A stretch of DNA of 60,671 nt from Candidatus Shapirobacteria bacterium. GTDB taxonomy: Bacteria; Patescibacteriota; Microgenomatia; VGLL01. Where the stretch lies: contig VGLL01000001.1 of the NCBI GenBank assembly GCA_016866735.1, positions 1 through 60,671 on the forward strand, in the 5' to 3' direction. Both the position numbers and the translations under genes were made by a program. Under the pieces are notes generated by a model. The model had not been told where the DNA came from. It ran no database searches and saw only the letters and a program-made list of their open reading frames with translations. Positions within the stretch are counted from its first letter, which is position 1. Every line of letters starts with the position of its first letter. Below are positions 1 through 60,671 of this stretch, piece by piece.

Positions 1-2
1 AA

Positions 3-614
3 TTTAAAACAAGACTTCTCGGAGAATACAATCAATATAATTGCCTGGTGGCGATTGCCGTGGCGAAAAGTCTGAGAATTGCTGACGAAGTGATTAAAAA
101 GGCCCTGGCTGATTTTTCTGGAGTTTCTGGCCGAATGGAAGAGATCTCCGAGGGGCAAAATTTCGGAGTTATCGTTGATTTCGCCCACACTCCAGCCGCC
201 TTTGAGGCAGTTCTTAGCGCGCTGCGTGGCCGGGTAAAAGGCGGGATTATTCACGTTTTCGGCTGCACTGGCGAGCGAGACAAGAGTAAGCGGCCAATGA
301 TGGGAGAGATTTCCGCTCACCTAGCTGATAAAATAATCTTAACTTGCGAAGATACATATCACGAAGATCCCGAGAGAATTATTAAAGAAATCGGAGTAGG
401 GGTAAAAAGTGGGGGAAAAGTTTTAGATAAGGATTATTGGATTATGACAGATCGAGAGGAGGCCATTGGGCGGGCAATTAAAATGGCAAAAAGAGATGAT
501 TGTGTTCTAGTCACCGGTGTAGGACACCAAAGAACATTGAATCTTGGCGGTCGGGAGACGCCCTGGTCGGATCAAGAAACTTGCAGGCGATTTTTAAAAG
601 AGAGGGTATCATGA
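3..614 (+). CDS. murE: UDP-N-acetylmuramoyl-tripeptide synthetase MurE, C-terminal part (5' end lies outside the window)
   Basis: The frame is open from the window edge (FKTRLLGEYNQYNCLVAIAVA). Mur-ligase C-terminal motifs are present: SGRMEEI, DFAHTP, VFGCTGERDKSKRP, DREEAI. It heads a mur cluster. Confidence 0.8.
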   Translation, partial: FKTRLLGEYNQYNCLVAIAVAKSLRIADEVIKKALADFSGVSGRMEEISEGQNFGVIVDFAHTPAAFEAVLSALRGRVKGGIIHVFGCTGERDKSKRPMMGEISAHLADKIILTCEDTYHEDPERIIKEIGVGVKSGGKVLDKDYWIMTDREEAIGRAIKMAKRDDCVLVTGVGHQRTLNLGGRETPWSDQETCRRFLKERVS

Positions 615-1375
615 AATTGATATTTGGCGAATATAAGGCAAGTTACGAAAAATACTATTTCCCTTACCAGGTTTGGTTGCTGAAGGAAGATAAAGATTCC
701 CTCGAGGAAATTTATAATTTAGGATTTTTGCCGATTAGGAATCTACCGGGTGTTTTTTATCTTTCTAGGAGTGTGCGGGTAAGCCTCGAGAAATTTTCCC
801 CCTCTAGTGAGAACAGGAGAGTTTTAAGAAGGACCTCTGATTTTAACTTTGAATTTATGGCGCTAGACCAATTTGGCTATACATCGGCCGTGCAGAAATT
901 TTGTAAGGATTATATGGATAAGCGCTTTGGCAAAGGGCAAATGAGTGTTGCGGACATAAAGAGCGTTTTTCGAAAAGGAGTTTATAACCGAATTTTTATC
1001 GGGAAGAAAGGCAAAGAAGAAGTTGGATACGCTCTCTGTCTGGCGGCAGAAAACCTAATCCAATATGCCCATGCTTTCTACGATCTAAAATTTCTGTCTT
1101 TGAATTTAGGCGCGAGAATGATGCTCCAGGCGGTAATGTGGGGGAAAGAAAACGGCAAAAAATATGCCTATTTGGGCACGTGCTATGAAAAAAGCGCGCT
1201 CTATAAGACGGAATTTTCCGGCGTTGAGTTCTTTAATGGCTTTCGCTGGTCGGATAACCTGGAAGAGTTAAAGTGTTTAGTCGAGAGAAAAAGCGAAACT
1301 TATCTTTTCAAAGACGAAGATTTCAGAAACAAGTTCTACAGCCAAAGCCTAGAGGAAATGTTTAAGCATCAATGA
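611..1375 (+). CDS. ATE/Bpt-like (arginyl/leucyl-tRNA-protein transferase fold) aminoacyl transferase
   Basis: The ATG at 611 overlaps the murE stop (ATGA). Matching segments are LGFLP...FYLSRSVRVSLEKFSPSSENRRVLRR and YAYLGTCYEKSALYKTEFSGVEFFNGFRW, which resemble the ATE_N/ATE_C signature (RxxxxxF..S.s.RR ; YlGY.i....YK..f.p.E...g.W). The part of the track ORF upstream of 611 overlaps murE and was ignored. Confidence 0.5.
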   Translation: MKLIFGEYKASYEKYYFPYQVWLLKEDKDSLEEIYNLGFLPIRNLPGVFYLSRSVRVSLEKFSPSSENRRVLRRTSDFNFEFMALDQFGYTSAVQKFCKDYMDKRFGKGQMSVADIKSVFRKGVYNRIFIGKKGKEEVGYALCLAAENLIQYAHAFYDLKFLSLNLGARMMLQAVMWGKENGKKYAYLGTCYEKSALYKTEFSGVEFFNGFRWSDNLEELKCLVERKSETYLFKDEDFRNKFYSQSLEEMFKHQ

Positions 1376-2817
1376 AGAAGCACGCCTACTTTGTCGGTAT
1401 TGCAGGCAAGACAATCGCTCCCCTCGCCAAAATGTTTAAGGATTTAGGTTGGCGAGTAACAGGTTCCGATCAGGCCGAAATCTACCCTCCGATTAGTACC
1501 TATCTAAGAAAAAACAAAATTTCTTATTGCCGGGGGTATGCCGAGGAGAATTTAGAGGGACGACCCGATTTAGTAGTGGTGGGCCGGAGCGCACTTCTTG
1601 TCAACCCGCAGAATCCGGAATATCTGAAAGCCAAAAAGCTTGGCCTCAAGGTTCTTTCCCACCCGGAAACATTAAGAGAATATATAGTTAGGAAAAATTC
1701 GGTGGTAGTGGCTGGAACTTACGGGAAAACAACGATTTCCGCGCTAATGTCCTGGATATTAGAAGTAGCTGGGCTTAATCCCTCCTTTATGACGAGCGGC
1801 GTCCCCTTAAATTTTCCCGATGGGGTACGCGGCACTGATTCTCTTTGGTCGGTGATTGAGGGCGATGAGCCACCGGCGATGAAAGAGACCGACCCCTCTA
1901 AATTTATGTTTTATAAACCGAAATATGTCATTTTAACTGCCTGTCGGTGGGATCACCCCGAGGTTTTTCCAAGCGAGAAGGCGTACCTAGGGGCATTTAT
2001 TAAATTTGTTAAATTAATTCCGAAAGATGGTCTTTTAGTGGTCTGTCGGGAGGGGGAAAATAACGAGGTAGTGGCGAAAAAAGCGAATTGCCCCGTAGTG
2101 TGGTATTCAACTAGGGATCATGGGGCGGATTTTTGGATGGAAGATCTCTCCTTTAGGAGCGATTTTACGCAATTTACGGTAGTTAGTAAAAAGAATGGCA
2201 GTATGATTGCTCTCGAATCACCCCTTCTCGGTCTCCATAACGTGCAAAATGTTTGTGGAGCAGTTGCCTTAGCGCTTAATTTTAAAATTGATCCCCTAAA
2301 GATCCAGTCCGCCGTAAAAACATTTAGCGGGGTAAGGACGAGACTCGAGTTTCTGGGAAAGTTTAAGGGGGTAGAAGTATATTGGGATTTTGCCCAGCAC
2401 CCATTTAAGGTAAAAGAAGCATTGGCTGCCCTGCGCACGCGCTATCCGAAGGAAGCCATCTTTTGCGTTTTCCACCCCCACCAAAATATGTTGCAGAGGA
2501 GAGAGAGTCTCTCGTGGTATTCGGGCAGTTTTGATAAGGCAACAGAGGTAATCGTAGCCAGGTTTACTTTCTTCTCGAGGCTTGCCCGCAAAGATAGGGT
2601 AACGGGGAAGGATATTGCCGGCCAAATAGCGAAAACCCAACCAAATGTTCACTATCTCCCGCTTGACAAGGAAGTCATAAATTTTTTAGTGAAAAACTGG
2701 GCAAGGGCAAAAGTGGTGATTTTTATGTCATCGGGCGGACAGAAGGTGCCGGAAATGATAAAGACTTTGGCAAAGAAGTTAGGCGTAGGGATATCGCAGC
2801 TGGACAGCCTATGCTAA
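1372..2817 (+). CDS. mpl: Mur ligase of the MurC/Mpl family (N-terminus is Mpl-like)
   Basis: VTGSDQAEIYPPISTYLRKNKI, PDLVVVG, AGTYGKTT and GVPLNF closely parallel the Mpl N-terminus (VTGSD..YPPMS..L..GI, GTHGKTT, GVPGNF). The ATG overlaps the preceding stop. Confidence 0.65.
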   Translation: MKKHAYFVGIAGKTIAPLAKMFKDLGWRVTGSDQAEIYPPISTYLRKNKISYCRGYAEENLEGRPDLVVVGRSALLVNPQNPEYLKAKKLGLKVLSHPETLREYIVRKNSVVVAGTYGKTTISALMSWILEVAGLNPSFMTSGVPLNFPDGVRGTDSLWSVIEGDEPPAMKETDPSKFMFYKPKYVILTACRWDHPEVFPSEKAYLGAFIKFVKLIPKDGLLVVCREGENNEVVAKKANCPVVWYSTRDHGADFWMEDLSFRSDFTQFTVVSKKNGSMIALESPLLGLHNVQNVCGAVALALNFKIDPLKIQSAVKTFSGVRTRLEFLGKFKGVEVYWDFAQHPFKVKEALAALRTRYPKEAIFCVFHPHQNMLQRRESLSWYSGSFDKATEVIVARFTFFSRLARKDRVTGKDIAGQIAKTQPNVHYLPLDKEVINFLVKNWARAKVVIFMSSGGQKVPEMIKTLAKKLGVGISQLDSLC

Positions 2818-2845
2818 AATTAAAAGCAGAATAAATTTTTTTGAG

Positions 2846-4105
2846 ATGGCAAAATTTATTATCTCCGGCGGAAGACAGCTTAAGGGAGAAATCCGGCCGC
2901 AGGGCAATAAAAACTCTGTCCTTAAGATCATGGCGGCTGCCCTTTTAACCCATGAAGAGTGCCTAATTGAGAACGCGCCAAAGATAAGTGATGTTTTGGC
3001 GCTGGGGGAGATTCTTAAGGAAATTGGCGTTAGGGTAGAGGGCCTAGGCACCGATATTCTCAGGATCCAAGCGAGAGATATTAAAAATACTGTTTTGCCT
3101 CCCGAGTTGGTGGCCAAGTTGCGCGCTTCGGTGGTTTTGATGGGTCCGCTCCTGGCAAGAAATGGCGAGGTGAGTTTTCGTCATCCCGGTGGCTGTGTTC
3201 TTGGCCGGCGGGCGATCGGGACTCATTTTGACGTTGTTAGGTCTTTGGGGGGAGAAGTCGAGGCCCAAGGTGAGAATTACTATGCTAAGATGAGAAAACC
3301 GGGGCCCGCCAGTATTTTCCTTGATGAGGTTTCGGTGACGGCAACAGAAAATGCGCTACTTTTGGCTTCCTCAATTAACGGCGAAACGGAAATTCGCGAT
3401 GCTGCTTGTGAGCCCCACGTTCAAGAACTCTGCGATGTTTTAGAAGAAATGGGGGCGAAAGTTTCCGGGCAAGGCAGCAATCTCCTCAAAATTACCGGCG
3501 TGCAAAAGTTAAAAGGTTTCCACCACAGAATTTGGCCAGACCATATTGACGTGGGTACATTGGCAATTGCCGCGGCCGTGACCGCCGGGCAAATAGAAAT
3601 TAAAGAAATTAGGCCACAAGACCTGGAAATGATACTCCTCTATCTTTCCCGATTCGGCGTGCAGTTTAAAATTAAGGGCAGTACGTTGTCCATGTTACCC
3701 TCAAAGTTAGTTGCCCCTTTGGGCAAAATTCAGACTCGTCCTTGGCCCGGCTTCCCCACCGACTTAATGAGCGCCTTAATCATTTTGGCGACGCAAGCGC
3801 AAGGAACGACTCTTTGTCACGACTGGATGTATGAATCAAGGCTGTTCTTTGTTGACTCCTTAATTACCATGGGGGCAAACATCACCATTTGTGATCCCCA
3901 TCGCGTTTTGGTCAACGGGCCAACTGTTCTTCGCGCAAAGAATCTTTCGAGCCCAGACATCCGCGCCGGCGTAGCCCTATTGGTGGCTGCTCTCTGCGCC
4001 AAGGGGGAGAGCGTCATTGATAACATTGAAATGATAGACCGAGGATACGAGAAAATTGATGAGCGACTGGCCCTTCTCGGGGCGGATATTAAAAGAGTAA
4101 GTTAG
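2846..4105 (+). CDS. murA: UDP-N-acetylglucosamine 1-carboxyvinyltransferase
   Basis: GGRQLKGEIRPQGNKNSVLKIMAAALL; a catalytic-Cys loop RHPGGCVLGRRAIGTHF; length 419 aa. Confidence 0.92.
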   Translation: MAKFIISGGRQLKGEIRPQGNKNSVLKIMAAALLTHEECLIENAPKISDVLALGEILKEIGVRVEGLGTDILRIQARDIKNTVLPPELVAKLRASVVLMGPLLARNGEVSFRHPGGCVLGRRAIGTHFDVVRSLGGEVEAQGENYYAKMRKPGPASIFLDEVSVTATENALLLASSINGETEIRDAACEPHVQELCDVLEEMGAKVSGQGSNLLKITGVQKLKGFHHRIWPDHIDVGTLAIAAAVTAGQIEIKEIRPQDLEMILLYLSRFGVQFKIKGSTLSMLPSKLVAPLGKIQTRPWPGFPTDLMSALIILATQAQGTTLCHDWMYESRLFFVDSLITMGANITICDPHRVLVNGPTVLRAKNLSSPDIRAGVALLVAALCAKGESVIDNIEMIDRGYEKIDERLALLGADIKRVS

Positions 4106-5227
4106 ATGGAGAAAATAAACTTAGCGGTTGTTTTTGGAGGCAAGTCATTAGAACACGAAGTCTCGATTGTTTCGACTTTTCAGGCCTGGGAGTGGATCAA
4201 TCCACAAAAATACAACCGCTACTTAATTTATATTGACCAGAATAACCGTTCTTATTTGTGCCCCTCGCTGAGGAAAGAAAATTATCAGCAATTTATTAAA
4301 AAAGTCCTGGAAGAAAAGAGGGGAATTGAGTTTATCTCCGGAGGCTTTCGTTACTCTCGGTCCTTTTTGAAAAAGGAAGTCGGTATTGATGTTGCCCTGC
4401 TTATTTTGCATGGCGCCTATGGCGAGGATGGCCGAGTTCAGGGGATGCTTGATTTTTACGGAATTCCTTTTACGTGCTCGGGCGTTTTGGGTAGCGCCCT
4501 GGGGATGGATAAGGTAGAACAAAAGAATATATTCGAAAAGCTTGGTTTGCCAATTACTCCCTATTTATGGTTTTATGACTTTGAGTACCAAAGTAGCCCC
4601 CAGAAAATTAAACTAGAGATTAAAAAGTGCCTCAAATATCCCCTTTTCGTTAAGCCCGCTAATGGTGGTTCAAGCGTTGGCGTTACAAAGGTGAAAGAGG
4701 AGCGAGGCTTAGATCAAGCGGTCCAAAAGGTTAGTCAATACGACCACAAGATTTTGGTTGAACAGTCTGTTGGGGGGGTTGATATTAATTGCTCGGTGAT
4801 GGGTGGATATGAGTTGCGAGTGACTCCGTGCGAGCAGCCGCTTTCGGAGGACGAGTTCCTCTCGTTTAGAGAAAAATACCTGAAGGGAGGAAAGACTAAG
4901 GGAATGGCAGGCTTGTCGAGGATTATCCCGGCTCCGATCCCAGACGAGGTGGCCGGCCTCGCTCAAGAAATGGCCAAAAAAGTCTTTAGGGAACTCGGTT
5001 GCTGGGGAATGGCAAGAATGGACTTCCTCTATCAGAAAGAAACGCAAAAGATTTACCTTAATGAAATTAATACCATCCCCGGTTCACTAGCTTTTTATCT
5101 ATGGCAAGCCTATGGCTTGACGCCCAGTCAGATGGTTGACGAGCTGATTAAATTAGCGTTGGAGCGCGAGGAAGAAAGGGCCCGCCTTAATTATCACTAC
5201 CAAAGCGAAATTCTGAATCAGAAATAG
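4106..5227 (+). CDS. ddl: D-alanine--D-alanine ligase
   Basis: VVFGGKSLEHEVSIVS, LHGAYGEDGRVQGMLDFYGIPFTCSGVLGSALGMDK and an ATP-grasp C-terminus (MARMDFLY..IYLNEINTIPG). Confidence 0.9.
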   Translation: MEKINLAVVFGGKSLEHEVSIVSTFQAWEWINPQKYNRYLIYIDQNNRSYLCPSLRKENYQQFIKKVLEEKRGIEFISGGFRYSRSFLKKEVGIDVALLILHGAYGEDGRVQGMLDFYGIPFTCSGVLGSALGMDKVEQKNIFEKLGLPITPYLWFYDFEYQSSPQKIKLEIKKCLKYPLFVKPANGGSSVGVTKVKEERGLDQAVQKVSQYDHKILVEQSVGGVDINCSVMGGYELRVTPCEQPLSEDEFLSFREKYLKGGKTKGMAGLSRIIPAPIPDEVAGLAQEMAKKVFRELGCWGMARMDFLYQKETQKIYLNEINTIPGSLAFYLWQAYGLTPSQMVDELIKLALEREEERARLNYHYQSEILNQK

Positions 5228-6369
5228 TGATCGGGGAGTTCGTTTTCTATGAGAATGACCGTTGGTGGTCGTAAAAGCGGGGTTAAGACAGTCTCGTAGG
5301 TTTGATTTTTTTCTACAAAGATAATTCTCTTAGCGCCTTTGGCACCTCGAGCGAGAGATTCCCTATTAGTTTTACCGACGATTAGAAAAATATCGCAGAT
5401 TTTGGTCGCTTCAGCGGCGATCTCGCAATTGATTTCGTTCTGTTTTTTGCCAAACTCGATCATTCCCGGCGTAATAATAATCTTTTGGTAGGCTTTGTAT
5501 TTAGCCAGTTCATCTAGGGCTTTTCTAAACCCAAGAGGGTTGGAATTATAGGAGTCGTCAAGATAAACCAAATCGCGACTTACCCTCTTCGTGGTTAGTC
5601 GGTGTGCTGGCGGTGCAAATAGTTTAATTCTTTTTTTAATTTGGCTGGGAGAAATATTTAGTTGCGCGCCAATTGATAGACAGACTTTTGCGGGATCGAT
5701 TATTTCGTGGTCTTTTGTTGGCAAGAAGAGCCTTTGTCTGTCGGTAATAAAAGGTACAAGCTCCATCTTAGTTTGCCGAATGTTTTCCAAGGTTTTAAAG
5801 CGTTCTAGGTGCATCCAGCCGATACTGGTAATAACCCCAAAATTTGGCTTAACCAGCTGGCAAATTGCCTTAATATCTCCTCTTTGATAGGCGGCGGCCT
5901 CAATGATGAGGACTTGTTGCCTATTATTAATCTTACGTAAAACCAGAAGGGCGATACCGATTTGGGTATTGATATTGGCTGGCGTTTTGGCTACTTGATA
6001 TTTATGCTCTAAAACGTAGGCGAGCATTTCCTTAAGAGTAGTTTTGCCGTAGCTCCCCGTGATAACTATTTTTATTAGTTTTGGATAAAACATTAGCTTA
6101 ATCTTGGCCAGAAAAATGATAATCTCTTTTGTGGGGCTGGAGATTTTATCAACTAGGGAGTTGGCGAAACTGACTGCTCTTTTCTCCCCGAATAAGGGGA
6201 TAAATAAAAATGAGGCGACGAGGGTAAGAATCGTTCTTGTAGTCCAGCGGAGTTTATTTTTCCTTTCTTCAAGATCCTGAATCCGATACCTTTTTAGCCA
6301 ATCGAGGTAACGCTCGTTTTGGTACTCTTCAAGTTGGAGCAGGTAAAGCAGTTTCCTTAGAGTTTTCAT
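5218..6369 (-). CDS. murF: Mur ligase family protein, MurF-like (atypical hydrophobic N-terminus)
   Basis: ITGSYGKTTLKEM P-loop; a Mur-ligase middle and C-terminal pattern (DDSYNSNP, PPAHRL). It lies in the mur cluster. The N-terminal 100 aa are not canonical. Confidence 0.6.
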   Translation of the reverse strand: MKTLRKLLYLLQLEEYQNERYLDWLKRYRIQDLEERKNKLRWTTRTILTLVASFLFIPLFGEKRAVSFANSLVDKISSPTKEIIIFLAKIKLMFYPKLIKIVITGSYGKTTLKEMLAYVLEHKYQVAKTPANINTQIGIALLVLRKINNRQQVLIIEAAAYQRGDIKAICQLVKPNFGVITSIGWMHLERFKTLENIRQTKMELVPFITDRQRLFLPTKDHEIIDPAKVCLSIGAQLNISPSQIKKRIKLFAPPAHRLTTKRVSRDLVYLDDSYNSNPLGFRKALDELAKYKAYQKIIITPGMIEFGKKQNEINCEIAAEATKICDIFLIVGKTNRESLARGAKGAKRIIFVEKNQTYETVLTPLLRPPTVILIENELPDHYF

Positions 6370-7052
6370 TTATTTATAAAGTTGGCAATTAGATTTGCAA
6401 TTTCTTCTGGGTTTTGCTGAAACACGAAATGGTTACCGGAAACAATTTCTAACCTGCTATTGGGAATTAACTGGTGAATGTTTTCTCCTAAATCTGGGGA
6501 CAATTCATTGTCTTCTTTCCCCCAAATAACAAGAGTAGGAGATTTAATTTTGGCATAAATCGGTCGTAAATCCTCTTTAACGATATTTTTGAAAAGCGGC
6601 CGGAGCCGGCCAGCGTTTTTGTAATCCCGACTGACCAGAAATGAGCGGACGACTCGCTTAATCGGCGTAGGGATAAGCTCTTTAAAGCGATACCAGATTT
6701 TCGGTTCCGGAATCCCGGAGGGGGCGATTAAGATTAATTTGGTAATGATTTTAGGGTTTTGATAGGCAACCAGGGTAGCGATTTTTCCGCCGTATGAATG
6801 GCCAACCAAAGTCACCGGCGTAATTTTTTTCTTTAGAAGCCAGTATTTAACCGCCAAGGCGTAATCTTTGGAGGAACTGATCTTTTGTGGCAGTTCGCTT
6901 TGGCCAAATCCTGGAAGTTCTATTAAAAAGAGCTTGCGCTGTTTGAACAAAAAGGGGACTAGCGGCGTAAAAGAATGACAGTCTTGCTGCCAGCCATGGA
7001 TAAAGACAATCGGAGGTTTCCCTTCTCCGAACTCAAGAAAATTGAGCTCCAT
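6366..7052 (-). CDS. alpha/beta-fold hydrolase
   Basis: IVFIHGWQQD, a nucleophile elbow GHSYGG and a C-terminal GNHFVFQQNPEE. It overlaps the murF-like start by 4 nt. Confidence 0.75.
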   Translation of the reverse strand: MELNFLEFGEGKPPIVFIHGWQQDCHSFTPLVPFLFKQRKLFLIELPGFGQSELPQKISSSKDYALAVKYWLLKKKITPVTLVGHSYGGKIATLVAYQNPKIITKLILIAPSGIPEPKIWYRFKELIPTPIKRVVRSFLVSRDYKNAGRLRPLFKNIVKEDLRPIYAKIKSPTLVIWGKEDNELSPDLGENIHQLIPNSRLEIVSGNHFVFQQNPEEIANLIANFINK

Positions 7053-7093
7053 GGCTTGATTTTAGCATAAAAAGCATCTAATATCTAAATGTT

Positions 7094-8125
7094 ATGGCTT
7101 TGTTTTTGGGACTTTTAATTTTCTCTTTTACCGTTACCAGCATCCTCATTATTCCCTTTATTAACATTCTCTACAAAATTAAATTCTTGCGGGCAGAACA
7201 GAAAACAACCGACTTCCAGGGCACACGAACTTCTATTTTCGACAGGCTTCATAAACACAAGGCGGGAACGCCGGTCGGGGGCGGCTTGCTAATTATTCTT
7301 CTGGTCTTTCTTCTTTATGTTTTTCTTTTCCCCCTTCTCTCTTATCTCGGGGTTTATATTACGGCCGTTTTCCCCATTAAAGAAGAACTAAATATTCTCT
7401 TTTTTACCTTTATCTCCTTTGGTATTTTGGGGCTCTACGATGACGTGATGAAATTCTTTGGTTTCCGGCGGACGGGATTCTTTGGCCTAAAGATGCGCCA
7501 CAAATTCGCTATTCAGTGGATTCTTGGCCTCATCATTGCCGTTCTCTTGGCGCAAAATCTGAAAATTAACTTTATCTATATTCCTTTCTTTGGCGTTTTG
7601 AAGTTAGGATGGCTTTATTTGCCTCTGGCCGCCGCCATCATTGTCGCTTTCGCGAATGCCTTTAACATTACGGATGGCCTGGACGGGCTTTCTTCGGGGC
7701 TTTTGATGATCTGTCTTTTTGCTTTTTGGTTCATTTCCCATACTGTTTTGGACACGCCGCTTTCGGTTTTCTTGGCTCTTTGGATTGGATCTTTGATTGC
7801 CTTTTTATACTTTAACGTTTATCCGGCGCGGCTTTTCCTGGGCGATGTGGGCGCGCTTTCTTTCGGGGCAACGCTGGGAGTGATTGGTCTTTTAATAGGG
7901 AAAGTTGCTGCCTTAGTGGTTATTGGGGGAATCTTTGTGCTCGAGGCCACGACTAGCCTCTTGCAGATGCTTTCCAAAAGATTTTTGGGGAGAAGACTCT
8001 TTGCTTGTGCGCCGCTACACCTTTTCTTGCAGAATAAGGGATGGGAAGAGCCAAAAATCGTCATGCGTGCTTGGTTAGCCGGCATCATGCTGGCCATTTT
8101 CGGTCTATGGCTGGCAGTGATATAA
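7094..8125 (+). CDS. mraY: phospho-N-acetylmuramoyl-pentapeptide transferase
   Basis: Polytopic membrane protein with NAFNITDGLDGLSSG, YFNVYPARLFLGDVGALSFG and a KTPVGGG-like loop (AGTPVGGG). Confidence 0.92.
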   Translation: MALFLGLLIFSFTVTSILIIPFINILYKIKFLRAEQKTTDFQGTRTSIFDRLHKHKAGTPVGGGLLIILLVFLLYVFLFPLLSYLGVYITAVFPIKEELNILFFTFISFGILGLYDDVMKFFGFRRTGFFGLKMRHKFAIQWILGLIIAVLLAQNLKINFIYIPFFGVLKLGWLYLPLAAAIIVAFANAFNITDGLDGLSSGLLMICLFAFWFISHTVLDTPLSVFLALWIGSLIAFLYFNVYPARLFLGDVGALSFGATLGVIGLLIGKVAALVVIGGIFVLEATTSLLQMLSKRFLGRRLFACAPLHLFLQNKGWEEPKIVMRAWLAGIMLAIFGLWLAVI

Positions 8126-8127
8126 GA

Positions 8128-8143
8128 CCTGCCATCGGGCAGG
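8128..8143 (+). terminator. short GC hairpin just after the mraY stop (weak terminator candidate)
   Basis: CCTGCC-ATCG-GGCAGG is followed by AATTTAAAATT. There is no clean T-tract. Confidence 0.35.
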
Positions 8144-8229
8144 AATTTAAAATTCAAAATGGAAAATGTAGAATTGAACACTTTGATAATTTGAATTATT
8201 GAAGTGTTGTGAGATTGAATTAGCGAACC

Positions 8230-8934
8230 ATGATCGAGAAGTCGCCTGCGATTGAACAGCTGCTTTACCAATATACTCATCTTCCGATTGGCGGAAAGAA
8301 GATTAGATGCCCTTATTGGATGGACAAAATAAAAAAGGGGATTTGCGGGCCATCTGGCGGGAAGGGGAGTCCTGAGCAGATTGTTGAGGCCACTTTGATG
8401 GCAGCCAAGAAAGAGGGTATTAATTTAGACGAGCTTTCTACAAAACAAATAAAAGCCTTCATGAAGAGAAACCGGATTGGTATTGATTGTTCGGGTTTGG
8501 CTTTCAATCTTCTCAACGTTCTGGACAAAGAAAAAGGCGGCAAAGGCCTAGCCGAGAAGATTCCGGGAGCAAAAGGGAAATTTCTAGTGAGAGCTAATGT
8601 AAGAATGCTAACCGATCGAAACGTTTCCATGCCGGTTAGTTCGGTTTCCGATATTAAAATAGGCGATATGATTAGGCTCCGAGGCGGCAGGCATATCGCA
8701 GTGGTGGCTGCAGTGAAAAAAAGCCGTAGCGGGAAAATCACCGAAATTACTTACACTCATTCATCACCCAAAACAGCAGTTAGCGGGGTTCACTCGGCGA
8801 AGATCAAGGTTAAGGACGAAGCCAGGAGATTAGAAAATCAGGAGTGGCTGGAGGAAACCAAAGACGACAAAAACTATGGCAAGTTTGCCTTTTCTCCCCT
8901 ACGCGGCGATGGAGTAAGAAGGTTCAAGCTATAA
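8230..8934 (+). CDS. NlpC/P60-like (Cys/His peptidase-like) protein, putative cell-wall hydrolase
   Basis: GIDCSGLAFNLL (candidate nucleophile Cys) and GDMIRLRGGRHIAVVAAV (candidate His) are spaced as in NlpC/P60. It sits in the dcw context. The N-terminal 80 aa are uncharacterised. Confidence 0.4.
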   Translation: MIEKSPAIEQLLYQYTHLPIGGKKIRCPYWMDKIKKGICGPSGGKGSPEQIVEATLMAAKKEGINLDELSTKQIKAFMKRNRIGIDCSGLAFNLLNVLDKEKGGKGLAEKIPGAKGKFLVRANVRMLTDRNVSMPVSSVSDIKIGDMIRLRGGRHIAVVAAVKKSRSGKITEITYTHSSPKTAVSGVHSAKIKVKDEARRLENQEWLEETKDDKNYGKFAFSPLRGDGVRRFKL

Positions 8935-8939
8935 TTTCT

Positions 8940-9092
8940 TTACTTCTCTTCTTCGATCAGCAAGACCCGAGGCGGGTCAAGGCTGACTATCTCCATTTCT
9001 GCCCCACAGTTCTCGCACTCGATAATTTCGCCGACCTCGGCATCTCCGGAGACGAGAACTTCTTTCTGACAGTCAGGACATTTGACAGTCAT
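8940..9092 (-). CDS. LysW-like zinc-ribbon protein (amino-group carrier protein family look-alike, non-canonical C-terminus)
   Basis: MTVKCPDCQKEVLVSGDAEVGEIIECENCGAEMEIVSLDPPRVLLIEEEK aligns by eye with Thermus LysW (CPECGAEL....ELGE.V.CEDCGAELEV..LDP.RL). It ends in EEEK rather than EDWGE. I start it at the internal Met; the 64-aa track ORF would run into the neighbouring gene. Confidence 0.55.
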   Translation of the reverse strand: MTVKCPDCQKEVLVSGDAEVGEIIECENCGAEMEIVSLDPPRVLLIEEEK

Positions 9093-9113
9093 ACTGAATG
9101 GTATAATTGAAGC

Positions 9114-9989
9114 ATGGCTCAAAAAATTAGTCAAGAGGCAAGCTTAGCTTGTCAAGTGGGGAATACCAGAGAAGTTTTAGTCGAAGGAATAATTTTGAAG
9201 AGAGAGGACGAAAATCCCACCGGTTCAATTAAGGACAGGGGAATTTCTTATCAAATTGATCAAGCAGAGGAAAGAGGTTTGAGTGATTTGGTTCTTTCTT
9301 CTTCGGGAAATGCGGCCATCTCCGCGGCCTATTTTTGCAGGCGGGCAGGAATTAATCTATCTATATTTGTTTCCCCTAAAATAAGTAAAGTAAAGCTAAA
9401 GAGGATAAGGGGTTTGGGAATCACGGTTTTTCAAACTCCGCGGCCGATTAGCGGAGCGATAAGATTTGCCAAAGAGAACGGTTTTTTGAATTTGAGACCA
9501 TCCGCTGCCGCAGATGGGCCCGTTGGTTACCAATCTATTGCCGCGGAGATATTTGATAGGTGGGGGAAAATTGATTCGATTTTCTTACCTGTTTCCAGTG
9601 GCACAACCTTGGTGGGTGTCGCCGAAGGGTTTAAAAAACTAGGTTTTCTGCCGCAAATTCATGCCGTCCAAACTGCGGCTATTTGCCCCATTGCCGGTAA
9701 GTTTGACCAAGACTTCGTTCCCGTCAAGTCTAGTCTAACTTCCGCCTTAGTGGCCAAATTCTTGCCCAGAAAGAAACAGGTGTTAGAATTAATCAGAAAG
9801 TCAGGTGGCTGGGGGTGGGCAATTTCCGACGAAGAAATTACCCAAGCCGATGTTTGGCTCAAAGAGAGGGGAATAAGTACTTCCTTTGAGGGGACAGCGG
9901 CCCTGGCTGGAGTTTTTAAGGCAAGACGGAAGCATTGGTCTTTAGGAGAAAAGATTGTTTGCCTTTTAACTGGAAAGAAATATGATTAG
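9114..9989 (+). CDS. fold-type II PLP-dependent enzyme (threonine synthase / cysteine synthase / serine racemase superfamily), short form
   Basis: KREDENPTGSIKDRG (PLP-lysine motif), SSGNAA and a PVSSGTTLVG glycine-rich loop. At 291 aa it is shorter than a canonical ThrC. Confidence 0.65.
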   Translation: MAQKISQEASLACQVGNTREVLVEGIILKREDENPTGSIKDRGISYQIDQAEERGLSDLVLSSSGNAAISAAYFCRRAGINLSIFVSPKISKVKLKRIRGLGITVFQTPRPISGAIRFAKENGFLNLRPSAAADGPVGYQSIAAEIFDRWGKIDSIFLPVSSGTTLVGVAEGFKKLGFLPQIHAVQTAAICPIAGKFDQDFVPVKSSLTSALVAKFLPRKKQVLELIRKSGGWGWAISDEEITQADVWLKERGISTSFEGTAALAGVFKARRKHWSLGEKIVCLLTGKKYD

Positions 9990-11301
9990 CGAACCCATAT
10001 TCTACTTAACTAATGATGTTAGCCACGGAATTGGCGTAGAAAAGTTACTGCCAAATTATCATATTATTTGCATTGACGATCACCCGTTAGTTACCTCTCT
10101 AATAGAGGCTGGGGTAAGGGTTTTGTGCCTCGAGAGACTTTTAAAAAGGAAAAATATAATCTTTCGGAGTAGCGGCAAGCTTTTAGAGCAGCCTGAAGTG
10201 GCAAACTATATAAAAGAAAATTCGGGTAGTAAGACGCCGAATATTCTTTATTTTAAACCCTCACCCAAAATTGACTCGCTTTGTCGAAAAAGGGGTTACC
10301 GGCGACTGGGCAACACGGCGTCATTGAATAGGATTTTTGAAGACAAAATTTCGTTTTACAAGATTTGCCACACCCTTGGGTTAGCTATTCCGCCGGGCCA
10401 AGTGGCTAACTTGGCTAAGGCAGACTTTCGAGATTTAAAAGAAAAGTATGGCCCAAAAGTAGTGATCCAATTTGGTCGGGGTTGGGCGGGATCAACCACT
10501 TTCTTTATTACCGATGCAGACCAGTTTAATAGACTAAAGTGCCGTTTCGGTAATTTGGAAGCGAAAATAACGAAATTTATAAACGGAAAAACTGTTCTTA
10601 ATAATTGTTGCGTCACTAGAAACGAGGTTTTAATAGGCCAGCCAGCGGAGCAGATACCAAGGATTTCGGATTTTACCGCCAAAGAAGGGGCAACCTGCGG
10701 CCGTATTTGGCCGGCGAGCCTTAATCGGGATCAAGTTTTACAGCTTGAAGAGATAACAAGGACCACTGGTGAATATATGCGCCAAAAAGGTTATTTGGGT
10801 TATTTTGGCCTTGATTTTCTTCTTTCCGAAGAGGGGGAAATCTATCTTTCCGAAAATAACGCTCGCTTTACCGCCTCCGCACCGTTTTACAGTAAGCTGG
10901 AGATAAAGAATGGGAGCTTGCCAATGGCGCTCTACCATATTTCGGTATTTCTCGGTGGTCCAGAAAATATGATAAAGTGGCAAAGAAAAGAGGTAACAGG
11001 GAGTGAAATCGTGGTTAGAAATAATCGTTCCTTGCCGATCACGATTAAGAAAGATTTTCAACCAGGGATATATAAGTTATGCAATTCCCTACCAAAGCCG
11101 GTGCGATCGGATTATGATGTTGGCGGCGCAAAGTCTGAGAGCGAGTTTTTCTTAACGGCAGCCGCTTACGGCAGAATCGTCAATCCCGAGATGGAGCTGG
11201 CCCGCCTAGACACTTTTGCATCCGTTAGAGAAAAAGATGGTAAACTTGCTGATTGGGCTATTAATTTGTTAAAACGTCTTAAAAAAGACCTAGCGGGCTG
11301 A
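9982..11301 (+). CDS. ATP-grasp domain protein (unknown ligase)
   Basis: C-terminal ATP-grasp pattern GYLGYFGLDFLLSEEGEIYLSENNARFTAS and a central VVIQFGRGWAGSTTFFI segment. It overlaps the PLP gene by 8 nt. Confidence 0.6.
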   Translation: MISEPIFYLTNDVSHGIGVEKLLPNYHIICIDDHPLVTSLIEAGVRVLCLERLLKRKNIIFRSSGKLLEQPEVANYIKENSGSKTPNILYFKPSPKIDSLCRKRGYRRLGNTASLNRIFEDKISFYKICHTLGLAIPPGQVANLAKADFRDLKEKYGPKVVIQFGRGWAGSTTFFITDADQFNRLKCRFGNLEAKITKFINGKTVLNNCCVTRNEVLIGQPAEQIPRISDFTAKEGATCGRIWPASLNRDQVLQLEEITRTTGEYMRQKGYLGYFGLDFLLSEEGEIYLSENNARFTASAPFYSKLEIKNGSLPMALYHISVFLGGPENMIKWQRKEVTGSEIVVRNNRSLPITIKKDFQPGIYKLCNSLPKPVRSDYDVGGAKSESEFFLTAAAYGRIVNPEMELARLDTFASVREKDGKLADWAINLLKRLKKDLAG

Positions 11302-11306
11302 TGTAG

Positions 11307-12398
11307 ATGGCTATTTTGAAATCGCAGAGAAAAAAAATCGACTGGCCGTTACTGGTTCTTTGTCTGGGAGTAGTTCTCTTCGGACTCTTAGCGATTCTTG
11401 ACGCCTCGGAGGCGATCGCCCTAAGGGACTTTGGCGACAGGTTCTATTTTTTCCGTCTCCAGGCGAGCTGGGCGGCGATAGGCTTTTTTTCCATGATTGT
11501 CTTAAGCAGGATAGATTATCATCTAGTAAGCAAGTTTTCATTTCCCCTACTTCTGGTGGCCACTCTTTTCCTGGTGGCCGTCCTATTGCCCGGAATTGGC
11601 GTTAAAGCTCTTGGCGCTCGGCGATGGCTAGGGCTTGGCCCTATTGGATTTCAGCCTGCCGATCTGGTTAAGCTTAGTCTCGTAATTTACCTTTCCTCGA
11701 TTCTTAGCAAAAGAAAAAGCCTGGCGATGGTTTTAATAATTCTTTTTCTTTTTGGTGGTTTGATAATGGCCCAGCCGGACCTAGGAACAACGGCGATCGT
11801 TTTTGGCATCGGCCTTAGCCTTTTTTTTGTTGCCGGAGGCTCTTTGTCGCATCTTTTTGTTCTGGGCGGCCTAGCAAGTTTTTTTGGCTTAATGATGATA
11901 TTAACCTCGACCTACCGCCGGTTCCGCCTGTTAACCTTTCTCGATCCGACAATTGACCCCCTGGGTATTTCCTATCATTCCCGCCAAATACTTTTGGCTC
12001 TTGGCTCGGGTGGGTTTTTTGGCTTGGGGCCAGGTCAGTCCAGGCAGAAACTTGAATACTTGCCAGAAGTGGCGACTGATTCGATATTCGCGGTGGTTGC
12101 CGAGGAGATGGGATTTTTGGGCGGGGCGATTTTGATATTGGCTCTTTTTCTAATCATTGCGCGGTTGTGGCGGGTTGCCAGCAATGCACCGGACGAGACA
12201 GGCAGGCTTTTGGTTGTGGGCGTGGCCTCTTGGGTGGCGATACAAACTATAGTTAATTTGGGGGCAATGACTGCCCTTTTTCCCCTCACTGGAGTGCCAT
12301 TGCCATTTGTTTCATATGGCGGTTCTTCTTTGGTCCTTCTTTTGAGCGGAGTTGGTATTGCCCTGAACGTTTCAGAAAAGAAAATTAAGCAAAAATGA
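11307..12398 (+). CDS. ftsW: SEDS-family peptidoglycan glycosyltransferase FtsW/RodA
   Basis: Polytopic protein with QPADLVKLSLVIYL, PDLGTT, TDSIFAVVAEEMGFLG and PLPFVSYGGSS. Confidence 0.88.
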   Translation: MAILKSQRKKIDWPLLVLCLGVVLFGLLAILDASEAIALRDFGDRFYFFRLQASWAAIGFFSMIVLSRIDYHLVSKFSFPLLLVATLFLVAVLLPGIGVKALGARRWLGLGPIGFQPADLVKLSLVIYLSSILSKRKSLAMVLIILFLFGGLIMAQPDLGTTAIVFGIGLSLFFVAGGSLSHLFVLGGLASFFGLMMILTSTYRRFRLLTFLDPTIDPLGISYHSRQILLALGSGGFFGLGPGQSRQKLEYLPEVATDSIFAVVAEEMGFLGGAILILALFLIIARLWRVASNAPDETGRLLVVGVASWVAIQTIVNLGAMTALFPLTGVPLPFVSYGGSSLVLLLSGVGIALNVSEKKIKQK

Positions 12399-13579
12399 CG
12401 GACAAAACAATTGTCATCACCGGTGGCCATCTCACTCCTGCCCAGGCAGTCATGGAGGAGTTGCAAAAAGGAGACTGGCAAATTTACTATTTCGGGCGCG
12501 AGTTTTCTCTTGAGGGCAGTCGAATTCCTTCCGTGGAATCGCAAGTTGTTCCTCGAATGGGAGTGAGGTTTATTGGTTTCCCCGCCGGCCGGCTCCAGCG
12601 GCGGCTTACCAGAGAAACTATACCGGCACTTTTGCGCATTCCCGCCGGTTTTTTTAGTGCTTTTTCTAAGCTTTGGCAGCTAAGACCCAGAGTGATCCTT
12701 TCTTTCGGTGGATATGTTTCGGTGCCGGTAGTTCTGGCTGGCTGGTTGCTAAGAATTCCCATTTTGACTCACGAGCAAACAAGAGTGTTCGGTTTAGCCA
12801 GTAAAATCAACTCCTTTTTGTCCAAGAAAGTCTTGGTGTCGTATTCAGAAAGTATAAAATTTTTTTCAAAGAAAAAAGTCATTTTAACCGGCAATCCCTT
12901 AAGGGAGGAAATATTCAACTATCAGCTATCCCGCCAAAGGCCCGCTTCGCAGCGAGACGAGCGAGGCTCGCCAGGGGCGGCGACTATTAGCAATCAGCTA
13001 TCGAGAGAAAAGCTGCCACTAATTTATATTACTGGCGGCAATCAGGGAGGACAGGTTATTAATCGGGCAGTCGAAGAGATTCTGCCACAGCTTTTAATTA
13101 AATATCGCCTTGTCCATCAGGTAGGGGGGCTGGATTATGAAAAGTTCAAAGCTCACCAAGTCGGACTTGGACAAAGTTCAAAGCTCAAAACTCCTCTCGG
13201 GGAGCGATATTTTGTTACGTCATATGTTGAGGCAAAAGATATTGGGTGGGTTTTAAATAGCGCCAGCCTGGTGGTTTCTCGGGCGGGGGCAAACATTACG
13301 AGCGAGTTGGCGGCTCTTGGGAAACCAGCGATTTTAATTCCCATACCCTGGAGCTCTCAAAATGAACAGGAAGAGAATGCCAAAGCCTTAGTTGAAGCAG
13401 GGATAGCCGTTATCCTTGAAGAGGGGCAACTTAGTGGGAAAAAATTATTACGGGCGATTGAGATGATGATGACTAATCTCTCAAGATACGAAAATTGCGG
13501 TAAAAAGACTAAGGCCCTGGCCTTACTTGGCGCGGCGCCGCGAATCGTCGCCGAAATAGAAAAATGTCTAGAGAGATAA
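12395..13579 (+). CDS. murG: UDP-GlcNAc:lipid I N-acetylglucosaminyltransferase MurG (carries a 24-codon insertion)
   Basis: ITGGHLTPAQAV, LTHEQT, GNPLR, ITGGNQGG, VVSRAGANITSELAALGKPAILIP and QNEQEENA. Confidence 0.88.
   Translation: MTDKTIVITGGHLTPAQAVMEELQKGDWQIYYFGREFSLEGSRIPSVESQVVPRMGVRFIGFPAGRLQRRLTRETIPALLRIPAGFFSAFSKLWQLRPRVILSFGGYVSVPVVLAGWLLRIPILTHEQTRVFGLASKINSFLSKKVLVSYSESIKFFSKKKVILTGNPLREEIFNYQLSRQRPASQRDERGSPGAATISNQLSREKLPLIYITGGNQGGQVINRAVEEILPQLLIKYRLVHQVGGLDYEKFKAHQVGLGQSSKLKTPLGERYFVTSYVEAKDIGWVLNSASLVVSRAGANITSELAALGKPAILIPIPWSSQNEQEENAKALVEAGIAVILEEGQLSGKKLLRAIEMMMTNLSRYENCGKKTKALALLGAAPRIVAEIEKCLER
12921..13002 (+). repeat. 10-bp direct repeat (ATCAGCTATC) bounding a 62-bp GC-rich imperfect-palindrome insert, in frame inside murG
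   Basis: ATCAGCTATC occurs at 12921-12930 and at 12993-13002, exactly 72 bp apart. The insert CCGCCAAAGGCCCGCTTCGCAGCGAGACGAGCGAGGCTCGCCAGGGGCGGCG... has complementary ends (CCGCC/GGCGG). Confidence 0.6.
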
Positions 13580-13968
13580 AAAAAAGAAAGAGGATTTTAG
13601 TCGGCTTATGCTTCATCTTCCTAATATTGTCGTGTTTTATTCTTTCCCGAGCAAAGCAACTTAGCCTTTCTTTCAGGGAGGATAAACTGGCTGAACCAAT
13701 TCAAGAAAAGACTCAGGAGGAAAAGTTCTTGGAAAAAATAAGGTTGGGGCTAGCTGATCCGGAACTCACCCTCGTGGGTGAGCCCGAAATAACAGCAAGT
13801 AGTCTCGTGGCAACGTTTTCGGGAGGGCTAGTGGTAATATTTTCTACGAAACGCGAACCGCAAGCTCAGGCCGACTCTTTACAATTTATAATCACCCGGG
13901 CTAAAATAGAAGGCAGAAGTCCAAAGAGGATCGATTTAAGGTTTAACAAGCCAGTGGTGACTTTTTAA
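13564..13968 (+). CDS. small membrane-anchored protein at the ftsQ position (function unproven)
   Basis: It has an N-terminal TM segment (ILVGLCFIFLILSCFIL) and lies between murG and ftsA, where ftsQ/divIB normally sits. No POTRA motif was recognised. Confidence 0.3.
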   Translation: MSREIKKRKRILVGLCFIFLILSCFILSRAKQLSLSFREDKLAEPIQEKTQEEKFLEKIRLGLADPELTLVGEPEITASSLVATFSGGLVVIFSTKREPQAQADSLQFIITRAKIEGRSPKRIDLRFNKPVVTF

Positions 13969-13970
13969 CT

Positions 13971-15293
13971 ATGGCCCATTCTAAAATTATTGCCGGAATC
14001 GACATAGGCTCTTCCAAGATTGCAACTATTATTGCTCAGGCTGGCCCCGACGAAGAACGGGTAAGTGTTATTGGGGCCGCCTCCGCCCCGTCGGCCGGGA
14101 TTCGGAAAGGACAGGTTATTGACATCGAGGGGGCCAGCTCAGCCATTATTGCTAGCGTGGAAGCTGCCGAGAGAATGGCTGGCTACTCGCTTAGTCGCAC
14201 TCTCGTTTCCGTGGGAGGGGCTCACATCAGTTCGCAAAATTCGCATGGGGTAGTAGCCGTTGCGGAGCCCGAAGGCGAGATTACTCCTAGCGATGTGGAG
14301 CGAGTTATCGAGGCGGCTCGGGCCGTTTCTCTCCCTTCCTCGAGAGAAATAGTTCACTGCATTCCTCGTCAGTTTACAGTGGATGGCCAAGAAGGAGTTT
14401 CTGATCCTCTCGGAATGAACGGCGTCAGATTAGAAGTCGAAACGCACATTGTTTCTGGTTCTGCCACAGCGATGCGTAATCTAGAGAAGTGTATCGCTGA
14501 AGTGGGGGCTGATATTGAAGGATTGGTTTTTTCCGGGCTGGCAGCGGCCGAAAGCGTGCTCACTCCTACGGAAAAGGAACTGGGAGTAATCCTGGTCGAT
14601 TTGGGAGGAGGGACCACCGATTTGGTCATTTTTGTTGAGGGATTTCCGGTCTACTCATCGGTTTTACCGATTGGGGCAAAAAACGTTACGAATGATTTAG
14701 CAATTGGCTTGCGTCTTTCTTTAGAGAGCGCCGAAAAATTAAAAGTTGCCTTATCGCAGAAGAGGAAAGAAGTCGTCTCTTTGCCAGACACAGAACAATC
14801 AGAAGAAAAAAAGGCAGAGTCTGCCAAGAAAGAAGACGAAATTGACCTGAACTCCTTGGGTATTTTTGAGGAGACGAGAACGGTTTCGCGAAGAACACTT
14901 ACAGAAGGAATAATTAAGCCGCGGTTGAATGAGATTTTTACGATGGTGGGATTAGAAATAAATAAAAGCGGCTTTGCCGGGATGACGCCTTCGGGAATTG
15001 TCATCTGCGGCGGCGGGGCAGAGACCGTAGGTTTGATAGAGGCCGCCAAGAGGACGCTTTCCCTACCGGCGAGAGTAGGTATCCCCGTCGGTTTTGCCGG
15101 ACTGGTTGACGATATTCTGGCGCCTGCGTACGCCGCCTCTTTGGGTCTTGTTGCCTATGGCATTAAGGGGGAAGAGAGGACCAGTCGTTTTCCCAGGCTT
15201 CCTTTGTCTTCAATTGGCGAGATCGGAAAGCACCTCCCCGTCAAGGGAGTCCTTGGCAAAATTGTCAACCTCGCCAAGTCTTTCCTCCCCTAA
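13971..15293 (+). CDS. ftsA: cell division protein FtsA
   Basis: Actin-fold motifs GIDIGSSKIATII and VDLGGGTTDLVIF, plus GGGAETVGL. It has an acidic insert and a C-terminal amphipathic tail. Confidence 0.9.
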   Translation: MAHSKIIAGIDIGSSKIATIIAQAGPDEERVSVIGAASAPSAGIRKGQVIDIEGASSAIIASVEAAERMAGYSLSRTLVSVGGAHISSQNSHGVVAVAEPEGEITPSDVERVIEAARAVSLPSSREIVHCIPRQFTVDGQEGVSDPLGMNGVRLEVETHIVSGSATAMRNLEKCIAEVGADIEGLVFSGLAAAESVLTPTEKELGVILVDLGGGTTDLVIFVEGFPVYSSVLPIGAKNVTNDLAIGLRLSLESAEKLKVALSQKRKEVVSLPDTEQSEEKKAESAKKEDEIDLNSLGIFEETRTVSRRTLTEGIIKPRLNEIFTMVGLEINKSGFAGMTPSGIVICGGGAETVGLIEAAKRTLSLPARVGIPVGFAGLVDDILAPAYAASLGLVAYGIKGEERTSRFPRLPLSSIGEIGKHLPVKGVLGKIVNLAKSFLP

Positions 15294-15295
15294 GG

Positions 15296-15366
15296 AGCGG
15301 GATAGCGGAATCGAACCGCCTTCTCCACCTTGGGAAGGTGGCATACTACCGGTGTACTAATCCCGC
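15296..15366 (-). tRNA. tRNA-Gly (anticodon CCC)
   Basis: The reverse complement GCGGGAT-TA-GTAC..GTAT-G-CCACC-TTCCCAA-GGTGG-..-GGCGG-TTCGATT-CCGCT-ATCCCGC-T folds as a cloverleaf. No CCA is encoded. Confidence 0.9.
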
Positions 15367-15377
15367 GATAACCGAGA

Positions 15378-15995
15378 TTATCTAACTAATTTTAGCACAT
15401 TTCCCGGATGGATTAGGTTGGGATTAGCGAGCTTATTGGCTTTGGCAATTTGTGACCATTTAAAGCCATCCTGATAGGCCCTAACGGCAATTTTCCAAAG
15501 ACTGTCTCCCTTAACCACGGTGTATTCCGTACCGCCTATCGGCTCGGCAGCTAGTAAGCCGCCCTTAGCTGTCTCTGTAGCCTGGACTACTGGCTGGCGA
15601 ACTTCTGCTTTAGGAATTCTCAGCTCCTGTCCTGCCAAAATTTTTTCCGGTCCTTTGAGGCCATTTTCCCGGGCGATGTCAACCCAATTATATCCCGAGC
15701 CATAAAACCTTAGGGCGATCTTCCAAAGACTATCACCCTTTTCGGTTTTATAGGTAATGGGCAATTCAGAGGAAACCGGCGATGGTGTGTTAGCAGGAGT
15801 AATGCTCGATGGCGTTTCTGGCCTTAGAAATGGTAAGCTCGGCCCCGTTATGCGGTTGATGCCGCGAAAATAGTTGAATAGCAAAAGACCGATTACAACA
15901 ACGACCAGAGTGCCCAAAACCACGCTTATGGCGCCCTCGGCTAACTTAAGACCCTTCAAAATATTTTTAATTGTCATGATACCTGCCTTATTCAC
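15378..15995 (-). CDS. membrane-anchored protein with two LysM domains
   Basis: It has an N-terminal TM segment and two LysM repeats (YKTEKGDSLWKIALRFYG...LAGQELRIP ; YTVVKGDSLWKIAVRAYQ...IHPGNVLKL). Confidence 0.85.
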   Translation of the reverse strand: MNKAGIMTIKNILKGLKLAEGAISVVLGTLVVVVIGLLLFNYFRGINRITGPSLPFLRPETPSSITPANTPSPVSSELPITYKTEKGDSLWKIALRFYGSGYNWVDIARENGLKGPEKILAGQELRIPKAEVRQPVVQATETAKGGLLAAEPIGGTEYTVVKGDSLWKIAVRAYQDGFKWSQIAKANKLANPNLIHPGNVLKLVR

Positions 15996-16044
15996 CCCCT
16001 TTCGGGCAGATTTTTTGGGCAGGTTTTGATAACCAAGTCAGAAT

Positions 16045-16206
16045 TGGCGGACCCGGCCGGACTCGAACCGGTGATCTCCCGCCCAAATTTGCGGGGCCGA
16101 CGAGACTTGAACTCGCGGCCTCTTCCGTGACAGGGAAGCGCTCTAGCCAACTGAGCTACGGCCCCAAATTTTTGGCGGGCTATGTTGACCGCTACACCAC
16201 GCGTCC
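16045..16206 (-). tRNA. tRNA-like gene whose anticodon region is interrupted by the complete tRNA-Asp gene (split, intron-containing or disrupted tRNA; identity unresolved)
   Basis: The minus-strand 5' half is GGACGCG-TG-GTGTAGCGGTCAACAT-A-GCCCGCC (acceptor plus a D-arm with an AGCGG loop). The 3' half is GGCGGGA-GATC-ACCGG-TTCGAGT-CCGGC-CGGGTCC-G-CCA (a T-arm with a canonical GTTCGAGTCC, an acceptor and an encoded CCA). The halves pair with each other except for one G-G and one A-C mismatch. Confidence 0.45.
16092..16165 (-). tRNA. tRNA-Asp (anticodon GTC)
   Basis: The reverse complement GGGGCCG-TA-GCTC-AGTTGGCTA-GAGC-G-CTTCC-CTGTCAC-GGAAG-AGGCC-GCGAG-TTCAAGT-CTCGT-CGGCCCC-G folds as a cloverleaf. 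No CCA is encoded. Confidence 0.92.
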
Positions 16207-16216
16207 ACGCAACTTC

Positions 16217-16246
16217 ATACTATCACATGATTGAGGTTTTAGTCAA
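16217..16246 (-). promoter_or_regulatory. sigma70-like promoter for the tRNA transcription unit
   Basis: The minus strand reads TTGACT (16246-16241), an 18-nt spacer, then TAGTAT (16222-16217). The predicted start lies a few nt upstream of the outer tRNA-like 5' end at 16206. Confidence 0.45.
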
Positions 16247-16267
16247 CCGGATGGTATCATTGCAAGT

Positions 16268-18070
16268 GTGACAAATAGGGAAATTGCAGAACTCTTACGA
16301 AGTATCGCAGCGGCCTATATAGTTAGAGGTGAAGATAGATTTCGAGTAATGGCATATCAGCGAGCGGCCGAGTCGGTTGATCACGCCACTAGCGAGGTTA
16401 AAGATTTATGGGATGACGGCAAGCTGAAAGAGCTAGCAGGCGTTGGTTCCGCGATTGCCTCGCATCTTGATGAGCTTTTCAAAACAGGGAGAGTAAAACA
16501 CTTCGATGAGGTTAAATCCGGATTGCCGCCAGCAATGTTTGCGCTTCTGGATATTCCCGGGATTGGCCCGAAGACTGCTTTTAGGCTCTGCCAAGAGCTT
16601 CAGCTAAAAGAAGAAAAAACCGCTATTTCCCAGCTAGAGAAAGCCGCCAGCGGCGGATTAATTAGAAAAATTGAGGGTTTTGGCAGTGAGTCGGAAAAAA
16701 GGATTCTAAGCGGCCTGAAAGCCCTTAAAAGGGGTCAAACCAAGGAGAAGAGGATGTTGCTGCCGTACGCTTTTGCGTTGGCGAAAGAGGTGATTGAGTA
16801 CCTTGCGGAATGCCCTGCCGTAATACGGGCTGACCCGCTGGGGTCGTTACGAAGAATGGTGGCGACCATAGGGGATATTGACATTGCCGCATCTACTAAA
16901 AATCCCAAGGACGTCATTCGCCATTTTATTAACTATTCTAAGATTAGGCGCGTTCTTAGCCGGGGAGAGGAAGCCCTAGCGAGAGTAATTTTACAAAGCG
17001 GCCGGCAAGTTGATCTGCGCTTGCAGCAACCAGAAGCATATGGGGCGATGCTTCAATATTTTACCGGAGGAAAAAGCCACAACATTGCCCTGCGCGAATA
17101 CGCGTTACAAAAAGGATTTTCTCTCTCCGAACACGGAATTAAAAACCTTAGAGATACAGACAAGAAAGTAAAAAAATATGCCGCGGAAGAAGATTTTTAT
17201 CGCGATTTGGGACTGAAGTGGATCCCTCCGGAGTTGCGGGAAAATATTGGCGAGATAGAGGCTGCCCTTCGCTCCGCCCAGGGTAAACCAGGCGGGCTTC
17301 CAGAACTTGTTAACTCCGGGGATATTAAAGGAGATCTGCACGTGCACTCAAATTTTCCGATAGAGACAAGTCACGATGAAGGGGAGAATTCCCCCGAGGA
17401 GATTCTGGCTAAGGCAAAAGATCTTGGTTACGAGTATCTTGGTTTTGCCGAGCACAACCCTTCGGTGAGCCAGCATAGTAAATATAAAATAATTGACATA
17501 TTAAAGCGTAAACAAGAAGTAATAGAACACTTAAAATACTCAAGAGTAAACAAAATATTCGTAAACCCAATTAATGGGCTTGAAATAGACATTAAGGCTG
17601 ATGGAACGTTAGCAGTTCCGGAAGAGGGGTTGGTTTTATTGGATTATGTTATTGCTTCAATACATTCAAGTTTTAATCTTAGCCGCGAGGAGATGACGGC
17701 ACGGGTATTGCGTGCGCTAGATCACCCGAAAGTGAGAATTTTTGGGCATCCTACAGGCAGAAAGATAAGTACCAGAGAGGGATATGAGCTTGACTGGGAA
17801 AAAATATTTGCATTTTGTAAGAGAAGGAATATCTGGTTGGAAATAAACGCCTGGCCAGATCGACTGGATTTACCAGATACGCTTGTGCGCGAAGCTGTGA
17901 AATATGGTGTGAAAATGATTATTTGCACCGATGCCCATGCCGTTAGTCACTTACCTTTAATCACTTATGGCGTGGCCGTTGCCAGAAGGGGTTGGGCGGA
18001 GAAGGAAGATATTATTAACGTTTTGGGGTATAATAAGTTTATGGAAATGATAAGGAAAGGGGGTGAATAG
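16268..18070 (+). CDS. polX: family X DNA polymerase with a C-terminal PHP domain (PolX)
   Basis: N-terminal HhH/8-kDa-like segments (NREIAELL..AYQRAA, IPGIGPKTA), a pol-beta nucleotidyltransferase motif (GSLRRMVATIGDIDI) and a PHP domain (GDLHVHSNFP.., FAEHNP, GHPTGR). It has a GTG start. Confidence 0.88.
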   Translation: MTNREIAELLRSIAAAYIVRGEDRFRVMAYQRAAESVDHATSEVKDLWDDGKLKELAGVGSAIASHLDELFKTGRVKHFDEVKSGLPPAMFALLDIPGIGPKTAFRLCQELQLKEEKTAISQLEKAASGGLIRKIEGFGSESEKRILSGLKALKRGQTKEKRMLLPYAFALAKEVIEYLAECPAVIRADPLGSLRRMVATIGDIDIAASTKNPKDVIRHFINYSKIRRVLSRGEEALARVILQSGRQVDLRLQQPEAYGAMLQYFTGGKSHNIALREYALQKGFSLSEHGIKNLRDTDKKVKKYAAEEDFYRDLGLKWIPPELRENIGEIEAALRSAQGKPGGLPELVNSGDIKGDLHVHSNFPIETSHDEGENSPEEILAKAKDLGYEYLGFAEHNPSVSQHSKYKIIDILKRKQEVIEHLKYSRVNKIFVNPINGLEIDIKADGTLAVPEEGLVLLDYVIASIHSSFNLSREEMTARVLRALDHPKVRIFGHPTGRKISTREGYELDWEKIFAFCKRRNIWLEINAWPDRLDLPDTLVREAVKYGVKMIICTDAHAVSHLPLITYGVAVARRGWAEKEDIINVLGYNKFMEMIRKGGE

Positions 18071-18073
18071 TAA

Positions 18074-18667
18074 ATGTCAGCTTTATTAATTTTAATAGGA
18101 ATAGTCGCGGTCATTGTTTTTTATGTCTTGTCCCTATATAACCAATTCGTCACGATTAAGACTCGGGTCGGAGCCTCGATTCAGGAGATTGGGAACCAAT
18201 TAAAGCGTCAAGCCGACTTAATTCCCAATCTTGTTGCTTCAGTAAAAGGCTATATGAAGCACGAAAAGGCCATTTTCGATGAGTTAACGGAGGCAAGAAA
18301 AGCGGTGATGAAGGCAGTTGACTTAGGCGATCCGCAAAAAATGATTGATGTTGGGAATCGCCTGCAAGCAGCCCTGGCCCCGATTCGTGCCGTATTCGAA
18401 TCAACACCACAGTTGCAAGCGGCTGGGCCGACCAGCAAGCTAATGGATGAACTGCGGGACACGGCCGATAAAGTAATGTACGCCCGCAGGACATTGATAG
18501 ATTTAGCGGCCGACTATAATATTAAAGTGGTTACCTTTCCTTCAAATATCGTGGCCATGATTTTTGGCTTTAAGGCCGAAGCAGGGTTGAAAATGCCCTC
18601 CGAATCGGAGGGCGACTTTGCCGCAGTTAGTGCGGAGAGCACAAAGGCTCCTGGGGTCGAGCTTTAA
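18074..18667 (+). CDS. lemA: LemA family protein
   Basis: An N-terminal TM segment followed by YNQFVTIKTRVGASIQEIGNQLKRQADLIPNLV...FDELTEAR, a typical LemA sequence. Confidence 0.85.
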   Translation: MSALLILIGIVAVIVFYVLSLYNQFVTIKTRVGASIQEIGNQLKRQADLIPNLVASVKGYMKHEKAIFDELTEARKAVMKAVDLGDPQKMIDVGNRLQAALAPIRAVFESTPQLQAAGPTSKLMDELRDTADKVMYARRTLIDLAADYNIKVVTFPSNIVAMIFGFKAEAGLKMPSESEGDFAAVSAESTKAPGVEL

Positions 18668-18687
18668 TTTTCTGTCAAGGAGGGTAG

Positions 18688-19587
18688 ATGATCAACGTAT
18701 ACGAGCAGCAAGACAGGAATAAGCGCCGAAGTCTGCTGGTCATTGTTTTATTTACAATTTTTATTACTGGTGTTAGCTGGGTTTTTTCCCGGGCTTTTAG
18801 CTATGGCCCTGGAACTGTCGGGCTGGCACTAGTACTTTCCGGTCTGATGGGTTTTTCCAGCTATTGGTGGGGAGACAAGCTGGTTTTGGCTATTTCAGGA
18901 GCGCGCCCCGCAAGCAAAAAGAATGATTTTAATTTTTACACGGTTGCGGAAAATTTGGCACTTGCCGCCCGAATCCCTGTCCCGCGGCTTTACGTTATTG
19001 AAGATTCTGCGCCCAACGCCTTTGCTACCGGCCGAGACCCGGAGCATGCCACTGTTTGCGCCACGACTGGTCTTTTGCAGAAGCTTGACAGAACCGAGTT
19101 GGAGGGCGTGATTGCCCACGAGCTTTCCCATGTTAAAAATTACGATACGCGGTTAATGAGTATCGTGACGATTTTAGTAGGAATGGTAACACTTTTGGCA
19201 GACTGGGCCTTAAGAGGAATGCGTTTTGGCAATCGCAGTCGGGAAGGCCGGGGGGGAAATCTGGGCTCTTTCTTGCTTATCGTCGGCATAGTTTTGGCGT
19301 TAATTTCGCCCCTTATTGCCAAACTTATCCAGTTGGCAATTTCCCGCAAAAGGGAGTTTTTGGCAGATGCTTCAGGAGTGATGTTAACCCGTTTTCCCGA
19401 AGGACTAGCCAGAGCACTGGAAAAAATTTCGGCTGATAGGGAACCTCTCGAGGCAGCTAATAAAGCCACGGCGCACCTCTACATTGTCAATCCGCTTAAG
19501 GGGCAGAGTTTTGTGGGTTGGTTTGCCAATTTTTTTAATACCCACCCGCCCGTCGCGGAGCGTGTTAAAGCATTAAGAGAAATGTGA
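18688..19587 (+). CDS. htpX: M48-family zinc metalloprotease HtpX
   Basis: HELSHVKN zinc motif, four TM segments, EFLADASG and HPPVAERV. Confidence 0.88.
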   Translation: MINVYEQQDRNKRRSLLVIVLFTIFITGVSWVFSRAFSYGPGTVGLALVLSGLMGFSSYWWGDKLVLAISGARPASKKNDFNFYTVAENLALAARIPVPRLYVIEDSAPNAFATGRDPEHATVCATTGLLQKLDRTELEGVIAHELSHVKNYDTRLMSIVTILVGMVTLLADWALRGMRFGNRSREGRGGNLGSFLLIVGIVLALISPLIAKLIQLAISRKREFLADASGVMLTRFPEGLARALEKISADREPLEAANKATAHLYIVNPLKGQSFVGWFANFFNTHPPVAERVKALREM

Positions 19588-19907
19588 TGGAAAAAAAGTC
19601 AAAAGTCAAAAGTCAAAAGTCAAAATTAACGGAAGGAGAAGTGGTTCATGTTGCGAATTTGGCCCATCTAGCTCTCGCGCCAAAAGAGATTAAAAAAATC
19701 CGAGATCAGCTCTCGGAAGTTTTGGACTATGTAAAAATTTTACAGCAAGTAGATACGGTCAAGATTGTGCCCACAAGCCAAGTGACCGGACTAAAGGATG
19801 TTTTTCGGGAAGATAGTGTCCAGCCTTCTTTGTCGGTGAAAGATTCTCTCTCTGAGTCAAAAAATAGCGAGGGGGAAAAGTTTAAAGTGAAATCAATTTT
19901 TCAATAG
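19584..19907 (+). CDS. gatC: Asp/Glu-tRNA amidotransferase subunit C (start codon uncertain)
   Basis: The conserved core is LTEGEVVHVANLAHLALAPKEIKK...LDYVKILQQVDT, and it lies upstream of gatA and gatB. The Lys/Ser-rich first 15 aa are encoded by the 7-nt repeat and may be 5' UTR. Confidence 0.8.
   Translation: MMEKKSKVKSQKSKLTEGEVVHVANLAHLALAPKEIKKIRDQLSEVLDYVKILQQVDTVKIVPTSQVTGLKDVFREDSVQPSLSVKDSLSESKNSEGEKFKVKSIFQ
19598..19625 (+). repeat. heptanucleotide tandem repeat (GTCAAAA)x4
   Basis: GTCAAAAGTCAAAAGTCAAAAGTCAAAA was read directly. It lies 11 nt after the htpX stop, inside the annotated N-terminal extension of gatC. Confidence 0.9.
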
Positions 19908-19934
19908 TTATACCAATTATTCGAATAATCGAAC

Positions 19935-21356
19935 ATGAAGCTAAACGAGCTGACTATTAAAGAAGCCCACGAGGGTTTAAGACAGAAGAAGTTTTCTTCG
20001 TTAGAGTTAGTTAGGGCCTGTCTTGGACAAATAAAAAGGCTTGATCCCAAGATTAATGCCTTTATTACCGTTTGTGAGAGGGAAGCGGCCAAAGAGGCCG
20101 AGAGAGCCGATAAAATTCTTGGCCAAAAGCCGACGGATATTAGTGCCCGGCCGCTCTTGGGTATTCCGGTTGCGGTTAAGGACAACTTCTGCACTAAAGG
20201 CCTGAAGACGACAGCATCCAGTAATGTTTTGGCTGATTTTATTCCTCCGTACGATGCTACCGTGGTGACTAAAATTAAAGATGCTGGTGCGGTGATTTTG
20301 GGAAAGACGAACATGGATGCCTGGGCTCATGGTTCTTCAACCGAGACATCGGATTTTTTTACCACGCATAATCCCTGGAATTTTAATCGCCTGCCGGGAG
20401 GCTCCTCCGGTGGATCAGCGGCGAGTATTGCCGCAGACGAAACGATTGCCAGTCTCGGTTCCGAAACTGCCGGTTCGATTCGCCAGCCATCATCTTGGTG
20501 CGGGACAGTCGGCTTTAAGCCCACCTACGGCCGCGTAAGTCGCTACGGACTGATCGCGATGGCCTCTTCTCTGGATTGCCCCGGTCCCATTGCTAAGACA
20601 GTGAGCGATGCCGCTATTCTATTGAGGATAATTGCCGGAAAGGATCCTTCTGATGCCACGACATCGTCTTATGCGGTACCGAATTATCTGGAAAAGATTA
20701 ATAAGGGAACAAAAGGAATCAGGGTTGGTGTTGCAAAAGAGTACCTTGCTGTAGCCGAAAATGAGATTAAAGAGGCGGTTTTGGCGGCGGTAAAGACGCT
20801 TGAAAAAATGGGGGCTAAGGTTAAAGATATTTCTTTGGTTGATCCAAAGTATGCCATTGCCGTCTACACTATTTTGCAAAGATCAGAAGTTTCCTCCAAT
20901 TTGGCCAGATATGACGGGATACGTTTTGGGTTCGGGAGGGAAAAATTTGGCCAGGAGGCAAAAAGAAGAATAATGCTCGGAACATACTATCTTTCGGCGG
21001 GGTATTACGAAGCCTATTACCTAAAAGCCCAAAAAATGAGAAGTATTATTTGTAGAGATTTTGAGAAAGCATTCAAAGACGTAGATGTTATTTTGGGGCC
21101 TTCAGCGCCTACAACCGCTCTTCCTTTGGGAGCAAGTAAAGACCATCCCATGTTTGGAGAAATGATGGATATCCTTTTTGAACCATCGGCCATTGCCGGA
21201 TTACCTGGCTTAAGTCTTACCTGCGGTTTCTCGGCGGAAGGCTTACCTATTGGAATGCAGATCCTGGGCCCCCAGTTTAGCGAGGAACTCTTATTTCAAG
21301 TTGGTTATGCCTTTGAGCAGGCAACTGATTGGCATAAAAGAAAACCGAAGTTATGA
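19935..21356 (+). CDS. gatA: Asp/Glu-tRNA amidotransferase subunit A
   Basis: Amidase signature GIPVAVKDNF, GGSSGGSAASIA and GSETAGSIRQPSSWCG. Confidence 0.93.
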   Translation: MKLNELTIKEAHEGLRQKKFSSLELVRACLGQIKRLDPKINAFITVCEREAAKEAERADKILGQKPTDISARPLLGIPVAVKDNFCTKGLKTTASSNVLADFIPPYDATVVTKIKDAGAVILGKTNMDAWAHGSSTETSDFFTTHNPWNFNRLPGGSSGGSAASIAADETIASLGSETAGSIRQPSSWCGTVGFKPTYGRVSRYGLIAMASSLDCPGPIAKTVSDAAILLRIIAGKDPSDATTSSYAVPNYLEKINKGTKGIRVGVAKEYLAVAENEIKEAVLAAVKTLEKMGAKVKDISLVDPKYAIAVYTILQRSEVSSNLARYDGIRFGFGREKFGQEAKRRIMLGTYYLSAGYYEAYYLKAQKMRSIICRDFEKAFKDVDVILGPSAPTTALPLGASKDHPMFGEMMDILFEPSAIAGLPGLSLTCGFSAEGLPIGMQILGPQFSEELLFQVGYAFEQATDWHKRKPKL

Positions 21357-22720
21357 TGAGACAAATTGGTCAAATTAGTCAAATTCGTAGAGCCAATTAT
21401 CAGCCCATTATCGGCCTGGAAATCCACATCGAGCTTAAAACAAAAAGCAAGATGTTTTGCGGTTGTCCGGCTGATCATTTTGGCAAGCCGCCCAATACGC
21501 AAACTTGTCCGGTCTGCCTCGGTTTGCCTGGCGCGCTACCAGTACCCAATCGTAAGGCGGTTGAATGGACAATTATGGCCGGCCTAGCCTTAGGTTGCCA
21601 GATACCCGGGGAAAGTAAATTTGACCGAAAGAATTATTTTTATCCCGACCTGCCGAAAGGTTACCAGATAAGTCAATATGATCAGCCGCTGGCCATAAGC
21701 GGCAAGCTAGGAAATATTGGGATTTGCCGAGTTCATCTGGAAGAAGATACCGGGAAACTGGTTCACGTTGAGAAAGCGACATTAATTGATTTTAATCGAA
21801 GCGGAGTGCCATTAATGGAAATTGTAACCGAGCCCGATCTAACCTCGTCTGACGAGGCGAAGGAGTTTTTACAAAACCTGCAAAGAATTATCAAATATTT
21901 GGGAATCTCGGAAGCGGACATGGAAAAGGGGCAAATGCGCTGTGAGCCAACGGTTAATTTGGAAATAAAGAAGGGGAATCTTACAGTTTACACGCCTTTA
22001 GCGGAAATTAAGAATATTAATTCCTTTAGATTTGTTAAGCGGGCCATTGACTTTGAAGTACAGCGCCAGTTTGAGGAGTTTGAAAGGACAGGAATTGAGA
22101 AACAGGCGGGAAACAAAGTCACTCGTGGCTGGAATGAGCAGAAAGGAATAACTATTTTACAGAGAGAGAAGGAGGAGGCGGCGGACTATCGCTATTTCCC
22201 CGAGCCGGATATTCCGCCAATGCGTTTTGAAAGGAAAAATATTGAAGATTTGCGAAAGAAATTGCCGGAGTTGCCCGAGAAAAGAGCGCGACGGTTTATT
22301 CGAGAATACGGCGTGTCCGAATACAACGCGGCCATCTTAATTGAGAACAAAGGAAAAGCTGATTTCTTCGAGGAAGCAGTTAGTTATGCGAGGGAGCTCG
22401 AGAAACCCCCGGGGACTAAAGCGATTGGCGACTGGATTGTTAATAAGCGTGTTGATTTGGCCAAGACTTCTCCGGAAAATCTTCTCAAGGCCATTTTGGC
22501 CAAAGCCGGGGCGGCGACGCTAGATGACTCAGAGTTAATCGCTGCTATTACAAGCGTTCTGGGTATTAATCAAAAGGCAGTTATTGATTATAATAATGGC
22601 AAAGAACCGGCCTTAATGTTCTTAGTGGGACAGGTGCTGCGCAGAACGAAGGGGAAGGGTGACCCTGGGCAGATTAGACTTTTATTAGAGAAAGAACTTC
22701 ACGATGATAAGAAAAGATAG
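21353..22720 (+). CDS. gatB: Asp/Glu-tRNA amidotransferase subunit B
   Basis: IGLEIHIELKTKSKMFCGC, VCLGLPGALP, RKNYFYPDLPKGYQISQ and NRSGVPLMEIVTEPD. Confidence 0.93.
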   Translation: MMRQIGQISQIRRANYQPIIGLEIHIELKTKSKMFCGCPADHFGKPPNTQTCPVCLGLPGALPVPNRKAVEWTIMAGLALGCQIPGESKFDRKNYFYPDLPKGYQISQYDQPLAISGKLGNIGICRVHLEEDTGKLVHVEKATLIDFNRSGVPLMEIVTEPDLTSSDEAKEFLQNLQRIIKYLGISEADMEKGQMRCEPTVNLEIKKGNLTVYTPLAEIKNINSFRFVKRAIDFEVQRQFEEFERTGIEKQAGNKVTRGWNEQKGITILQREKEEAADYRYFPEPDIPPMRFERKNIEDLRKKLPELPEKRARRFIREYGVSEYNAAILIENKGKADFFEEAVSYARELEKPPGTKAIGDWIVNKRVDLAKTSPENLLKAILAKAGAATLDDSELIAAITSVLGINQKAVIDYNNGKEPALMFLVGQVLRRTKGKGDPGQIRLLLEKELHDDKKR

Positions 22721-23960
22721 CCAAAACCATTTCTCCCAGTTGCTTGGCAATAAGGATTTTCTGAAGATTTGGATCTGTCAAGGTTTTTCGACAACCACCA
22801 TCAACCTGGTTAGTTTTGCCCTGATCATGAAGATTTTTGAGACCACGCTTTCCACGATTACCGTCTCTTTTGTTTTTATCTTTTTGGCAATTCCCGCTAT
22901 TTTAATTGGGCCCTTTTCCGGTGTGGTGATTGATATGGTTGACCGGCGGAAAGCATTGGTTTTTACCAGTTTGGCTGAGGCCGCGATAGTTTTTTGTTTT
23001 TCCCTGGTGGGAGCCAAGATTTGGCCCGTCTATGGCCTGATATTGCTTTTCTCGTCGTTACAGCAATTTTATGTGCCTGCTGAAGGAGCATCTTTAACCA
23101 CGGTTGTGGAGAAGAAAAATTTGCCGGCGGCCAACAGTCTCTTTCTCTTCACGGTGTACGGCGGCTTATTGGCTGGGGCGGGTTCGGCAAGCCTTCTCCT
23201 AAGGGTCTTTGGACGAAGAGTGCCCTTTGTAATCGGCTCATTATTTCTTCTTATTGCTGCTCTAGCGAGCTACCTCCTTCCCCGGGAAAAATTTATGACT
23301 CCACCCAGAATTAGGGGGTGGGAGAAATTCTTTCAGGAGTTGTATGCCGGTTATCGCTTCATTAGCCAGCAGCAACTCGTCCTTTTCCCCATTCTTCTTT
23401 TAGTTTTTATCCAAATGACTTTGTCGATTTTGGCGATTTTGTTTCCCTCCTTTGCGGTTCAAGTTTTGAAGATTGAAGTTATTGATGCGGGAACTTTTCT
23501 TATTTTACCGGCCGCGATTGGCGCAATATTGGGGGCAGTATTAGCCACCAGGCTTCTAGGGAAGTTAAGAAAGAAGAGGGTGATCTGCGCCGGGCTTTTC
23601 GGCTTTAGCGGCTGCCTGCTTTCTCTCTCGCTGGTCCTTCCCCTCCTTTCCGATTTTAGAGTTCCGCTGGCATTTACGCTGATGTTTTTTGCAGGAACTG
23701 CCTTTGTCGCGGTGATTATTCCCACCCAAACGCTTATTCAGCAGCATACACCGTCAACTTTGCGCGGGAGAGTATTTGGCGTATTGGGTTTTTTGGGAAT
23801 GGTGGTATCTTTGATTCCCACTTTTTTGACGGCGGCCTTGGCCGAAGTGATTGGAGAAACATGGGTAATTTTCCTCATCAGCTTAATAATTCTGGGCCTA
23901 GGGATTTATGGGAGCAGGGGCAGATATGCCCTGTCGGCCAACGCAAACCATAAACTATGA
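22704..23960 (+). CDS. MFS transporter
   Basis: About 12 predicted TM segments, with a GVVIDMVDRRK loop (an MFS motif A-like D-R-x-x-R-R/K). Confidence 0.75.
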   Translation: MIRKDSQNHFSQLLGNKDFLKIWICQGFSTTTINLVSFALIMKIFETTLSTITVSFVFIFLAIPAILIGPFSGVVIDMVDRRKALVFTSLAEAAIVFCFSLVGAKIWPVYGLILLFSSLQQFYVPAEGASLTTVVEKKNLPAANSLFLFTVYGGLLAGAGSASLLLRVFGRRVPFVIGSLFLLIAALASYLLPREKFMTPPRIRGWEKFFQELYAGYRFISQQQLVLFPILLLVFIQMTLSILAILFPSFAVQVLKIEVIDAGTFLILPAAIGAILGAVLATRLLGKLRKKRVICAGLFGFSGCLLSLSLVLPLLSDFRVPLAFTLMFFAGTAFVAVIIPTQTLIQQHTPSTLRGRVFGVLGFLGMVVSLIPTFLTAALAEVIGETWVIFLISLIILGLGIYGSRGRYALSANANHKL

Positions 23961-26900
23961 CGGACTTTGTTCACCTACATACTCATTCCGAATATTCCCT
24001 TCTCGACGGACTGGCCAAGATTCCCCACCTAGTGGGACAGGCGATTGGGTTTAAGCAGAAGGCGCTCGCCTTAACCGATCATGGCGTAATGTACGGCACA
24101 ATTCCCTTTTACCTTGCCTGTCGAGAGGCCGGCATTAAACCAATTATTGGTATTGAGGCCTATATGGCTCATCGCTCTCGTTTCGACAAGCAGCCGAAGA
24201 TCGACGCCGACCAGTACCATTTGCTTCTTTTGGCCAAGAACACGCTCGGTTACAAGAACCTGATGCGGCTAGCGACCATCGGGCACTTAGAAGGATTTTA
24301 CTATAAACCAAGGCTGGATCTGGAAGTTTTGAAGAAATACTCCGAGGGACTAGTTTGCCTAAGCGCCTGCCTCCAAGGCGAAATTCCGAGCTTAATCGTG
24401 GAAAACCGCCATAAGGATGCCGAAAGCCGTGCCCACGAATTTTTAGAGATTTTTGGTAAGGATTTTTATCTCGAGATTCAAGAACACCCGAAGATTCCAG
24501 AGCAGGCCAAAGCCAATAAGGGCCTTGTGGAAATTTCCCGAAGACTCGGGATCCCCCTTGTTGCCACGAATGATATTCATTACGCTGAGGCCCAGGATGC
24601 CGAAGCCCAAGATATCCTCTTGGCTCTGCAAACGCAGAAAAAGTTAGCTGATAAAGATAGGCTGACTATGATGGATTCACCTGATTTCTACCTTAGAAGC
24701 TCCGAAGAAATGGCGGCACTCTTCAAAGAACAACCGGATGCTCTGAAAAATACGGCCGCAATCGCCGAAAAGTGCAATCTCGAAATTGAGATGAACAAGT
24801 GGATTTTGCCCCACTATCCTCTGCCAGCAGGTGAGACGGCCGAAAGCCATTTGAGAAAGATGGTTTCAGAGAGACTATCTGACCGTTTTCCCGAAGTGAC
24901 CAAAGAAATAAAAGAAAGGTTAAGCTATGAAATGGATATAATCTGCCAAAAAGGCTTTGCCACCTACTTTCTTATTGTGCAGGAGTTTGCCAATTGGGCG
25001 AAGCAGCAAAAAATAAGAGTTTCTTGCAGGGGGTCGGCGGCTGGCTCGCTGGTCTCGTATGTCTTACGGATTACTTCAATTAACCCCCTGGAGCATAACA
25101 TTCCCTTTGAACGTTTTTTAAATCCCTGGCGACCTACCCCGCCCGACATTGACCTTGATTTTGCCGATGACCGCAGAGACGAAGTCATTAACTATGTGAC
25201 CAAGAAGTATGGCCAAGACAAAGTCTCGCAGATTATTACTTTTGGAAAGATGGAGGCGCGGATGGCAGTCCGAGACGTAGCGCGCGTTTTGGGTTATTCT
25301 TATTCTACCGGAGATAGACTTGCCAAGATGATTCCTTTTGGGCCCCAGGGCTTTGAGACGACAACCGAGTGGGCGATGGAGTCTAATCCGGAACTTAAGG
25401 CTGCTTACGAGAACGAAGAGGAAACAAAAAAAATACTGGATTTGGCCCATCGGCTGGAGGGGGTATCCCGCCAGGCGTCAACTCACGCCGCCGGCCTAGT
25501 GATTGCCGATTGCCCACTAACCGAATATGTTCCCCTTCAGTGGGATACCAAAAGAGAAAAAGTAATCACGCAATATGATATGTATGCTCTGGACCTTAAT
25601 GTCTCCGAGCAGGCAATTGGACTTTTGAAGATGGATTTCTTGGGAATTCGCAATTTAACGATTTTGGGAAGGGCGGTTGAGTATGTCAGGTCGACCAAAG
25701 GCAAGGAAATTGACCTTTCCGAAATTTCCCTCGAAGACCCCCGGGTTTATAAGTTAATTTCAGAAGGCGAAACGACCGGCGTTTTTCAGCTTGAGTCGGC
25801 GGGAATGAGACGGCTGGGTAGGCAGCTTAAGCCGTCGCGGTTCTCTGATATTGCCGCCATGGTGGCCCTTTTTAGGCCCGGGCCGATGCAATGGATAAAT
25901 GAATTTATTTCCGGGAAGAATAATCCAGCCGGTGTCCGTTATTCCCATCCTGCCTTGAAGCCTATTTTAGAAGAAACATATGGCATCGCCGTTTACCAGG
26001 AGCAATGCCTACAGATAGCCGTGACTATAGCTGGTTACAGCTGGGGGGAGGCTGACGGGTTGAGGAGGGCGATAGGGAAGAAGAAAAAAACCTTGATGCA
26101 AAAAGAGAAAGATAAATTCATTGCGAAAGCAATCGACAACGGTTACAAGAAGGACGACGCGGAGAAAATCTTTTCTTTGATTGAACGTTTCGTTGGTTAC
26201 GGCTTCAATAAGGCCCATTCTACCTCCTATGCCATGATTGCTTATCAAACGGCCTGGATGAAGGTTAATTATCCGGTTGAATTTATGGCTGCTTTTCTGA
26301 CAGCAGAATCGGGTAATGCTGATAAAGTTGCCTTGGGGGTAGCCGAGTGCCGGCGGATGGGAATTGTTATCCTCCCGCCTAATATTAATAAATCGGAAGT
26401 GGGTTTTTCTATTGAAGCGCACGCGGGTTCCCTGGAGGATTGCGCGATTCGTTTTGGCCTCTCGGCAATTAAAAACGTAGGCGAGGCGGCCATCGTGGAG
26501 ATAATAAAGGCAAGGCAGCTTGCGGGCGAGTTTAAATCTCTGGGAGATTTTTTCCAGAGAGTTGATGCCCAGAAAGTTAATAAAAAAGTTTTAGAAAGTT
26601 TAATCCGGGTTGGGGGGATGGACAGTTTCGGGAAAAGGGCGGCGATGCTAGCCGGACTCGATAAGTTACGGGCTCAAAATGAGAGTTTGCAGAAACAAAG
26701 AGCCGCTGGCCAAGCCAGTCTTTTTCAGGAAGATAATGAGGCCCATGGCAAGATTATTGCCGAGGATGATTTGCCTAAGATAGAAGAATTTTCCAGGCAA
26801 GAGCTGCTTCGGCTGGAACAGCAGCTTTTAGGTTTCTATTTGACAGAACATCCTTTAATGCCACTTCTTTCTCTTCTGGGGGAGGAAGTCACGCATAAGC

Positions 26901-27412
26901 TCTATGAAGTTTCTCCGGAAACCATCGAGGTTGACCAGAAGATTAAAGTGGGCGGTATTCTTTCCTCAATTAGAATCGCAATGACTAAAAATGGCGTTTC
27001 AGAAATGGCGTTTGCCACCATTGAAGATGACACGGGCAAGCTTGAAGTGGTAGTTTTCCCCCGGGTTTTTTCGGCGACGAGGAGCATCTGGGCCAAAGAC
27101 CAAGTTCTTTTAGTTGATGGTCGCCTGGAGGCTCGCCAAGGAGGAACATCCTTAATTGCCGATAGTGCGATTTCGCTTTCCACTCTTAATCAGGATCAGC
27201 CAAGCTTTGATTTTACGGTGAGGGTTCCTCGTGGCGTTCATGCCCAGGCGCTTGTTAAACTTAATAAGCTGTTAAAAGATAGTCCGGGAGAAAAGAGGGG
27301 GATTTTAATTTTTGAGACAGAAAACGGGAAACAGCGCAAACTGGCATTAAATTTTGGGGTTGATTATAATGATGGCCTGGAAAAGCAAATCAAGAAAATT
27401 TTGTCAGAATAG
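23957..27412 (+). CDS. dnaE: DNA polymerase III alpha subunit
   Basis: PHP N-terminus (FVHLHTHSEYSLLDG), GSAAGSLVSYVL, PDIDLDF, QLESAGM, FNKAHS and a C-terminal OB fold. Length 1151 aa. Confidence 0.95.
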   Translation: MTDFVHLHTHSEYSLLDGLAKIPHLVGQAIGFKQKALALTDHGVMYGTIPFYLACREAGIKPIIGIEAYMAHRSRFDKQPKIDADQYHLLLLAKNTLGYKNLMRLATIGHLEGFYYKPRLDLEVLKKYSEGLVCLSACLQGEIPSLIVENRHKDAESRAHEFLEIFGKDFYLEIQEHPKIPEQAKANKGLVEISRRLGIPLVATNDIHYAEAQDAEAQDILLALQTQKKLADKDRLTMMDSPDFYLRSSEEMAALFKEQPDALKNTAAIAEKCNLEIEMNKWILPHYPLPAGETAESHLRKMVSERLSDRFPEVTKEIKERLSYEMDIICQKGFATYFLIVQEFANWAKQQKIRVSCRGSAAGSLVSYVLRITSINPLEHNIPFERFLNPWRPTPPDIDLDFADDRRDEVINYVTKKYGQDKVSQIITFGKMEARMAVRDVARVLGYSYSTGDRLAKMIPFGPQGFETTTEWAMESNPELKAAYENEEETKKILDLAHRLEGVSRQASTHAAGLVIADCPLTEYVPLQWDTKREKVITQYDMYALDLNVSEQAIGLLKMDFLGIRNLTILGRAVEYVRSTKGKEIDLSEISLEDPRVYKLISEGETTGVFQLESAGMRRLGRQLKPSRFSDIAAMVALFRPGPMQWINEFISGKNNPAGVRYSHPALKPILEETYGIAVYQEQCLQIAVTIAGYSWGEADGLRRAIGKKKKTLMQKEKDKFIAKAIDNGYKKDDAEKIFSLIERFVGYGFNKAHSTSYAMIAYQTAWMKVNYPVEFMAAFLTAESGNADKVALGVAECRRMGIVILPPNINKSEVGFSIEAHAGSLEDCAIRFGLSAIKNVGEAAIVEIIKARQLAGEFKSLGDFFQRVDAQKVNKKVLESLIRVGGMDSFGKRAAMLAGLDKLRAQNESLQKQRAAGQASLFQEDNEAHGKIIAEDDLPKIEEFSRQELLRLEQQLLGFYLTEHPLMPLLSLLGEEVTHKLYEVSPETIEVDQKIKVGGILSSIRIAMTKNGVSEMAFATIEDDTGKLEVVVFPRVFSATRSIWAKDQVLLVDGRLEARQGGTSLIADSAISLSTLNQDQPSFDFTVRVPRGVHAQALVKLNKLLKDSPGEKRGILIFETENGKQRKLALNFGVDYNDGLEKQIKKILSE

Positions 27413-27436
27413 TTGAAATATGCTAGAATATTGATT

Positions 27437-27733
27437 ATGGCAATAAGCGCACAGTGGCAAGACGTAAAATTTAAAGTCGGCGACACGATTAAGATTCAGC
27501 ACCGCATTAAAGAGGGCGGCAAAGAAAGACTAGTCGCCTTTTTGGGAGTGGTGATTGCCATCAAGGGAAGAGGGGAAAACAAGATGTTTACCGCCAGGAG
27601 AATGGGCGCGCAGGGCGTCTGGGTTGAGCAGATTTTCCCCCTCTCGTTGCCGTTAATTGCCAAAATCGAGGTGAAAAAGAAGGCGACCAAAGTAAGAAGG
27701 GCCAAGCTTTACTACTTAAGAAAGACCTCTTGA
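27437..27733 (+). CDS. rplS: 50S ribosomal protein L19
   Basis: FKVGDTIKIQHRIKEGGKERLVAFLGVVIAIKGRG...KVRRAKLYYLR. The ATG at 27437 is preferred over the TTG at 27413 used in the track. Confidence 0.88.
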   Translation: MAISAQWQDVKFKVGDTIKIQHRIKEGGKERLVAFLGVVIAIKGRGENKMFTARRMGAQGVWVEQIFPLSLPLIAKIEVKKKATKVRRAKLYYLRKTS

Positions 27734-28092
27734 TGGGGAAATTAAGCGTTGGGAAATTCGGCGAAGGGCTGGCGGCCGAATTTTTGGCCCAAAAAGGCTA
27801 CCAAATCATTGAGCGGAATTTTAGAAAAAGATACGGAGAAATTGACCTCGTGGCCCGGGAGGGCAAGACCCTGGTTTTTATCGAGGTAAAAACAAGATTA
27901 ACAGACAAATACGGCCTGCCCGAAGAAGCGATAACTCCGTGGAAGCTGAAAGCTTTGGTCAGATCCGCTAATTATTATAAAATGCTTCATCCGGAACTGC
28001 CTGAACTTTTGCGGATTGACCTAGTGGCTATAGACTACGTGAATTCTTCCGATCACCCCGAAATCAGGCTAATAAAAAATATAAGTGGTTAA
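27730..28092 (+). CDS. yraN: YraN-family (UPF0102) endonuclease-like protein
   Basis: GEGLAAEFLAQKGYQIIERNFRKRYGEIDLVAREGKTLVFIEVKTR is the YraN signature. Confidence 0.85.
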   Translation: MMGKLSVGKFGEGLAAEFLAQKGYQIIERNFRKRYGEIDLVAREGKTLVFIEVKTRLTDKYGLPEEAITPWKLKALVRSANYYKMLHPELPELLRIDLVAIDYVNSSDHPEIRLIKNISG

Positions 28093-28115
28093 TTTTTGAT
28101 TTTGCCGTTTCGCAA

Positions 28116-28865
28116 CTACTTTGTTTTTGGCCTTAAAAGTAGAATGAGACCCAAAAGAATAGCCACTAAACTTAAAACTTGAGCGACTTTGACGCCTTGG
28201 ATTTGCCAGGTGTCAAAGCGGGCAAATTCGGTTAAAAAACGGATGGTGCCAAAAAGAAGAAAATAGACACCGCTAGCAAACCCAATTTTTTGCCCTTTTC
28301 TTTCGAGTAAAAGCAAAATAAGAAAAACGGCGAGCATGGCCAGGAATTCGTAAAGAAAAAGCGGGTGGAAAGAGGTATGGTTTTGCCAACTGCTAGGCCG
28401 GCGAGACGGGTCAATGTAAACTTTCCACGGCAAGTCAGTTGGCGGCCCAAATGCTTCCTGATTAAAAAAATTGCCGATTCTGCCGATTGCTTGAAGTATA
28501 GCGGCGGATGGAAGAAGGAGATCAGTTAATTGCCAAAAAGAATAATGTTTTATTTTGGCATAAATTGCCAAGGCAGAAATGCCGGCAATGAGGGCCCCGA
28601 AAACACCCAGCCCCCCTTGCCATAAAAGGAAAATTTCTCCTGGATGGTTAAAATAGTAGGCTTTGTAGTGTAAGACATGGTAGGCCCTTGCCCCCAAAAC
28701 ACTACTGGGAATGAGTATCAAGAAAATGCTTTCGACAGTCGAATTTGTAACCTGGTACAACTTTGCCCTAAGTCTTGCCACCAAAAAACCTACCAATACG
28801 CCCAGGGCCATAAGTCCTCCATAGATGTAGAAATTGACTGGCCCGATTGCAACCATTGCCAGCAT
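28116..28865 (-). CDS. lgt: prolipoprotein diacylglyceryl transferase
   Basis: YGGLMALGVL, ARAYHV, GGLGVFGALI and GRIGNFFNQEAFGPPTDLPW. Confidence 0.88.
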   Translation of the reverse strand: MLAMVAIGPVNFYIYGGLMALGVLVGFLVARLRAKLYQVTNSTVESIFLILIPSSVLGARAYHVLHYKAYYFNHPGEIFLLWQGGLGVFGALIAGISALAIYAKIKHYSFWQLTDLLLPSAAILQAIGRIGNFFNQEAFGPPTDLPWKVYIDPSRRPSSWQNHTSFHPLFLYEFLAMLAVFLILLLLERKGQKIGFASGVYFLLFGTIRFLTEFARFDTWQIQGVKVAQVLSLVAILLGLILLLRPKTK

Positions 28866-28918
28866 ATTGTAAGATATATTAGTGGCAAAACATAGTGCAG
28901 GGAAAGGGGGTGAGATAA

Positions 28919-29173
28919 ATGCCAGATTTTAAGGTTGGAGTGATTACCCACTACTACGATAAAATTGGGGTAGCTGTCCTTGAGTTATCTGACGAACTTG
29001 CCGCGGGTGACACTATAAAGATTTCCGGCCACGGTCGGGAATTTACCCAGGTGGTCGCCTCAATGCAGGTTGAGCACGAACAAATCCAGTCGGCCAAGCG
29101 AGGCCAAACGGTGGGCATGAAGATTGACCAGGAAGCGAAGGAGGGCGACGAGGTTTATAAAGTTACTGCCTGA
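28919..29173 (+). CDS. small EF-Tu-domain-2-like beta-barrel protein
   Basis: VITHYYDKIGVAVLELSDELAAGDTIKISGHGREFTQVVASMQVEHEQIQSAKRGQTVGMKI resembles the family usually annotated as translation elongation factor-like. Confidence 0.45.
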   Translation: MPDFKVGVITHYYDKIGVAVLELSDELAAGDTIKISGHGREFTQVVASMQVEHEQIQSAKRGQTVGMKIDQEAKEGDEVYKVTA

Positions 29174-29547
29174 TGATGGAGTGGTTTCCGGCTGACGATA
29201 TTAGAAACGAGATAATTTTTCTCTTGCAAAAACTGGGCTTTTCCCACATAGATCCGGCCAGGATATTTTGCTTCCGCTCTACCGGCTCAAAGTCCAAAGC
29301 CAGGGCAAGAATTTGGTCCTTACCGCGCATTTGGCAAAAAGCCCTGGCTGTCCCGCCCGGGTATTGTATCGAAATTATTGCGGAGAGGTTTGATCATTTG
29401 CCAGCGGAAGATAAGAAAAAAATTTTAATTCACGAACTATTACATATTCCGAGGAATTTTTCCGGCAGTTTGCTTTCCCACCGCGGAAAGTACCACTCAA
29501 TTAACACCAAGGTGGTGGAGATTCTTTGGCAAAAAATACAATGCTAG
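29173..29547 (+). CDS. putative HExxH zinc metallopeptidase-like protein
   Basis: ILIHELLHIP is an HExxH motif. The protein is small (124 aa) and translationally coupled to the upstream gene. Confidence 0.4.
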   Translation: MMEWFPADDIRNEIIFLLQKLGFSHIDPARIFCFRSTGSKSKARARIWSLPRIWQKALAVPPGYCIEIIAERFDHLPAEDKKKILIHELLHIPRNFSGSLLSHRGKYHSINTKVVEILWQKIQC

Positions 29548-30236
29548 TTCTTCTTCACGGAGAAAATACCGTTTCCAGCCGAAAGCGCTTAGCCGAACTG
29601 GTTCGCCAGGCCGAGGAAAAGGGATTAACCGAGAAAATTACTCTCGAGGGAAAAACGTTAACTCTCACCGATCTGAAGCAGGCCCTAGAGGCAAAATCGC
29701 TTTTTGGCGAGGGCAAAATAGTGGTCGTGGAAAATTTTCTATCTTTGCGAACTGGTAAAGAAAAGGAACAAATCATAAATTATCTTGTTCAATTGAGGGG
29801 CGAGGTTTCTTTATTACTTTGGGAGAATAAGCAATTAACCCAGGCAGTTATTGCTAGGCTTACCCCCACTCTTACCATCGAAATATTTAAGGTTGAGCCA
29901 TTGGTTTTCCGCTTCCTCGATTCGCTTAGGCCCAAGAATGCTAAAGAGATGTTGAATTTGCTTCACCTTAGTCTTAGGCAAAAAGAGCCCGAGCTGATTT
30001 TCTATCTCTTAATAAAGCGATTCCATTACCTTATCCTGGCAAAAGATCTTCAAGGTGACGGGCTCGACAGTCTTCCTTCATGGCAGCAAAGAAAAATTTT
30101 AGGCCAGGCAAAGCACTTTACCTTGGCGGAACTTCGGTCGGGCTACGCGCGCCTCTTAGAGATAGACTTTCGTCGCAAGACGTCGGCAGCGCCTTCTTTC
30201 CAAACCCTGCTTGATCTTTTTATTATTAGTCCTTAG
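29526..30236 (+). CDS. possible DNA polymerase III delta subunit (HolA-like, short)
   Basis: The N-terminus LVLLHGENTVSSRKRLAELV and the overall alpha/beta-then-helical layout resemble HolA. The match is weak. Confidence 0.3.
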   Translation: MAKNTMLVLLHGENTVSSRKRLAELVRQAEEKGLTEKITLEGKTLTLTDLKQALEAKSLFGEGKIVVVENFLSLRTGKEKEQIINYLVQLRGEVSLLLWENKQLTQAVIARLTPTLTIEIFKVEPLVFRFLDSLRPKNAKEMLNLLHLSLRQKEPELIFYLLIKRFHYLILAKDLQGDGLDSLPSWQQRKILGQAKHFTLAELRSGYARLLEIDFRRKTSAAPSFQTLLDLFIISP

Positions 30237-30247
30237 AATTGATTTTG

Positions 30248-32542
30248 ATGAGAGGAAAATTCGTTGTTTGGTTTTCGGAGGTTGGTAAAGATGACATTTC
30301 CCTTGTCGGCGGGAAAGGGGCTAACTTGGGAGAGATGGTTTCCTTTGGTATCCCGGTGCCGCCGGGCTTTATCGTTACTTCTGGGGCGTATTTTGATTTT
30401 CTGCGCGAGAATAATCTTACCGATAAAATTAAAAAAGAATTGCAAAAGCTGGACGAGAACAACCCCCAGTCTTATTCAGTCGTCTCCGCAAGAATTAAAG
30501 AAGCTTTGTTGGCGAAAAAGGTGCCAAAAGACACAGGAACAGAGATAATAAGAGCGTATCTTGATTTAGGGGGAATTTTAGGCCAGAGGGTTTTAGTGGC
30601 AGTTCGTTCCTCGGCAACGGCGGAAGACTTACCCACCGCCTCTTTTGCCGGCCAACAGGTCACCTTTCTAAATGTCAGCGGAGAAGCTAATGTGGTTGAG
30701 AAAGTTAAAGAATGCTGGGCCTCTCTTTTTGAACCAAGGGCTATATTTTATCGCCAGGAAAGAAATTTCGATCACCTGAAAGTGGGTATCGCCGTGCCGG
30801 TTCAAAAAATGATTCAATCGGAAACTTCGGGCGTGATGTTTACCTGCGATCCCGTTACGGGCGCAAAGAACAGAATCGTTATCGAGGCAATTTATGGTCT
30901 GGGCGAACTGATTGTCCAGGGCGAAGTAGCACCCGACAACTATGAAATCGGAAGTAAGTCCTTGAAAGTTCTCACTAAGAAAATATCTAGCCAGCCAGTT
31001 CAATTAATTAAACTAAATGGCCAGACCAGTCTTAGACCAGTTCAGTCTAATAAACAGTCAAGACAAAAAATAACGGATAGCCAAATTATGGAGTTGGCGA
31101 AGTTAGGCAATAGGATTTACCACCATTATTTCTTTCCGCAGGATATCGAATGGGCCATTGAGAGAGGAAAGATCTATATTTTGCAAACCCGGCCGGTTAC
31201 CACTCTAGAGCAGGCCAAAAAAACAGAAGAAAAAAGAACGCAGTCGTTTACCAAAGACCTAACGGTGCTGCTTAGAGGTATGCCGGCTTCGCCAGGAGTC
31301 GCTACCGGTGTTGCCAGAATAATTCATTCGGCCAAGGAAATTAATAAAGTAAGAAGCGGAGAGGTTTTGGTTGCGCCGATGACCTCTCCTGATTATGTGC
31401 CGGCGATGAAAAAAGTGGTGGGTATTGTTACCGATAGCGGCGGCCAAACATCACATGCCGCCATCGTTTCCCGCGAACTGGGAATTCCCTGCGTCGTTGG
31501 CACAAAAGAAGCAACAAAGACCCTGAAGAATAGCCAGATAATCACGGTTAACGGGACAAAAGGGGAAATTCTAAAAGGCGGATTTCGGTCCGCAGAAAAC
31601 CTAAAAGTTTCTTCAAGCTCTTTTCTCCGTACTCCGAGCAGAGTCTCTCTCAATACGGCTACCAAAATCTATGTTAACCTGGCGGAGCCGGAAATCGCCG
31701 CCGAGGTTGCCAAGCGCGATGCGGATGGCGTTGGGCTTCTCCGGGCCGAGTTTATGATTGCCCAGATGGGACTTCACCCCAAAAAAATTATCAGGGAAAA
31801 AAAGGAAAAATTATTTATCAAGCACTTAAGCGACAATCTGGCCATTTTCTGCGAGAGTTTTAAGCCAAGGCCGGTAGTTTACCGGGCGACTGATTTTAAG
31901 ACAAACGAATATCGGAACTTATCGGGAGGAAGAGAGTTTGAGCCCGAGGAGCCTAATCCGATGCTTGGTTTCCGCGGGGCCGCCAGATATATCAGAGACG
32001 CCGAAGTTTTTGAGCTTGAACTGGCGGCGATAAAGGAAGTACGTGCCAAAAAGGGGCTAAAGAATTTGTGGTTGATGATCCCCTTTGTGCGGTCACCACA
32101 GGAACTCCACGAGGTGAAAAAGATCATCGTTTCCTCTGGCCTGATGCGTTCCTCGACTTTTAAGCTCTGGATGATGGTGGAGATACCGACTAATGTTATT
32201 ATGCTCGAAGATTTCCTGGAGATCGGAATTGATGGGGTATCTATTGGGTCGAACGATTTGACAATGCTTATTTTGGGCGTTGACCGCGATAACAATGAAG
32301 TAGCACCGTCTTTTAACGAAGAAGATCCGGCTGTCTTGTGGGCCTTAGAGAGAGTCATTAAAACTTGTCATAAATATAGTGTTACCTCCTCGATTTGTGG
32401 TCAGGCGGCTTCTTCTCGGCCAGCCTTAGTGGAAAAACTGGTTGAATGGGGAATTACCAGCGTATCCGTTAATCCGGATGCAATTGAAGCGTGTCGCGGA
32501 CTGGTTCACCAGGCCGAGGAGAAATTAATTTTAAAAAAATAA
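30248..32542 (+). CDS. ppsA: phosphoenolpyruvate synthase / pyruvate, water dikinase
   Basis: VGGKGANLGEM, VAVRSSATAEDLPTASFAGQ, a phospho-His motif GGQTSHAAIVSRELGIPCVVG and a C-terminal PEP-utilising TIM barrel (GSNDLT). Confidence 0.9.
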   Translation: MRGKFVVWFSEVGKDDISLVGGKGANLGEMVSFGIPVPPGFIVTSGAYFDFLRENNLTDKIKKELQKLDENNPQSYSVVSARIKEALLAKKVPKDTGTEIIRAYLDLGGILGQRVLVAVRSSATAEDLPTASFAGQQVTFLNVSGEANVVEKVKECWASLFEPRAIFYRQERNFDHLKVGIAVPVQKMIQSETSGVMFTCDPVTGAKNRIVIEAIYGLGELIVQGEVAPDNYEIGSKSLKVLTKKISSQPVQLIKLNGQTSLRPVQSNKQSRQKITDSQIMELAKLGNRIYHHYFFPQDIEWAIERGKIYILQTRPVTTLEQAKKTEEKRTQSFTKDLTVLLRGMPASPGVATGVARIIHSAKEINKVRSGEVLVAPMTSPDYVPAMKKVVGIVTDSGGQTSHAAIVSRELGIPCVVGTKEATKTLKNSQIITVNGTKGEILKGGFRSAENLKVSSSSFLRTPSRVSLNTATKIYVNLAEPEIAAEVAKRDADGVGLLRAEFMIAQMGLHPKKIIREKKEKLFIKHLSDNLAIFCESFKPRPVVYRATDFKTNEYRNLSGGREFEPEEPNPMLGFRGAARYIRDAEVFELELAAIKEVRAKKGLKNLWLMIPFVRSPQELHEVKKIIVSSGLMRSSTFKLWMMVEIPTNVIMLEDFLEIGIDGVSIGSNDLTMLILGVDRDNNEVAPSFNEEDPAVLWALERVIKTCHKYSVTSSICGQAASSRPALVEKLVEWGITSVSVNPDAIEACRGLVHQAEEKLILKK

Positions 32543-32546
32543 CTCT

Positions 32547-33605
32547 ATGATTAAGATTGCAAGCCTTGCGGCCAGGGAAATATTTGATAGTCAGGGAGGC
32601 AAGACGATTGAGGCGGAACTTTTTTTGGCCGACGGAAAGAGCGGGCGCGCCTCCGTCCCTGCCGGAATTTCTACTGGTCAGTGGGAGGCAAGGAAAGTTA
32701 GCGCGGACCAAGCTGTTCGGGAAACTCAAGGAATTATTTACCCGGTTATATCAAAAAGAGAATTTATTGGCCAGGAAGACTTTGATAAAGAACTGGAAAA
32801 CTTTCCTTGCGGCGCAAATGCCACCTTGGCGGTTTCCCTGGCTTTTTCCCGCGCGGCGAGCACTCTTTCATACCCCCAAGAACTTGTTTTTCCCAAGCTG
32901 ATGGTGCTTCTTTTTGAGGGAGCGAAGCATGGCAGTAAAAACCTAACCATTCAGGAATTTTTGTATATTGCGGAAACAGTCGAACAAGGACAAGAGGCGT
33001 ATCAAAAGATAAAAGACTATCTGAGAAACTCGAATTACCCCACGACAGTCGGTGCCGAGGGAGGATTTTCGCCGCCGGGATTAAATGACGAGCAAGTGCT
33101 TGAGATTATTACCAAGGTCCTGGGTAAAAATAGCCGTATCGCGCTAGATATTGCCGAGTCGTCAAGGGAAAATCAGCCTCCCTTGGATTACGAGCGGCTA
33201 GTCAAAGATTTCCCAATTATTTCTCTTGAGGATCCCTGCCTTGACGACGACTGGGACAGTTGGATTAGGTTAACAGCATCTCTACCAGACACTATGATTG
33301 TCGTTGATGATTTAACGGCCACGAACGCGGAAAGAATCAAAAAAGCAGCCGAACTAAAAGCCGGTAATGCAGCAGTAATTAAGCCGGACCAAAGGAGCAC
33401 GCTTACCCGAGTTCTAGAGGCGGTAAAAGTGGCCAAAAATTGCGGGCTGAAGACTGTTGTTTCCCACCGCGGTCAGGATACCAATGATCCATTTGCGGCC
33501 GACTTCGCGGTGGCCATCGGAGCAGATTATGTAAAATTCGGCGGCTTTGCCCGCGGAGAAAGGATTGCCAAATATAATCGCCTCCTGGAACTTAAAAATG
33601 CTTAA
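32547..33605 (+). CDS. eno: enolase, compact and divergent (352 aa)
   Basis: AREIFDSQGGKTIEAEL..ASVPAGISTG, QEF, GAEGGFSP, LDIAES, SLEDPCLDDDW, VVDDLTATN, IKPDQ, SHRGQDTND and GERIAKYNRLLEL. All canonical catalytic and metal positions appear to be present, but the protein is about 80 aa shorter than typical enolases. Confidence 0.75.
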   Translation: MIKIASLAAREIFDSQGGKTIEAELFLADGKSGRASVPAGISTGQWEARKVSADQAVRETQGIIYPVISKREFIGQEDFDKELENFPCGANATLAVSLAFSRAASTLSYPQELVFPKLMVLLFEGAKHGSKNLTIQEFLYIAETVEQGQEAYQKIKDYLRNSNYPTTVGAEGGFSPPGLNDEQVLEIITKVLGKNSRIALDIAESSRENQPPLDYERLVKDFPIISLEDPCLDDDWDSWIRLTASLPDTMIVVDDLTATNAERIKKAAELKAGNAAVIKPDQRSTLTRVLEAVKVAKNCGLKTVVSHRGQDTNDPFAADFAVAIGADYVKFGGFARGERIAKYNRLLELKNA

Positions 33606-35109
33606 AAAACCTCTTGTTTTGATTATTTTAGACGGTTGGGGATTAGCACCAGCCGGACCCGGAAACGCCGTTACCCAAGCTAAGACGCCAACGATGGAAT
33701 ATCTTTGGAGGAATTATTTTCATACGCAGCTTTTGGCTTCCGGAGAGGCAGTCGGTTTGCCAAAAGGAGAAATGGGAAGTTCAGAAACGGGCCATCTTAA
33801 TTTAGGGGCGGGCCGGATCGTTCCTCAAGATCTACCACGAATAAGTAAGGCGATCAGCGATGGCTCTTTCTTTCAAAACAAGGCCTTTTTGGCCGCCATC
33901 AGCCACGCTCGTTTCCACCGTTCATCCTTGCATATAATGGGGCTTCTAAGCGATGGCGGAGTGCATTCTGGCTTTGATCACCTGCTTGCCCTTTTGGAAC
34001 TTTGCAAGAAGGAAAATTTCACCCATGTTTTTTTGCACCTTTTTACGGACGGAAGAGATATGCCGCCAAAATCGTCGCAAAAGCTGCTTTTCCAATTGGA
34101 TAAAAAAATGAAAGAGCTGGAAGTAGGGAAGATTGCCACCATTATGGGCCGCTACTATGCCATGGATCGCGATCTTCGTTGGGAAAGGACCGAGAGGGCC
34201 TATCGGGCAATTCTTGAAGGGATTGGGAAAAAGGCGGAAGACGTGTTTAAGGCAGTGGAGAATTCTTATCGAGATGGAATAACCGATGAGTTTATCGAGC
34301 CAGTTGTGATTACGGAAAAGCAAAGACCCGTTGGCAGAATTTTGGATAACCATGCCGTAATTTTTTTTAATTTTCGAGTTGACAGACCTCGCCAATTAAC
34401 CAAGTCCTTTCTCACCAATGGTTTTAAAAATCTTTTTTTTGCCACGATGACTGAGTACGAGAAGGGCTTACCTGTTTCCGCAGTTGCCTTTTCCCCCATT
34501 GTTGTTGCTTCTCCTTTAGCCCAGATTCTTTCGGGCCAGGGCGTTAGTCAATTACATCTCTCCGAGTCGGAGAAAGAGCGATTTGTCACTTATTATTTTG
34601 ACGGACAGCGGGAAAAACCTTTTTTCGGCGAGAGTTGGCTTGAAGTGCCTTCCCCAAAGGTTACGACTTATGACTTAAAGCCAGAGATGTCAGCCGAAGG
34701 GGTTTATGGGGCCTTTTCGGAAACTCTTCTTCACGGCGCGACCAACTTTTTCTTACTTAATTTTGCCAATCCAGATATCGTTGGCCACACCGGTGTACTT
34801 TCGGCAGGCATAAAAGCCTGCGAAACGGTTGATTTTTATCTAGGCAAAATTGTTGAGGAAATGCTTCGCGCAGAAGGAATAGTTATTGTAACCGCTGACC
34901 ACGGCAACGTAGAGGAAATGCTTGATTTAAAAACTGGCGAAGTAAATACGGAGCACTCGACCAATCCCGTGCCGTTTATTCTGGTTAGCAAGGAGTATGC
35001 CAGCCCAAAAATCCTCTCCCCTGGGATTTTGGGTGACGTTGCCCCTACCATTTTGAAAATAATGGGTATTCCCAAACCAAGAGAAATGACAGGGCAAAGC
35101 CTTATTTGA
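33598..35109 (+). CDS. gpmI: 2,3-bisphosphoglycerate-independent phosphoglycerate mutase
   Basis: LIILDGWG, SSETGHLNLGAGR, GGVHS, FTDGRD, MGRYYAMDRD and TADHGN. The start is moved to the ATG at 33598, because the track ORF start overlaps eno. Confidence 0.9.
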   Translation: MLKKPLVLIILDGWGLAPAGPGNAVTQAKTPTMEYLWRNYFHTQLLASGEAVGLPKGEMGSSETGHLNLGAGRIVPQDLPRISKAISDGSFFQNKAFLAAISHARFHRSSLHIMGLLSDGGVHSGFDHLLALLELCKKENFTHVFLHLFTDGRDMPPKSSQKLLFQLDKKMKELEVGKIATIMGRYYAMDRDLRWERTERAYRAILEGIGKKAEDVFKAVENSYRDGITDEFIEPVVITEKQRPVGRILDNHAVIFFNFRVDRPRQLTKSFLTNGFKNLFFATMTEYEKGLPVSAVAFSPIVVASPLAQILSGQGVSQLHLSESEKERFVTYYFDGQREKPFFGESWLEVPSPKVTTYDLKPEMSAEGVYGAFSETLLHGATNFFLLNFANPDIVGHTGVLSAGIKACETVDFYLGKIVEEMLRAEGIVIVTADHGNVEEMLDLKTGEVNTEHSTNPVPFILVSKEYASPKILSPGILGDVAPTILKIMGIPKPREMTGQSLI

Positions 35110-35172
35110 AATCTAGCAAGTACATCTCTCGACACACCGCTTGAAATTTCTTTTTTGAACTGTGAGTTTTTC

Positions 35173-35201
35173 TTGCAAAATAATAGATCATGCTCTATAA
35201 T
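35173..35201 (+). promoter_or_regulatory. sigma70-like promoter upstream of nrdJ
   Basis: TTGCAA (35173-35178), a 17-nt spacer, then TATAAT (35196-35201). Confidence 0.55.
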
Positions 35202-35206
35202 ACGGT

Positions 35207-35228
35207 TTATGGCGCAACGGCGCCATAA
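35207..35228 (+). promoter_or_regulatory. 9-bp stem-loop in the nrdJ 5' leader
   Basis: TTATGGCGC-AACG-GCGCCATAA lies immediately downstream of the -10 element and 16 nt before the ATG. Confidence 0.5.
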
Positions 35229-35243
35229 TATACCGAGAAAACT

Positions 35244-37018
35244 ATGAGAGAAGCATATTGCGGCGAATCCAAATCTACCTTTAAATCCAGTTTTCTGCCT
35301 TCACCTCTGGCTGAAAAAGTTCTCAGAGAAGGCCGTATCATAGGTGCCTCCGAGACACCTCAAATGATGATCAAAAGGATGGTCGAAGCGCTTTTTGTCC
35401 CCGAAACCTGCTTTGGGACCTCCACCGCCGAAATCCAGCGGTTAATCGAAGACTTCGGATTTTTTTTAGATGGAAAGTACTGCGTGATGAGTACGCCTGT
35501 CATGACAAATGCAGGCCGATATACAGATAGACCGTTATCTGCATGCGCTGTTCCGCCGCTTGATCTTCGAGGAGATCTCCGAAAAGTGAAACAAGTTGTT
35601 GATGAATTTCATCAAGCTGGTATGGGTACCGGCTTTAACCTTAATGATACCGAAAACCCAGTTGAGATTCTCGGATTTCTTAACGGTGTGGCCGTCGATG
35701 GTGCCAATAGCGGAAAGGAAAATCGTCCTGTTGGTAACATGGCAATTTTAAGTATCCACCACCCTCGCATCTTAGAGTTCATTGAGACGAAGGTTGGATC
35801 AGATGAGCGAGGAGAAAATTGGAAGTTTAATATCTCTATTGATGTAAGTCCAGAATTTATGTGTGCCGTTGGGGTAGGAGAGCATTATAGGCTAAGTGAT
35901 GGTACTTACCTAAATGCACGAGAAGTAATGTACCGCATTGCAGAAAGTGCTGTTGCCTGTGGAGACCCCGGATTGGTCTTTCTTGACCGTTTTGATAGAG
36001 ATAATCCCACGCCTGGGGTTGGAGCATATGTGGGCTAGCTCCTTGCGCAGAAGTGGGGCTCGTGGCTGGCGAATCATGCCAATTTGGGTATATCAACGTT
36101 GGTAAGTTTGTTGATCCGTTATCTGGTATTAACTATAGCCAGCTTGAAAAATTAATAAGATTAATGACTCGTGTTCTTGATAACGCTCTCGAATTTAGTA
36201 TTGAACATTACGCCCACCCACTTAATCAACAAGTAATGAGAGCAAAACGAAAAATCGGAGTAGGTATTTGCGGACTAGCTGATATGTTACTTCAACTTAG
36301 GTTACCATATAGCGATCTAAGATCAAGGAGAGTTGCGAAAGATGTTATAGCTTTCATTAACTACGTGTCCAAACTTGAATCTCATGAGCTTGCAAAACAA
36401 AGAGGCTCATTTGGGGCGATGGGCTTCGTTTCGGGTTGTCGATACAACGACAACCCTGGTTTTCTTGAGGAAAAATATGGATCTCTTGAAACAAGAACCG
36501 TTACTCCTATTATGTGGAGGGACCTTGCCTCTAAAATACGAGATACTCGGCTATTAAGAAATGCATCTACTGTTGCTCTACCCCCAACGGGAAGAAGTGG
36601 ACTCGTGATTGATGCATCTACAGGAATAGAGCCGATATTCTCGTTAGTTGGATACGGAGGAGAAATTAATCCATATCTTAAGCGAGAACTCGATAAAAGA
36701 CGGCTGCTTAACGAAGCTTTATGCCGACAAATTTTTGGACTCGGTCGTGTGGGAAGTATGGGAGGGGTTCCTCATGACATCAAAGCCGTCTATCAAACTG
36801 CGCTTGAGATAGAGCCGCAAGAACACCTTCTCATGGCTGGTGAAATTGAGAAAGCAGTTGACGAATCAATCGCGAAAACAGTAAATATACCAGGCGCATC
36901 AACTACCGACGATGTTGTGAAAATCTATCTTCAGGCGTATAAATTGCGTCTTAAGGGTATCACTATTTTTAGAACAGGAAGTAGAAAGATCCAGCCAAGA
37001 AAATTGGCAAATCTATGA
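35244..37018 (+). pseudogene. nrdJ: class II (adenosylcobalamin-type) ribonucleotide reductase interrupted by one frameshift near 36035
   Basis: ORF 35244-36038 ends ...GDPGLVFLDRFDRDNPTPGVGAYVG*. The frame shifted by -1 continues ..LAPCAEVGLVAGESCQFGYINV (the NPCGE..ESCNLGSINL active-site region) to 37018. Other RNR motifs are MSTPVMTNAG, LSACAV and HHPRILEFIETK. Confidence 0.75.
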
Positions 37019-37047
37019 AAGAAGTAAGGGGACACTATTAACCCGAT

Positions 37048-37674
37048 CTAAAATTGCGCTTCTTCTCTCATTAGCATATTTGTAACACTCTTTGGAACAA
37101 TTTGTTGACTTGAGATACCTAATTCTCGCAAAAAATCTTTAATCCTTGTCTTCGCCTCTTCGATTTTGTCTTTGGGAGTAATGATTTCAGCTTCAAGAAT
37201 TGGTCCGAAATCAACGATATCTTCAAAAACAAGGGCCATTCCTTCTACAGAATAGGTTGAGCGGTCTTTCTCTAATGTAAAGTATGGCTTGAAGCTCATC
37301 GTTTGCAAAATAGCTTTAGCCTCGTCAAAAGAATCAACTGCTATCTCATGCTCTTCCCAGGCATTGTGATCTCCGTATTGGGTAATCATTTTAGTGTTTA
37401 TTTCGATACGAGTTTTACCGTTTTCCACTTTTTGGCGAAGTCTCAAACTAAACGAGCCCACTGTGTTCATCTCGATTTCCGGAAAAGACTTAATATTTAT
37501 GGGGCAAAAATACGCATCTTTGAGGTGTTCTGTTTTCTCTAAAGTTGCACCCCTGGCTTCTAACAAATGGGTTAGTTCCCTTTTCTGTCTCGCCTTCAAC
37601 AAGGCTCTTATTTCAACCTCATGTAACCCTTTATCCTCTTTTGTAGGGAGTTCTCTTCCTATAGATCCTTTCAT
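37048..37674 (-). CDS. CYTH-domain protein (class IV adenylate cyclase / triphosphate tunnel metalloenzyme family)
   Basis: HEVEIRALL (ExExK motif, here ExExR), SFSLRLRQ, EINTKM, EEHEIAV, LEKDRSTY and ALVFEDIVDFGPILEAEI follow the CyaB-like CYTH strand pattern. Confidence 0.65.
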   Translation of the reverse strand: MKGSIGRELPTKEDKGLHEVEIRALLKARQKRELTHLLEARGATLEKTEHLKDAYFCPINIKSFPEIEMNTVGSFSLRLRQKVENGKTRIEINTKMITQYGDHNAWEEHEIAVDSFDEAKAILQTMSFKPYFTLEKDRSTYSVEGMALVFEDIVDFGPILEAEIITPKDKIEEAKTRIKDFLRELGISSQQIVPKSVTNMLMREEAQF

Positions 37675-37706
37675 ATACCTATTACCGTCGTAACTATTTT
37701 TTCATT

Positions 37707-37722
37707 TTGCTATAATTAGCAA
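37707..37722. promoter_or_regulatory. operator-like palindrome in the divergent CYTH / RHH-gene intergenic region
   Basis: TTGCTA-TAAT-TAGCAA is a 6-bp perfect inverted repeat that overlaps a TATAAT hexamer (37711-37716). It lies 43 nt upstream of the RHH-containing ORF. Confidence 0.5.
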
Positions 37723-37764
37723 TAGGAAACAAGAGCCATTATACTATAGAAAACATCTAAAGTC

Positions 37765-38373
37765 ATGTTTTATATGCGATATAAAACTCAACCGCCAAAA
37801 AACAAGAGAACAGTTTTTGTTACGTTTTCAAGTAAAAGACTTAACCCAGAATCAGGTTTCTCATACAAAGACTTTATCAAAGTTATTGAAGAAGATTGTA
37901 ATTTACACATCAAATATCGCTGGTTTGCGCGAAAACGGAAACATGATCCAGATAAAATTCATTATAATGCAGTGGTGGCTATAAACGAGGCAGATTTTTT
38001 TATTGCCGAAGTCTCGGTCGCTTCAATAGGAGTTGGACAACAAATCGCACATGCACTTCAGAAACAAATCCCAACATTCTTATGTTTGAGAACGGAGCTT
38101 AAAGATACGAATAACTTATCCTTCCTTAAGGGTACTAAATCAAGAAATCTTCATTTTATCTATTACACCGGCAGTGATGATCTTAAGAGAGAATTGTCTA
38201 AAAAAGTAAGCGTGGTCAAAAGAGATAACTTGGAAAAATTTAATTTTCTTGCGACACGCGAATTGAAACAACTTTTGAAACAAGAAAGTGAGAAACGTAG
38301 ACTTTCTCAATCAGCATTATTGAGGGAAATTATTGAAGAATGGGCAAATAATAAAAAAAAGAGTACAGCTTAA
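37765..38373 (+). CDS. fusion of a nucleoside 2-deoxyribosyltransferase-like (Rossmannoid) domain and a C-terminal ribbon-helix-helix DNA-binding domain
   Basis: TVFVTFSS...AINEADFFIAEVSVASIGVGQQIAHALQKQIPTFLCL matches the NDT-like pattern (..aD.viA....pS.G.G.EiG.A...g.Pv..l). The C-terminus FNFLATRELKQLLKQESEKRRLSQSALLREIIEEW is a CopG/Arc-type RHH. Confidence 0.5.
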   Translation: MFYMRYKTQPPKNKRTVFVTFSSKRLNPESGFSYKDFIKVIEEDCNLHIKYRWFARKRKHDPDKIHYNAVVAINEADFFIAEVSVASIGVGQQIAHALQKQIPTFLCLRTELKDTNNLSFLKGTKSRNLHFIYYTGSDDLKRELSKKVSVVKRDNLEKFNFLATRELKQLLKQESEKRRLSQSALLREIIEEWANNKKKSTA

Positions 38374-38391
38374 TAGTCCGCACACTAGAAT

Positions 38392-39071
38392 TTATAAGTG
38401 GAAAAGAACAGTTATTTCCCCTTTTGGCGGATTGTTAGAATAAAAAGCCTGAAATTCTGAAAGTTTTCCTCTCCTGGCCTCTTCGTAAATTTTTGTTAGT
38501 TCTCGGGCAATTACAATTTCGAGCTCACCGAAAATCATTTTAAGATCAACGAGGGTCTTTACCAGCCGGTGCGGGCTTTCAAAAAAGATTATCGTCCCTC
38601 TGAAAAATTTACTTACTGAGCGAAGATTTCGAGAAATCTGGAGCCATTTACCCTCTTTTTCGGTAGATAACCAAGAAATAGAAATTTGTCGGTAGGCAAT
38701 CCAGAGCAGACAAGGGAAGCTAAAAGTGCCGACGGGCCGGGAATTGCCTTGACTTTTGTCCCTTGTGAGAGACACTCCCTCACCAATTTATACCCAGGGT
38801 CAGAGATAGTAGGCGTGCCGGCACTGGAAACTAAGGCGACATTTTTACCACCCTTTAAATCTTCAATGAAAGGCGAGATGCGCTGGAGCCCATTTTGCTC
38901 ATAATAGGAAATTAGTCTTGCCTTTTTGACCACTCCTAGCTTTTCTAAAAGGAGGCCGGTTTTCCGCGTATCTGCAGGCAATAAGATCAACCTCGCCCAG
39001 CACTCTTAGCGTCGGACAGTAATATCTTCAAGGTTGCCAATTGGCGTCGAAACGACATATAAAGTGCCCAT
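38392..39071 (-). pseudogene. rsmI: 16S rRNA (cytidine1402-2'-O)-methyltransferase RsmI, disrupted by at least 3 frameshifts
   Basis: The minus strand from 39071 reads MGTLYVVSTPIGNLEDITVRR*. A second frame reads TLRVLGEVDLIAC. A third reads DTRKTGLLLEKLG...SAGTPTISDPGYKLV...IPGPSA..LPKK. A fourth reads ..TIIFFESPHRLVKTL..ARELTKIYEE. Together these are all the RsmI motifs, spread over four frames. Confidence 0.75.
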
Positions 39072-39111
39072 AGTTTTAATCTCTTGACAAATGCCTTATA
39101 ATAATTATTAG

Positions 39112-39146
39112 GAATGAGGGACTGGGGCTTTCCCGGGCCCTCATTC
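39112..39146. terminator. strong GC hairpin immediately after the DUF3800 stop (terminator candidate)
   Basis: GAATGAGGG-(17 nt containing a GGGG..CCC inner stem)-CCCTCATTC, with TTTT on the plus-strand side. Confidence 0.55.
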
Positions 39147-39148
39147 TT

Positions 39149-39895
39149 TTACGGAAATATCTTCAGTCCGTAGTTTAAGAAATCTTTGCTATTAGGTCTT
39201 CGGTGAAGCTTTTTTTGAACAATGGCAAATGCCTTATTCTCAGCCCCACTATTTAGCACCCACTTTCCTAAAGGGTAGGCGACTAGGTCAGCTATTTGCA
39301 TACCGGCAATGTTCTGCATTTTCTGACTAAACGAAAGATCGGCTAACTTTCTTTGAACTTCGGCGGCAGTAATATAACGGTGGTTATTTTCTTTAAATTT
39401 TTCATAAATCTTCGCTAATTTCTGATCGTTATGAGTTTCTCGCGATTCTATTTTTAACATCATTTTCTCTCTGGAGGCCCCAAGGTACATAACGGCACGC
39501 TCTAGTATAAACTGAAAACATAAGTGGTAGGGATTATCTGGAGCAGAATATTGGTTTTTGAGCTTATTCTTTTCGATGGCGGCTGAAATTACTTTAAATT
39601 CGAGTCTTTTAACAAGATTATCTAGGGCCTGGTAGAATTCTTCCCTTCTCTTTCTATCTACCAGACAGGCAAAATCACTCTTCTGCTTGCGAATATCATA
39701 AGAGCGGAGAATGAGATTGTTTTTGCCAAAAAAGCATATTTTCAACTCATTGACTTGTTTTTCTGCCTTTTCGAAGTAATAATCAAAATCGAAAATACAA
39801 CCAGCAAGAACAAACATAGGATAAGATTGATCAATCTTATCTAGACTGTGATCTCCTGACTCGTCAAGAAACATTATTTTCATCTGTGGCATCAC
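39149..39895 (-). CDS. DUF3800-family protein
   Basis: The N-terminus KIMFLDESGDHSL...MFVLAGCIF carries the characteristic DUF3800 D-E-S-G start. The gene is isolated on the minus strand between the rsmI pseudogene and uvrB. Confidence 0.6.
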   Translation of the reverse strand: MMPQMKIMFLDESGDHSLDKIDQSYPMFVLAGCIFDFDYYFEKAEKQVNELKICFFGKNNLILRSYDIRKQKSDFACLVDRKRREEFYQALDNLVKRLEFKVISAAIEKNKLKNQYSAPDNPYHLCFQFILERAVMYLGASREKMMLKIESRETHNDQKLAKIYEKFKENNHRYITAAEVQRKLADLSFSQKMQNIAGMQIADLVAYPLGKWVLNSGAENKAFAIVQKKLHRRPNSKDFLNYGLKIFP

Positions 39896-39984
39896 TAGCT
39901 TCAGTCGCTTTCAAAATATCCTCGAGCTATTTTTGAATCATTTCGGACTTTATTATACACTGAAATTACCTTAAAATTTAGGTA

Positions 39985-41997
39985 ATGAAATTCAAGCTAA
40001 CCTCTGATTTCGAGCCGACCGGAGACCAACCGGAAGCGATCCAAAGATTGACTTGGGGTGTTGAAGAGAACCTGAAACATCAAGTTCTCCTGGGCGTTAC
40101 CGGCAGCGGAAAGACATTTTCCGTAGCGGAAGTTATTGAAAAGACGCGGAAACCAACCTTAGTTATTTCTCATAACAAGACTCTAGCCGCCCAGCTTTAC
40201 CAAGAATTTCGCGATTTTTTCCCTAAGAACGCCGTCTGTTTTTTTGTCTCCTATTATGACTACTACCAACCGGAAGCTTATATTCCAAAGACCGATACCT
40301 ATATTGAGAAAGAAATAGAAATTAACGAAGAGATTGACAAGCTTCGTTTGGCAGCGACGACTAACATTTTAACTCGACCAGATGTGATTGTCGTTGCCTC
40401 AGTTTCCTGCATCTATAACCTCGGCAGCCCGCGAGAATATGGCCACTTTGTAATCGAACTGAAGGAGGGAGAAAGAGTTAGCCAGGAAGACATTTTAAGA
40501 AGGCTGGTTAATCTCCAGTATGATCGAGCGGACTATGATTTCAGGCGAGGAACTTTTCGGGTTAGAGGAGAAATGATTGATCTTTTTCCTGCTTACCAGG
40601 ATGAGGCCATTCGTATTGAGATAGAAGGAGGAAAGATTAAGAAAATCAAAAAACTTGATCCCTTAACCGGAAAAATTTTAAATTTTGAGTTTTCAATTTT
40701 AAACTCAGTAGTGATCTACCCCGCCAAGCATTATTTAACTGACCCGCGTGGCTATGAAGATATTTTTGAGGAGATAAAAAGCGATCTTAAGGCAAGGGTG
40801 GCGGAGCTAAAGGCAAGAGGAAAAGAGTTAGAGGCCCATCGGCTCTTGCAGCGGGTAAATTATGATTTGGAGATGATTAAAGAGATGGGTTATGTCAACG
40901 GCATCGAGAATTATTCCCGTTATTTTGATGGGCGTAAGCCGGGTGAGCCGCCTTTTACCTTACTTGACTATTTTCAGGAAGCCTATCAGGATAAGTGGCT
41001 CGTAGTAATTGACGAGTCGCATATGACCATTCCCCAGATTCGGGGAATGTATAACGGTGATCATTCGCGTAAAGAGGTTTTAATTGACTATGGCTTTAGA
41101 TTGCCCGCCGCTCTGGATAATCGGCCCCTTCGGTTTGATGAGTTTTTAAGAAGAGTGCCGCAAGTAATTTATACTTCCGCTACCCCTGACGAGTGGGAGA
41201 AAAGTCAGGCGGGCGGGGCGATCGTGGAGCAATTAATCAGGCCAACCGGTTTGGTTGATCCAGAGATTTTGGTTCGACCGACGGAGAACCAGATTCCTGA
41301 TTTAATAAAAGAGGTTCTTCTGCGAATTAAACGAGGCGAGAGGGTACTAGTGACTACTTTGACGAAAAGAATGGCCGAAGATTTAGCAGAATATTTAACT
41401 GAGCACGAAAAAGAAATTAAAGTGGCTTATTTACACAGCGAAATTGAAACGCTCAAGCGCCAGGATCTTTTGGACGATTTGAGGCTTGGCAATTTCGATT
41501 GCTTGGTGGGCATAAATCTCTTGCGGGAAGGTTTAGATTTGCCAGAAGTTTCTTTGGTAGCAATTCTCGATGCCGACAAAGAAGGGTTTTTGAGATCAGA
41601 AACCTCCTTGATTCAAGTGATGGGTCGGGCGGCCAGGCACATAAATAGCCAGGTAATTATGTATGCGGATAATATTACCGGCTCGATGAAGCGGGCTATG
41701 GCGGAAGTGGAAAGAAGAAGGGCGATTCAGGTTGCCTACAATAAAGCCCACGGAATTATCCCGCGGTCGATCATTAAACCAGTGAGGAAAAAACTAGTGG
41801 AAAAAGAGGAAAGAGCAAGTGAGCAATTAGCAATTGAGGGATTGGAGAAAGAGAAAATTGAACAAATGCTGCCGGAAGATAAGAAAAGATTGGTTAAAGA
41901 GCTGTCAAAAAGAATGCGCCTCGTCGCCGATGATCTCAACTTTGAACTCGCGGCAAAAATTAGAGATAAAATAAAAGAGATAGAAGGGATAAAATAA
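39985..41997 (+). CDS. uvrB: excinuclease ABC subunit B
   Basis: PTGDQPEAI, GVTGSGKT, VSYYDYYQPEAY, DESH and a C-terminal UVR domain (LNFELAAKIRDKIKEIE). Confidence 0.95.
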   Translation: MKFKLTSDFEPTGDQPEAIQRLTWGVEENLKHQVLLGVTGSGKTFSVAEVIEKTRKPTLVISHNKTLAAQLYQEFRDFFPKNAVCFFVSYYDYYQPEAYIPKTDTYIEKEIEINEEIDKLRLAATTNILTRPDVIVVASVSCIYNLGSPREYGHFVIELKEGERVSQEDILRRLVNLQYDRADYDFRRGTFRVRGEMIDLFPAYQDEAIRIEIEGGKIKKIKKLDPLTGKILNFEFSILNSVVIYPAKHYLTDPRGYEDIFEEIKSDLKARVAELKARGKELEAHRLLQRVNYDLEMIKEMGYVNGIENYSRYFDGRKPGEPPFTLLDYFQEAYQDKWLVVIDESHMTIPQIRGMYNGDHSRKEVLIDYGFRLPAALDNRPLRFDEFLRRVPQVIYTSATPDEWEKSQAGGAIVEQLIRPTGLVDPEILVRPTENQIPDLIKEVLLRIKRGERVLVTTLTKRMAEDLAEYLTEHEKEIKVAYLHSEIETLKRQDLLDDLRLGNFDCLVGINLLREGLDLPEVSLVAILDADKEGFLRSETSLIQVMGRAARHINSQVIMYADNITGSMKRAMAEVERRRAIQVAYNKAHGIIPRSIIKPVRKKLVEKEERASEQLAIEGLEKEKIEQMLPEDKKRLVKELSKRMRLVADDLNFELAAKIRDKIKEIEGIK

Positions 41998-42797
41998 TGG
42001 GAATTGATCCCGATTTTCTTTTAGGAAAATTTTACCAGCTTCAAGCGGGAATTTATTTTAATAAACCGATTAATTTGGGTTGGGTGAAGGTTTATACACA
42101 TGATCTTTTAGATGATGAATTTAATAATCACGCCCTGATTTATTCTTTAGAAGGTGATTGTCGAGAGGGAGTTGAAACGATAGAAGAGTTGTTAAGAGAA
42201 AGAAATAGAAAACCAGCATTGTACATTGCTCCTTTTTCAAAACCCCAAGATGTAAGAAGAGTTATAACTGACTTTGGCTATAAGCTATCCTTTTCTGATG
42301 CGTGGATGATTTATAAGAACACGAAAGACATAAAAATCGAAAGATTGGCAGCCGAAGTTGTTAAGATTAAAACGGGTGAAGAGATAAGGGCTTATGGCGA
42401 AGTTATTCGCTTGGGTTATTCAGGCCCGAAATCATTTGATAGCCCTTACGGCGGTGTTCCGATGGAAAATTTTATTATCGTGTCGCAGAAAGCGCTGCGC
42501 GATCAGCAATTTAAAAATCGCTTAGAAGGGTATTTGATTAAGAGCGATAAGAGATATGTTGCTGCCGGCCTACTACTTCGTGACGGAAAGTGCGGCTATG
42601 TTGCCGGCATTGCCAGCATTCCGGAGGCGAGAGGGAAAGGTTTTGGCAAACTAATCTCGCAGTTTATTACCAACCGATCGCTAGAACTCGGAAATGAGGT
42701 GACGTTTCTCGGAACTGAATTATCTTCGCGGAATGAAGAATTTTATCGGCGGCTAGGCTACAAAACCATTTTTACCGGCCACTGTTGTGTAAAGTAA
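41997..42797 (+). CDS. GNAT-family N-acetyltransferase
   Basis: YVAGIASIPEARGKGFGKLISQFI (acetyl-CoA binding R/Q-x-x-G-x-G/A motif) and EEFYRRLGYK. The start overlaps the uvrB stop. Confidence 0.7.
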   Translation: MGIDPDFLLGKFYQLQAGIYFNKPINLGWVKVYTHDLLDDEFNNHALIYSLEGDCREGVETIEELLRERNRKPALYIAPFSKPQDVRRVITDFGYKLSFSDAWMIYKNTKDIKIERLAAEVVKIKTGEEIRAYGEVIRLGYSGPKSFDSPYGGVPMENFIIVSQKALRDQQFKNRLEGYLIKSDKRYVAAGLLLRDGKCGYVAGIASIPEARGKGFGKLISQFITNRSLELGNEVTFLGTELSSRNEEFYRRLGYKTIFTGHCCVK

Positions 42798-42811
42798 GCG
42801 TGAAGTTATTT

Positions 42812-42837
42812 TGTATCATATATTAATATATGATACA
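42812..42837. promoter_or_regulatory. perfect 26-bp A+T-rich palindrome between the GNAT gene and uvrA
   Basis: TGTATCATATATT|AATATATGATACA is exactly self-complementary. It begins 15 nt after the GNAT stop. Confidence 0.5.
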
Positions 42838-42948
42838 TTGATCAGAGAGGGAATAGCTCAGGCCTTAATTATTCCTCGCGAAGAAAACTCAAGGCTTAGT
42901 GAAGATTGTTTTAAATCTTTTGCAGTCATTAACTTAATTTTTGTCATA

Positions 42949-42977
42949 TTGCTTTGCAAAATGTCAAATCATATAAT
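42949..42977 (+). promoter_or_regulatory. sigma70-like promoter upstream of uvrA
   Basis: TTGCTT (42949-42954), a 17-nt spacer, then TATAAT (42972-42977). Confidence 0.5.
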
Positions 42978-42993
42978 ATCCCTACCACGGGTA

Positions 42994-43035
42994 ACCCTTC
43001 GACTTCGCCGAGTCAAACTCGGCTTCGCTCAGGGT
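42994..43035 (+). other. GC-rich imperfect hairpin in the putative uvrA leader
   Basis: An outer stem ACCCT..AGGGT encloses an inner 7-bp stem GCCGAGT-CAA-ACTCGGC (43007-43023). Confidence 0.45.
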
Positions 43036-43060
43036 AAACGGTTTTAAGTTAAAAAATTTT

Positions 43061-45709
43061 ATGGATAAAATTATTATAAGGGGGGCAAGAGAGCATAACC
43101 TTAAAAATGTTGATCTGGAGATTCCGAAGAATAAGCTGGTGGTTTTCACCGGTGTTTCGGGCAGTGGCAAATCTTCCTTAGCCTTCGACACCATTTATGC
43201 CGAGGGCCAGCGGCGCTATGTGGAGTCGCTTTCGGCCTACGCCCGCCAATTCTTAGGTATTATGGATAAGCCTGACGTTGATTCCATCGAGGGCCTGTCG
43301 CCGGCGATTGCCATTGACCAAAAAAGCGTTTCCCATAACCCGCGGTCAACGGTGGGGACAATCACCGAGATTTATGATTACCTACGCCTTCTTTTTGCCC
43401 GCATCGGCCACCCTCACTGCCCCAATTGCGGCAAAGAAATTAGCACCATGAGTGTTGGGCAGATTAGAGAGCAGGTGCTTAAGTTTAAATTTCCCAGCCG
43501 GCTCTTGATTCTTGCGCCCCTTGTGCGCGACCGCAAAGGTGAGTTTGCCCAGCTTCTTGATAATTTACGCGTGAAGGGATTTACCCGGGTGAGAATTGAC
43601 AGGCAAATCTTTGGTCTTCACGAAGATCTTTATCTAATCAAAACTAACAAGCACACCATTGAGGCTGTGGTTGACCGAATTAGCTTTCCGAAAAAGGAAA
43701 GTGAGGCAAAAGATCCCGCCTTTGCCAGAAGACTTGGCGATTCAATCGAACAGGCCCTGAAGCTTTCCGATGGCCAGGTAATTGTGGCTGAAGTGCAAGA
43801 TTCGTCTTTCGATTTTCCCGAAAAGCCGAAAGAAATGACCGATCATCTTTTTTCGCAAAAGTTTGCTTGCCCAGCGTGTAATCTCTCTTTGCCGGAGATT
43901 GAGCCGCGCACTTTGTCATTTAATTCTCCGCATGGCGCCTGCCCTACCTGTTCGGGAATTGGCACTTTGATTAAGGTTGACGAGGAGTTGGCGGCTAAAT
44001 TTGGCCTTTCGCGCGAAGAGTTAGAGTGGCGCTATTGGCGGACGGATTCGGAGTCTGTGCGGGAAAGAATTGAGCGGTTTATGAAAAGGGAAATCTGTCC
44101 CGATTGTCAAGGAGCGAGGCTTAAAAAGGAGGCTTTGGGAATAACGATTGACGGAAAATCGATTAGCGACGCAACAAAGTGGTCAATTAAAGAAACAATT
44201 TCCTGGCTAAAGAGCTTGACCCTTGCTAATGAGAGGGAAAAGACAATCGCCGAACCGATTCTTAAGGAAGTCATTACGCGCTTAGAGTTCTTACTTTCGG
44301 TCGGCCTTGATTATCTTTCTCTTGATCGGCCCTCGGCGACTCTAGCTGGTGGTGAGAGCCAAAGGATTCGGCTGGCTTCGCAAATTGGGTCTGGACTAAG
44401 CGGCGTTTGCTATGTTTTGGATGAGCCGACTATCGGCTTACACCAAAGGGACAATCGGCGCCTGATCGAGACACTAAGAAAATTGCGTGATTTAGATAAT
44501 ACCCTGATTGTAGTGGAGCATGATCGGGAAATGATGGAGAGTGCGGATTGGCTGGTTGATTTTGGGCCAGGAGCAGGGGATGGCGGAGGAAAAATTATTA
44601 GCTTTGGTAGTCCGAAAGAGGTAAAAAGCGATCACGATTCTCTTACCGGAGCATACCTTTCCGGGAGAAAAAGAATTCAGCTAATGAATTCTACTCATCC
44701 ATTCGTCAACTCCTCTAATCATCTCGTTCTCAAAGGCTGTTCCCAGTTTAATCTCAAAAATATTGATGTCCGTTTTCCTCTAGGCAAGTTTATCGGGGTA
44801 ACGGGCGTTTCCGGCTCGGGCAAATCAACCCTGGTGGTGGAGACACTTTATCAGGCTCTAGCCGCTAAATTTAACCCTTATCATCGGGAAAAGCCGGGGC
44901 GTTTCACCGAGATTCTAGGCTTAGAACATATAGACAGGGTGATTTTGGTGGACCAGTCGCCGATTGGCCGCACCCCTCGCTCTAATCCGGCCACCTATAC
45001 CGGCACGTTTACCTTTATTCGCGATCTTTTCGCGCAACTGCCAGAGGCAAGAATCCGCGGTTATAAGCCGGGCAGGTTTTCTTTTAATGTTCGGGGAGGC
45101 CGCTGTGAAAATTGCCAGGGTGGTGGTCAAATAAAGGTCGAGATGCAATTTTTGCCAGATATCTATGTCACCTGCGAAGTTTGTCAAGGAAAGCGCTATA
45201 ACAGTCAAACTTTGGAAATCGAATTTAAGGAAAAAAATATCAGCGAGATTTTGAATTTAAGTATTGATGAAGCCGCCCATTTTTTCCAAAATTTCCCCTT
45301 AATCTTAGCCAAGCTTAATATTCTTCAGGAGGTTGGGTTGGGCTATATCAAGCTTGGACAGCCCGCGCCGACTCTGTCTGGGGGAGAGGCGCAAAGAGTG
45401 AAGCTGGCGACGGAACTGGGGAAAAAAGCGACCGGAAAAACCTTTTATATTCTTGATGAGCCGACTACTGGCCTACACTTTGCTGATTTAGAGAAGCTCT
45501 TAGTAGTTTTAAGAAAACTGGTTAGTCGGGGAAATACGGTGGTGGTGGTGGAACACAATTTGGATGTTATCAAAAATGTGGATTGGGTGATTGATCTTGG
45601 GCCAGAGGGGGGAGATGAAGGCGGATTTATCGTCGCCCAAGGCGCCCCCGCGCAAATCTCCCGCTCCCAAAACTCCTACACGGGGCAGTTTTTGAAGAAG
45701 GTTCTTTAA
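43061..45709 (+). CDS. uvrA: excinuclease ABC subunit A
   Basis: Two ABC ATPase modules ([10 protein letters not shown] ; [10 protein letters not shown]), zinc-finger CxxC pairs and LSGGE signatures. At 882 aa it is somewhat short. Confidence 0.95.
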
Positions 45710-45742
45710 TGTTCTCCCAAAATAGCGTAGAATGGAAGTAAG

Positions 45743-45907
45743 ATGGTAAAAGCAAAATCAAAGATTATGCGGCGAACCTGTGCTGTCTGCGGTAAGAAAA
45801 TTGAAGCGATTCTTTATTCTGACCGCAGTTATCGTGGCGGCCACTATTTCGGCAAAGTTCCCGATAAAAAGCTTGAATACTGGGAATGCCCGAAGTGCTA
45901 TTGGTAA
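45743..45907 (+). CDS. 54-aa CxxC...CxxC zinc-ribbon protein (below the ORF-track size cutoff)
   Basis: My own translation gives MVKAKSKIMRRTCAVCGKKIEAILYSDRSYRGGHYFGKVPDKKLEYWECPKCYW*. It lies between uvrA and mod. Confidence 0.4.
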   Translation: MVKAKSKIMRRTCAVCGKKIEAILYSDRSYRGGHYFGKVPDKKLEYWECPKCYW

Positions 45908-45994
45908 AACTAAATTCTTCTGGTGAACGAAATTAAGAGATGGTAGAATTGGTGCAGAAAGGGAAAATCCCTACAGGATCTCTAAAATCAAAAG

Positions 45995-48025
45995 ATGGGG
46001 AACATATTAGATAATTTAAAAACTTTGCTCCAAAAAGACGAACGGTTAGTGAGCGAAGGTGAGCTTTTGAAGAATAAAATAATTGAACTTGTTCTGAAGC
46101 TGGATAAAGACCTCATTAAACTCCTTTTATCTGATAAAAGAATGCGGGGGGTATTTTTTCTTGAAATTGACGGGGTGCTTATTTTTGATAAAGACAAGTT
46201 TATTAAATTTGTTTCTAGTAAGGATTTTCTGCCGGATTCTTATACTGCTTTCAAGAATAAGATTGGCTTAACTATTGGTGATGAATTTCTTAGCGAGAAA
46301 AAAGAAGTCGTACTTTCTTGGCCGTATAAGGATTGTGTCTTGGAAGGTGGGATGACTAAAGAGGACCAAAAGCGGGACGAAGTTTTTTGGAATCAAACCC
46401 TAGCGCCCGATGAAATCAGCCGCCTTTTAGATTCAAAAGTTTTTACCAATGCCAGAAGAATTGACGTTAAAGGTGAACATGAACCGGATAAATTCAAAAC
46501 TGATGAGAAAGGCGACATTAAAGACAATCTTATTATCAAGGGCAATAATCTTTTAGCTCTCTACTCCCTCAAAAAACGCTTCGCCGGAAAAGTAAAACTC
46601 ATCTACATCGACCCGCCATACAACCGTGAAGATGAGAATTTCTACAACGATAGTTTTAGGCATTCTACATGGTTGATTTTTATGAAAAATAGGATAGAAA
46701 TAGCCAGAAAATTATTGAACAATGATGGTGTCATTTTTGTGCAAATTGACTTTAGGGAATTGGCATATTTAAAAGTTTTAATGGATGAGGTTTTTGATAG
46801 AAAAAATTTTATTGGACAAATCAACTGGCAAAGAGTGCCAGAGGGGAGGACACTACTTGGTCAAGGGGAAAGTGACTTAAAGATCTCAACAGAATATCTT
46901 TTAGTTTATGCCAGAGACAAAAAGCCCGACATTTTAAATAGCAGTGTTAAGAAATTGATTGATGCCACTGAGAAGATAATTCAACAATATTCCTATGTCC
47001 TTAAGACAAATTCTAAACCAATAGAGGTAAAAAGACTTAAAGATAGTAAGGGCAGAGACGTTATTTTTTATAAAGTCCAAGATTTTGAGTTGCGACCATT
47101 GCGAGATAAAAGTATAGAAAATTATATTAGAAATTATGAAAATATGGTACAGTCTGTTGGTATACAAGAGGAAAGTACTTTCCAACAAAGACTTCTTTTT
47201 GAGACTAAAAAGATAGATACTCTGTGTATAGTGGAGTATGTTCCCGCTAAAGGAAAAAGAAAGGGGGAGAAATTGAGAGATTATTTTATTAAGGATAGGA
47301 AGTTGTTATTTGCAAAAGAATTTTCTGTTTTTAAAAATGAAAGACTATATAGAGAGGGCGATATTAATGACTTTTGGAGCAATAGTGAAATCCAAGTTAC
47401 AGATATTGCTGGAGAGGGTGCAGTGTCCCTGCGAAGAGGGAAAAAGCCCGAAGAACTATTACGTCGAGTTATAGATTGGACAACGTATAAAGATGAGATT
47501 GTTCTAGATTTCTTTATGGGCACCGGAACTACTTGCGCTGTGGCTCACAAAATGGGTCGGCAATATATTGGAGTTGAGCAGCTAGACTACGGGGAAAATG
47601 GCGCAGGGGTAAGATTAAAAAATGTCATCAACGGTGACCAAACCGGTATTTCAAAATCCGTTGGCTGGAAAGGTGGCGGGGATTTTGTTTATTTAGAACT
47701 GATGAAATGGAATGAAAATTTTGTCGGGAAAATCCAGCAAGCAAAAACGAAAGATGAATTAAAAAAGTTATGGGAGGCGATGAAAGAACGGGCGTTTTTG
47801 AGTTATAAAGTTGATGTTAAAGCGATTGATGCACAGGCTCCCGCCTCCGCTAAAGCTACGGCGGGCAAGGAAGATTTTGCGGATTTATCGCTTGAAGACC
47901 AAAAAAGATTTTTACTGGAGTGTTTAGATAAAAACCATCTCTATGTCAATTACAGCGAAATTGAGGATGAAGAGTATGGAGTGAGCGAAGAAGATAAAAG
48001 TTTAAATAGGGATTTTTATTTATGA
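45995..48025 (+). CDS. mod: type III restriction-modification system methyltransferase (Mod, N6-adenine, beta-class motif order)
   Basis: LIYIDPPYN (motif IV) precedes FFMGTGTTCAVAHKMGRQYIGVE (motif I). The N-terminus LLQKDERLVSEGELLKNKI is typical of Mod proteins. A res gene lies downstream. Confidence 0.88.
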   Translation: MGNILDNLKTLLQKDERLVSEGELLKNKIIELVLKLDKDLIKLLLSDKRMRGVFFLEIDGVLIFDKDKFIKFVSSKDFLPDSYTAFKNKIGLTIGDEFLSEKKEVVLSWPYKDCVLEGGMTKEDQKRDEVFWNQTLAPDEISRLLDSKVFTNARRIDVKGEHEPDKFKTDEKGDIKDNLIIKGNNLLALYSLKKRFAGKVKLIYIDPPYNREDENFYNDSFRHSTWLIFMKNRIEIARKLLNNDGVIFVQIDFRELAYLKVLMDEVFDRKNFIGQINWQRVPEGRTLLGQGESDLKISTEYLLVYARDKKPDILNSSVKKLIDATEKIIQQYSYVLKTNSKPIEVKRLKDSKGRDVIFYKVQDFELRPLRDKSIENYIRNYENMVQSVGIQEESTFQQRLLFETKKIDTLCIVEYVPAKGKRKGEKLRDYFIKDRKLLFAKEFSVFKNERLYREGDINDFWSNSEIQVTDIAGEGAVSLRRGKKPEELLRRVIDWTTYKDEIVLDFFMGTGTTCAVAHKMGRQYIGVEQLDYGENGAGVRLKNVINGDQTGISKSVGWKGGGDFVYLELMKWNENFVGKIQQAKTKDELKKLWEAMKERAFLSYKVDVKAIDAQAPASAKATAGKEDFADLSLEDQKRFLLECLDKNHLYVNYSEIEDEEYGVSEEDKSLNRDFYL

Positions 48026-48720
48026 ATGAAATTATAAAATCTCTACATGAGATAGTTGCCGTATTGAAAGATCCTAAAGACTTTTGGGTAAATATAACTT
48101 TAGCAATATCTACTTTTATAGCGGTAATAGTAGCTTTATTTCAGGAAAAAATAAAAAAACATTGGAATAAAGCTACATTAGATCTAAGAATAGACTTAAA
48201 TCCTCCTGATTGCCATCAAATTTCGTTAATAGACCTTCGTACGGGAAAGTTTGTGGGTCAATCTATTTACATTAGGATAAAAGTTATTCACAGAAAAGGA
48301 GGGGCCGGCGAGAATGTTGAAATTATGCCGATTAACTTTTTCCGCATTAAAGGTGATGGGAAACTGGAAAAGTTAAAACATTTTTTACCAATAAGTTTGG
48401 CCTGGAGTCATTTTCAGCCGCGTACGAATCTTAGTCGTATTCCCGTTAATTTATTTAGACATTGCGATTTTGGACACTTTGTTAAGGATCTAAAAGATAA
48501 CAATAAAGCCGTTTTAATTTTAGATACCATGGTGCAACCTAATCCGGTGGCAGAAAGCGAAGTTCCAAACATTATTAAACCAGGAAAATATCAGTTTGAA
48601 TTATTACTTAGTGGCGATAATGTTAAGCCTATTAAAAAGGAATGGAAGCTAGAATTTGATAAATGGAGCGAGGATGAAAAAGAAATGCTAACCAAAAATA
48701 TTAGCATAGAAGAAATTTGA
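48022..48720 (+). CDS. uncharacterised single-pass membrane protein, translationally coupled to mod
   Basis: The ATG overlaps the mod stop (ATGA). It has one TM segment (WVNITLAISTFIAVIVALF). No motif was recognised in the 180-aa C-terminal domain. Confidence 0.55.
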   Translation: MNEIIKSLHEIVAVLKDPKDFWVNITLAISTFIAVIVALFQEKIKKHWNKATLDLRIDLNPPDCHQISLIDLRTGKFVGQSIYIRIKVIHRKGGAGENVEIMPINFFRIKGDGKLEKLKHFLPISLAWSHFQPRTNLSRIPVNLFRHCDFGHFVKDLKDNNKAVLILDTMVQPNPVAESEVPNIIKPGKYQFELLLSGDNVKPIKKEWKLEFDKWSEDEKEMLTKNISIEEI

Positions 48721-48742
48721 TTTTTTCTTATTAATGGATGGT

Positions 48743-48768
48743 ATGCTCTACGAAACTTTTAATTCAAT
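48743..48768 (+). repeat. copy 1 of a 26-nt direct repeat identical to the first 26 nt of res (25/26 match)
   Basis: ATGCTCTACGAAACTTTTAATTCAAT is followed directly by the ATG of the next ORF. It forms the mini-ORF MLYETFNSI*, whose TGA overlaps that ATG. Confidence 0.9.
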
Positions 48769-49020
48769 ATGAAAGACAAGAAGATACAAACTCCAACTAA
48801 AATTGCCATTTTCAGAGGCAGAAGAGTGCGGAGAACTATTTATAAAGATGAATGGTGGTTTTCTGTCAGCGACATTATTGAAGCTTTAACCGGTACAGAT
48901 AGACCGAGAAAATATTGGCATGATCTTAAGAAAAAGCTCATCGACGAAAGGTATTCCGAGGTGTCCGAAAAAATCGGACAGTTGAAATTACAATTTAACT
49001 ATGCTCTACGAAACTCTTAA
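48769..49020 (+). CDS. BRO-N-like DNA-binding domain protein (possibly truncated)
   Basis: IAIFRGRRVRRTIYKDEWWFSVSDIIEALTG fits the Bro-N pattern (f.g..vR.....ge.wF.a.Dv..aLg). The last 6 codons are supplied by repeat copy 2. Confidence 0.45.
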   Translation: MKDKKIQTPTKIAIFRGRRVRRTIYKDEWWFSVSDIIEALTGTDRPRKYWHDLKKKLIDERYSEVSEKIGQLKLQFNYALRNS

Positions 49021-49026
49021 CTAAAT
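49001..49026 (+). repeat. copy 2 of the 26-nt res-5' repeat (23/26 match to copy 1)
   Basis: ATGCTCTACGAAACTCTTAACTAAAT is followed directly by the ATG of the KTSC ORF. It forms the mini-ORF MLYETLN*. Confidence 0.9.
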
Positions 49027-49239
49027 ATGCACAGAATTCCCGTAACTTCATCGAATATTCGCTCAATTGGCTACGATCCGGAATCGCAAATTTTGAAGGT
49101 GGAGTTCAATTCAGGAGAAGTTTATCAATATTTCGATGTTCCCGAGCATCTTTATCAAGAGCTTATGAAAGCCTCATCGCCTGGACGTTTTTTGAATGAT
49201 TATATTAAATATAGTTATCGTTACCAAAAAATTACTTAG
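49027..49239 (+). CDS. KTSC domain protein
   Basis: VTSSNIRSIGYDPESQILKVEFNSGEVYQYFDVPEHLYQELMKASSPGRFLNDYIK is the KTSC signature (s.i..igYd.....L.v.F..G..Y.Y..VP...y..l..a.S.G.yfn..Ik). Confidence 0.75.
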   Translation: MHRIPVTSSNIRSIGYDPESQILKVEFNSGEVYQYFDVPEHLYQELMKASSPGRFLNDYIKYSYRYQKIT

Positions 49240-49242
49240 TGT

Positions 49243-50028
49243 ATGTTTAGTCCCAAAACTGAAAAAATAAAAAAGATCACCGAAAGAAACCAAGAGGCAG
49301 TCGAACGATTAGAAAAGCTTCTTGGAAACTCTACGAGAGTTTATATTGATTACGCCAATGTGCGACCGTGGAGCACAAAACTGCACTGGCACATTGACCT
49401 TAGGCGGCTAAAACAGTTTTTGGATTCTTTTGACACAGTGGGAGCGGTAAGTTTTTACGGTGGCTATATCAAGGGTGACGAACGATCGGAGAGAGAAATA
49501 AAGCAGGTTGAAGATCTGGCATATATTGTGCGGACTAAGCCAGTGAAATTTTTGCGATTTTCCATCAACGCTTCTAGCATTTCGGCAGATTCTACTGCCT
49601 TACTAAAACCATTTATCCGGCGAGCCCTGTTACGAAAGTATGAGGTCTCCACTATCGAATATCTCAACGAACGTTTTGCTGATATGAACAAGAAGGGAGA
49701 ATATTACATTGAAGACAGAAAATGCAATTTTGATGTTGAGATTAGTACCGATATGCTTCTTGATTCTGAACGCAAAAATGGGGAGATTTTTGTTTTATGG
49801 AGTGGCGATAGCGATTTTGCGGAGCCTGTAAAGAAGTTATTGGAGGCAGGCAGAAAGGTGGTATTATGCGCAACGGCGGGGAAAATTTCCAGCGAGCTTA
49901 ATACTCTAAGAGTAAAAGGACTAGAAGTATTTGATATCTTTCACATTAAGGACTTAATTTGCTGGAACAGGGAAATAAATAAAAGGTTAGATAAAAGCAC
50001 AAAGGACTCCGTTTCCGGAGCCCCTTAG
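49243..50028 (+). CDS. NYN-domain (LabA/DUF88-like PIN-fold) putative RNase
   Basis: VYIDYANV at the N-terminus, CNFDVEISTDML and VLWSGDSDFAEPVKKLLEAGRKVVL match the NYN acidic motifs. It starts 3 nt after the KTSC stop. Confidence 0.65.
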   Translation: MFSPKTEKIKKITERNQEAVERLEKLLGNSTRVYIDYANVRPWSTKLHWHIDLRRLKQFLDSFDTVGAVSFYGGYIKGDERSEREIKQVEDLAYIVRTKPVKFLRFSINASSISADSTALLKPFIRRALLRKYEVSTIEYLNERFADMNKKGEYYIEDRKCNFDVEISTDMLLDSERKNGEIFVLWSGDSDFAEPVKKLLEAGRKVVLCATAGKISSELNTLRVKGLEVFDIFHIKDLICWNREINKRLDKSTKDSVSGAP

Positions 50029-50098
50029 CACTAGAGTTAGTGATCTTTCGATCAAGGCAAAGTATAGCGCAAAGAAGACAAAAGTCAAGGATCAATTT

Positions 50099-50124
50099 AT
50101 GCTCTACGAAATTTTTAATTCAAT
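50099..50124 (+). repeat. copy 3 (the resident copy) of the 26-nt repeat, equal to codons 1-9 of res
   Basis: ATGCTCTACGAAATTTTTAATTCAAT was read directly. Confidence 0.9.
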
Positions 50125-52705
50125 TAAGGATTCATTTGGAGCGGATTATTTTACCTCGCGAGTTAGTAATGAAATAGTCCAAAATCTCAATCCAAAGTTT
50201 GAACTGCGAGAATATCAAAAAGAAGCGCTAGGAAGATTCGATTTTTATTTTAATGGCTACCAAAAAAGAAAATTTCCAGCGCAATTACTTTTCCATATGG
50301 CCACCGGTAGTGGCAAGACGCTGATTATGGCCGCCAATATTTTGTCTCTCTACAAACTTGGCTACCGCAACTTCATCTTTTTTGTCAATAGTGTAAATAT
50401 TATTGAAAAAACGCGAGATAATTTTTTAAATCCCCTATCGGAAAAATATCTTTTCTCTCCTACCATTAGGTTTGGCGAAAAACAAATTGAGATTAGAGAA
50501 GGCAAAAATTTTGCGGCCGCAAGCCCCGAAGATATAAATATTCTTTTTACCACAATTCAGGGATTGCATGTTCGCTTGAATTACCCTAAGGAAGATGCTC
50601 TAACCTACGAAGATTTTGCCGACAAAGAAATTATTTTAATTTCTGATGAAGCCCACCACTTGCAGACAATAACAAAAGGCAATAGGGAAGAAATCGAATT
50701 AGAAAAAAGCTGGGAGCATACAGTTGAACGTGTCTTTAGAAGTAATTTTAAAAATATTTTATTGGAGTTTACGGCCACAATTGATTTGGGTAATGAAAAT
50801 ATAAGGCAGAAATACGAAGACAAAATTATCTTTCAATACGACTTAAAGCAGTTCAGGTTAGATAAATACTCAAAAGAAATAGAAGTTTTGCAGGCAGACT
50901 TAGAACCGGTTGACCGGGCCTTACAGGCGGTTATTTTAAGCCAGTATCGCCGCAAGATAGCTGAAAAATACAAGTTGCGCTTAAAGCCGGTACTACTTTT
51001 CAAGTCCAAAAGCATTAAAGAATCAAAAGAAAATTATGATGATTTTTTGGAAAAGATGAAAAACTTGAAGTCAAGCGACTTGCAGGAAATATGTTCCCGA
51101 TCCCAAGGAACAGATATAGAAAAGGCATTTAATTATCTTAAAAAAGAAGACATAACTTTTGACAATTTTATTAAAGAATTACAAGAGGATTTTGCTGAAG
51201 AAAAATGTATGCTTTTGGATTCAGAACATGTAGATGAAGAAAAACAATTAAAACTCAATTCCCTGGAGAACAAAAACAACGAGATAAGGGCAATATTTGC
51301 GGTTAATATGTTAAATGAAGGGTGGGATGTGCTAAATCTTTTTGATATCGTCCGGCTCTATGACACACGCGACGGCAAATACGTTCATGGTAAATATAAG
51401 CCGGGCAACACGACAATGGGAGAAGCCCAACTTATTGGTAGAGGAGCAAGATATTTTCCATTCCAATTAGATGAAGTTCAGGATAAATATAAAAGAAAAT
51501 TTGATGAGGATGCCGAGAATGAATTGCGAGCAGTAGAAACATTATATTATCACAGCGCCCATAACCCCGATTATATTAGTGAGATAAAAAGTGCCCTGAC
51601 GGAAATAGGAATTTTGCCAGAAAAGTATTCTCAATTAGAAATGAAAATTAAAGATGATTTCAAGAAAACGGATTTTTGGAAAGACGGAGTGATTTTTATA
51701 AATGATAGAATAGCGAACCCAAGAACAGAAATTTTTAGTTTAGAAGACGCAAAAGTTGAGCGAAGCTACGCGCATAAATTAAAAACAGGAGAGATAAGAG
51801 AAAAGGTTATTCTAGACGAAGATGAAGAGATTAAGCCAAGAGACGTTGTGCGTAGTAAAATGAAATATAAACTTTCTGATTTCGGAGAAAATATAGTTAG
51901 AAGTGCTTTAGACAAGCTTGAGTTCTATCGATTTGAGACACTAAGAGAATATTTTCCCCACATAAGGTCGGTGAAAGAGTTTATTGCCTCTAATAATTAT
52001 TTAGGTGGAATTGAGATAGAGGTTTCTGGGCCAAAAGATAAACTGAATAAACTACTACCGATTGAGAAATTGGAAATGGCTTTATTTGTAGTTAGAAATG
52101 TAGCGGAAAAGGCAAGGATTAATACCTCGGATTTTGTAGGAACTAATCTATTTAAGGCGAGGTTGTTGCGGCAAGTTTTCAAAGATAAAAAAATCAAAAT
52201 AGACATCGATGAAGTGAAGAACCAAAAATTAGAGAATGTTAATTTGGTCGAGAAAGATTGGTATGCTCAAAATGAATTTTATGGCACGGATGAGGAGCAA
52301 AATTTCATCAACTTCCTCGATGGATTTATAGAGAAATTGAGACAAAAATATTCAGATATGGCCTTACTTCGCAATGAAAAATTTTTTCAAGTTTTTGACT
52401 TTAGTGAAGGTAGAGCGTTTGAGCCGGATTTTTTGATGTTATTAAAGAGAAGAAACCACAAAATTAGTATTTACCAGATTTTTATTGAGCCGAAGGGAGA
52501 TCTATTTAAAGATGGCCAAGGCAGATTTGAAAATTCAAAAGAGGGATGGAAGCAAAAATTTTTGCTTGAGGCGGAAAAACGAGTAAAGATTGACCTAAAA
52601 CTTGAAAGCAAAAACTTTAAACTCATCGGGTTGCCTTTTTACAATGAAAAACTGAAAAGAGAATTTGAAGAAGCTCTTGAAAATAAAATTTTATCTGATC
52701 TGTGA
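50099..52705 (+). CDS. res: type III restriction enzyme Res subunit (SF2 helicase plus C-terminal PD-(D/E)xK nuclease)
   Basis: HMATGSGKT (motif I), LISDEAHH (DEAH), TATI, NMLNEGWDV and a C-terminal FEPDFLML...IFIEPKG nuclease motif. Confidence 0.88.
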   Translation: MLYEIFNSIKDSFGADYFTSRVSNEIVQNLNPKFELREYQKEALGRFDFYFNGYQKRKFPAQLLFHMATGSGKTLIMAANILSLYKLGYRNFIFFVNSVNIIEKTRDNFLNPLSEKYLFSPTIRFGEKQIEIREGKNFAAASPEDINILFTTIQGLHVRLNYPKEDALTYEDFADKEIILISDEAHHLQTITKGNREEIELEKSWEHTVERVFRSNFKNILLEFTATIDLGNENIRQKYEDKIIFQYDLKQFRLDKYSKEIEVLQADLEPVDRALQAVILSQYRRKIAEKYKLRLKPVLLFKSKSIKESKENYDDFLEKMKNLKSSDLQEICSRSQGTDIEKAFNYLKKEDITFDNFIKELQEDFAEEKCMLLDSEHVDEEKQLKLNSLENKNNEIRAIFAVNMLNEGWDVLNLFDIVRLYDTRDGKYVHGKYKPGNTTMGEAQLIGRGARYFPFQLDEVQDKYKRKFDEDAENELRAVETLYYHSAHNPDYISEIKSALTEIGILPEKYSQLEMKIKDDFKKTDFWKDGVIFINDRIANPRTEIFSLEDAKVERSYAHKLKTGEIREKVILDEDEEIKPRDVVRSKMKYKLSDFGENIVRSALDKLEFYRFETLREYFPHIRSVKEFIASNNYLGGIEIEVSGPKDKLNKLLPIEKLEMALFVVRNVAEKARINTSDFVGTNLFKARLLRQVFKDKKIKIDIDEVKNQKLENVNLVEKDWYAQNEFYGTDEEQNFINFLDGFIEKLRQKYSDMALLRNEKFFQVFDFSEGRAFEPDFLMLLKRRNHKISIYQIFIEPKGDLFKDGQGRFENSKEGWKQKFLLEAEKRVKIDLKLESKNFKLIGLPFYNEKLKREFEEALENKILSDL

Positions 52706-52851
52706 TTACGCGCCAAAAGGTTTAAGTAATATAAAGTTTTACGAATAAAAATGATTAATAGCAAAAGTGATTTTGAGAAATCATATAAAAAGAGAGCGAA
52801 AATAGCCCTAGGCCTAAAGGTTTAAGTATAAAGTTAAAAAAATAGAATCGA

Positions 52852-53049
52852 ATGGAACGCACTTATTGTCCATGGTGTGTCGGGAAGGAGGAATCCCTAA
52901 AGCGTCAGGGAGCTGGTGAATCAGGCGGGATTTGTGAACGCCACCTTAGAGAGCTTTTGGGGGAGGAAAGATACGATCAATATCGCAAACAACATGCCGA
53001 AGGCCAGGCTTTACCAACAGGGGACGAAAGGAAAGAAAATCAGCCTTAA
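52852..53049 (+). CDS. 65-aa Cys/His-containing hypothetical protein (coding status uncertain)
   Basis: CPWC...CERH may bind metal. The ORF is visibly more GC-rich than the flanking A+T-rich DNA and is bracketed by imperfect direct repeats. Confidence 0.3.
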   Translation: MERTYCPWCVGKEESLKRQGAGESGGICERHLRELLGEERYDQYRKQHAEGQALPTGDERKENQP

Positions 53050-53103
53050 GCAGATTTAGAACCCTAGGCCCTAAGGATTTAAATGCCACTGTATACAAAT
53101 TAG

Positions 53104-53119
53104 TATACTGATCAGTATA
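53104..53119. promoter_or_regulatory. 16-bp perfect palindrome upstream of the transglutaminase-like gene
   Basis: TATACTGATCAGTATA is preceded by a related CTGTATAC element (53089-53096). Confidence 0.4.
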
Positions 53120-53195
53120 TGGATTTTAATGAGCGAGGGAGAATTGCCAGCCGAACTTTGCTAAATTTACTCCCCTTTTGCTAAACTGATGGTTA

Positions 53196-55052
53196 GTGAT
53201 TAGGCGAATTTTTTCCTCTTTAGTCTATTTGCTATTAGCGGTTATCTTCGGTTGTGTTTTAGCCCTTACTGGCCCACAATTTAATTTGGCCTATGCCGCC
53301 GGGGAGTTTGCCACGACTTATGATATTACCTATGAGGTAAATGAGCAGGGAAAGGCGGTGGTGGTTTCGGATATTTCGCTCATTAATAAGCTTTCCAATA
53401 TTTATGCCACCCAATACCAACTAACTTTGGAAAGGGGAGATATCAGCGGCATTTTAGCCTGGGACAATAAGGGGGCGATTAAGACCGAGGTGGAGAAACA
53501 GGACGAGGCAACGCTGATCCGCTTAAAATTTAACGACCAGATCGTCGGCGTTGGCAAAAACTTACGCTTTACCCTAAAATACGAAATTTCCGATTTTGCC
53601 AAAAAGAACGGTCAAATATGGGAGATCGCGGTTCCGAGAATTTTGGACTTAAAAGAAAGCGAGGTCGCGACGGTGGCCGTCAAGGTTCCTCTCTCTTTTG
53701 GCTCGCCCGCCTTTATTAGTCCTTTGCCAAATTCTACCTCGGAAACAAAATTCTTTCAGATATTAAATTTTAGTAAGGAGAGAATTGGCGATAAGCCGAT
53801 AATTATTGCCCTGGGGGAGTTTCAAATTTTCGACTTTAGCCTAACCTATCATCTCTCCAACTCCAAAGCTGCCCCCGTTTTTACTAAAATTGCCTTTCCC
53901 CCGGATACCAATTACCAGAAGATTGCTTATAACGGCATTCAGCCAAAACCAGAAAATATTGAAGTTGATGGCGACGGCAACTGGCTGGGCACCTATACGC
54001 TTTCTCCCCTGGAAAAAAAGATAGTTAGAGCCACCGGTAAGGTTAAAATTTGGGCTAATCCAAACACCGAGAGAGGAGCAAAACAAGATTTGAAAAAATA
54101 TTTGACACCCCAAAGTTATTGGGAGGTTGAAGATCCGGAGATTAAGAAACTGGCGGCATCGCTAAAGACACCGGAGGCGATATATAACTATGTGGTCGAC
54201 AATCTAAATTATGACTTTAGTAAGGTTGGTTTAAGCAACGAACGGTTGGGCGCGCAGGCCGTTCTAAAAAAGAAGAACAACGCCATTTGCCTGGAATTTA
54301 CTGATCTTTTCATTGCTCTGGCGCGGGCAGCGGGGATTCCCGCTCGGGAGCTAAACGGTTTTGCCTACACGGAAAACCCGAAGCTTAAGCCCTTAAGCGC
54401 CGCCACCGATATTTTGCATTCCTGGCCGGAGTTTTATGACACGAATAAAAGGCTTTGGGTACAGATTGATCCGACCTGGGGCAAGACTTCGGGTGTTGAT
54501 TTCTTTCACAAGCTTGATCTTTCTCACTTTGTTTTTGCCATTCATGGCGCTGATAGCCGTTATCCTCCCGCCGCCGGGTCTTACCGGGAAGAGAATGCCG
54601 TTGGTAAGGATATTAAGGTTAGTTTCGGAGAATATAAAGAGGAGAAAATTCCCGAAATCAATGTTATTTTTAATTTGCCTAAGGCTATATTCCCAGGACA
54701 AAATGTTTCCGGGAGTATCTTAGTAACAAATTTAGGCCCTGGAGCCCTCTATAACGTACCAATCAGCATCGAAAGCCGAAGCCTTTCACTTAGCTCACCT
54801 GTCGAGATGACGATTGAAAGCCTGGTTCCATTTGCCCAGAAGGAAATTCCGGTAAGTTTTAACAGGAGGATTTCCCTCAAGGCGGAAACAGCGAAAGTGG
54901 ATGTTTTGGTAAACGGGGAAAATTTTAGCTATAATTTACAGATTGAGCCAATCCTGTTTCAGTTGCTGCTAATATTATTAATCAGTGCGTCCCTTATTGT
55001 CATTATCGTCTTATCCGCAAAAGCCAGGCGTTTATCTCTTCCGCAACAGTAA
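53196..55052 (+). CDS. membrane-anchored transglutaminase-like (Cys-His-Asp) domain protein
   Basis: It has N- and C-terminal TM segments. The core is AICLEFTDLFIALARAAGIPARELNGFAY ... HSWPEFY ... WVQIDPTW (C, H, D). It has a GTG start. Confidence 0.75.
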   Translation: MIRRIFSSLVYLLLAVIFGCVLALTGPQFNLAYAAGEFATTYDITYEVNEQGKAVVVSDISLINKLSNIYATQYQLTLERGDISGILAWDNKGAIKTEVEKQDEATLIRLKFNDQIVGVGKNLRFTLKYEISDFAKKNGQIWEIAVPRILDLKESEVATVAVKVPLSFGSPAFISPLPNSTSETKFFQILNFSKERIGDKPIIIALGEFQIFDFSLTYHLSNSKAAPVFTKIAFPPDTNYQKIAYNGIQPKPENIEVDGDGNWLGTYTLSPLEKKIVRATGKVKIWANPNTERGAKQDLKKYLTPQSYWEVEDPEIKKLAASLKTPEAIYNYVVDNLNYDFSKVGLSNERLGAQAVLKKKNNAICLEFTDLFIALARAAGIPARELNGFAYTENPKLKPLSAATDILHSWPEFYDTNKRLWVQIDPTWGKTSGVDFFHKLDLSHFVFAIHGADSRYPPAAGSYREENAVGKDIKVSFGEYKEEKIPEINVIFNLPKAIFPGQNVSGSILVTNLGPGALYNVPISIESRSLSLSSPVEMTIESLVPFAQKEIPVSFNRRISLKAETAKVDVLVNGENFSYNLQIEPILFQLLLILLISASLIVIIVLSAKARRLSLPQQ

Positions 55053-56241
55053 CGGTAAGGTAATTTACGTCGGCAAGGCAATCAATCTTAGAAATAGAGT
55101 CAGCTCCTATTTTTCCGGCCTTGATCTTGGCCCGAAAACGCGCCTGCTTGTTTCCCAGATTGCTAAAATCGAGACTCGTCTGGTTGAGTCGGAGCTCGAG
55201 GCGCTTTTGCTGGAGGCCGCCCTAATTAAAAAGTATCAACCGAAATACAATATTAAGGCTAAAGACGATAAGAGCCCGCTATACATAAAGGTTACTCGAG
55301 AAAAAGTTCCCTTGGTGACTACCGCCCGCCAAATTGGAGACGGCTCTATTTTTGGCCCATTTCCGCAAGCCCGGACGGTCAAAATGGTTTTAAAGACTTT
55401 GCGCAGTATTTTTCCCTACCGGACCAGCAGGCACCACCAAAAAGGCAAATGCTTGTATTGCCACCTTGGCCTTTGCCCGGGGCCGCTTTTGTCTAATAAG
55501 GAAAAAAAGGAATACGGCCGCTCCGTCCGTCTGCTGCGCCAATTCCTAGGGGGACAAAAAAAGAGCGTCTTGCGGGCGCTTGAAAAAGAGATGAAGGCTG
55601 GCGCGAAGGCAGAGGATTTTGAAAAAGCAGCCCAAATTCGTGATCAAATATTGGCTATTAAAATTGTGACCAGCCCGCGGCGAAAAGTAAGCGACTATCT
55701 CAAAAATCCCAACTTAGTAGAAGATCAAAGGCGGCAAGAACTTAGAGAGTTAGAAAGCATTCTGGGGGTAGCCGTTAATACGATTGAGGGTTATGACGTT
55801 TCCAACCTTGTCGGTAAGCAAGCTACGGGAGCAATGGTCACTTTTTCTGCCGGCGAACCGGTAAAAAGCCTATATCGACGGTTTCGCATAAAATTTTCCG
55901 CGCGACCTAACGACTTAGTTATGATCAGCGAAGTTTTGAAAAGAAGATTGGCCCATTCCGGGTGGCCACTTCCTGATTTAATTTTAGTTGACGGAGGAAA
56001 AGCCCAGGTTAAAATCGGCTTAGCGGTTTTAAAAGAACATAATTTTCAAATTCCCGCGATTGGCTTAGCGAAGAGAATGGAGGAAGTCGTTATTTTTAGA
56101 GAAAAGGAAAAGGCATGGGTGGTGAGGCGCTTACCCCAAGATTCACCTGCCCGGAAACTTTTAGAACGCGTCCGTGATGAAGCGCACCGTTTTGCCCGAA
56201 CCTACCATTTGCTTTTAAGGAAAAAAATGAGTATGCTTTAG
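54985..56241 (+). CDS. uvrC: excinuclease ABC subunit C, short form lacking the C-terminal (HhH)2 domain
   Basis: GIY-YIG (KPGVYLFRNSNGKVIYVGKAINLRNRVSSYF), a Cys motif (CLYCHLGLCPGP), a UVR domain (EDFEKAAQIRDQILAI) and an endonuclease domain (IEGYDVSN, LVDGGKAQ, GLAKR, VRDEAHRFA). It ends 13 aa after the last motif. It overlaps the upstream gene by 68 nt if the GTG at 54985 is used. Confidence 0.85.
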   Translation: MRPLLSLSSYPQKPGVYLFRNSNGKVIYVGKAINLRNRVSSYFSGLDLGPKTRLLVSQIAKIETRLVESELEALLLEAALIKKYQPKYNIKAKDDKSPLYIKVTREKVPLVTTARQIGDGSIFGPFPQARTVKMVLKTLRSIFPYRTSRHHQKGKCLYCHLGLCPGPLLSNKEKKEYGRSVRLLRQFLGGQKKSVLRALEKEMKAGAKAEDFEKAAQIRDQILAIKIVTSPRRKVSDYLKNPNLVEDQRRQELRELESILGVAVNTIEGYDVSNLVGKQATGAMVTFSAGEPVKSLYRRFRIKFSARPNDLVMISEVLKRRLAHSGWPLPDLILVDGGKAQVKIGLAVLKEHNFQIPAIGLAKRMEEVVIFREKEKAWVVRRLPQDSPARKLLERVRDEAHRFARTYHLLLRKKMSML

Positions 56242-56244
56242 CAA

Positions 56245-56646
56245 GTGAAATCAATAATCCGCTCACTCGCGATTAATTTTTTTACCATTTGGTTTTTTAG
56301 CCAAGTATACCCCGGGGTTAAAATTGAGGGCGGTTACCTAACTATTTTCTGGGCGGCCGTTGCCTTTGGCCTGCTTAACCTCATCGTCAGACCAGTCTTG
56401 AGCCTGCTGCTTTTGCCCATTAACCTTCTTACCTTAGGCGCATTCCGTTTCGTCATCGGGGTAATTATTCTTTTTCTTCTCGCCGTTATTGTACCCGGCT
56501 TTTCCCTGCAATCCTTTTCCTTCGGCGGGTTTTCCAATAGCGGCATTGTTCTTCCCGCCGCCCATATCTCTCTCCTCTGGTCTTATGTCATCGGATCGTT
56601 TATAATTAGCATCATCAACTCTTTTATCGTATGGCTTTTACAATAA
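56245..56646 (+). CDS. YvlD/DUF360 (phage holin family 4-like) membrane protein
   Basis: Four TM segments, with GLLNLIVRPVLSLLLLPINLLTLGAFRFVIGVIILFL, the typical LPi..lTLGlF signature. Confidence 0.65.
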   Translation: MKSIIRSLAINFFTIWFFSQVYPGVKIEGGYLTIFWAAVAFGLLNLIVRPVLSLLLLPINLLTLGAFRFVIGVIILFLLAVIVPGFSLQSFSFGGFSNSGIVLPAAHISLLWSYVIGSFIISIINSFIVWLLQ

Positions 56647-56861
56647 AGGACATCCTAACCATCATTCAAATCGTCATTTCCCTCTTGCTTATCGTGGTGA
56701 TTCTGTTGCAGGCGCAGGGAGAAGGCCTGGGGGTGTTGGGCGGCCAGGGAGGCGAATTTTTTCAATCCAAAAGAGGAATTGAGAAACTTCTTTTTCGGAC
56801 CACCATTGTCCTGGCCAGCCTTTTCTTTGTTTCTTCCATCATCCAGCTTCTAATCAAGTAG
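56631..56861 (+). CDS. secG: preprotein translocase subunit SecG
   Basis: It has two TM segments, and IVVILLQAQGEGLGVLGG is the SecG hallmark. Confidence 0.8.
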   Translation: MAFTIKDILTIIQIVISLLLIVVILLQAQGEGLGVLGGQGGEFFQSKRGIEKLLFRTTIVLASLFFVSSIIQLLIK

Positions 56862-56862
56862 A

Positions 56863-58221
56863 ATGGCGGTTTTTATGAAGAAAGCAAGATTTGTCTTTAG
56901 GTTATTTTTTGCCTTCGTAAAACAGCACTTCAACCTGATTGCTCTTGGTTTTCTGGTGGGCTTAGCTACATTTTTTTCCTTAAGCACTTTTCGGAAACAT
57001 TTGCCGCAGAAAAAACTCGTAAAAATAGGCATTGTCGGCCAGTTTACGGCAGAAGAGCCGCCCCCAGAGATTAGCCAGCTTTTGTCCCGCGGCCTGACGA
57101 GGCTTTTGCCTGACGGTACCGCGACGGGCTCTTTAGCCTTGGATTGGGAAGTTTTGGACCAGGGCAAAACTTATAAATTCTTTCTTCGCGACGACGCTTT
57201 TTGGCATGACGGAAAAAGAGTTACGGCCAAGGACATAGCTTACGATTTTAAAAATGCCCTGGTAGAGCCTGCGGGAGATTTCCAAGTTAAGGTTAGCCTC
57301 AAAGAGCCTTTTTCTCCTCTTCCGGTGGTGCTTTCCCGGCCCGTTTTCAGGAAGGGCAATCTGGGTAACGGAACTTATCGGACCAAAAAAATAGAGAGAA
57401 CGGGAAGGTTTCTAAGGCGCCTTGATCTTGCTCCGGCGAAAGAGGGTCTGGCCAGCTTAAGTTTTCGCTTTTATCCCACTGAAGAATCCGCCAAAATCGG
57501 TTTTAAGCTTGGCGAAGCTGATATTTTGCAGAGCATGAGCGATCCGGGCGAACTGGCCAATTATAGGGGGGTAAGAATTAGGTCGGAGATTCGGCAAAAC
57601 CAATACTCGGCGATTTTTTTTAATACCAAGAAGGCCGGACTAGAAGTAAAAAGTTTTCGTCAAGCCCTGGCTTACGCGCTCAAAAAAGAGAAGGGGGCCA
57701 TAAGGGCCATTACTCCCATCAGCGGCCTATCCTGGGCCTTTAACGCCAACGTCAAACCTTACGAGCAGGATCTGGGTTGGGCGAAGAAAATGATCGAGAA
57801 GGAACGCCCAACTGACAATATCGAGCTCTCCGTGTTTCCCTCTTTGATTCCCTTAAGCAACGAGGTGGTGAAAGATTGGGAGGCGCTAGGGGTAAGAACA
57901 GACATAAAGGTGACCAACTCTGTGCCTGAAGACTTTCAGGCTCTACTTGCGACCTGGGAAATACCGCCGGATCCTGATCAATACTCATTTTGGCATTCCA
58001 CTCAAACGGGAAACCTGACCGGCTTGGTCAACCCCCGAATTGATAAGCTTCTAGAGGAAGGGCGCAAGATTGCCGAGCGAGCCGACAGGCGGTCTCTTTA
58101 TTTAGATTTTCAAAAATTCTTAGTTGAGGAATGCCCCGCTGTTTTTCTGCGCCACCCCCTGCTTTACACCATAAGCCGTGAGGGATTACCCGAGGAACTT
58201 GACAAGAATTTAGAGTTATGA
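56863..58221 (+). CDS. ABC-transporter family-5 solute-binding protein-like (peptide/nickel type), membrane anchored
   Basis: YKFFLRDDAFWHDGKRVTAKDIAYDF matches the SBP_bac_5 signature region. It has an N-terminal TM anchor. No permease or ATPase genes are adjacent. Confidence 0.6.
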   Translation: MAVFMKKARFVFRLFFAFVKQHFNLIALGFLVGLATFFSLSTFRKHLPQKKLVKIGIVGQFTAEEPPPEISQLLSRGLTRLLPDGTATGSLALDWEVLDQGKTYKFFLRDDAFWHDGKRVTAKDIAYDFKNALVEPAGDFQVKVSLKEPFSPLPVVLSRPVFRKGNLGNGTYRTKKIERTGRFLRRLDLAPAKEGLASLSFRFYPTEESAKIGFKLGEADILQSMSDPGELANYRGVRIRSEIRQNQYSAIFFNTKKAGLEVKSFRQALAYALKKEKGAIRAITPISGLSWAFNANVKPYEQDLGWAKKMIEKERPTDNIELSVFPSLIPLSNEVVKDWEALGVRTDIKVTNSVPEDFQALLATWEIPPDPDQYSFWHSTQTGNLTGLVNPRIDKLLEEGRKIAERADRRSLYLDFQKFLVEECPAVFLRHPLLYTISREGLPEELDKNLEL

Positions 58222-58234
58222 CAATATTTAAGTA

Positions 58235-58807
58235 TTGACTGTGAATCATAAGCTTGTCCGGAAAATATCATTGTGCCTTTTCTTTTTTACCCTGGCGCCG
58301 CTAATTTTGGCCTTGAGTTTGCTTTCCCTGCGCGGCGGGAAAAAGCAATTTGGGGTGATTGCCCCTTCTCTCTACGCGGCGGTTCCGGAGTCAGCCGGTC
58401 AGGTTAGCGGGGTTTTTGCCACCGATGATGCTCGTCCGGTAATGGTGAGAAAATATTTGGAAAAATATAACTCGCCCCTTTTGCCTTATGCCAAGCTCAT
58501 CCTTAGTCTTTCAGAAAAATATCAGGTTGACTTTCGTTTGCCTCTGGCGATTGCCCAATGCGAGTCTAATGTCTGCAAGAAGATTCCCGAAGATTCCTTC
58601 AATTGCTGGGGCTTCGAGAATGGCGCCACCAAATTTAATTCCTGGGAACATGCCCTGGAGAGAGTCTTTGCCACCCTAAAGACCGGCTATATCGATAAGG
58701 GCTTGGTTACCCCCGAACAGATTATGCCCAAATATGCCCCGCCAAGCGTCGAGAAGGGTGGGCCTTGGGCCAAATGCGTCAGCCAATTTTTAAAGGAAAT
58801 GGAGTAA
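58235..58807 (+). CDS. membrane-anchored putative muramidase/glucosaminidase-like protein
   Basis: It has an N-terminal TM segment. LAIAQCESN...NCWGFENGATKFNSWEHALE resembles lysozyme-like or glucosaminidase catalytic regions. The match is weak. Confidence 0.35.
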   Translation: MTVNHKLVRKISLCLFFFTLAPLILALSLLSLRGGKKQFGVIAPSLYAAVPESAGQVSGVFATDDARPVMVRKYLEKYNSPLLPYAKLILSLSEKYQVDFRLPLAIAQCESNVCKKIPEDSFNCWGFENGATKFNSWEHALERVFATLKTGYIDKGLVTPEQIMPKYAPPSVEKGGPWAKCVSQFLKEME

Positions 58808-59553
58808 TGAATAGTGGTTATGACAAGTTTGATTACCCGGAATATTGGGTAGGCAGAGAGTATGAAGACGGGGCGGAAAAAATTGCTTTAAGAAAACTTT
58901 TCTCTTTAATTCCCCAAAGAGAATCCCTTATTGACATCGGTGCCGGTTTTGGCCGACACGCGCCGGCCTATGCGCCATTATTCAGAAAATGCCTTTTAGT
59001 TGATCCTGCTAAAGAGCTTCTGGGGTTGGCAAAAAATGAGCTTTCGTCTTTTGGTAATTTGGAATATGTGGTTGGCGGGGGACAAAAAATTCCTGCCCCA
59101 AGCGAGTCGTTTTCCGCCGCTCTTTTAATTAGAGTCATCCATCATTTAGAAAAACCTGAAGAAACTTTTGCCGAAATTAAGCGAATTTTAAAACCCGGCG
59201 GTTATTTCGTTTTGGAATTTGCCAACAAACTTCATTTTTTGGCTCGAATAAGGGCGTATCTTCGCGGCAATTTCGATTTTGCAGAGGAGATTGGCCCGAT
59301 TGAGCAGCGAAGCCGGGATGAAGATATTCACTTCTTAAACTATCACCCCCTGATGATTAAAAATTTGCTTGGCCAATCAGGGTTTAGCGTTGTTAAAACT
59401 CTCTCCGTTTCCAATTTTCGCTTTTCCCTGTTAAAGAAAGCAATTCCTTTAGGCGCGCTGCTTCATTTAGAAAAGACTTTTCAGAAGCCACTGGCGCGAA
59501 ACTATTTTGGCCCGAGCATCTTCTTTTTAGCCCATAAAAAAATCCCAGAGTAG
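58807..59553 (+). CDS. class I SAM-dependent methyltransferase
   Basis: LIDIGAGFGRH (motif I) and LKPGGYFVLEF. The start is set at the ATG at 58807, which abuts the upstream stop. Confidence 0.75.
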   Translation: MNSGYDKFDYPEYWVGREYEDGAEKIALRKLFSLIPQRESLIDIGAGFGRHAPAYAPLFRKCLLVDPAKELLGLAKNELSSFGNLEYVVGGGQKIPAPSESFSAALLIRVIHHLEKPEETFAEIKRILKPGGYFVLEFANKLHFLARIRAYLRGNFDFAEEIGPIEQRSRDEDIHFLNYHPLMIKNLLGQSGFSVVKTLSVSNFRFSLLKKAIPLGALLHLEKTFQKPLARNYFGPSIFFLAHKKIPE

Positions 59554-59679
59554 GCCTTTTACGGCAACCCCAGGATCTAGTCGGTATTATAACACAGTCT
59601 TATAGTCTTGTCAAGTCCCGCGTTATGGGTTGGCTTGAATCTTTGTTTGGCTCTTGTTATACTCATAACTAGTAAGCTT

Positions 59680-59761
59680 GCCAGGGTGGTGAAACTGGTA
59701 GACACGCTAGGTTTAGGACCTAGTGCCGTAAGGCTTGCAGGTCCGAGTCCTGTCCCTGGCA
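59680..59761 (+). tRNA. tRNA-Leu (anticodon TAG), class II with a long variable arm
   Basis: GCCAGGG-TG-GTGAAACTGGTAGACACG-CTAGG-TTTAGGA-CCTAG-TGCCGTAAGGCT-TGCAGG-TCCGAGT-CCTGT-CCCTGGC-A. Confidence 0.9.
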
Positions 59762-59763
59762 CA

Positions 59764-60021
59764 GTGTATTTTCTCTATATTTTAAGAAGTCTTAAGGACG
59801 GAAAGCTGTATATTGGCGTTACGAATAACATAGATAAGCGCCTTAAGCAGCATAATAATGGAAACACAAAATCCACTAAATTTCGCAGACCATTTATTTT
59901 GCTGTATAAAGAGTCCTTCAGTACGAGGAGTGAGGCAATGAAAAGGGAGTGGCATTTTAAGAATACTGGGGAAGGAAATAAGTTAATGAGGGTGCTTATT
60001 GATGACGCAAAATTCGCTTAA
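59764..60021 (+). CDS. small GIY-YIG nuclease-superfamily protein (YhbQ/UPF0213-like)
   Basis: VYFLYILRSLKDGKLYIGVTNNIDKRLKQHNNG...SRSEAMKREWHFK. The GTG start lies 2 nt after the tRNA-Leu 3' end. The upstream part of the track ORF overlaps the tRNA and was rejected. Confidence 0.75.
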   Translation: MYFLYILRSLKDGKLYIGVTNNIDKRLKQHNNGNTKSTKFRRPFILLYKESFSTRSEAMKREWHFKNTGEGNKLMRVLIDDAKFA

Positions 60022-60029
60022 GGTGTAGA

Positions 60030-60069
60030 GGCCCTGAGAGGGTGCCTTCGGCCCTGAGAGGGTGCCTTC
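60030..60069 (+). repeat. perfect tandem duplication of a 20-bp unit
   Basis: GGCCCTGAGAGGGTGCCTTC occurs twice in tandem. Each unit contains the hairpin CCCT-GAG-AGGG. Confidence 0.9.
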
Positions 60070-60097
60070 GGCGCATTCGAGTCCTCTCTGCGGCACA
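60062..60097 (+). other. remnant resembling the 3' third of a class II tRNA (variable arm, T-loop and acceptor)
   Basis: GTGCCTTCGGCGCATTCGAGTCCTCTCTGCGGCACA compares with the tRNA-Leu 3' part GTGCCGTAAGGCTTGCAGGTCCGAGTCCTGTCCCTGGCACA. The two share GTGCC, TCGAGTCCT/TCCGAGTCCT and GGCACA. No matching 5' half was found. Confidence 0.4.
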
Positions 60098-60146
60098 ATC
60101 TACCTGAAGCAAAGGATTTATATTTAAATAAATCAATGAATTTGTT

Positions 60147-60560
60147 ATGATTAAATGTCAGAAGCAAATGATGGGAGATTCAAGCATAGCTAATTACTGG
60201 AAAAATAGCGCAACCGATGCCCTTGATACAGCTGATAAGCTTTTTGCGTCTAAAAAGTATCATCACTCTTTATTTTTTCTTCATTTAGCAGTAGAAAAAT
60301 TACTCAAAGCGATTTATGTTCAACGTAAAAACGAAGCGGCGCCCGTTGGTCATGATTTAATACGACTGGCCGAAAAGGCAAAAATTGCACTAGACGAAAA
60401 AATGATGCGCGAGTTGGCAGAGATTTCTACTTTTAATGTTGCTGCCCGATATGATGATTATAAATTTAAGTTCTATAAGAAGGCTACCTACGAATTTACT
60501 CTCAAGTGGCAGGAAATTGGCAAGCGCTTATTTAAACAATTTTCATTATTAAATCCATGA
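60147..60560 (+). CDS. HEPN domain protein (toxin-like partner of the downstream nucleotidyltransferase)
   Basis: HHSLFFLHLAVEKLLKAIYV....GHDLIRLAEKA matches the HEPN (PF05168-type) helices. Its stop overlaps the next ATG. Confidence 0.7.
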   Translation: MIKCQKQMMGDSSIANYWKNSATDALDTADKLFASKKYHHSLFFLHLAVEKLLKAIYVQRKNEAAPVGHDLIRLAEKAKIALDEKMMRELAEISTFNVAARYDDYKFKFYKKATYEFTLKWQEIGKRLFKQFSLLNP

Positions 60561-60671
60561 AAAACATTCATTTAAAGGCCCTACAATTTATACAACTTTT
60601 AAATAAGGCGGGCATACCAGTATCTAAGGCCTACTTGTTTGGTTCTTACGCCAGGGGAACGGCTGATGAAA
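60557..60671 (+). CDS. minimal nucleotidyltransferase (MNT) domain protein, N-terminal fragment (runs off the window)
   Basis: My own translation gives MKNIHLKALQFIQLLNKAGIPVSKAYLFGSYARGTADE, containing the pol-beta NTase G-S-x-A-R-G motif. Confidence 0.65.
   Translation, partial: MKNIHLKALQFIQLLNKAGIPVSKAYLFGSYARGTADE

What the first reader, a model, noticed from the sequence alone, without database searches (positions are those of the whole stretch)
45743..53195. Type III R-M operon with four unrelated genes wedged between mod and res, forming an A+T-rich island between uvrA and uvrC
Seen in sequence:
- mod (DPPY then FxGxG) ends at 48025.
- res (ATGSGKT, DEAH, C-terminal PD..ExK) starts only at 50099.
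- The 2.07-kb gap holds four same-strand ORFs with minimal spacing. They are a TM protein overlapping the mod stop, a BRO-N-like protein, a KTSC protein and a NYN-domain protein.

Established knowledge: canonical type III systems have adjacent or overlapping mod and res genes, because Res acts only in complex with Mod.

Inference: one possibility is that accessory anti-phage or regulatory modules have been captured into the R-M operon. Another is that this is a composite defence system in which a membrane protein and a NYN RNase cooperate with the R-M enzyme.

The island also interrupts an otherwise housekeeping uvrB-uvrA...uvrC neighbourhood. By eye (not quantified) it is much more A+T-rich than its flanks.
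Basis: partly seen in the sequence, partly recalled or inferred. Interest (0 to 1): 0.8.

Follow-up and report, generated by a model that had tools for sequence, protein, structure and literature searches.

The report
Defence-gene cargo slot inside Type III restriction operon
The gap between the two genes of this restriction-modification system is a swappable cargo bay that, across about ninety related loci from many phyla, carries different anti-phage genes, and here it holds three stacked cargo units separated by short duplicated copies of the start of the restriction gene.

Summary

It is not a fixed composite system. Res homologues (71-81% aa identity) occur in 115 fetched loci from many phyla. 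Of 88 with both mod end and res start, 82 carry cargo (0.56-4.4 kb) and 5-6 have mod and res 2-3 nt apart. Cargo is 56 protein clusters in 44 arrangements, including AbiJ, AbiE, Shedu, minimal CBASS, PD-Lambda-5, OLD, AAA_13, RhuM/Fic and Schlafen-like genes.

New point: cargo units are bounded by 24-59 nt copies of the res 5' end ("stubs"). The window has two (48743-48768, 49001-49026), giving three units:
- a 232-aa membrane protein of an uncharacterised family, mostly found in or beside R-M systems;
- a truncated Bro-N fragment;
- a KTSC-NYN pair with a conserved antisense small-RNA element. This pair is also embedded in an unrelated Type III system.

Identity breakpoints between loci fall at the stubs, so homologous recombination on conserved mod-3'/res-5' flanks probably drives cargo exchange.

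This extends published "embedding" (Hma, BREX, DISARM, Type I R-M) to Type III and adds the scar-delimited array. Function and mechanism are inferred.

The parts
45983..52705 (+). Horizontally acquired Type III R-M module (mod, cargo slot, res); low-GC island
   Evidence: DNA homology to 115 family loci starts at 45983 and ends at 52693, with no conserved flanks. GC is 35.7% against 44.1% for the window.
45995..48025 (+). mod, Type III beta-class N6-adenine methyltransferase (676 aa)
   Evidence: Pfam N6_N4_Mtase plus TypeIII_RM_meth; PADLOC MTase_III 1e-190; DPPY precedes FxGxG.
46800..47450 (+). Variable target-recognition region of mod (approximate limits)
   Evidence: No nucleotide homology to family loci across this stretch. 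There are 31 TRD clusters among 52 complete Mods, and they shuffle independently of cargo.
48022..48720 (+). Cargo unit 1: 232-aa membrane protein of an uncharacterised, R-M-associated family
   Evidence: - The ATG overlaps the mod stop codon.
- No Pfam, NCBIfam or PADLOC hit.
- 120 homologues found.
- AF2 model with MSA has pLDDT 93.5: N-terminal helices plus a beta-sandwich. Foldseek gives only weak arrestin, Kir-CTD or Spo0M-like matches.
- Found in the same slot in L111.
- Embedded between hsdS and hsdR in Type I systems, and found beside other R-M systems.
48743..48768 (+). Stub 1: copy of the res 5' end (25 of 26 nt identical to res 50099-50124); mini-ORF MLYETFNSI* whose stop overlaps the ATG of the next ORF
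48769..49020 (+). Cargo unit 2: truncated Bro-N / PDC-S13-like gene fragment (83 aa), probably a pseudogene remnant
   Evidence: - PADLOC PDC-S13 1e-18, matching only positions 4-71 of 286; PHROG 15286, positions 6-71 of 274.
- 2295 representative hits all match only residues ~7-76.
- The longer homologues (180 aa or more) that I read continue ...IGQLKL-xxDGK...FRIIQSIPSPKAEPFKxWL, where this ORF instead reads into stub 2.
49001..49026 (+). Stub 2: degenerate copy of the res 5' end (3 mismatches to stub 1, 4 to the resident res start); mini-ORF MLYETLN* ending 2 nt before the KTSC ATG
49027..49239 (+). Cargo unit 3, gene 1: KTSC-domain protein (70 aa)
   Evidence: Pfam KTSC 1.6e-27. A KTSC gene is called immediately upstream of the NYN gene in L036, L037-L039, L040-L043, L136/L137 and L141. 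It is not called in L138-L140, where tblastn still finds the KTSC-coding sequence.
49243..50028 (+). Cargo unit 3, gene 2: NYN/LabA-like predicted RNase (261 aa)
   Evidence: Pfam NYN 1.5e-13; PADLOC NYN 4e-10 and HEC-09 4e-5; 1612 homologues.
49990..50088 (-). Conserved 3' element of the KTSC-NYN module, read as a convergent antisense small RNA. It comprises a promoter-like TTGACT-16 nt-TATACT (50088-50061), two hairpins and a T-run (hairpin 50027-50000), and overlaps the last ~35 nt of the NYN gene.
   Evidence: - Best promoter-like hit and a minus-strand terminator-like hit in the region.
- Conserved in 6 KTSC-NYN loci in different contexts.
- RNAalifold predicts 16 pairs, 5 of them with compensatory changes.
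- No Rfam family matches.
50099..52705 (+). res, Type III restriction subunit (868 aa; SF2 helicase plus C-terminal PD-(D/E)xK)
   Evidence: Pfam ResIII; PADLOC REase_III 4e-133; 71-81% aa identity to homologues from many phyla.

Best explanation
The locus belongs to a widely transferred Type III R-M family whose mod-res junction works as a cargo slot for independent accessory defence or toxin modules.

Shown:
- The scaffold (mod 5' and 3' parts, and res) is conserved at about 75% nucleotide identity across phyla.
- Two segments vary independently: the Mod target-recognition region and the mod-res slot.
- The slot is empty in a few loci (mod stop, 2-3 nt, res ATG). Elsewhere it holds 1-4 same-strand, tightly spaced genes from at least 56 families.
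- Stacked cargo units are separated by 24-59 nt copies of the res 5' end, sometimes followed by a fragment of the mod 3' end.
- Identity breakpoints between loci fall at these scars.
- The window carries three stacked units: the 232-aa membrane protein | stub | a truncated Bro-N remnant | stub | KTSC-NYN with its antisense-RNA element | res.

Inferred:
- Cargo is gained, stacked and replaced by homologous recombination, occasionally illegitimate. Incoming DNA from other family members recombines on the conserved mod-3' and res-5' sequences as homology arms. No dedicated recombinase is needed.
- Cargo is co-transcribed with mod and res and translationally coupled to them. Stops and starts overlap or lie 2-10 nt apart, and the stub mini-ORFs bridge the junctions.
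- Cargo genes act as self-contained second-line defences of the abortive-infection or toxin type. They travel with the R-M scaffold and are stabilised by it, and are not subunits of the restriction enzyme.
- For the window's cargo, the most likely roles are a membrane-acting effector or sensor (the 232-aa protein) and an RNase toxin held in check by a cis-antisense RNA (NYN, with KTSC as partner).
For: - Family census. 35 genome loci plus 80 metagenome loci were fetched. Of 88 with both mod end and res start, 82 are occupied by 561-4389 nt of cargo; 5 are empty and one is ambiguous.
- Cargo diversity. There are 127 cargo ORFs, 98% of the gap is + strand coding, and they fall into 56 clusters and 44 arrangements with combinatorial stacking.
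- Cargo identity: RhuM/Fic (PDC-S23), Fic, AAA_14, Schlafen AlbA_2, AIPR, AbiEi/AbiEii, Shedu SduA_C, DUF3800, Abi_C/AbiJ, OLD (AAA_15 plus TOPRIM), AAA_13, SMODS plus a 1TM CBASS effector, and PD-Lambda-5_A plus a D12 MTase.
- Stubs in the window. Three copies of the res 5' 26-mer, against 0 expected by chance.
- Stubs in the family. 22 of the 80 loci first scored as occupied have stubs, and these lie at the unit boundaries. Density is 25 per 136 kb of slot sequence against 11 per 2.0 Mb elsewhere.
- Direct demonstration of insertion. In L024 and L052 the order is mod, then a stub placed as in an empty site, then cargo, then res.
- Breakpoints. L024 and L131 share stub-C09-res at 93.7% over 4254 nt, while their mod segments share 85-86%. 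L077 and L119 share mod3'-C02-stub at 89%, while res shares 76%.
- mod-3' fragments follow the stubs in L077, L118 and L064/L069.
- TRD and cargo shuffle independently.
- Coupling. The median distance from the last cargo stop to the res ATG is 3 nt, and 63 of 80 loci are at 10 nt or less. No + strand terminator-like site lies inside the operon.
- Autonomy of the window's cargo. KTSC-NYN occurs after a PemK gene, after an MmeI-type R-M, after a Schlafen-type helicase, and between mod and res of an unrelated Type III family. The 232-aa family occurs in Type I, II and III R-M contexts and in an integrative element.
- Literature. [quoted passage not shown] PrrC lies within EcoprrI (PMC12707154).
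Against: - No experiment supports defence activity of any window cargo gene. The one NYN candidate tested by Payne et al. (HEC-09), a weak match here at 4e-5, gave no protection against their phages.
- The 232-aa protein has no informative fold match, so its effector role is a guess.
- The recombination mechanism is inferred from scars and mosaicism, not observed.
- Elevated synonymous conservation of the res 5' end (rank 15 of 927 windows) could reflect translation-initiation constraints instead of recombination.
- Many loci come from MAGs and metagenomes, and some are near-duplicates (for example L098/L099/L109 and L119-L122). Raw locus counts therefore overstate independent events; 44 arrangements is the safer number.
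- Transcription as one unit is untested, and sigma-70 scans may not apply to this CPR organism.
Confidence: 0.8

Rival explanations
1. Fixed composite defence system: the membrane protein, KTSC and the NYN RNase are functional subunits or obligate partners of this Type III enzyme.
For: - The genes are on the same strand, with overlapping or abutting stops and starts.
- KTSC-NYN is also embedded between mod and res of an unrelated Type III family.
- The 232-aa family lies in or beside R-M systems in 7 of 9 contexts.
Against: - 5-6 family members lack any cargo.
- The other 81 occupied loci carry other genes. Only L111 shares the 232-aa gene and none shares KTSC-NYN.
- Both modules also occur without any Type III system.
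- One of the four ORFs is a truncated remnant.
Confidence: 0.06
2. Integron-like cassette array: the stubs are attachment sites recognised by a dedicated site-specific recombinase, encoded elsewhere, that inserts and excises circular cassettes.
For: - Direct repeats lie at every examined boundary between stacked units.
- The same cargo unit occurs alone or stacked in different orders.
- Left junctions are cargo-specific. For example, C09 has a 39-nt stub in both L024 and L131.
Against: - Stub length varies from 24 to 59 nt, and the stub is simply res coding sequence.
- No recombinase was found among the ORFs scanned in 45.7-56.2 kb of the window.
- Some stubs are followed by mod-3' fragments, which is what fusion of two whole loci would leave.
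- Long blocks including all of res are co-inherited with the adjacent cargo, as expected for ordinary homologous recombination.
- The stub has no obvious palindrome or hairpin by eye. This was not tested by folding.
Confidence: 0.1
3. Selfish hitch-hikers: the cargo is mostly toxin-antitoxin-like or otherwise selfish genes. They persist in the slot because deletions there risk breaking an addictive R-M pair, not because they protect against phage.
For: - Many cargo families are toxin-like: Fic/RhuM, AbiE, NYN, OLD.
- A truncated remnant is retained in the window.
- KTSC-NYN has a type-I-TA-like antisense RNA arrangement.
Against: - Several cargo families are experimentally established defences: Shedu, CBASS, AbiJ, AbiE, PD-Lambda-5. 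The family assignments come; their defence status rests on established knowledge.
- Payne et al. validated 7 of 9 embedded candidates.
- This rival is not exclusive of the best explanation.
Confidence: 0.15
4. Assembly or binning artefact: the inserted genes are chimeric joins in a metagenome-assembled contig.
For: The window is a MAG contig (source names).
Against: - The exact NYN and 232-aa proteins are recorded on 8 contigs each.
- The same architecture with stubs recurs in dozens of independent assemblies.
- Reading frames are tightly coupled across the junctions.
Confidence: 0.01

Closest known systems
Defence genes 'embedded' in multi-gene immune systems (Hma, BREX, DISARM, Type I R-M; Payne et al., bioRxiv 10.1101/2024.01.29.577857)
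   Same: Accessory genes sit between the core genes of a methylation-based defence system, on the same strand. They vary between homologous systems and are enriched for known and candidate defence genes. Two cargo families here match that study's PADLOC models: PDC-S13 for the window's fragment, and PDC-S23/S05 for RhuM-like cargo. NYN weakly matches HEC-09.
   Different: - The host is a Type III R-M system, which does not appear among the host systems in the passages of that paper retrieved by my term search (I did not read the whole paper).
- There is a single precise insertion point at the mod|res junction.
- Occupancy is very high (82 of 88).
- Units are delimited by duplicated res-5' and mod-3' scars, which point to a mechanism. 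The word 'recombination' does not occur in that paper's text.
PrrC anticodon nuclease embedded in the Type Ic R-M locus EcoprrI
   Same: An independent RNA-targeting effector is encoded inside an R-M operon. AAA_13 (the Pfam family I recall, from my own knowledge, as including the PrrC/RloC-type ATPases) occurs as slot cargo in 5 family loci (C08, C37).
   Different: The window's RNase is an NYN-domain protein with a KTSC partner, not an ABC-ATPase anticodon nuclease. Physical masking by the R-M enzyme and triggering by an anti-restriction peptide are untested here.
Canonical Type III R-M operons (EcoP15I, EcoP1I; also the plasmid relatives seen here in S. salivarius)
   Same: Gene order is mod then res. 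Mod is a beta-class m6A methyltransferase with a central variable recognition domain. Res is an SF2 helicase plus a PD-(D/E)xK nuclease. The empty-slot members have the classical 2-3 nt mod-res junction.
   Different: Most members of this family have the junction split open by 0.56-4.4 kb of unrelated genes.
Integron cassette arrays
   Same: A promoter-proximal, same-strand array of promoterless, interchangeable gene units is separated by short repeated boundary sequences.
   Different: There is no integrase, attI or attC hairpin. The boundaries are fragments of the flanking coding genes, and exchange is best explained by general homologous recombination.
Type I toxin-antitoxin loci with 3'-overlapping antisense RNA (e.g. 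txpA/RatA, bsrG/SR4; from established knowledge)
   Same: A convergent small RNA with its own promoter and terminator overlaps the 3' end of a putative toxin gene (NYN).
   Different: The putative toxin is a 261-aa RNase, not a small hydrophobic peptide. The RNA is predicted only.

Membership tests
Type III restriction-modification system | Mod: beta-class N6-adenine MTase (motif IV DPPY before motif I FxGxG) with the Type III-specific N-terminal domain | tested here: met
   Pfam N6_N4_Mtase 2.7e-40 and TypeIII_RM_meth 7.5e-23; PADLOC MTase_III 1e-190; motif order read from the sequence.
Type III restriction-modification system | Res: SF2 helicase motifs plus a C-terminal PD-(D/E)xK nuclease, encoded downstream of mod on the same strand | tested here: met
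   Pfam ResIII 1.4e-28; PADLOC REase_III 4e-133 over residues 30-864; MATGSGKT, SDEAHH and EPD...IEPKG seen in the sequence.
Type III restriction-modification system | mod and res adjacent or overlapping | tested here: not met
   There is a 2073-nt gap in the window. The feature is met only in the 5-6 empty-slot relatives. It is typical of the family but not required for the enzymology.
Type III restriction-modification system | ATP-dependent cleavage requiring two inversely oriented unmethylated sites; a Mod2Res1/2 complex | not testable with these tools
   Biochemistry is required.
Embedded defence cargo (guilt-by-embedding sense) | Genes lie between core genes of a known multi-gene defence system, in the same orientation | tested here: met
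   In the family, 98% of slot sequence is + strand coding.
Embedded defence cargo (guilt-by-embedding sense) | Content varies between homologous host systems and includes known defence systems | tested here: met
   56 clusters and 44 arrangements. AbiE, Shedu, AbiJ, CBASS, PD-Lambda-5, OLD and AIPR are among them.
Embedded defence cargo (guilt-by-embedding sense) | Cargo confers phage resistance on its own | not testable with these tools
   Phage challenge assays are needed.
Integron | IntI tyrosine recombinase, attI, and attC hairpin sites bounding the cassettes | tested here: not met
   No recombinase domain was found in the ORFs scanned at 45743-56241. The boundary repeats are res coding sequence of variable length.
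NYN/LabA-like nuclease | PIN-like NYN domain with conserved acidic residues | tested here: inconclusive
   Pfam NYN 1.5e-13 passes its cut-off but covers only residues 152-219. YIDYAN and SGDSDF acidic motifs are visible in the sequence. No solved-structure relative was found by sequence, and no structure model was made.
KTSC domain family | Full-length match to PF13619 | tested here: met
   1.6e-27, positions 1-58 of 58.
Bro-N / PDC-S13 | Complete Bro-N domain plus C-terminal region (about 250-290 aa) | tested here: not met
   Only the first ~70 positions are matched. The homologue consensus continues where this ORF enters stub 2.
Type I toxin-antitoxin (antisense RNA) | Small antisense RNA overlapping the toxin mRNA; the toxin is a small membrane peptide | tested here: inconclusive
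   A promoter-like site, two hairpins and a T-run are conserved in 6 loci, with 5 compensatory pairs. The toxin type does not fit, and expression is untested.

The most novel reading that the evidence does not exclude
A cross-phylum Type III R-M scaffold acts as an integrase-free, scar-delimited cassette array. Conserved mod-3' and res-5' sequences serve as portable homology arms that let defence genes be stacked and swapped between distantly related bacteria, including CPR lineages. The stubs give a simple sequence rule for cutting out complete, previously unknown defence units. One such unit is the 232-aa R-M-associated membrane protein, which may sense failure of restriction. Another is KTSC-NYN with its antisense RNA.
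Probability: 0.35. Interest if true: 0.8.

Novelty: new variant of a known kind. Interest (0 to 1): 0.62.

Why it matters
If correct, it matters in four ways.
1. Embedding extends to Type III R-M systems. Here it has a defined insertion point and over 90% occupancy in one widespread family.
2. It supplies physical evidence, in the form of stubs and identity breakpoints, for how embedded cargo is exchanged. The embedding literature I read does not address this.
3. The stubs delimit cargo units. About half of the 56 cargo clusters had no Pfam or PADLOC match among those tested, so the family is a ready-made catalogue of candidate defence genes from uncultivated lineages.
4. It flags two specific candidates. 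One is an R-M-associated membrane protein family seen with R-M types I, II and III. The other is a KTSC-NYN-antisense-RNA module embedded in two unrelated Type III families.

Tried and rejected
- Single-sequence AF2 of the 232-aa protein gave pLDDT 35 and was unusable. Rerunning with a 56-sequence alignment gave 93.5.
- Foldseek of that model against PDB gave nothing at E<=1e-3. There were only weak arrestin, Kir-CTD or Spo0M-like beta-sandwich matches with TM 0.2-0.45, so no function can be assigned.
- phmmer of NYN against PDB sequences gave no hit.
- Viral-contig scans for Res, the 232-aa family and NYN confirmed no relatives. The method is limited by its search patterns.
- The Rfam scan of 45.5-53.4 kb gave only a sub-threshold lncRNA match, taken as chance.
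- The search for island-bounding repeats or att-like duplications around 45650-46000 and 52690-53260 found nothing convincing.
- I tested whether the res 5' end is uniquely conserved at synonymous sites. It is elevated (0.80 against a mean of 0.60; rank 15 of 927) but not unique, so it is not strong evidence for a dedicated site.
- The first census counted 8 empty loci. Re-inspection showed that L064 and L069 are occupied (cargo, stub, mod-3' fragment) and L072 is ambiguous.
- A simple target-site duplication was considered and rejected. Stubs often differ from the resident res start (5 mismatches in L058), their length varies, and some carry mod-3' fragments.
- Literature searches found no description of cargo between mod and res of Type III systems. 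One malformed query failed.

Full report
**1. Observation**

- mod runs 45995-48025 and res runs 50099-52705, both on the + strand.
- mod carries Pfam N6_N4_Mtase and TypeIII_RM_meth, and matches PADLOC MTase_III at 1e-190.
- res carries Pfam ResIII and matches PADLOC REase_III at 4e-133 across nearly its full length.
DPPY precedes FxGxG in Mod. MATGSGKT, DEAH and a C-terminal PD...ExK are in Res.

The 2073-nt gap holds four + strand ORFs.
- A 232-aa protein whose ATG overlaps the mod TGA. It has one hydrophobic N-terminal helix and no hit in Pfam, NCBIfam or PADLOC.
- An 83-aa Bro-N-like ORF.
- A 70-aa KTSC protein.
- A 261-aa NYN protein.

The island is measurably A+T-rich. It is 35.7% GC against 44.1% for the window, and no other 6.7-kb window falls below 40.3%.

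There is one factual slip. The ORF at 53196 is a transglutaminase-like membrane protein. The UvrC-like gene starts near 54985.

**2.

A repeat search found three direct copies of about 26-30 nt.
- One is the true res start, ATGCTCTACGAAATTTTTAATTCAAT at 50099.
- The others lie at 48743 and 49001. Relative to the 48743 copy, the res start has 1 mismatch and the 49001 copy has 3.
- None is expected by chance: 0 of 100 shuffles.
- The identity is confined to ATG plus about 25 nt, together with one or two bases upstream.

Each extra copy ('stub') opens a mini-ORF. These are MLYETFNSI* and MLYETLN*. Their stops overlap or abut the ATG of the next gene.

The stubs cut the gap into three units:
- the 232-aa gene;
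- the 83-aa ORF;
- KTSC plus NYN.

**3. The family**

Res has homologues of 71-81% amino-acid identity, plus a few more distant ones.
- 35 loci came from genome bins. By record title these are assigned to Patescibacteria/CPR groups, Ignavibacteria, Omnitrophota, Nitrospirota, Scalindua, Gammaproteobacteria, Thermotogota and others.
- 80 loci came from metagenomes. More than 214 relatives exist there.

Nucleotide homology between the window and these loci is confined to three blocks: 45983-46800, 47450-48020 and 50099-52693.
- The scaffold is therefore mod 5', mod 3' and res.
- There are two variable regions, the Mod target-recognition domain and the mod-res slot.
- Nothing is conserved outside the module.

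Of 88 loci that contain both the mod end and the res start:
- 82 have cargo of 561-4389 nt.
- Five have a full-length mod whose stop lies 2-3 nt from the res ATG.
- One is ambiguous.

The cargo amounts to 127 ORFs, almost all on the + strand. It falls into 56 protein clusters and 44 arrangements.

Units recur alone and stacked in different combinations. Examples are C02, C02+C00 and C02+C22, or C16, C09 and C16+C09.

The distance from the last cargo stop to the res ATG has a median of 3 nt.

**4. What the cargo is**

Pfam and PADLOC scans of representatives gave:
- RhuM/Fic (PDC-S23/S05) and Fic;
- an AAA_14 ATPase;
- Schlafen AlbA_2, twice;
- AIPR;
- a class-II GATase;
- an AAA_15/21 ATPase, and an OLD-family ATPase with TOPRIM;
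- AAA_13 ATPases, the Pfam family I recall (my own knowledge) as including PrrC/RloC;
- AbiEi plus AbiEii;
- Shedu SduA_C;
- DUF3800;
- AbiJ;
- PD-Lambda-5_A with a D12 methyltransferase;
- a SMODS cyclase with a 1TM CBASS effector.

About half of the clusters tested had no match. The slot is therefore a hotspot for known and candidate anti-phage or abortive-infection genes.

**5. Stubs are recombination scars at unit boundaries**

Occurrence:
- 22 of the 80 loci first scored as occupied carry one or two internal stubs of 24-59 nt.
- In every stacked locus they lie between units, 2-10 nt after the stop of the upstream cargo gene.
- Stub density is 25 per 136 kb of slot sequence, against 11 per 2.0 Mb elsewhere. 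Most of the 'elsewhere' hits lie upstream of res in loci where mod was simply not on the contig.

Structure of individual loci:
- In L024 and L052 a stub follows mod exactly as res does in an empty locus. Cargo comes next, then the real res. There the cargo sits inside the first 9-14 codons of res, with the res start regenerated downstream.
- Stubs often differ from the resident res start, with 5 mismatches in L058. They are therefore not fresh target-site duplications.
- In L077, L118 and L064/L069 a 70-290 nt fragment of the mod 3' end follows the stub. Fusion of two complete loci followed by deletion would leave this. L017 and L064 still have tandem mod genes.

Pairwise comparisons show identity breakpoints at the stubs.
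- L024 and L131 share stub-C09-res at 93.7% over 4254 nt, but their mod segments share only 85-86%.
- L077 and L119 share mod3'-C02-stub at 89%, but res shares only 76%.

Mod recognition domains (31 clusters among 52 complete Mods) and cargo types assort independently.

My reading is that general homologous recombination does the work. It acts on the conserved mod-3' and res-5' sequences, with occasional illegitimate deletions, and it moves, stacks and replaces cargo. This is inference from the scars.

Synonymous-site identity in res codons 1-9 is raised (0.80 against a mean of 0.60; rank 15 of 927). It is not unique.

**6. The window's three units**

*(a) The 232-aa protein.*
- It has 120 homologues of 43-75% identity and none carries a Pfam domain.
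- Predicted with an alignment, it folds confidently (pLDDT 93.5) into N-terminal helices plus a beta-sandwich.
- Foldseek finds only weak arrestin, Kir-CTD or Spo0M-like matches.
- Conserved polar motifs (PPDCHQI, RHCDFG, DT..QPNP) hint at a binding or catalytic site.

Its genomic contexts are striking.
- It sits in the same slot in L111.
- It lies between hsdS and hsdR of two different Type I systems, with overlapping stops and starts.
- It lies just upstream of a third Type I system.
- It lies just downstream of a HinfI-type Type II system.
- It lies about 0.4 kb downstream of another Mtase+ResIII pair.
- It is also found in an integrative element beside Abi_alpha, and near T4SS genes.

In total, 7 of 9 independent contexts are in or beside R-M systems.

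*(b) The 83-aa ORF.*
- It matches only the first ~70 positions of PDC-S13 (286 positions) and of PHROG 15286 (274 positions).
- All 2295 representative hits align only to its residues ~7-76.
- The longer homologues continue ...IGQLKL-xxDGK...FRIIQSIPSPKAEPFKxWL. This ORF leaves the consensus after IGQLKLQ and reads into stub 2.
- It is therefore a remnant truncated in mid-domain.

*(c) KTSC and NYN.*
- They form a conserved pair (1612 NYN homologues). A KTSC gene is called directly upstream in most loci examined. In L138-L140 it is not called, but tblastn finds the coding sequence.
- The pair is found after a PemK gene, after an SNF2+MmeI-type R-M, and after a RadC/MazG/Schlafen-helicase cluster.
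- It is also found between mod (755 aa) and res (890 aa) of a Type III family only 24-26% identical to this one (L136).

**7. A conserved non-coding element in the KTSC-NYN unit**

The unusual 70-nt spacer before res is part of the KTSC-NYN unit. Nucleotide homology to other KTSC-NYN loci runs through it.

On the minus strand it reads as follows.
- A promoter-like TTGACT-16 nt-TATACT at 50088-50061. This is the best promoter-like hit in the region.
- Hairpin GATCGAAAGATC.
- A second hairpin and a T-run at 50027-50000.

It is conserved in six loci in different contexts, and 5 of 16 predicted pairs show compensatory changes among five sequences. Rfam has nothing matching.

I read it as a cis-antisense small RNA overlapping the NYN 3' end. 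This would fit NYN being a regulated toxin or effector. Expression is untested and the sample is small.

**8. Comparison with what is known**

- Payne et al. [quoted passage not shown] Embedded genes share the host system's orientation in 96.7% of cases, and 7 of 9 tested candidates were active.
- Their NYN candidate HEC-09 was inactive against their phages.
- PrrC within EcoprrI is the classical case (PMC12707154).
- My searches found no description of cargo between mod and res of Type III systems, and none of boundary scars.
- More distant plasmid relatives are mixed. Chryseobacterium pA2BH1 (49% Res identity) has a 145-aa gene between mod and res. A Streptococcus salivarius plasmid has the classical adjacent pair.

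The finding is therefore a new variant of a known kind. The concept is the same. The host system, the precision and occupancy of the slot, and the scar-delimited array are new.

**9. Verdict**

- The 'obligate composite system' reading is not supported.
- A guard-type functional link between the cargo and R-M remains open, especially for the 232-aa family.

Main caveats:
- Everything functional is inferred.
- Many loci are MAG or metagenome contigs, and some are near-duplicates.
- The recombination mechanism rests on comparative scars, not on observed events.

Noticed in passing
window 49990-50098 (minus strand); also L036, L037, L040, L136, L138 downstream of NYN: A conserved promoter-like site, two hairpins and a T-run lie antisense to the 3' end of the NYN gene. 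Among five sequences, 5 of 16 predicted pairs show compensatory changes. No Rfam family matches. It looks like a cis-antisense small RNA belonging to the KTSC-NYN module.
   Followed up: partly
L136 561-6558 (and L137): KTSC-NYN with the same 3' element lies between mod (755 aa) and res (890 aa) of a Type III family only 24-26% identical to the window's. This is an independent embedding event.
   Followed up: partly
window 39149-39895 (-): A DUF3800 protein is encoded just upstream of uvrB. The same Pfam family appears as slot cargo in L027.
   Followed up: no
L017 540-4354; L064 132-4493: Two complete mod genes sit in tandem upstream of the cargo and a single res. This suggests fusion of two family loci, or a spare specificity gene.
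   Followed up: no
L095 5963-5992; L094 4626: A perfect res-5' stub lies about 140 nt downstream of the res stop codon and is followed by unrelated sequence. It may be a scar of a former tandem locus.
   Followed up: no
L097 1829-2840; L108 4446-5466: About 1 kb after a stub has no + strand ORF of 60 aa or more. This is probably decayed cargo.
   Followed up: no
window 45743-45907 and 52852-53049: Two small CxxC-containing ORFs (54 and 65 aa) flank the R-M module. They lie outside the block conserved in the family and match no family model. It is unclear whether they are genes or belong to the island.
   Followed up: partly
window 53196-56241: The transglutaminase-like ORF (53196-55052) overlaps by 68 nt the predicted GTG start of a short (418 aa) UvrC-like ORF, so the true uvrC start is probably later. 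A Phage_holin_4_2 family protein and SecG follow at 56245-56861.
   Followed up: no
232-aa protein, window 48022-48720 (alignment A2): Invariant or near-invariant polar residues cluster in the motifs PPDCHQI (61-67), SH (129-130), RHCDFG (146-151) and DT..QPNP (168-175). They could form a metal-binding or catalytic site.
   Followed up: no
L142 (Chryseobacterium plasmid pA2BH1) 2635-7541: A cultured-organism plasmid has a 145-aa hypothetical gene between mod and res, with Res 49% identical to the window's. It could serve as an experimentally tractable relative.
   Followed up: no
L041/L042 3210-3911: A 233-aa protein with no Pfam hit lies directly upstream of KTSC-NYN, and its start overlaps the end of a Schlafen-type helicase gene. 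It is the same size as the window's 232-aa protein, but tblastn detects no similarity.
   Followed up: partly

Follow-up and report, generated by a model that had tools for sequence, protein, structure and literature searches.

The operon described here raises a question: why does the beginning of a restriction gene occur three times, in direct orientation, within one restriction-modification (R-M) locus? The window, by which we mean the whole 60,671-nt stretch of Candidatus Shapirobacteria DNA that was analysed, carries a Type III R-M operon on its plus strand. The methyltransferase gene mod (45995-48025) was identified with Pfam (N6_N4_Mtase PF01555, 2.7e-40; TypeIII_RM_meth PF12564, 7.5e-23) and PADLOC (MTase_III, 1.1e-190). 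The restriction subunit gene res (50099-52705), downstream on the same strand, encodes an 868-aa protein with ResIII/DEAD domains (Pfam PF04851, 1.4e-28) that matched PADLOC REase_III over residues 30-864 (E=4e-133). The two genes are not adjacent: an interval of 2074 nt separates them and holds four ORFs, all oriented like mod and res. This is a variation in layout and gives no reason to doubt the assignment to Type III.

A search of the 60.7-kb window allowing up to 3 mismatches recovered the 26-mer at 48743 (0 mismatches), 49001 (3) and 50099 (1), all on the plus strand, and nowhere else; shuffles gave a chance expectation of 0 copies. The three direct copies reported in a preliminary description of this DNA are therefore real. 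The third is the true start of res, as proposed there, with the translation MLYEIFNSIKDSFG. The first lies in stub 1 (48743-48772, plus strand), a res head of 26-30 nt whose sequence is the commonest res head of the family; its mini-ORF, MLYETFNSI*, ends in a TGA that overlaps the ATG at 48769. The second is stub 2, which follows the junction motif CAATTTAACT, motif and stub together covering 48991-49026 on the plus strand. Stub 2 is 26 nt long, encodes MLYETLN* with its stop 2 nt ahead of the ATG at 49027, and contains the end of the preceding Bro-N-like ORF. Comparison with the mod tail of locus L013 indicates that the last ~10 nt of this feature could equally be a mod-tail remnant. Both window stubs end exactly at 26 nt, right before an ATG, with no recognisable mod tail, and taken alone the window locus looks more site-specific than the family as a whole. 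One detail of the preliminary description did not survive: the CAATTT said to be common to copies 2 and 3 is out of register, at -10 to -5 in copy 2 and -6 to -1 in copy 3. The TTTAACT upstream of copy 2 is the usual junction between a cassette stop and the res ATG, found in many relatives.

ORF232 is present in identical form on 14 contigs in JGI and Logan assemblies of several samples; six loci were retrieved from these, and every one had the same three-copy layout. Because all six agree, the layout is not an assembly accident. These six loci included no cassette-lacking variant or polymorphic intermediate in the source population.

The order of elements in the window is ORF232, stub, truncated Bro-N gene, stub, KTSC-NYN, intact res. 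Cassette 1, ORF232 (48022-48720, plus strand), belongs to an unassigned family, and its start overlaps the mod stop. It had no Pfam or PADLOC match and likely carries an N-terminal membrane helix. A 75%-identical homologue occupies the same slot position in L042-L047, where it is followed by a decayed stub, and further homologues were found in defence-island-like contexts. Cassette 2 is the remnant of a Bro-N/DinD-like gene (48769-49020, plus strand; PADLOC PDC-S13 and BLASTP): its 83 aa correspond to no more than the N-terminal quarter of ~290-aa proteins, aligning with residues 4-71 of 286 in PDC-S13 and, by BLASTP, with residues 5-68 of a 290-aa protein in L051. The nearest Bro-N homologues share no stub-cassette joint with the window, being located beside other R-M systems or elsewhere, and not in the slot described here. 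Cassette 3 (49027-50028, plus strand) consists of a KTSC-domain ORF (49027-49239; Pfam KTSC, 1.6e-27) and an ORF for a nuclease-like NYN-domain protein (49243-50028; Pfam NYN, 1.5e-13; PADLOC NYN and HEC-09). In PADLOC the window cassettes match the candidate models PDC-S13, PDC-S04 and HEC-09. Scans of viral contigs found neither relatives of the NYN protein nor the res-head pattern. Between cassette 3 and res is a plus-strand spacer of 70 nt (50029-50098) with an AAGGA Shine-Dalgarno-like motif, unusually long against the 2-10 nt of relatives. An operon scan for promoters and terminators gave no excess over chance.

The preliminary description called for an alignment of the mod-res region in relatives, and this revealed both empty sites and alternative cassettes. 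The slot is empty in 8 loci, with 11-13 nt from mod to res; in all others this gap measures 560-4390 nt. Mod and res form the conserved edges of this slot: nucleotide conservation among relatives stops directly after the mod end ...GATTTTTAT (EFY) on the left, and on the right identity begins 0-9 nt from the res ATG. Filled slots across 115 loci, counting plus-strand ORFs only, hold 62 unrelated ORF families, mostly of defence type. The cargo includes RhuM/Fic, AAA_13, Abi_C, Schlafen, OLD, SMODS, AIPR, AbiEii and NYN; defence-associated domain matches were obtained for PDC-S13, HEC-09/NYN, RhuM/Fic, Abi_C, OLD, SMODS, AIPR and AbiEii, and none for ORF232 and several other embedded genes. Between them, mod and res enclose a hypervariable slot whose accessory cassettes are, by predicted function, mostly of defence type. 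The R-M family itself is highly mobile and has travelled widely, Res being 71-82% identical over many phyla with the N-terminal consensus MLYETFNSIK. Third-position identity over res codons 1-9 was 0.76 vs 0.58, rank 2 of 507 windows; a special nucleotide constraint on the res head was dropped as an idea, since such high identity is not unique.

Stubs are a feature of the family and not of the window alone. In the 115 loci, at up to 3 mismatches, there were 34 extra res heads on the plus strand and 0 on the minus strand, and scars of the same type occur in dozens of unrelated MAGs and metagenomes. Their presence is linked to stacking: among 71 distinct complete slots, single-ORF slots almost never had a stub (2 of 41), but multi-ORF slots usually had one between their cassettes (13 of 21; Fisher p=1.8e-6). 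The earlier proposal that the copies delimit cassettes holds. Three-unit slots with two stubs were seen in the window, L103 and L125. A stub typically starts 2-11 nt past the stop of the upstream cassette (19-22 nt past ORF232, 31 in L104). Stub length ranges from 26 to 79 nt. An apparent depletion of stubs below 26 nt was set aside, as detection required the first 26 nt; remnants of up to 10 nt are visible by eye in L017, L018 and L087. No res fragment longer than 80 nt was found outside the main res, and extra mod copies do occur, up to full length. A class of stubs of about 51 nt stands in front of RhuM cassettes only; it could go back to a single old joint passed on along with the cassette, or reflect a favoured joint, and not many random events.

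What adjoins the stubs tells more about their origin. Mod 3' fragments of 62-330 nt directly follow stubs in L084, L125 (twice), L033, L071 and L076, indicating that two mod-X-res units were fused and not that a free cassette went in. L071 and L076 have an empty right-hand unit, so that insertion of a cassette does not come into question there. Direct inspection of the joints shows a res head abutting either a mod tail or the leader of a cassette. Mod tails and res heads have no general similarity: their shared sequence did not exceed shuffles (p=0.72) and offers no explanation of the joints. The stubs also derive from different res alleles, being no closer to their own res than to others: the stub of L065 is 67% identical to its own res head vs 91% to another allele. 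A target duplication, one of the origins suggested earlier, is contradicted by this. The idea of repeated insertion at one point inside res held in part. Material has repeatedly been added just inside res, an intact res always lies downstream, and the arrangement recurs family-wide, but the stub lengths reveal no fixed point.

Variable length, attached mod tails, origin from other alleles and the lack of a recombinase, hairpin or transposon ends together point to the stubs as joining scars and not to a fixed site. We consider it probable that they are what is left where mod-X-res units of a mobile Type III R-M family were joined, and that cassettes are swapped by recombination in the flanks with no dedicated recombinase. 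Against this reading stand the uniform 26-nt ends of both window stubs, the restriction of the ~51-nt class to RhuM cassettes, the lack of similarity between mod tails and res heads, and the absence of a polymorphic intermediate in the source population. The make-up of the scars, their association with stacking, their descent from different res alleles and the mosaic breakpoints are shown by the sequences; the following account of the enzymology and of how events succeeded one another, like any part that stubs play in expression, is inferred. In the usual case a cassette would be replaced through ordinary homologous recombination, the conserved mod and res sequences on either side providing the homology. 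Now and then two loaded units (mod-X-res and mod-Y-res) would become joined head to tail, the upstream unit losing nearly all of its res and the downstream unit part or all of its mod. At such a joint a res head of 26-79 nt, severed from its gene, would persist, in some cases with a mod tail (0-330 nt) behind it, and window copies 1 and 2 are probably two such scars. Joining could proceed by homology-facilitated illegitimate recombination, in which res or mod supplies a homologous anchor on one side and the opposite end is joined illegitimately, or by tandem integration and subsequent deletion. An existing stub would then offer a short patch of res homology where later exchanges can occur.

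Pairs of loci show mosaic breakpoints. L024 and L138 are unrelated upstream, but from a point 5 nt ahead of the stub they are 96-99% identical; L008 and L105 show 98-99% identity up to the stub and 50-70% beyond it. L087 and L088 have different cassettes between mod genes of 96% and res genes of 99.9% identity, and in this pair, as in L068 and L078, near-identical flanks enclose the different cassettes with no mobility genes. Of 41 internal match ends (≥93% identity), 23 fall no more than 30 nt from either the mod tail or the res ATG. As blocks of near-identity start and end at stubs, mod tails and res starts, the conserved edges also act as crossover points. A wider reading, possible but on balance doubtful, is that res head and mod tail serve as portable homology arms, making the slot a recombinase-free, integron-like array to which any loaded operon may donate cassettes by RecA-type recombination; stub mini-ORFs would keep stacked genes translationally coupled, and the operon would spread defence genes between phyla.

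Other origins of the repeats were weighed against joining. An integrase that recognised a site at the res start could insert circular cassettes and regenerate the res head each time, comparable to integron attI/attC or tandem att integration. Cassettes flanked by direct repeats, the arrest of both window stubs at nt 26 before an ATG and identity blocks that start at stubs are all compatible with such capture, but the variable joints already contradict it: stub length is not fixed, mod 3' fragments are attached, and the stubs come from different res alleles. The preliminary description had proposed recombination at a fixed site and a search for a recombinase on the same stretch. No recombinase domain was found in any window ORF of at least 110 aa or in the called genes of L036-L047, and at the window copies there were no inverted repeats of note and no significant RNA fold (z-scores -1.5 to +0.4), leaving site-specific capture highly improbable. 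The 26-nt length also resembles a cleavage distance, as EcoP15I-type Type III enzymes cut 25-27 bp from their site. A target-site duplication, whether left by a transposon or by repair after a staggered cut, with the Type III enzyme as a conceivable source of that cut, is however just as hard to credit: lengths are not constant, copies flanking a cassette are not copies of each other, neither a transposase nor terminal repeats were found in the window, and the mod tails at joints would be left unexplained. As metagenome assemblies can join strains at shared k-mers, an assembly artefact was considered together with chance similarity. The zero chance expectation, the layout repeated in six loci from several samples and assemblers, and the recurrence of the scar in unrelated genomes reduce this explanation to a negligible one.

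The remaining alternative concerns not how the stubs arose but why they persist. They may have been retained for a function, either as leader mini-ORFs that feed the next gene by termination-reinitiation or as portable homology arms of a recombinase-free array. In the window, the stub ORFs have their stops at -4 and +2 nt relative to the next ATG, and no obvious Shine-Dalgarno motif precedes the downstream starts. The stub ORF stop lies within 5 nt of the next start in 9 of 22 tabulated stubs (8 of 20 junction classes), the res frame of the ~51-nt class runs into mod-tail-like sequence and ends at the stop codon of that tail, and breakpoints coincide with stubs. Against retention, many stubs are decaying, the ATG having become ATT in L014 and early stops having arisen in L003, L042, L103 and L125; RNA structure and promoter signals are absent, and the truncated Bro-N ORF could couple the KTSC ORF without stub 2. 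Translational coupling by the stub mini-ORFs is plausible in the window from the spacing of stops and starts, while general retention for function appears rather unlikely. Joining of loaded units remains the reading we prefer.

Genes embedded in defence operons are now used for anti-phage discovery, and their route of entry is open in that literature. For one very mobile Type III R-M family the scars would provide a readable record of embedding: replacement by flanking recombination is the rule, and stacking reflects fusion of two loaded operons with the upstream res always reduced to its head. Stubs of gene heads and gene tails between embedded genes may also serve elsewhere as a sequence signature for cassette boundaries and candidate defence genes. 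About 60 cargo families ride on one R-M backbone, which occurs across bacterial phyla, candidate-phyla-radiation (CPR) lineages among them, and in at least one MAG with an archaeal label. If the portable-arm reading were true, the R-M operon would be a vehicle for the spread of defence genes between phyla.

Several known systems resemble this slot. Like integron cassettes, the embedded genes form a promoter-poor array in one orientation with short repeats between them; unlike integrons, the slot has no IntI recombinase, no attC hairpin and no fixed crossover point, and its repeats are pieces of a neighbouring coding gene. The Neisseria minimal mobile elements, as mentioned in PMC1797815 and PMC3787668, are likewise alternative cassettes at one site between conserved flanks; they carry no mobility genes themselves, and homologous recombination in the flanks exchanges them. 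The flanks here differ in being a horizontally mobile operon found across phyla, and those mentions describe the elements without stacking or gene-head scars.

In 'guilt by embedding', defence genes lie within multi-gene defence systems (Payne et al., bioRxiv 10.1101/2024.01.29.577857), prrC in EcoprrI being an example (PMC12707154), and here too unrelated defence-type genes are nested in an R-M system in the same orientation. The models PDC-S13, PDC-S04 and HEC-09, which the window cassettes match, are candidates put forward by Payne et al. That study covered Hma, BREX, DISARM and Type I R-M, left the how and why of embedding to explore and reports no scars (bioRxiv 10.1101/2024.01.29.577857); the present system is Type III and scars are present. 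In the literature we found no description of a Type III case or of such scars. A parallel in process may be seen in the orphan-module arrays that sequential displacement has built in T6SS effector-immunity, Rhs and CDI loci (PMC5361080). There, as here, a conserved anchor gene adjoins a variable module, older modules persist in a shifted position with boundaries marked by fragments of the conserved or displaced gene, and stacking is rarer than plain replacement. New modules enter those arrays through homologous recombination at one end and an illegitimate joint at the other, a route that the present slot may share. In the operon described here, by contrast, the anchors are mod and res, conserved on both sides; each scar is a 5' head of the downstream anchor, in some cases joined to a 3' tail of the upstream anchor; and the modules are unrelated defence-type genes, not toxin/immunity domains.

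The Type III restriction-modification (R-M) operon of the window lies in a single co-oriented block (45995-52705; G+C ~0.31-0.43, mostly ~0.35) between uvrA and a transglutaminase/uvrC region, with flanks of ~0.45. The block comprises mod (45995-48025), a 232-aa ORF of unknown family (ORF232, 48022-48720), an 83-aa Bro-N-like ORF (48769-49020), a KTSC ORF (49027-49239), an NYN-domain ORF (49243-50028), a 70-nt spacer (50029-50098) and res (50099-52705). The 26-mer ATGCTCTACGAAACTTTTAATTCAAT occurred in the window at 48743, 49001 and 50099 only, with no copies expected by chance. A string search returned the three copies reported in the preliminary description and no further one, and the peptides encoded by the two extra copies (stubs 1 and 2), together with their overlap with the following start codons, were also as reported there. 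The Bro-N-like ORF matches just the N-terminal quarter of ~290-aa proteins and is a remnant. The layout was identical in 6/6 loci fetched, out of 14 same-population contigs. A 12-bp G+C-rich hairpin at the 3' end of the NYN ORF (50000-50027), with a terminator score on the - strand only, stands ahead of the unusually long pre-res spacer.

Hundreds of Res relatives were found at 75-82% identity, in MAGs labelled Patescibacteria, Omnitrophota, Nitrospirota, Desantisbacteria, Ignavibacteria and others; MLYETFNSIK was the commonest Res N-terminus in the family. Across MAGs labelled many bacterial phyla and Pacearchaeota (L018), identity was 71-82% (titles of loci L001-L035; relatives P0001-P0120), which implies either very recent spread of the operon between distant lineages or mis-binning. 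We compared 35 genome and 80 metagenome loci. Their mod-res intervals comprised both the empty slots and the alternative cassettes that the preliminary description proposed to look for: where mod and res were both present (94 loci), the conserved mod end and the res ATG stood 11-13 nt apart in 8 and 560-4390 nt apart in the remainder, and the interval held 62 unrelated ORF families. These included RhuM/Fic, AAA_13, Abi_C, Schlafen AlbA_2, AAA_14/DUF4143, D12 methylase, OLD-type ATPases, SMODS/AGS_C, AIPR, AbiEii and NYN. Nucleotide conservation of mod ended directly past ...GAATTTTAT, and on the res side it began again a few bases 5' of the ATG. Variable contents between conserved edges thus make the interval a hypervariable cassette slot within a conserved, mobile operon.

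All loci were searched on both strands for stubs, allowing up to 3 mismatches to any genuine res 26-mer. This search revealed 34 extra res heads on the + strand, nearly all between mod and res, and none on the - strand. After removal of near-duplicates, 71 distinct complete slots remained: none of the seven without an ORF of at least 60 aa had a stub, two of the 43 one-ORF slots did (directly after mod), and 13 of the 21 slots with several ORFs had one or more. The association of stubs with multi-ORF slots was significant across the 71 slots (Fisher p=1.8e-6). Three-unit slots (the window's own, L103 and L125) carried two stubs each; stubless multi-ORF slots held mostly fixed gene pairs (e.g. 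AbiEi/AbiEii) or remnants below the search length. Stubs typically followed the upstream cassette stop by 2-11 nt (19-22 nt for ORF232, 31 nt in L104), much like the spacing of res in single-cassette loci. The pattern is real, is tied to stacking family-wide and reaches further than could be told from the window alone. The core idea of the preliminary description, that the repeats delimit cassettes added just inside res, was right; its mechanistic reading as a fixed site or a target duplication was wrong.

Measured against the res 5'-end profile, stubs spanned 26-30, 26, 28, 30, 30, 32, 33, 38 and 42 nt, the longer ones 50-52, 54, 55, 57, 75 and 79 nt. In L084 (once) and L125 (twice), the stub was followed by the terminal 62-76 nt of mod, the mod stop and the next cassette, and in L033, L071 and L076 it was joined to the terminal ~330 nt of mod. 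In L071 and L076 res follows this fragment directly; two units were fused there although the right-hand one, its mod fragment abutting res, has no cassette. In the ~51-nt class the res frame (...GAT TAT) runs into an apparent variable mod tail after ...TTT TAT, with 0-6 codons, a stop and then the cassette ATG. Over its final ~10 nt, stub 2 is as close to a mod tail (e.g. the L013 one) as to res. Stubs did not match their own res head better than they matched other alleles (a median of 37% of other heads were at least as similar), and those of L065, L084 and L086 were far nearer to foreign alleles. No res fragment >80 nt was seen outside the main res in the loci compared; extra mod pieces, up to full length, were present in L017 and L071. 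Taken together, stub lengths, attached mod tails, allele mismatch and missing long res fragments identify a stub as the head left over from the res of a left-hand unit, mod-X-res. This left-hand unit was joined to a right-hand one, which has its own res and whose start lies somewhere from the final third of its mod to its cassette.

Tandem mod pairs precede one cassette and one res in L017 (540-4354), where just ~10 nt of res-head-like sequence separates the two genes, and in L071 (1476-4484); extra mod copies were retained whole, extra res copies never. In L065 (likewise L066 and L091), 171 nt separate a 57-nt stub at 1731 from a second, badly decayed res head at 1902 (6 mismatches) that precedes an NYN-domain cassette; this head may be what is left of a middle cassette since lost. 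A 30-nt stub also lies downstream of a complete res, after a 26-aa ORF and just before chromosomal frr (L101 4626; L102 5963, res end 5832), and the island's right edge is thus also marked there by a decapitated res.

Comparison of L087 with L088 showed mod 96% identical to +17 nt and res 99.9% identical from -5 nt, with different cassettes; L068 and L078 had the same pattern of near-identical flanks around different cassettes, and both pairs show plain replacement. Internal ends of matches of at least 93% identity were no more than 30 nt away from the mod tail or res ATG in 23/41 cases. Breakpoints also lay at stubs: L024 (mod-stub-F8-res) and L138 (F20-stub-F8-res; F8 and F20 are cassette ORF families) have unrelated upstream sequences but match at 96-99% identity starting 5 nt 5' of the stub, and L008 and L105 are 98-99% identical over two upstream genes to the stub and 50-70% beyond. 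Stub length tracked the downstream cassette, not the upstream one, with 50-55 nt before RhuM cassettes behind seven different left neighbours and 30 or 38 nt before F8. Either the stub moves with the cassette on its right, or that cassette constrains the joint position. Near-identity blocks also start ~310-320 nt before the mod stop (-308 to -320; L002/L068, L023/L134, L072/L074, L090/L094), at the border of the variable Mod middle and conserved C-terminus, suggestive of recognition-domain swapping. The mod fragment behind 42-nt stubs begins at the same border, aa 570 (L033 9102-9310, L071 5249-5536).

The scars, res heads of different alleles with or without mod tails, mark stacked units and coincide with mosaic breakpoints. 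Production of the repeats by an integrase or integron is contradicted: joints vary in position and have mod tails attached, which also counts against the fixed insertion site proposed earlier, the whole window contains no recombinase, and hairpins are lacking at the repeats. Target duplication, the other route put forward in the preliminary description, is contradicted by the comparison of stubs with res alleles. Artefact or chance similarity is excluded by the expectation of zero copies, the shared layout of all six fetched loci and the extra heads across the family. Secondary use of stubs as functional leader ORFs is possible, as the window's stub ORFs stop at the following start codons and the downstream starts have no obvious ribosome-binding motifs; elsewhere, however, many stubs have lost the ATG or have early stops.

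Stacking by fusion of units would begin when two R-M units meet in one cell following horizontal transfer. They could then be joined by a homologous crossover in res or mod with an illegitimate joint near the homology border, akin to homology-facilitated illegitimate recombination (PMC3240628), a process invoked for T6SS arrays (PMC5361080). Alternatively, the units might integrate in tandem and the inner res and mod be deleted afterwards. Perhaps only short leftovers are stable, since recombination between long direct repeats would remove a cassette again; additional Res fragments are apparently not tolerated. Scars alone give no polarity, so the newest cassette is not readable from them. We read the window's history as beginning with ORF232-res, to which a Bro-N unit and next a KTSC-NYN unit would have been added; most of the Bro-N gene would have been lost later or simultaneously.

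Short Bro-N-like ORFs number in the hundreds in CPR genomes (64-144 aa, 62-80% identical to that of the window, among the 120 listed). In loci L139-L151 several precede a separate ~186-aa ORF, and some have small GIY-YIG ORFs nearby or adjoin other R-M systems; they look like a DinD-like gene often split or truncated. The ORF232 family also occurs outside R-M operons (L048, L051-L058), always behind a conserved 144-aa ORF and with neighbours that include AbiEii, MazE, Abi_alpha, a serine recombinase and a Bro-N protein of 290 aa; ORF232 is a candidate defence gene without a known domain. Elsewhere in the window, a ribonucleotide reductase barrel domain is divided between adjacent ORFs (35244-36038 and 36053-37018, matching profile positions 53-202 and 226-522), which could reflect a frameshift, splitting of the gene or an element lying in between. 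Dispersed amid housekeeping genes are small ORFs whose domains are NERD/UPF0102, phage-type metallopeptidase, DUF3800, holin-like, GIY-YIG and HEPN (27730-28092, 29173-29547, 39149-39895 on the - strand, 56245-56646, 59608-60021 and 60147-60560).

Defence genes are nested within Hma, BREX, DISARM and Type I R-M loci, co-oriented in 96.7% of cases, and the authors regard what embedding means and how it arose as still to be explored (bioRxiv 10.1101/2024.01.29.577857). The window's cassettes match candidate models of that study. In the literature searched, with incomplete coverage, neither a Type III mod-res slot nor res-head/mod-tail scars were described. As regards mechanism, the nearest parallel is the sequential displacement of T6SS, Rhs and CDI loci (PMC5361080), and the likeness to the minimal mobile elements of Neisseria lies in cassette replacement between conserved flanks.
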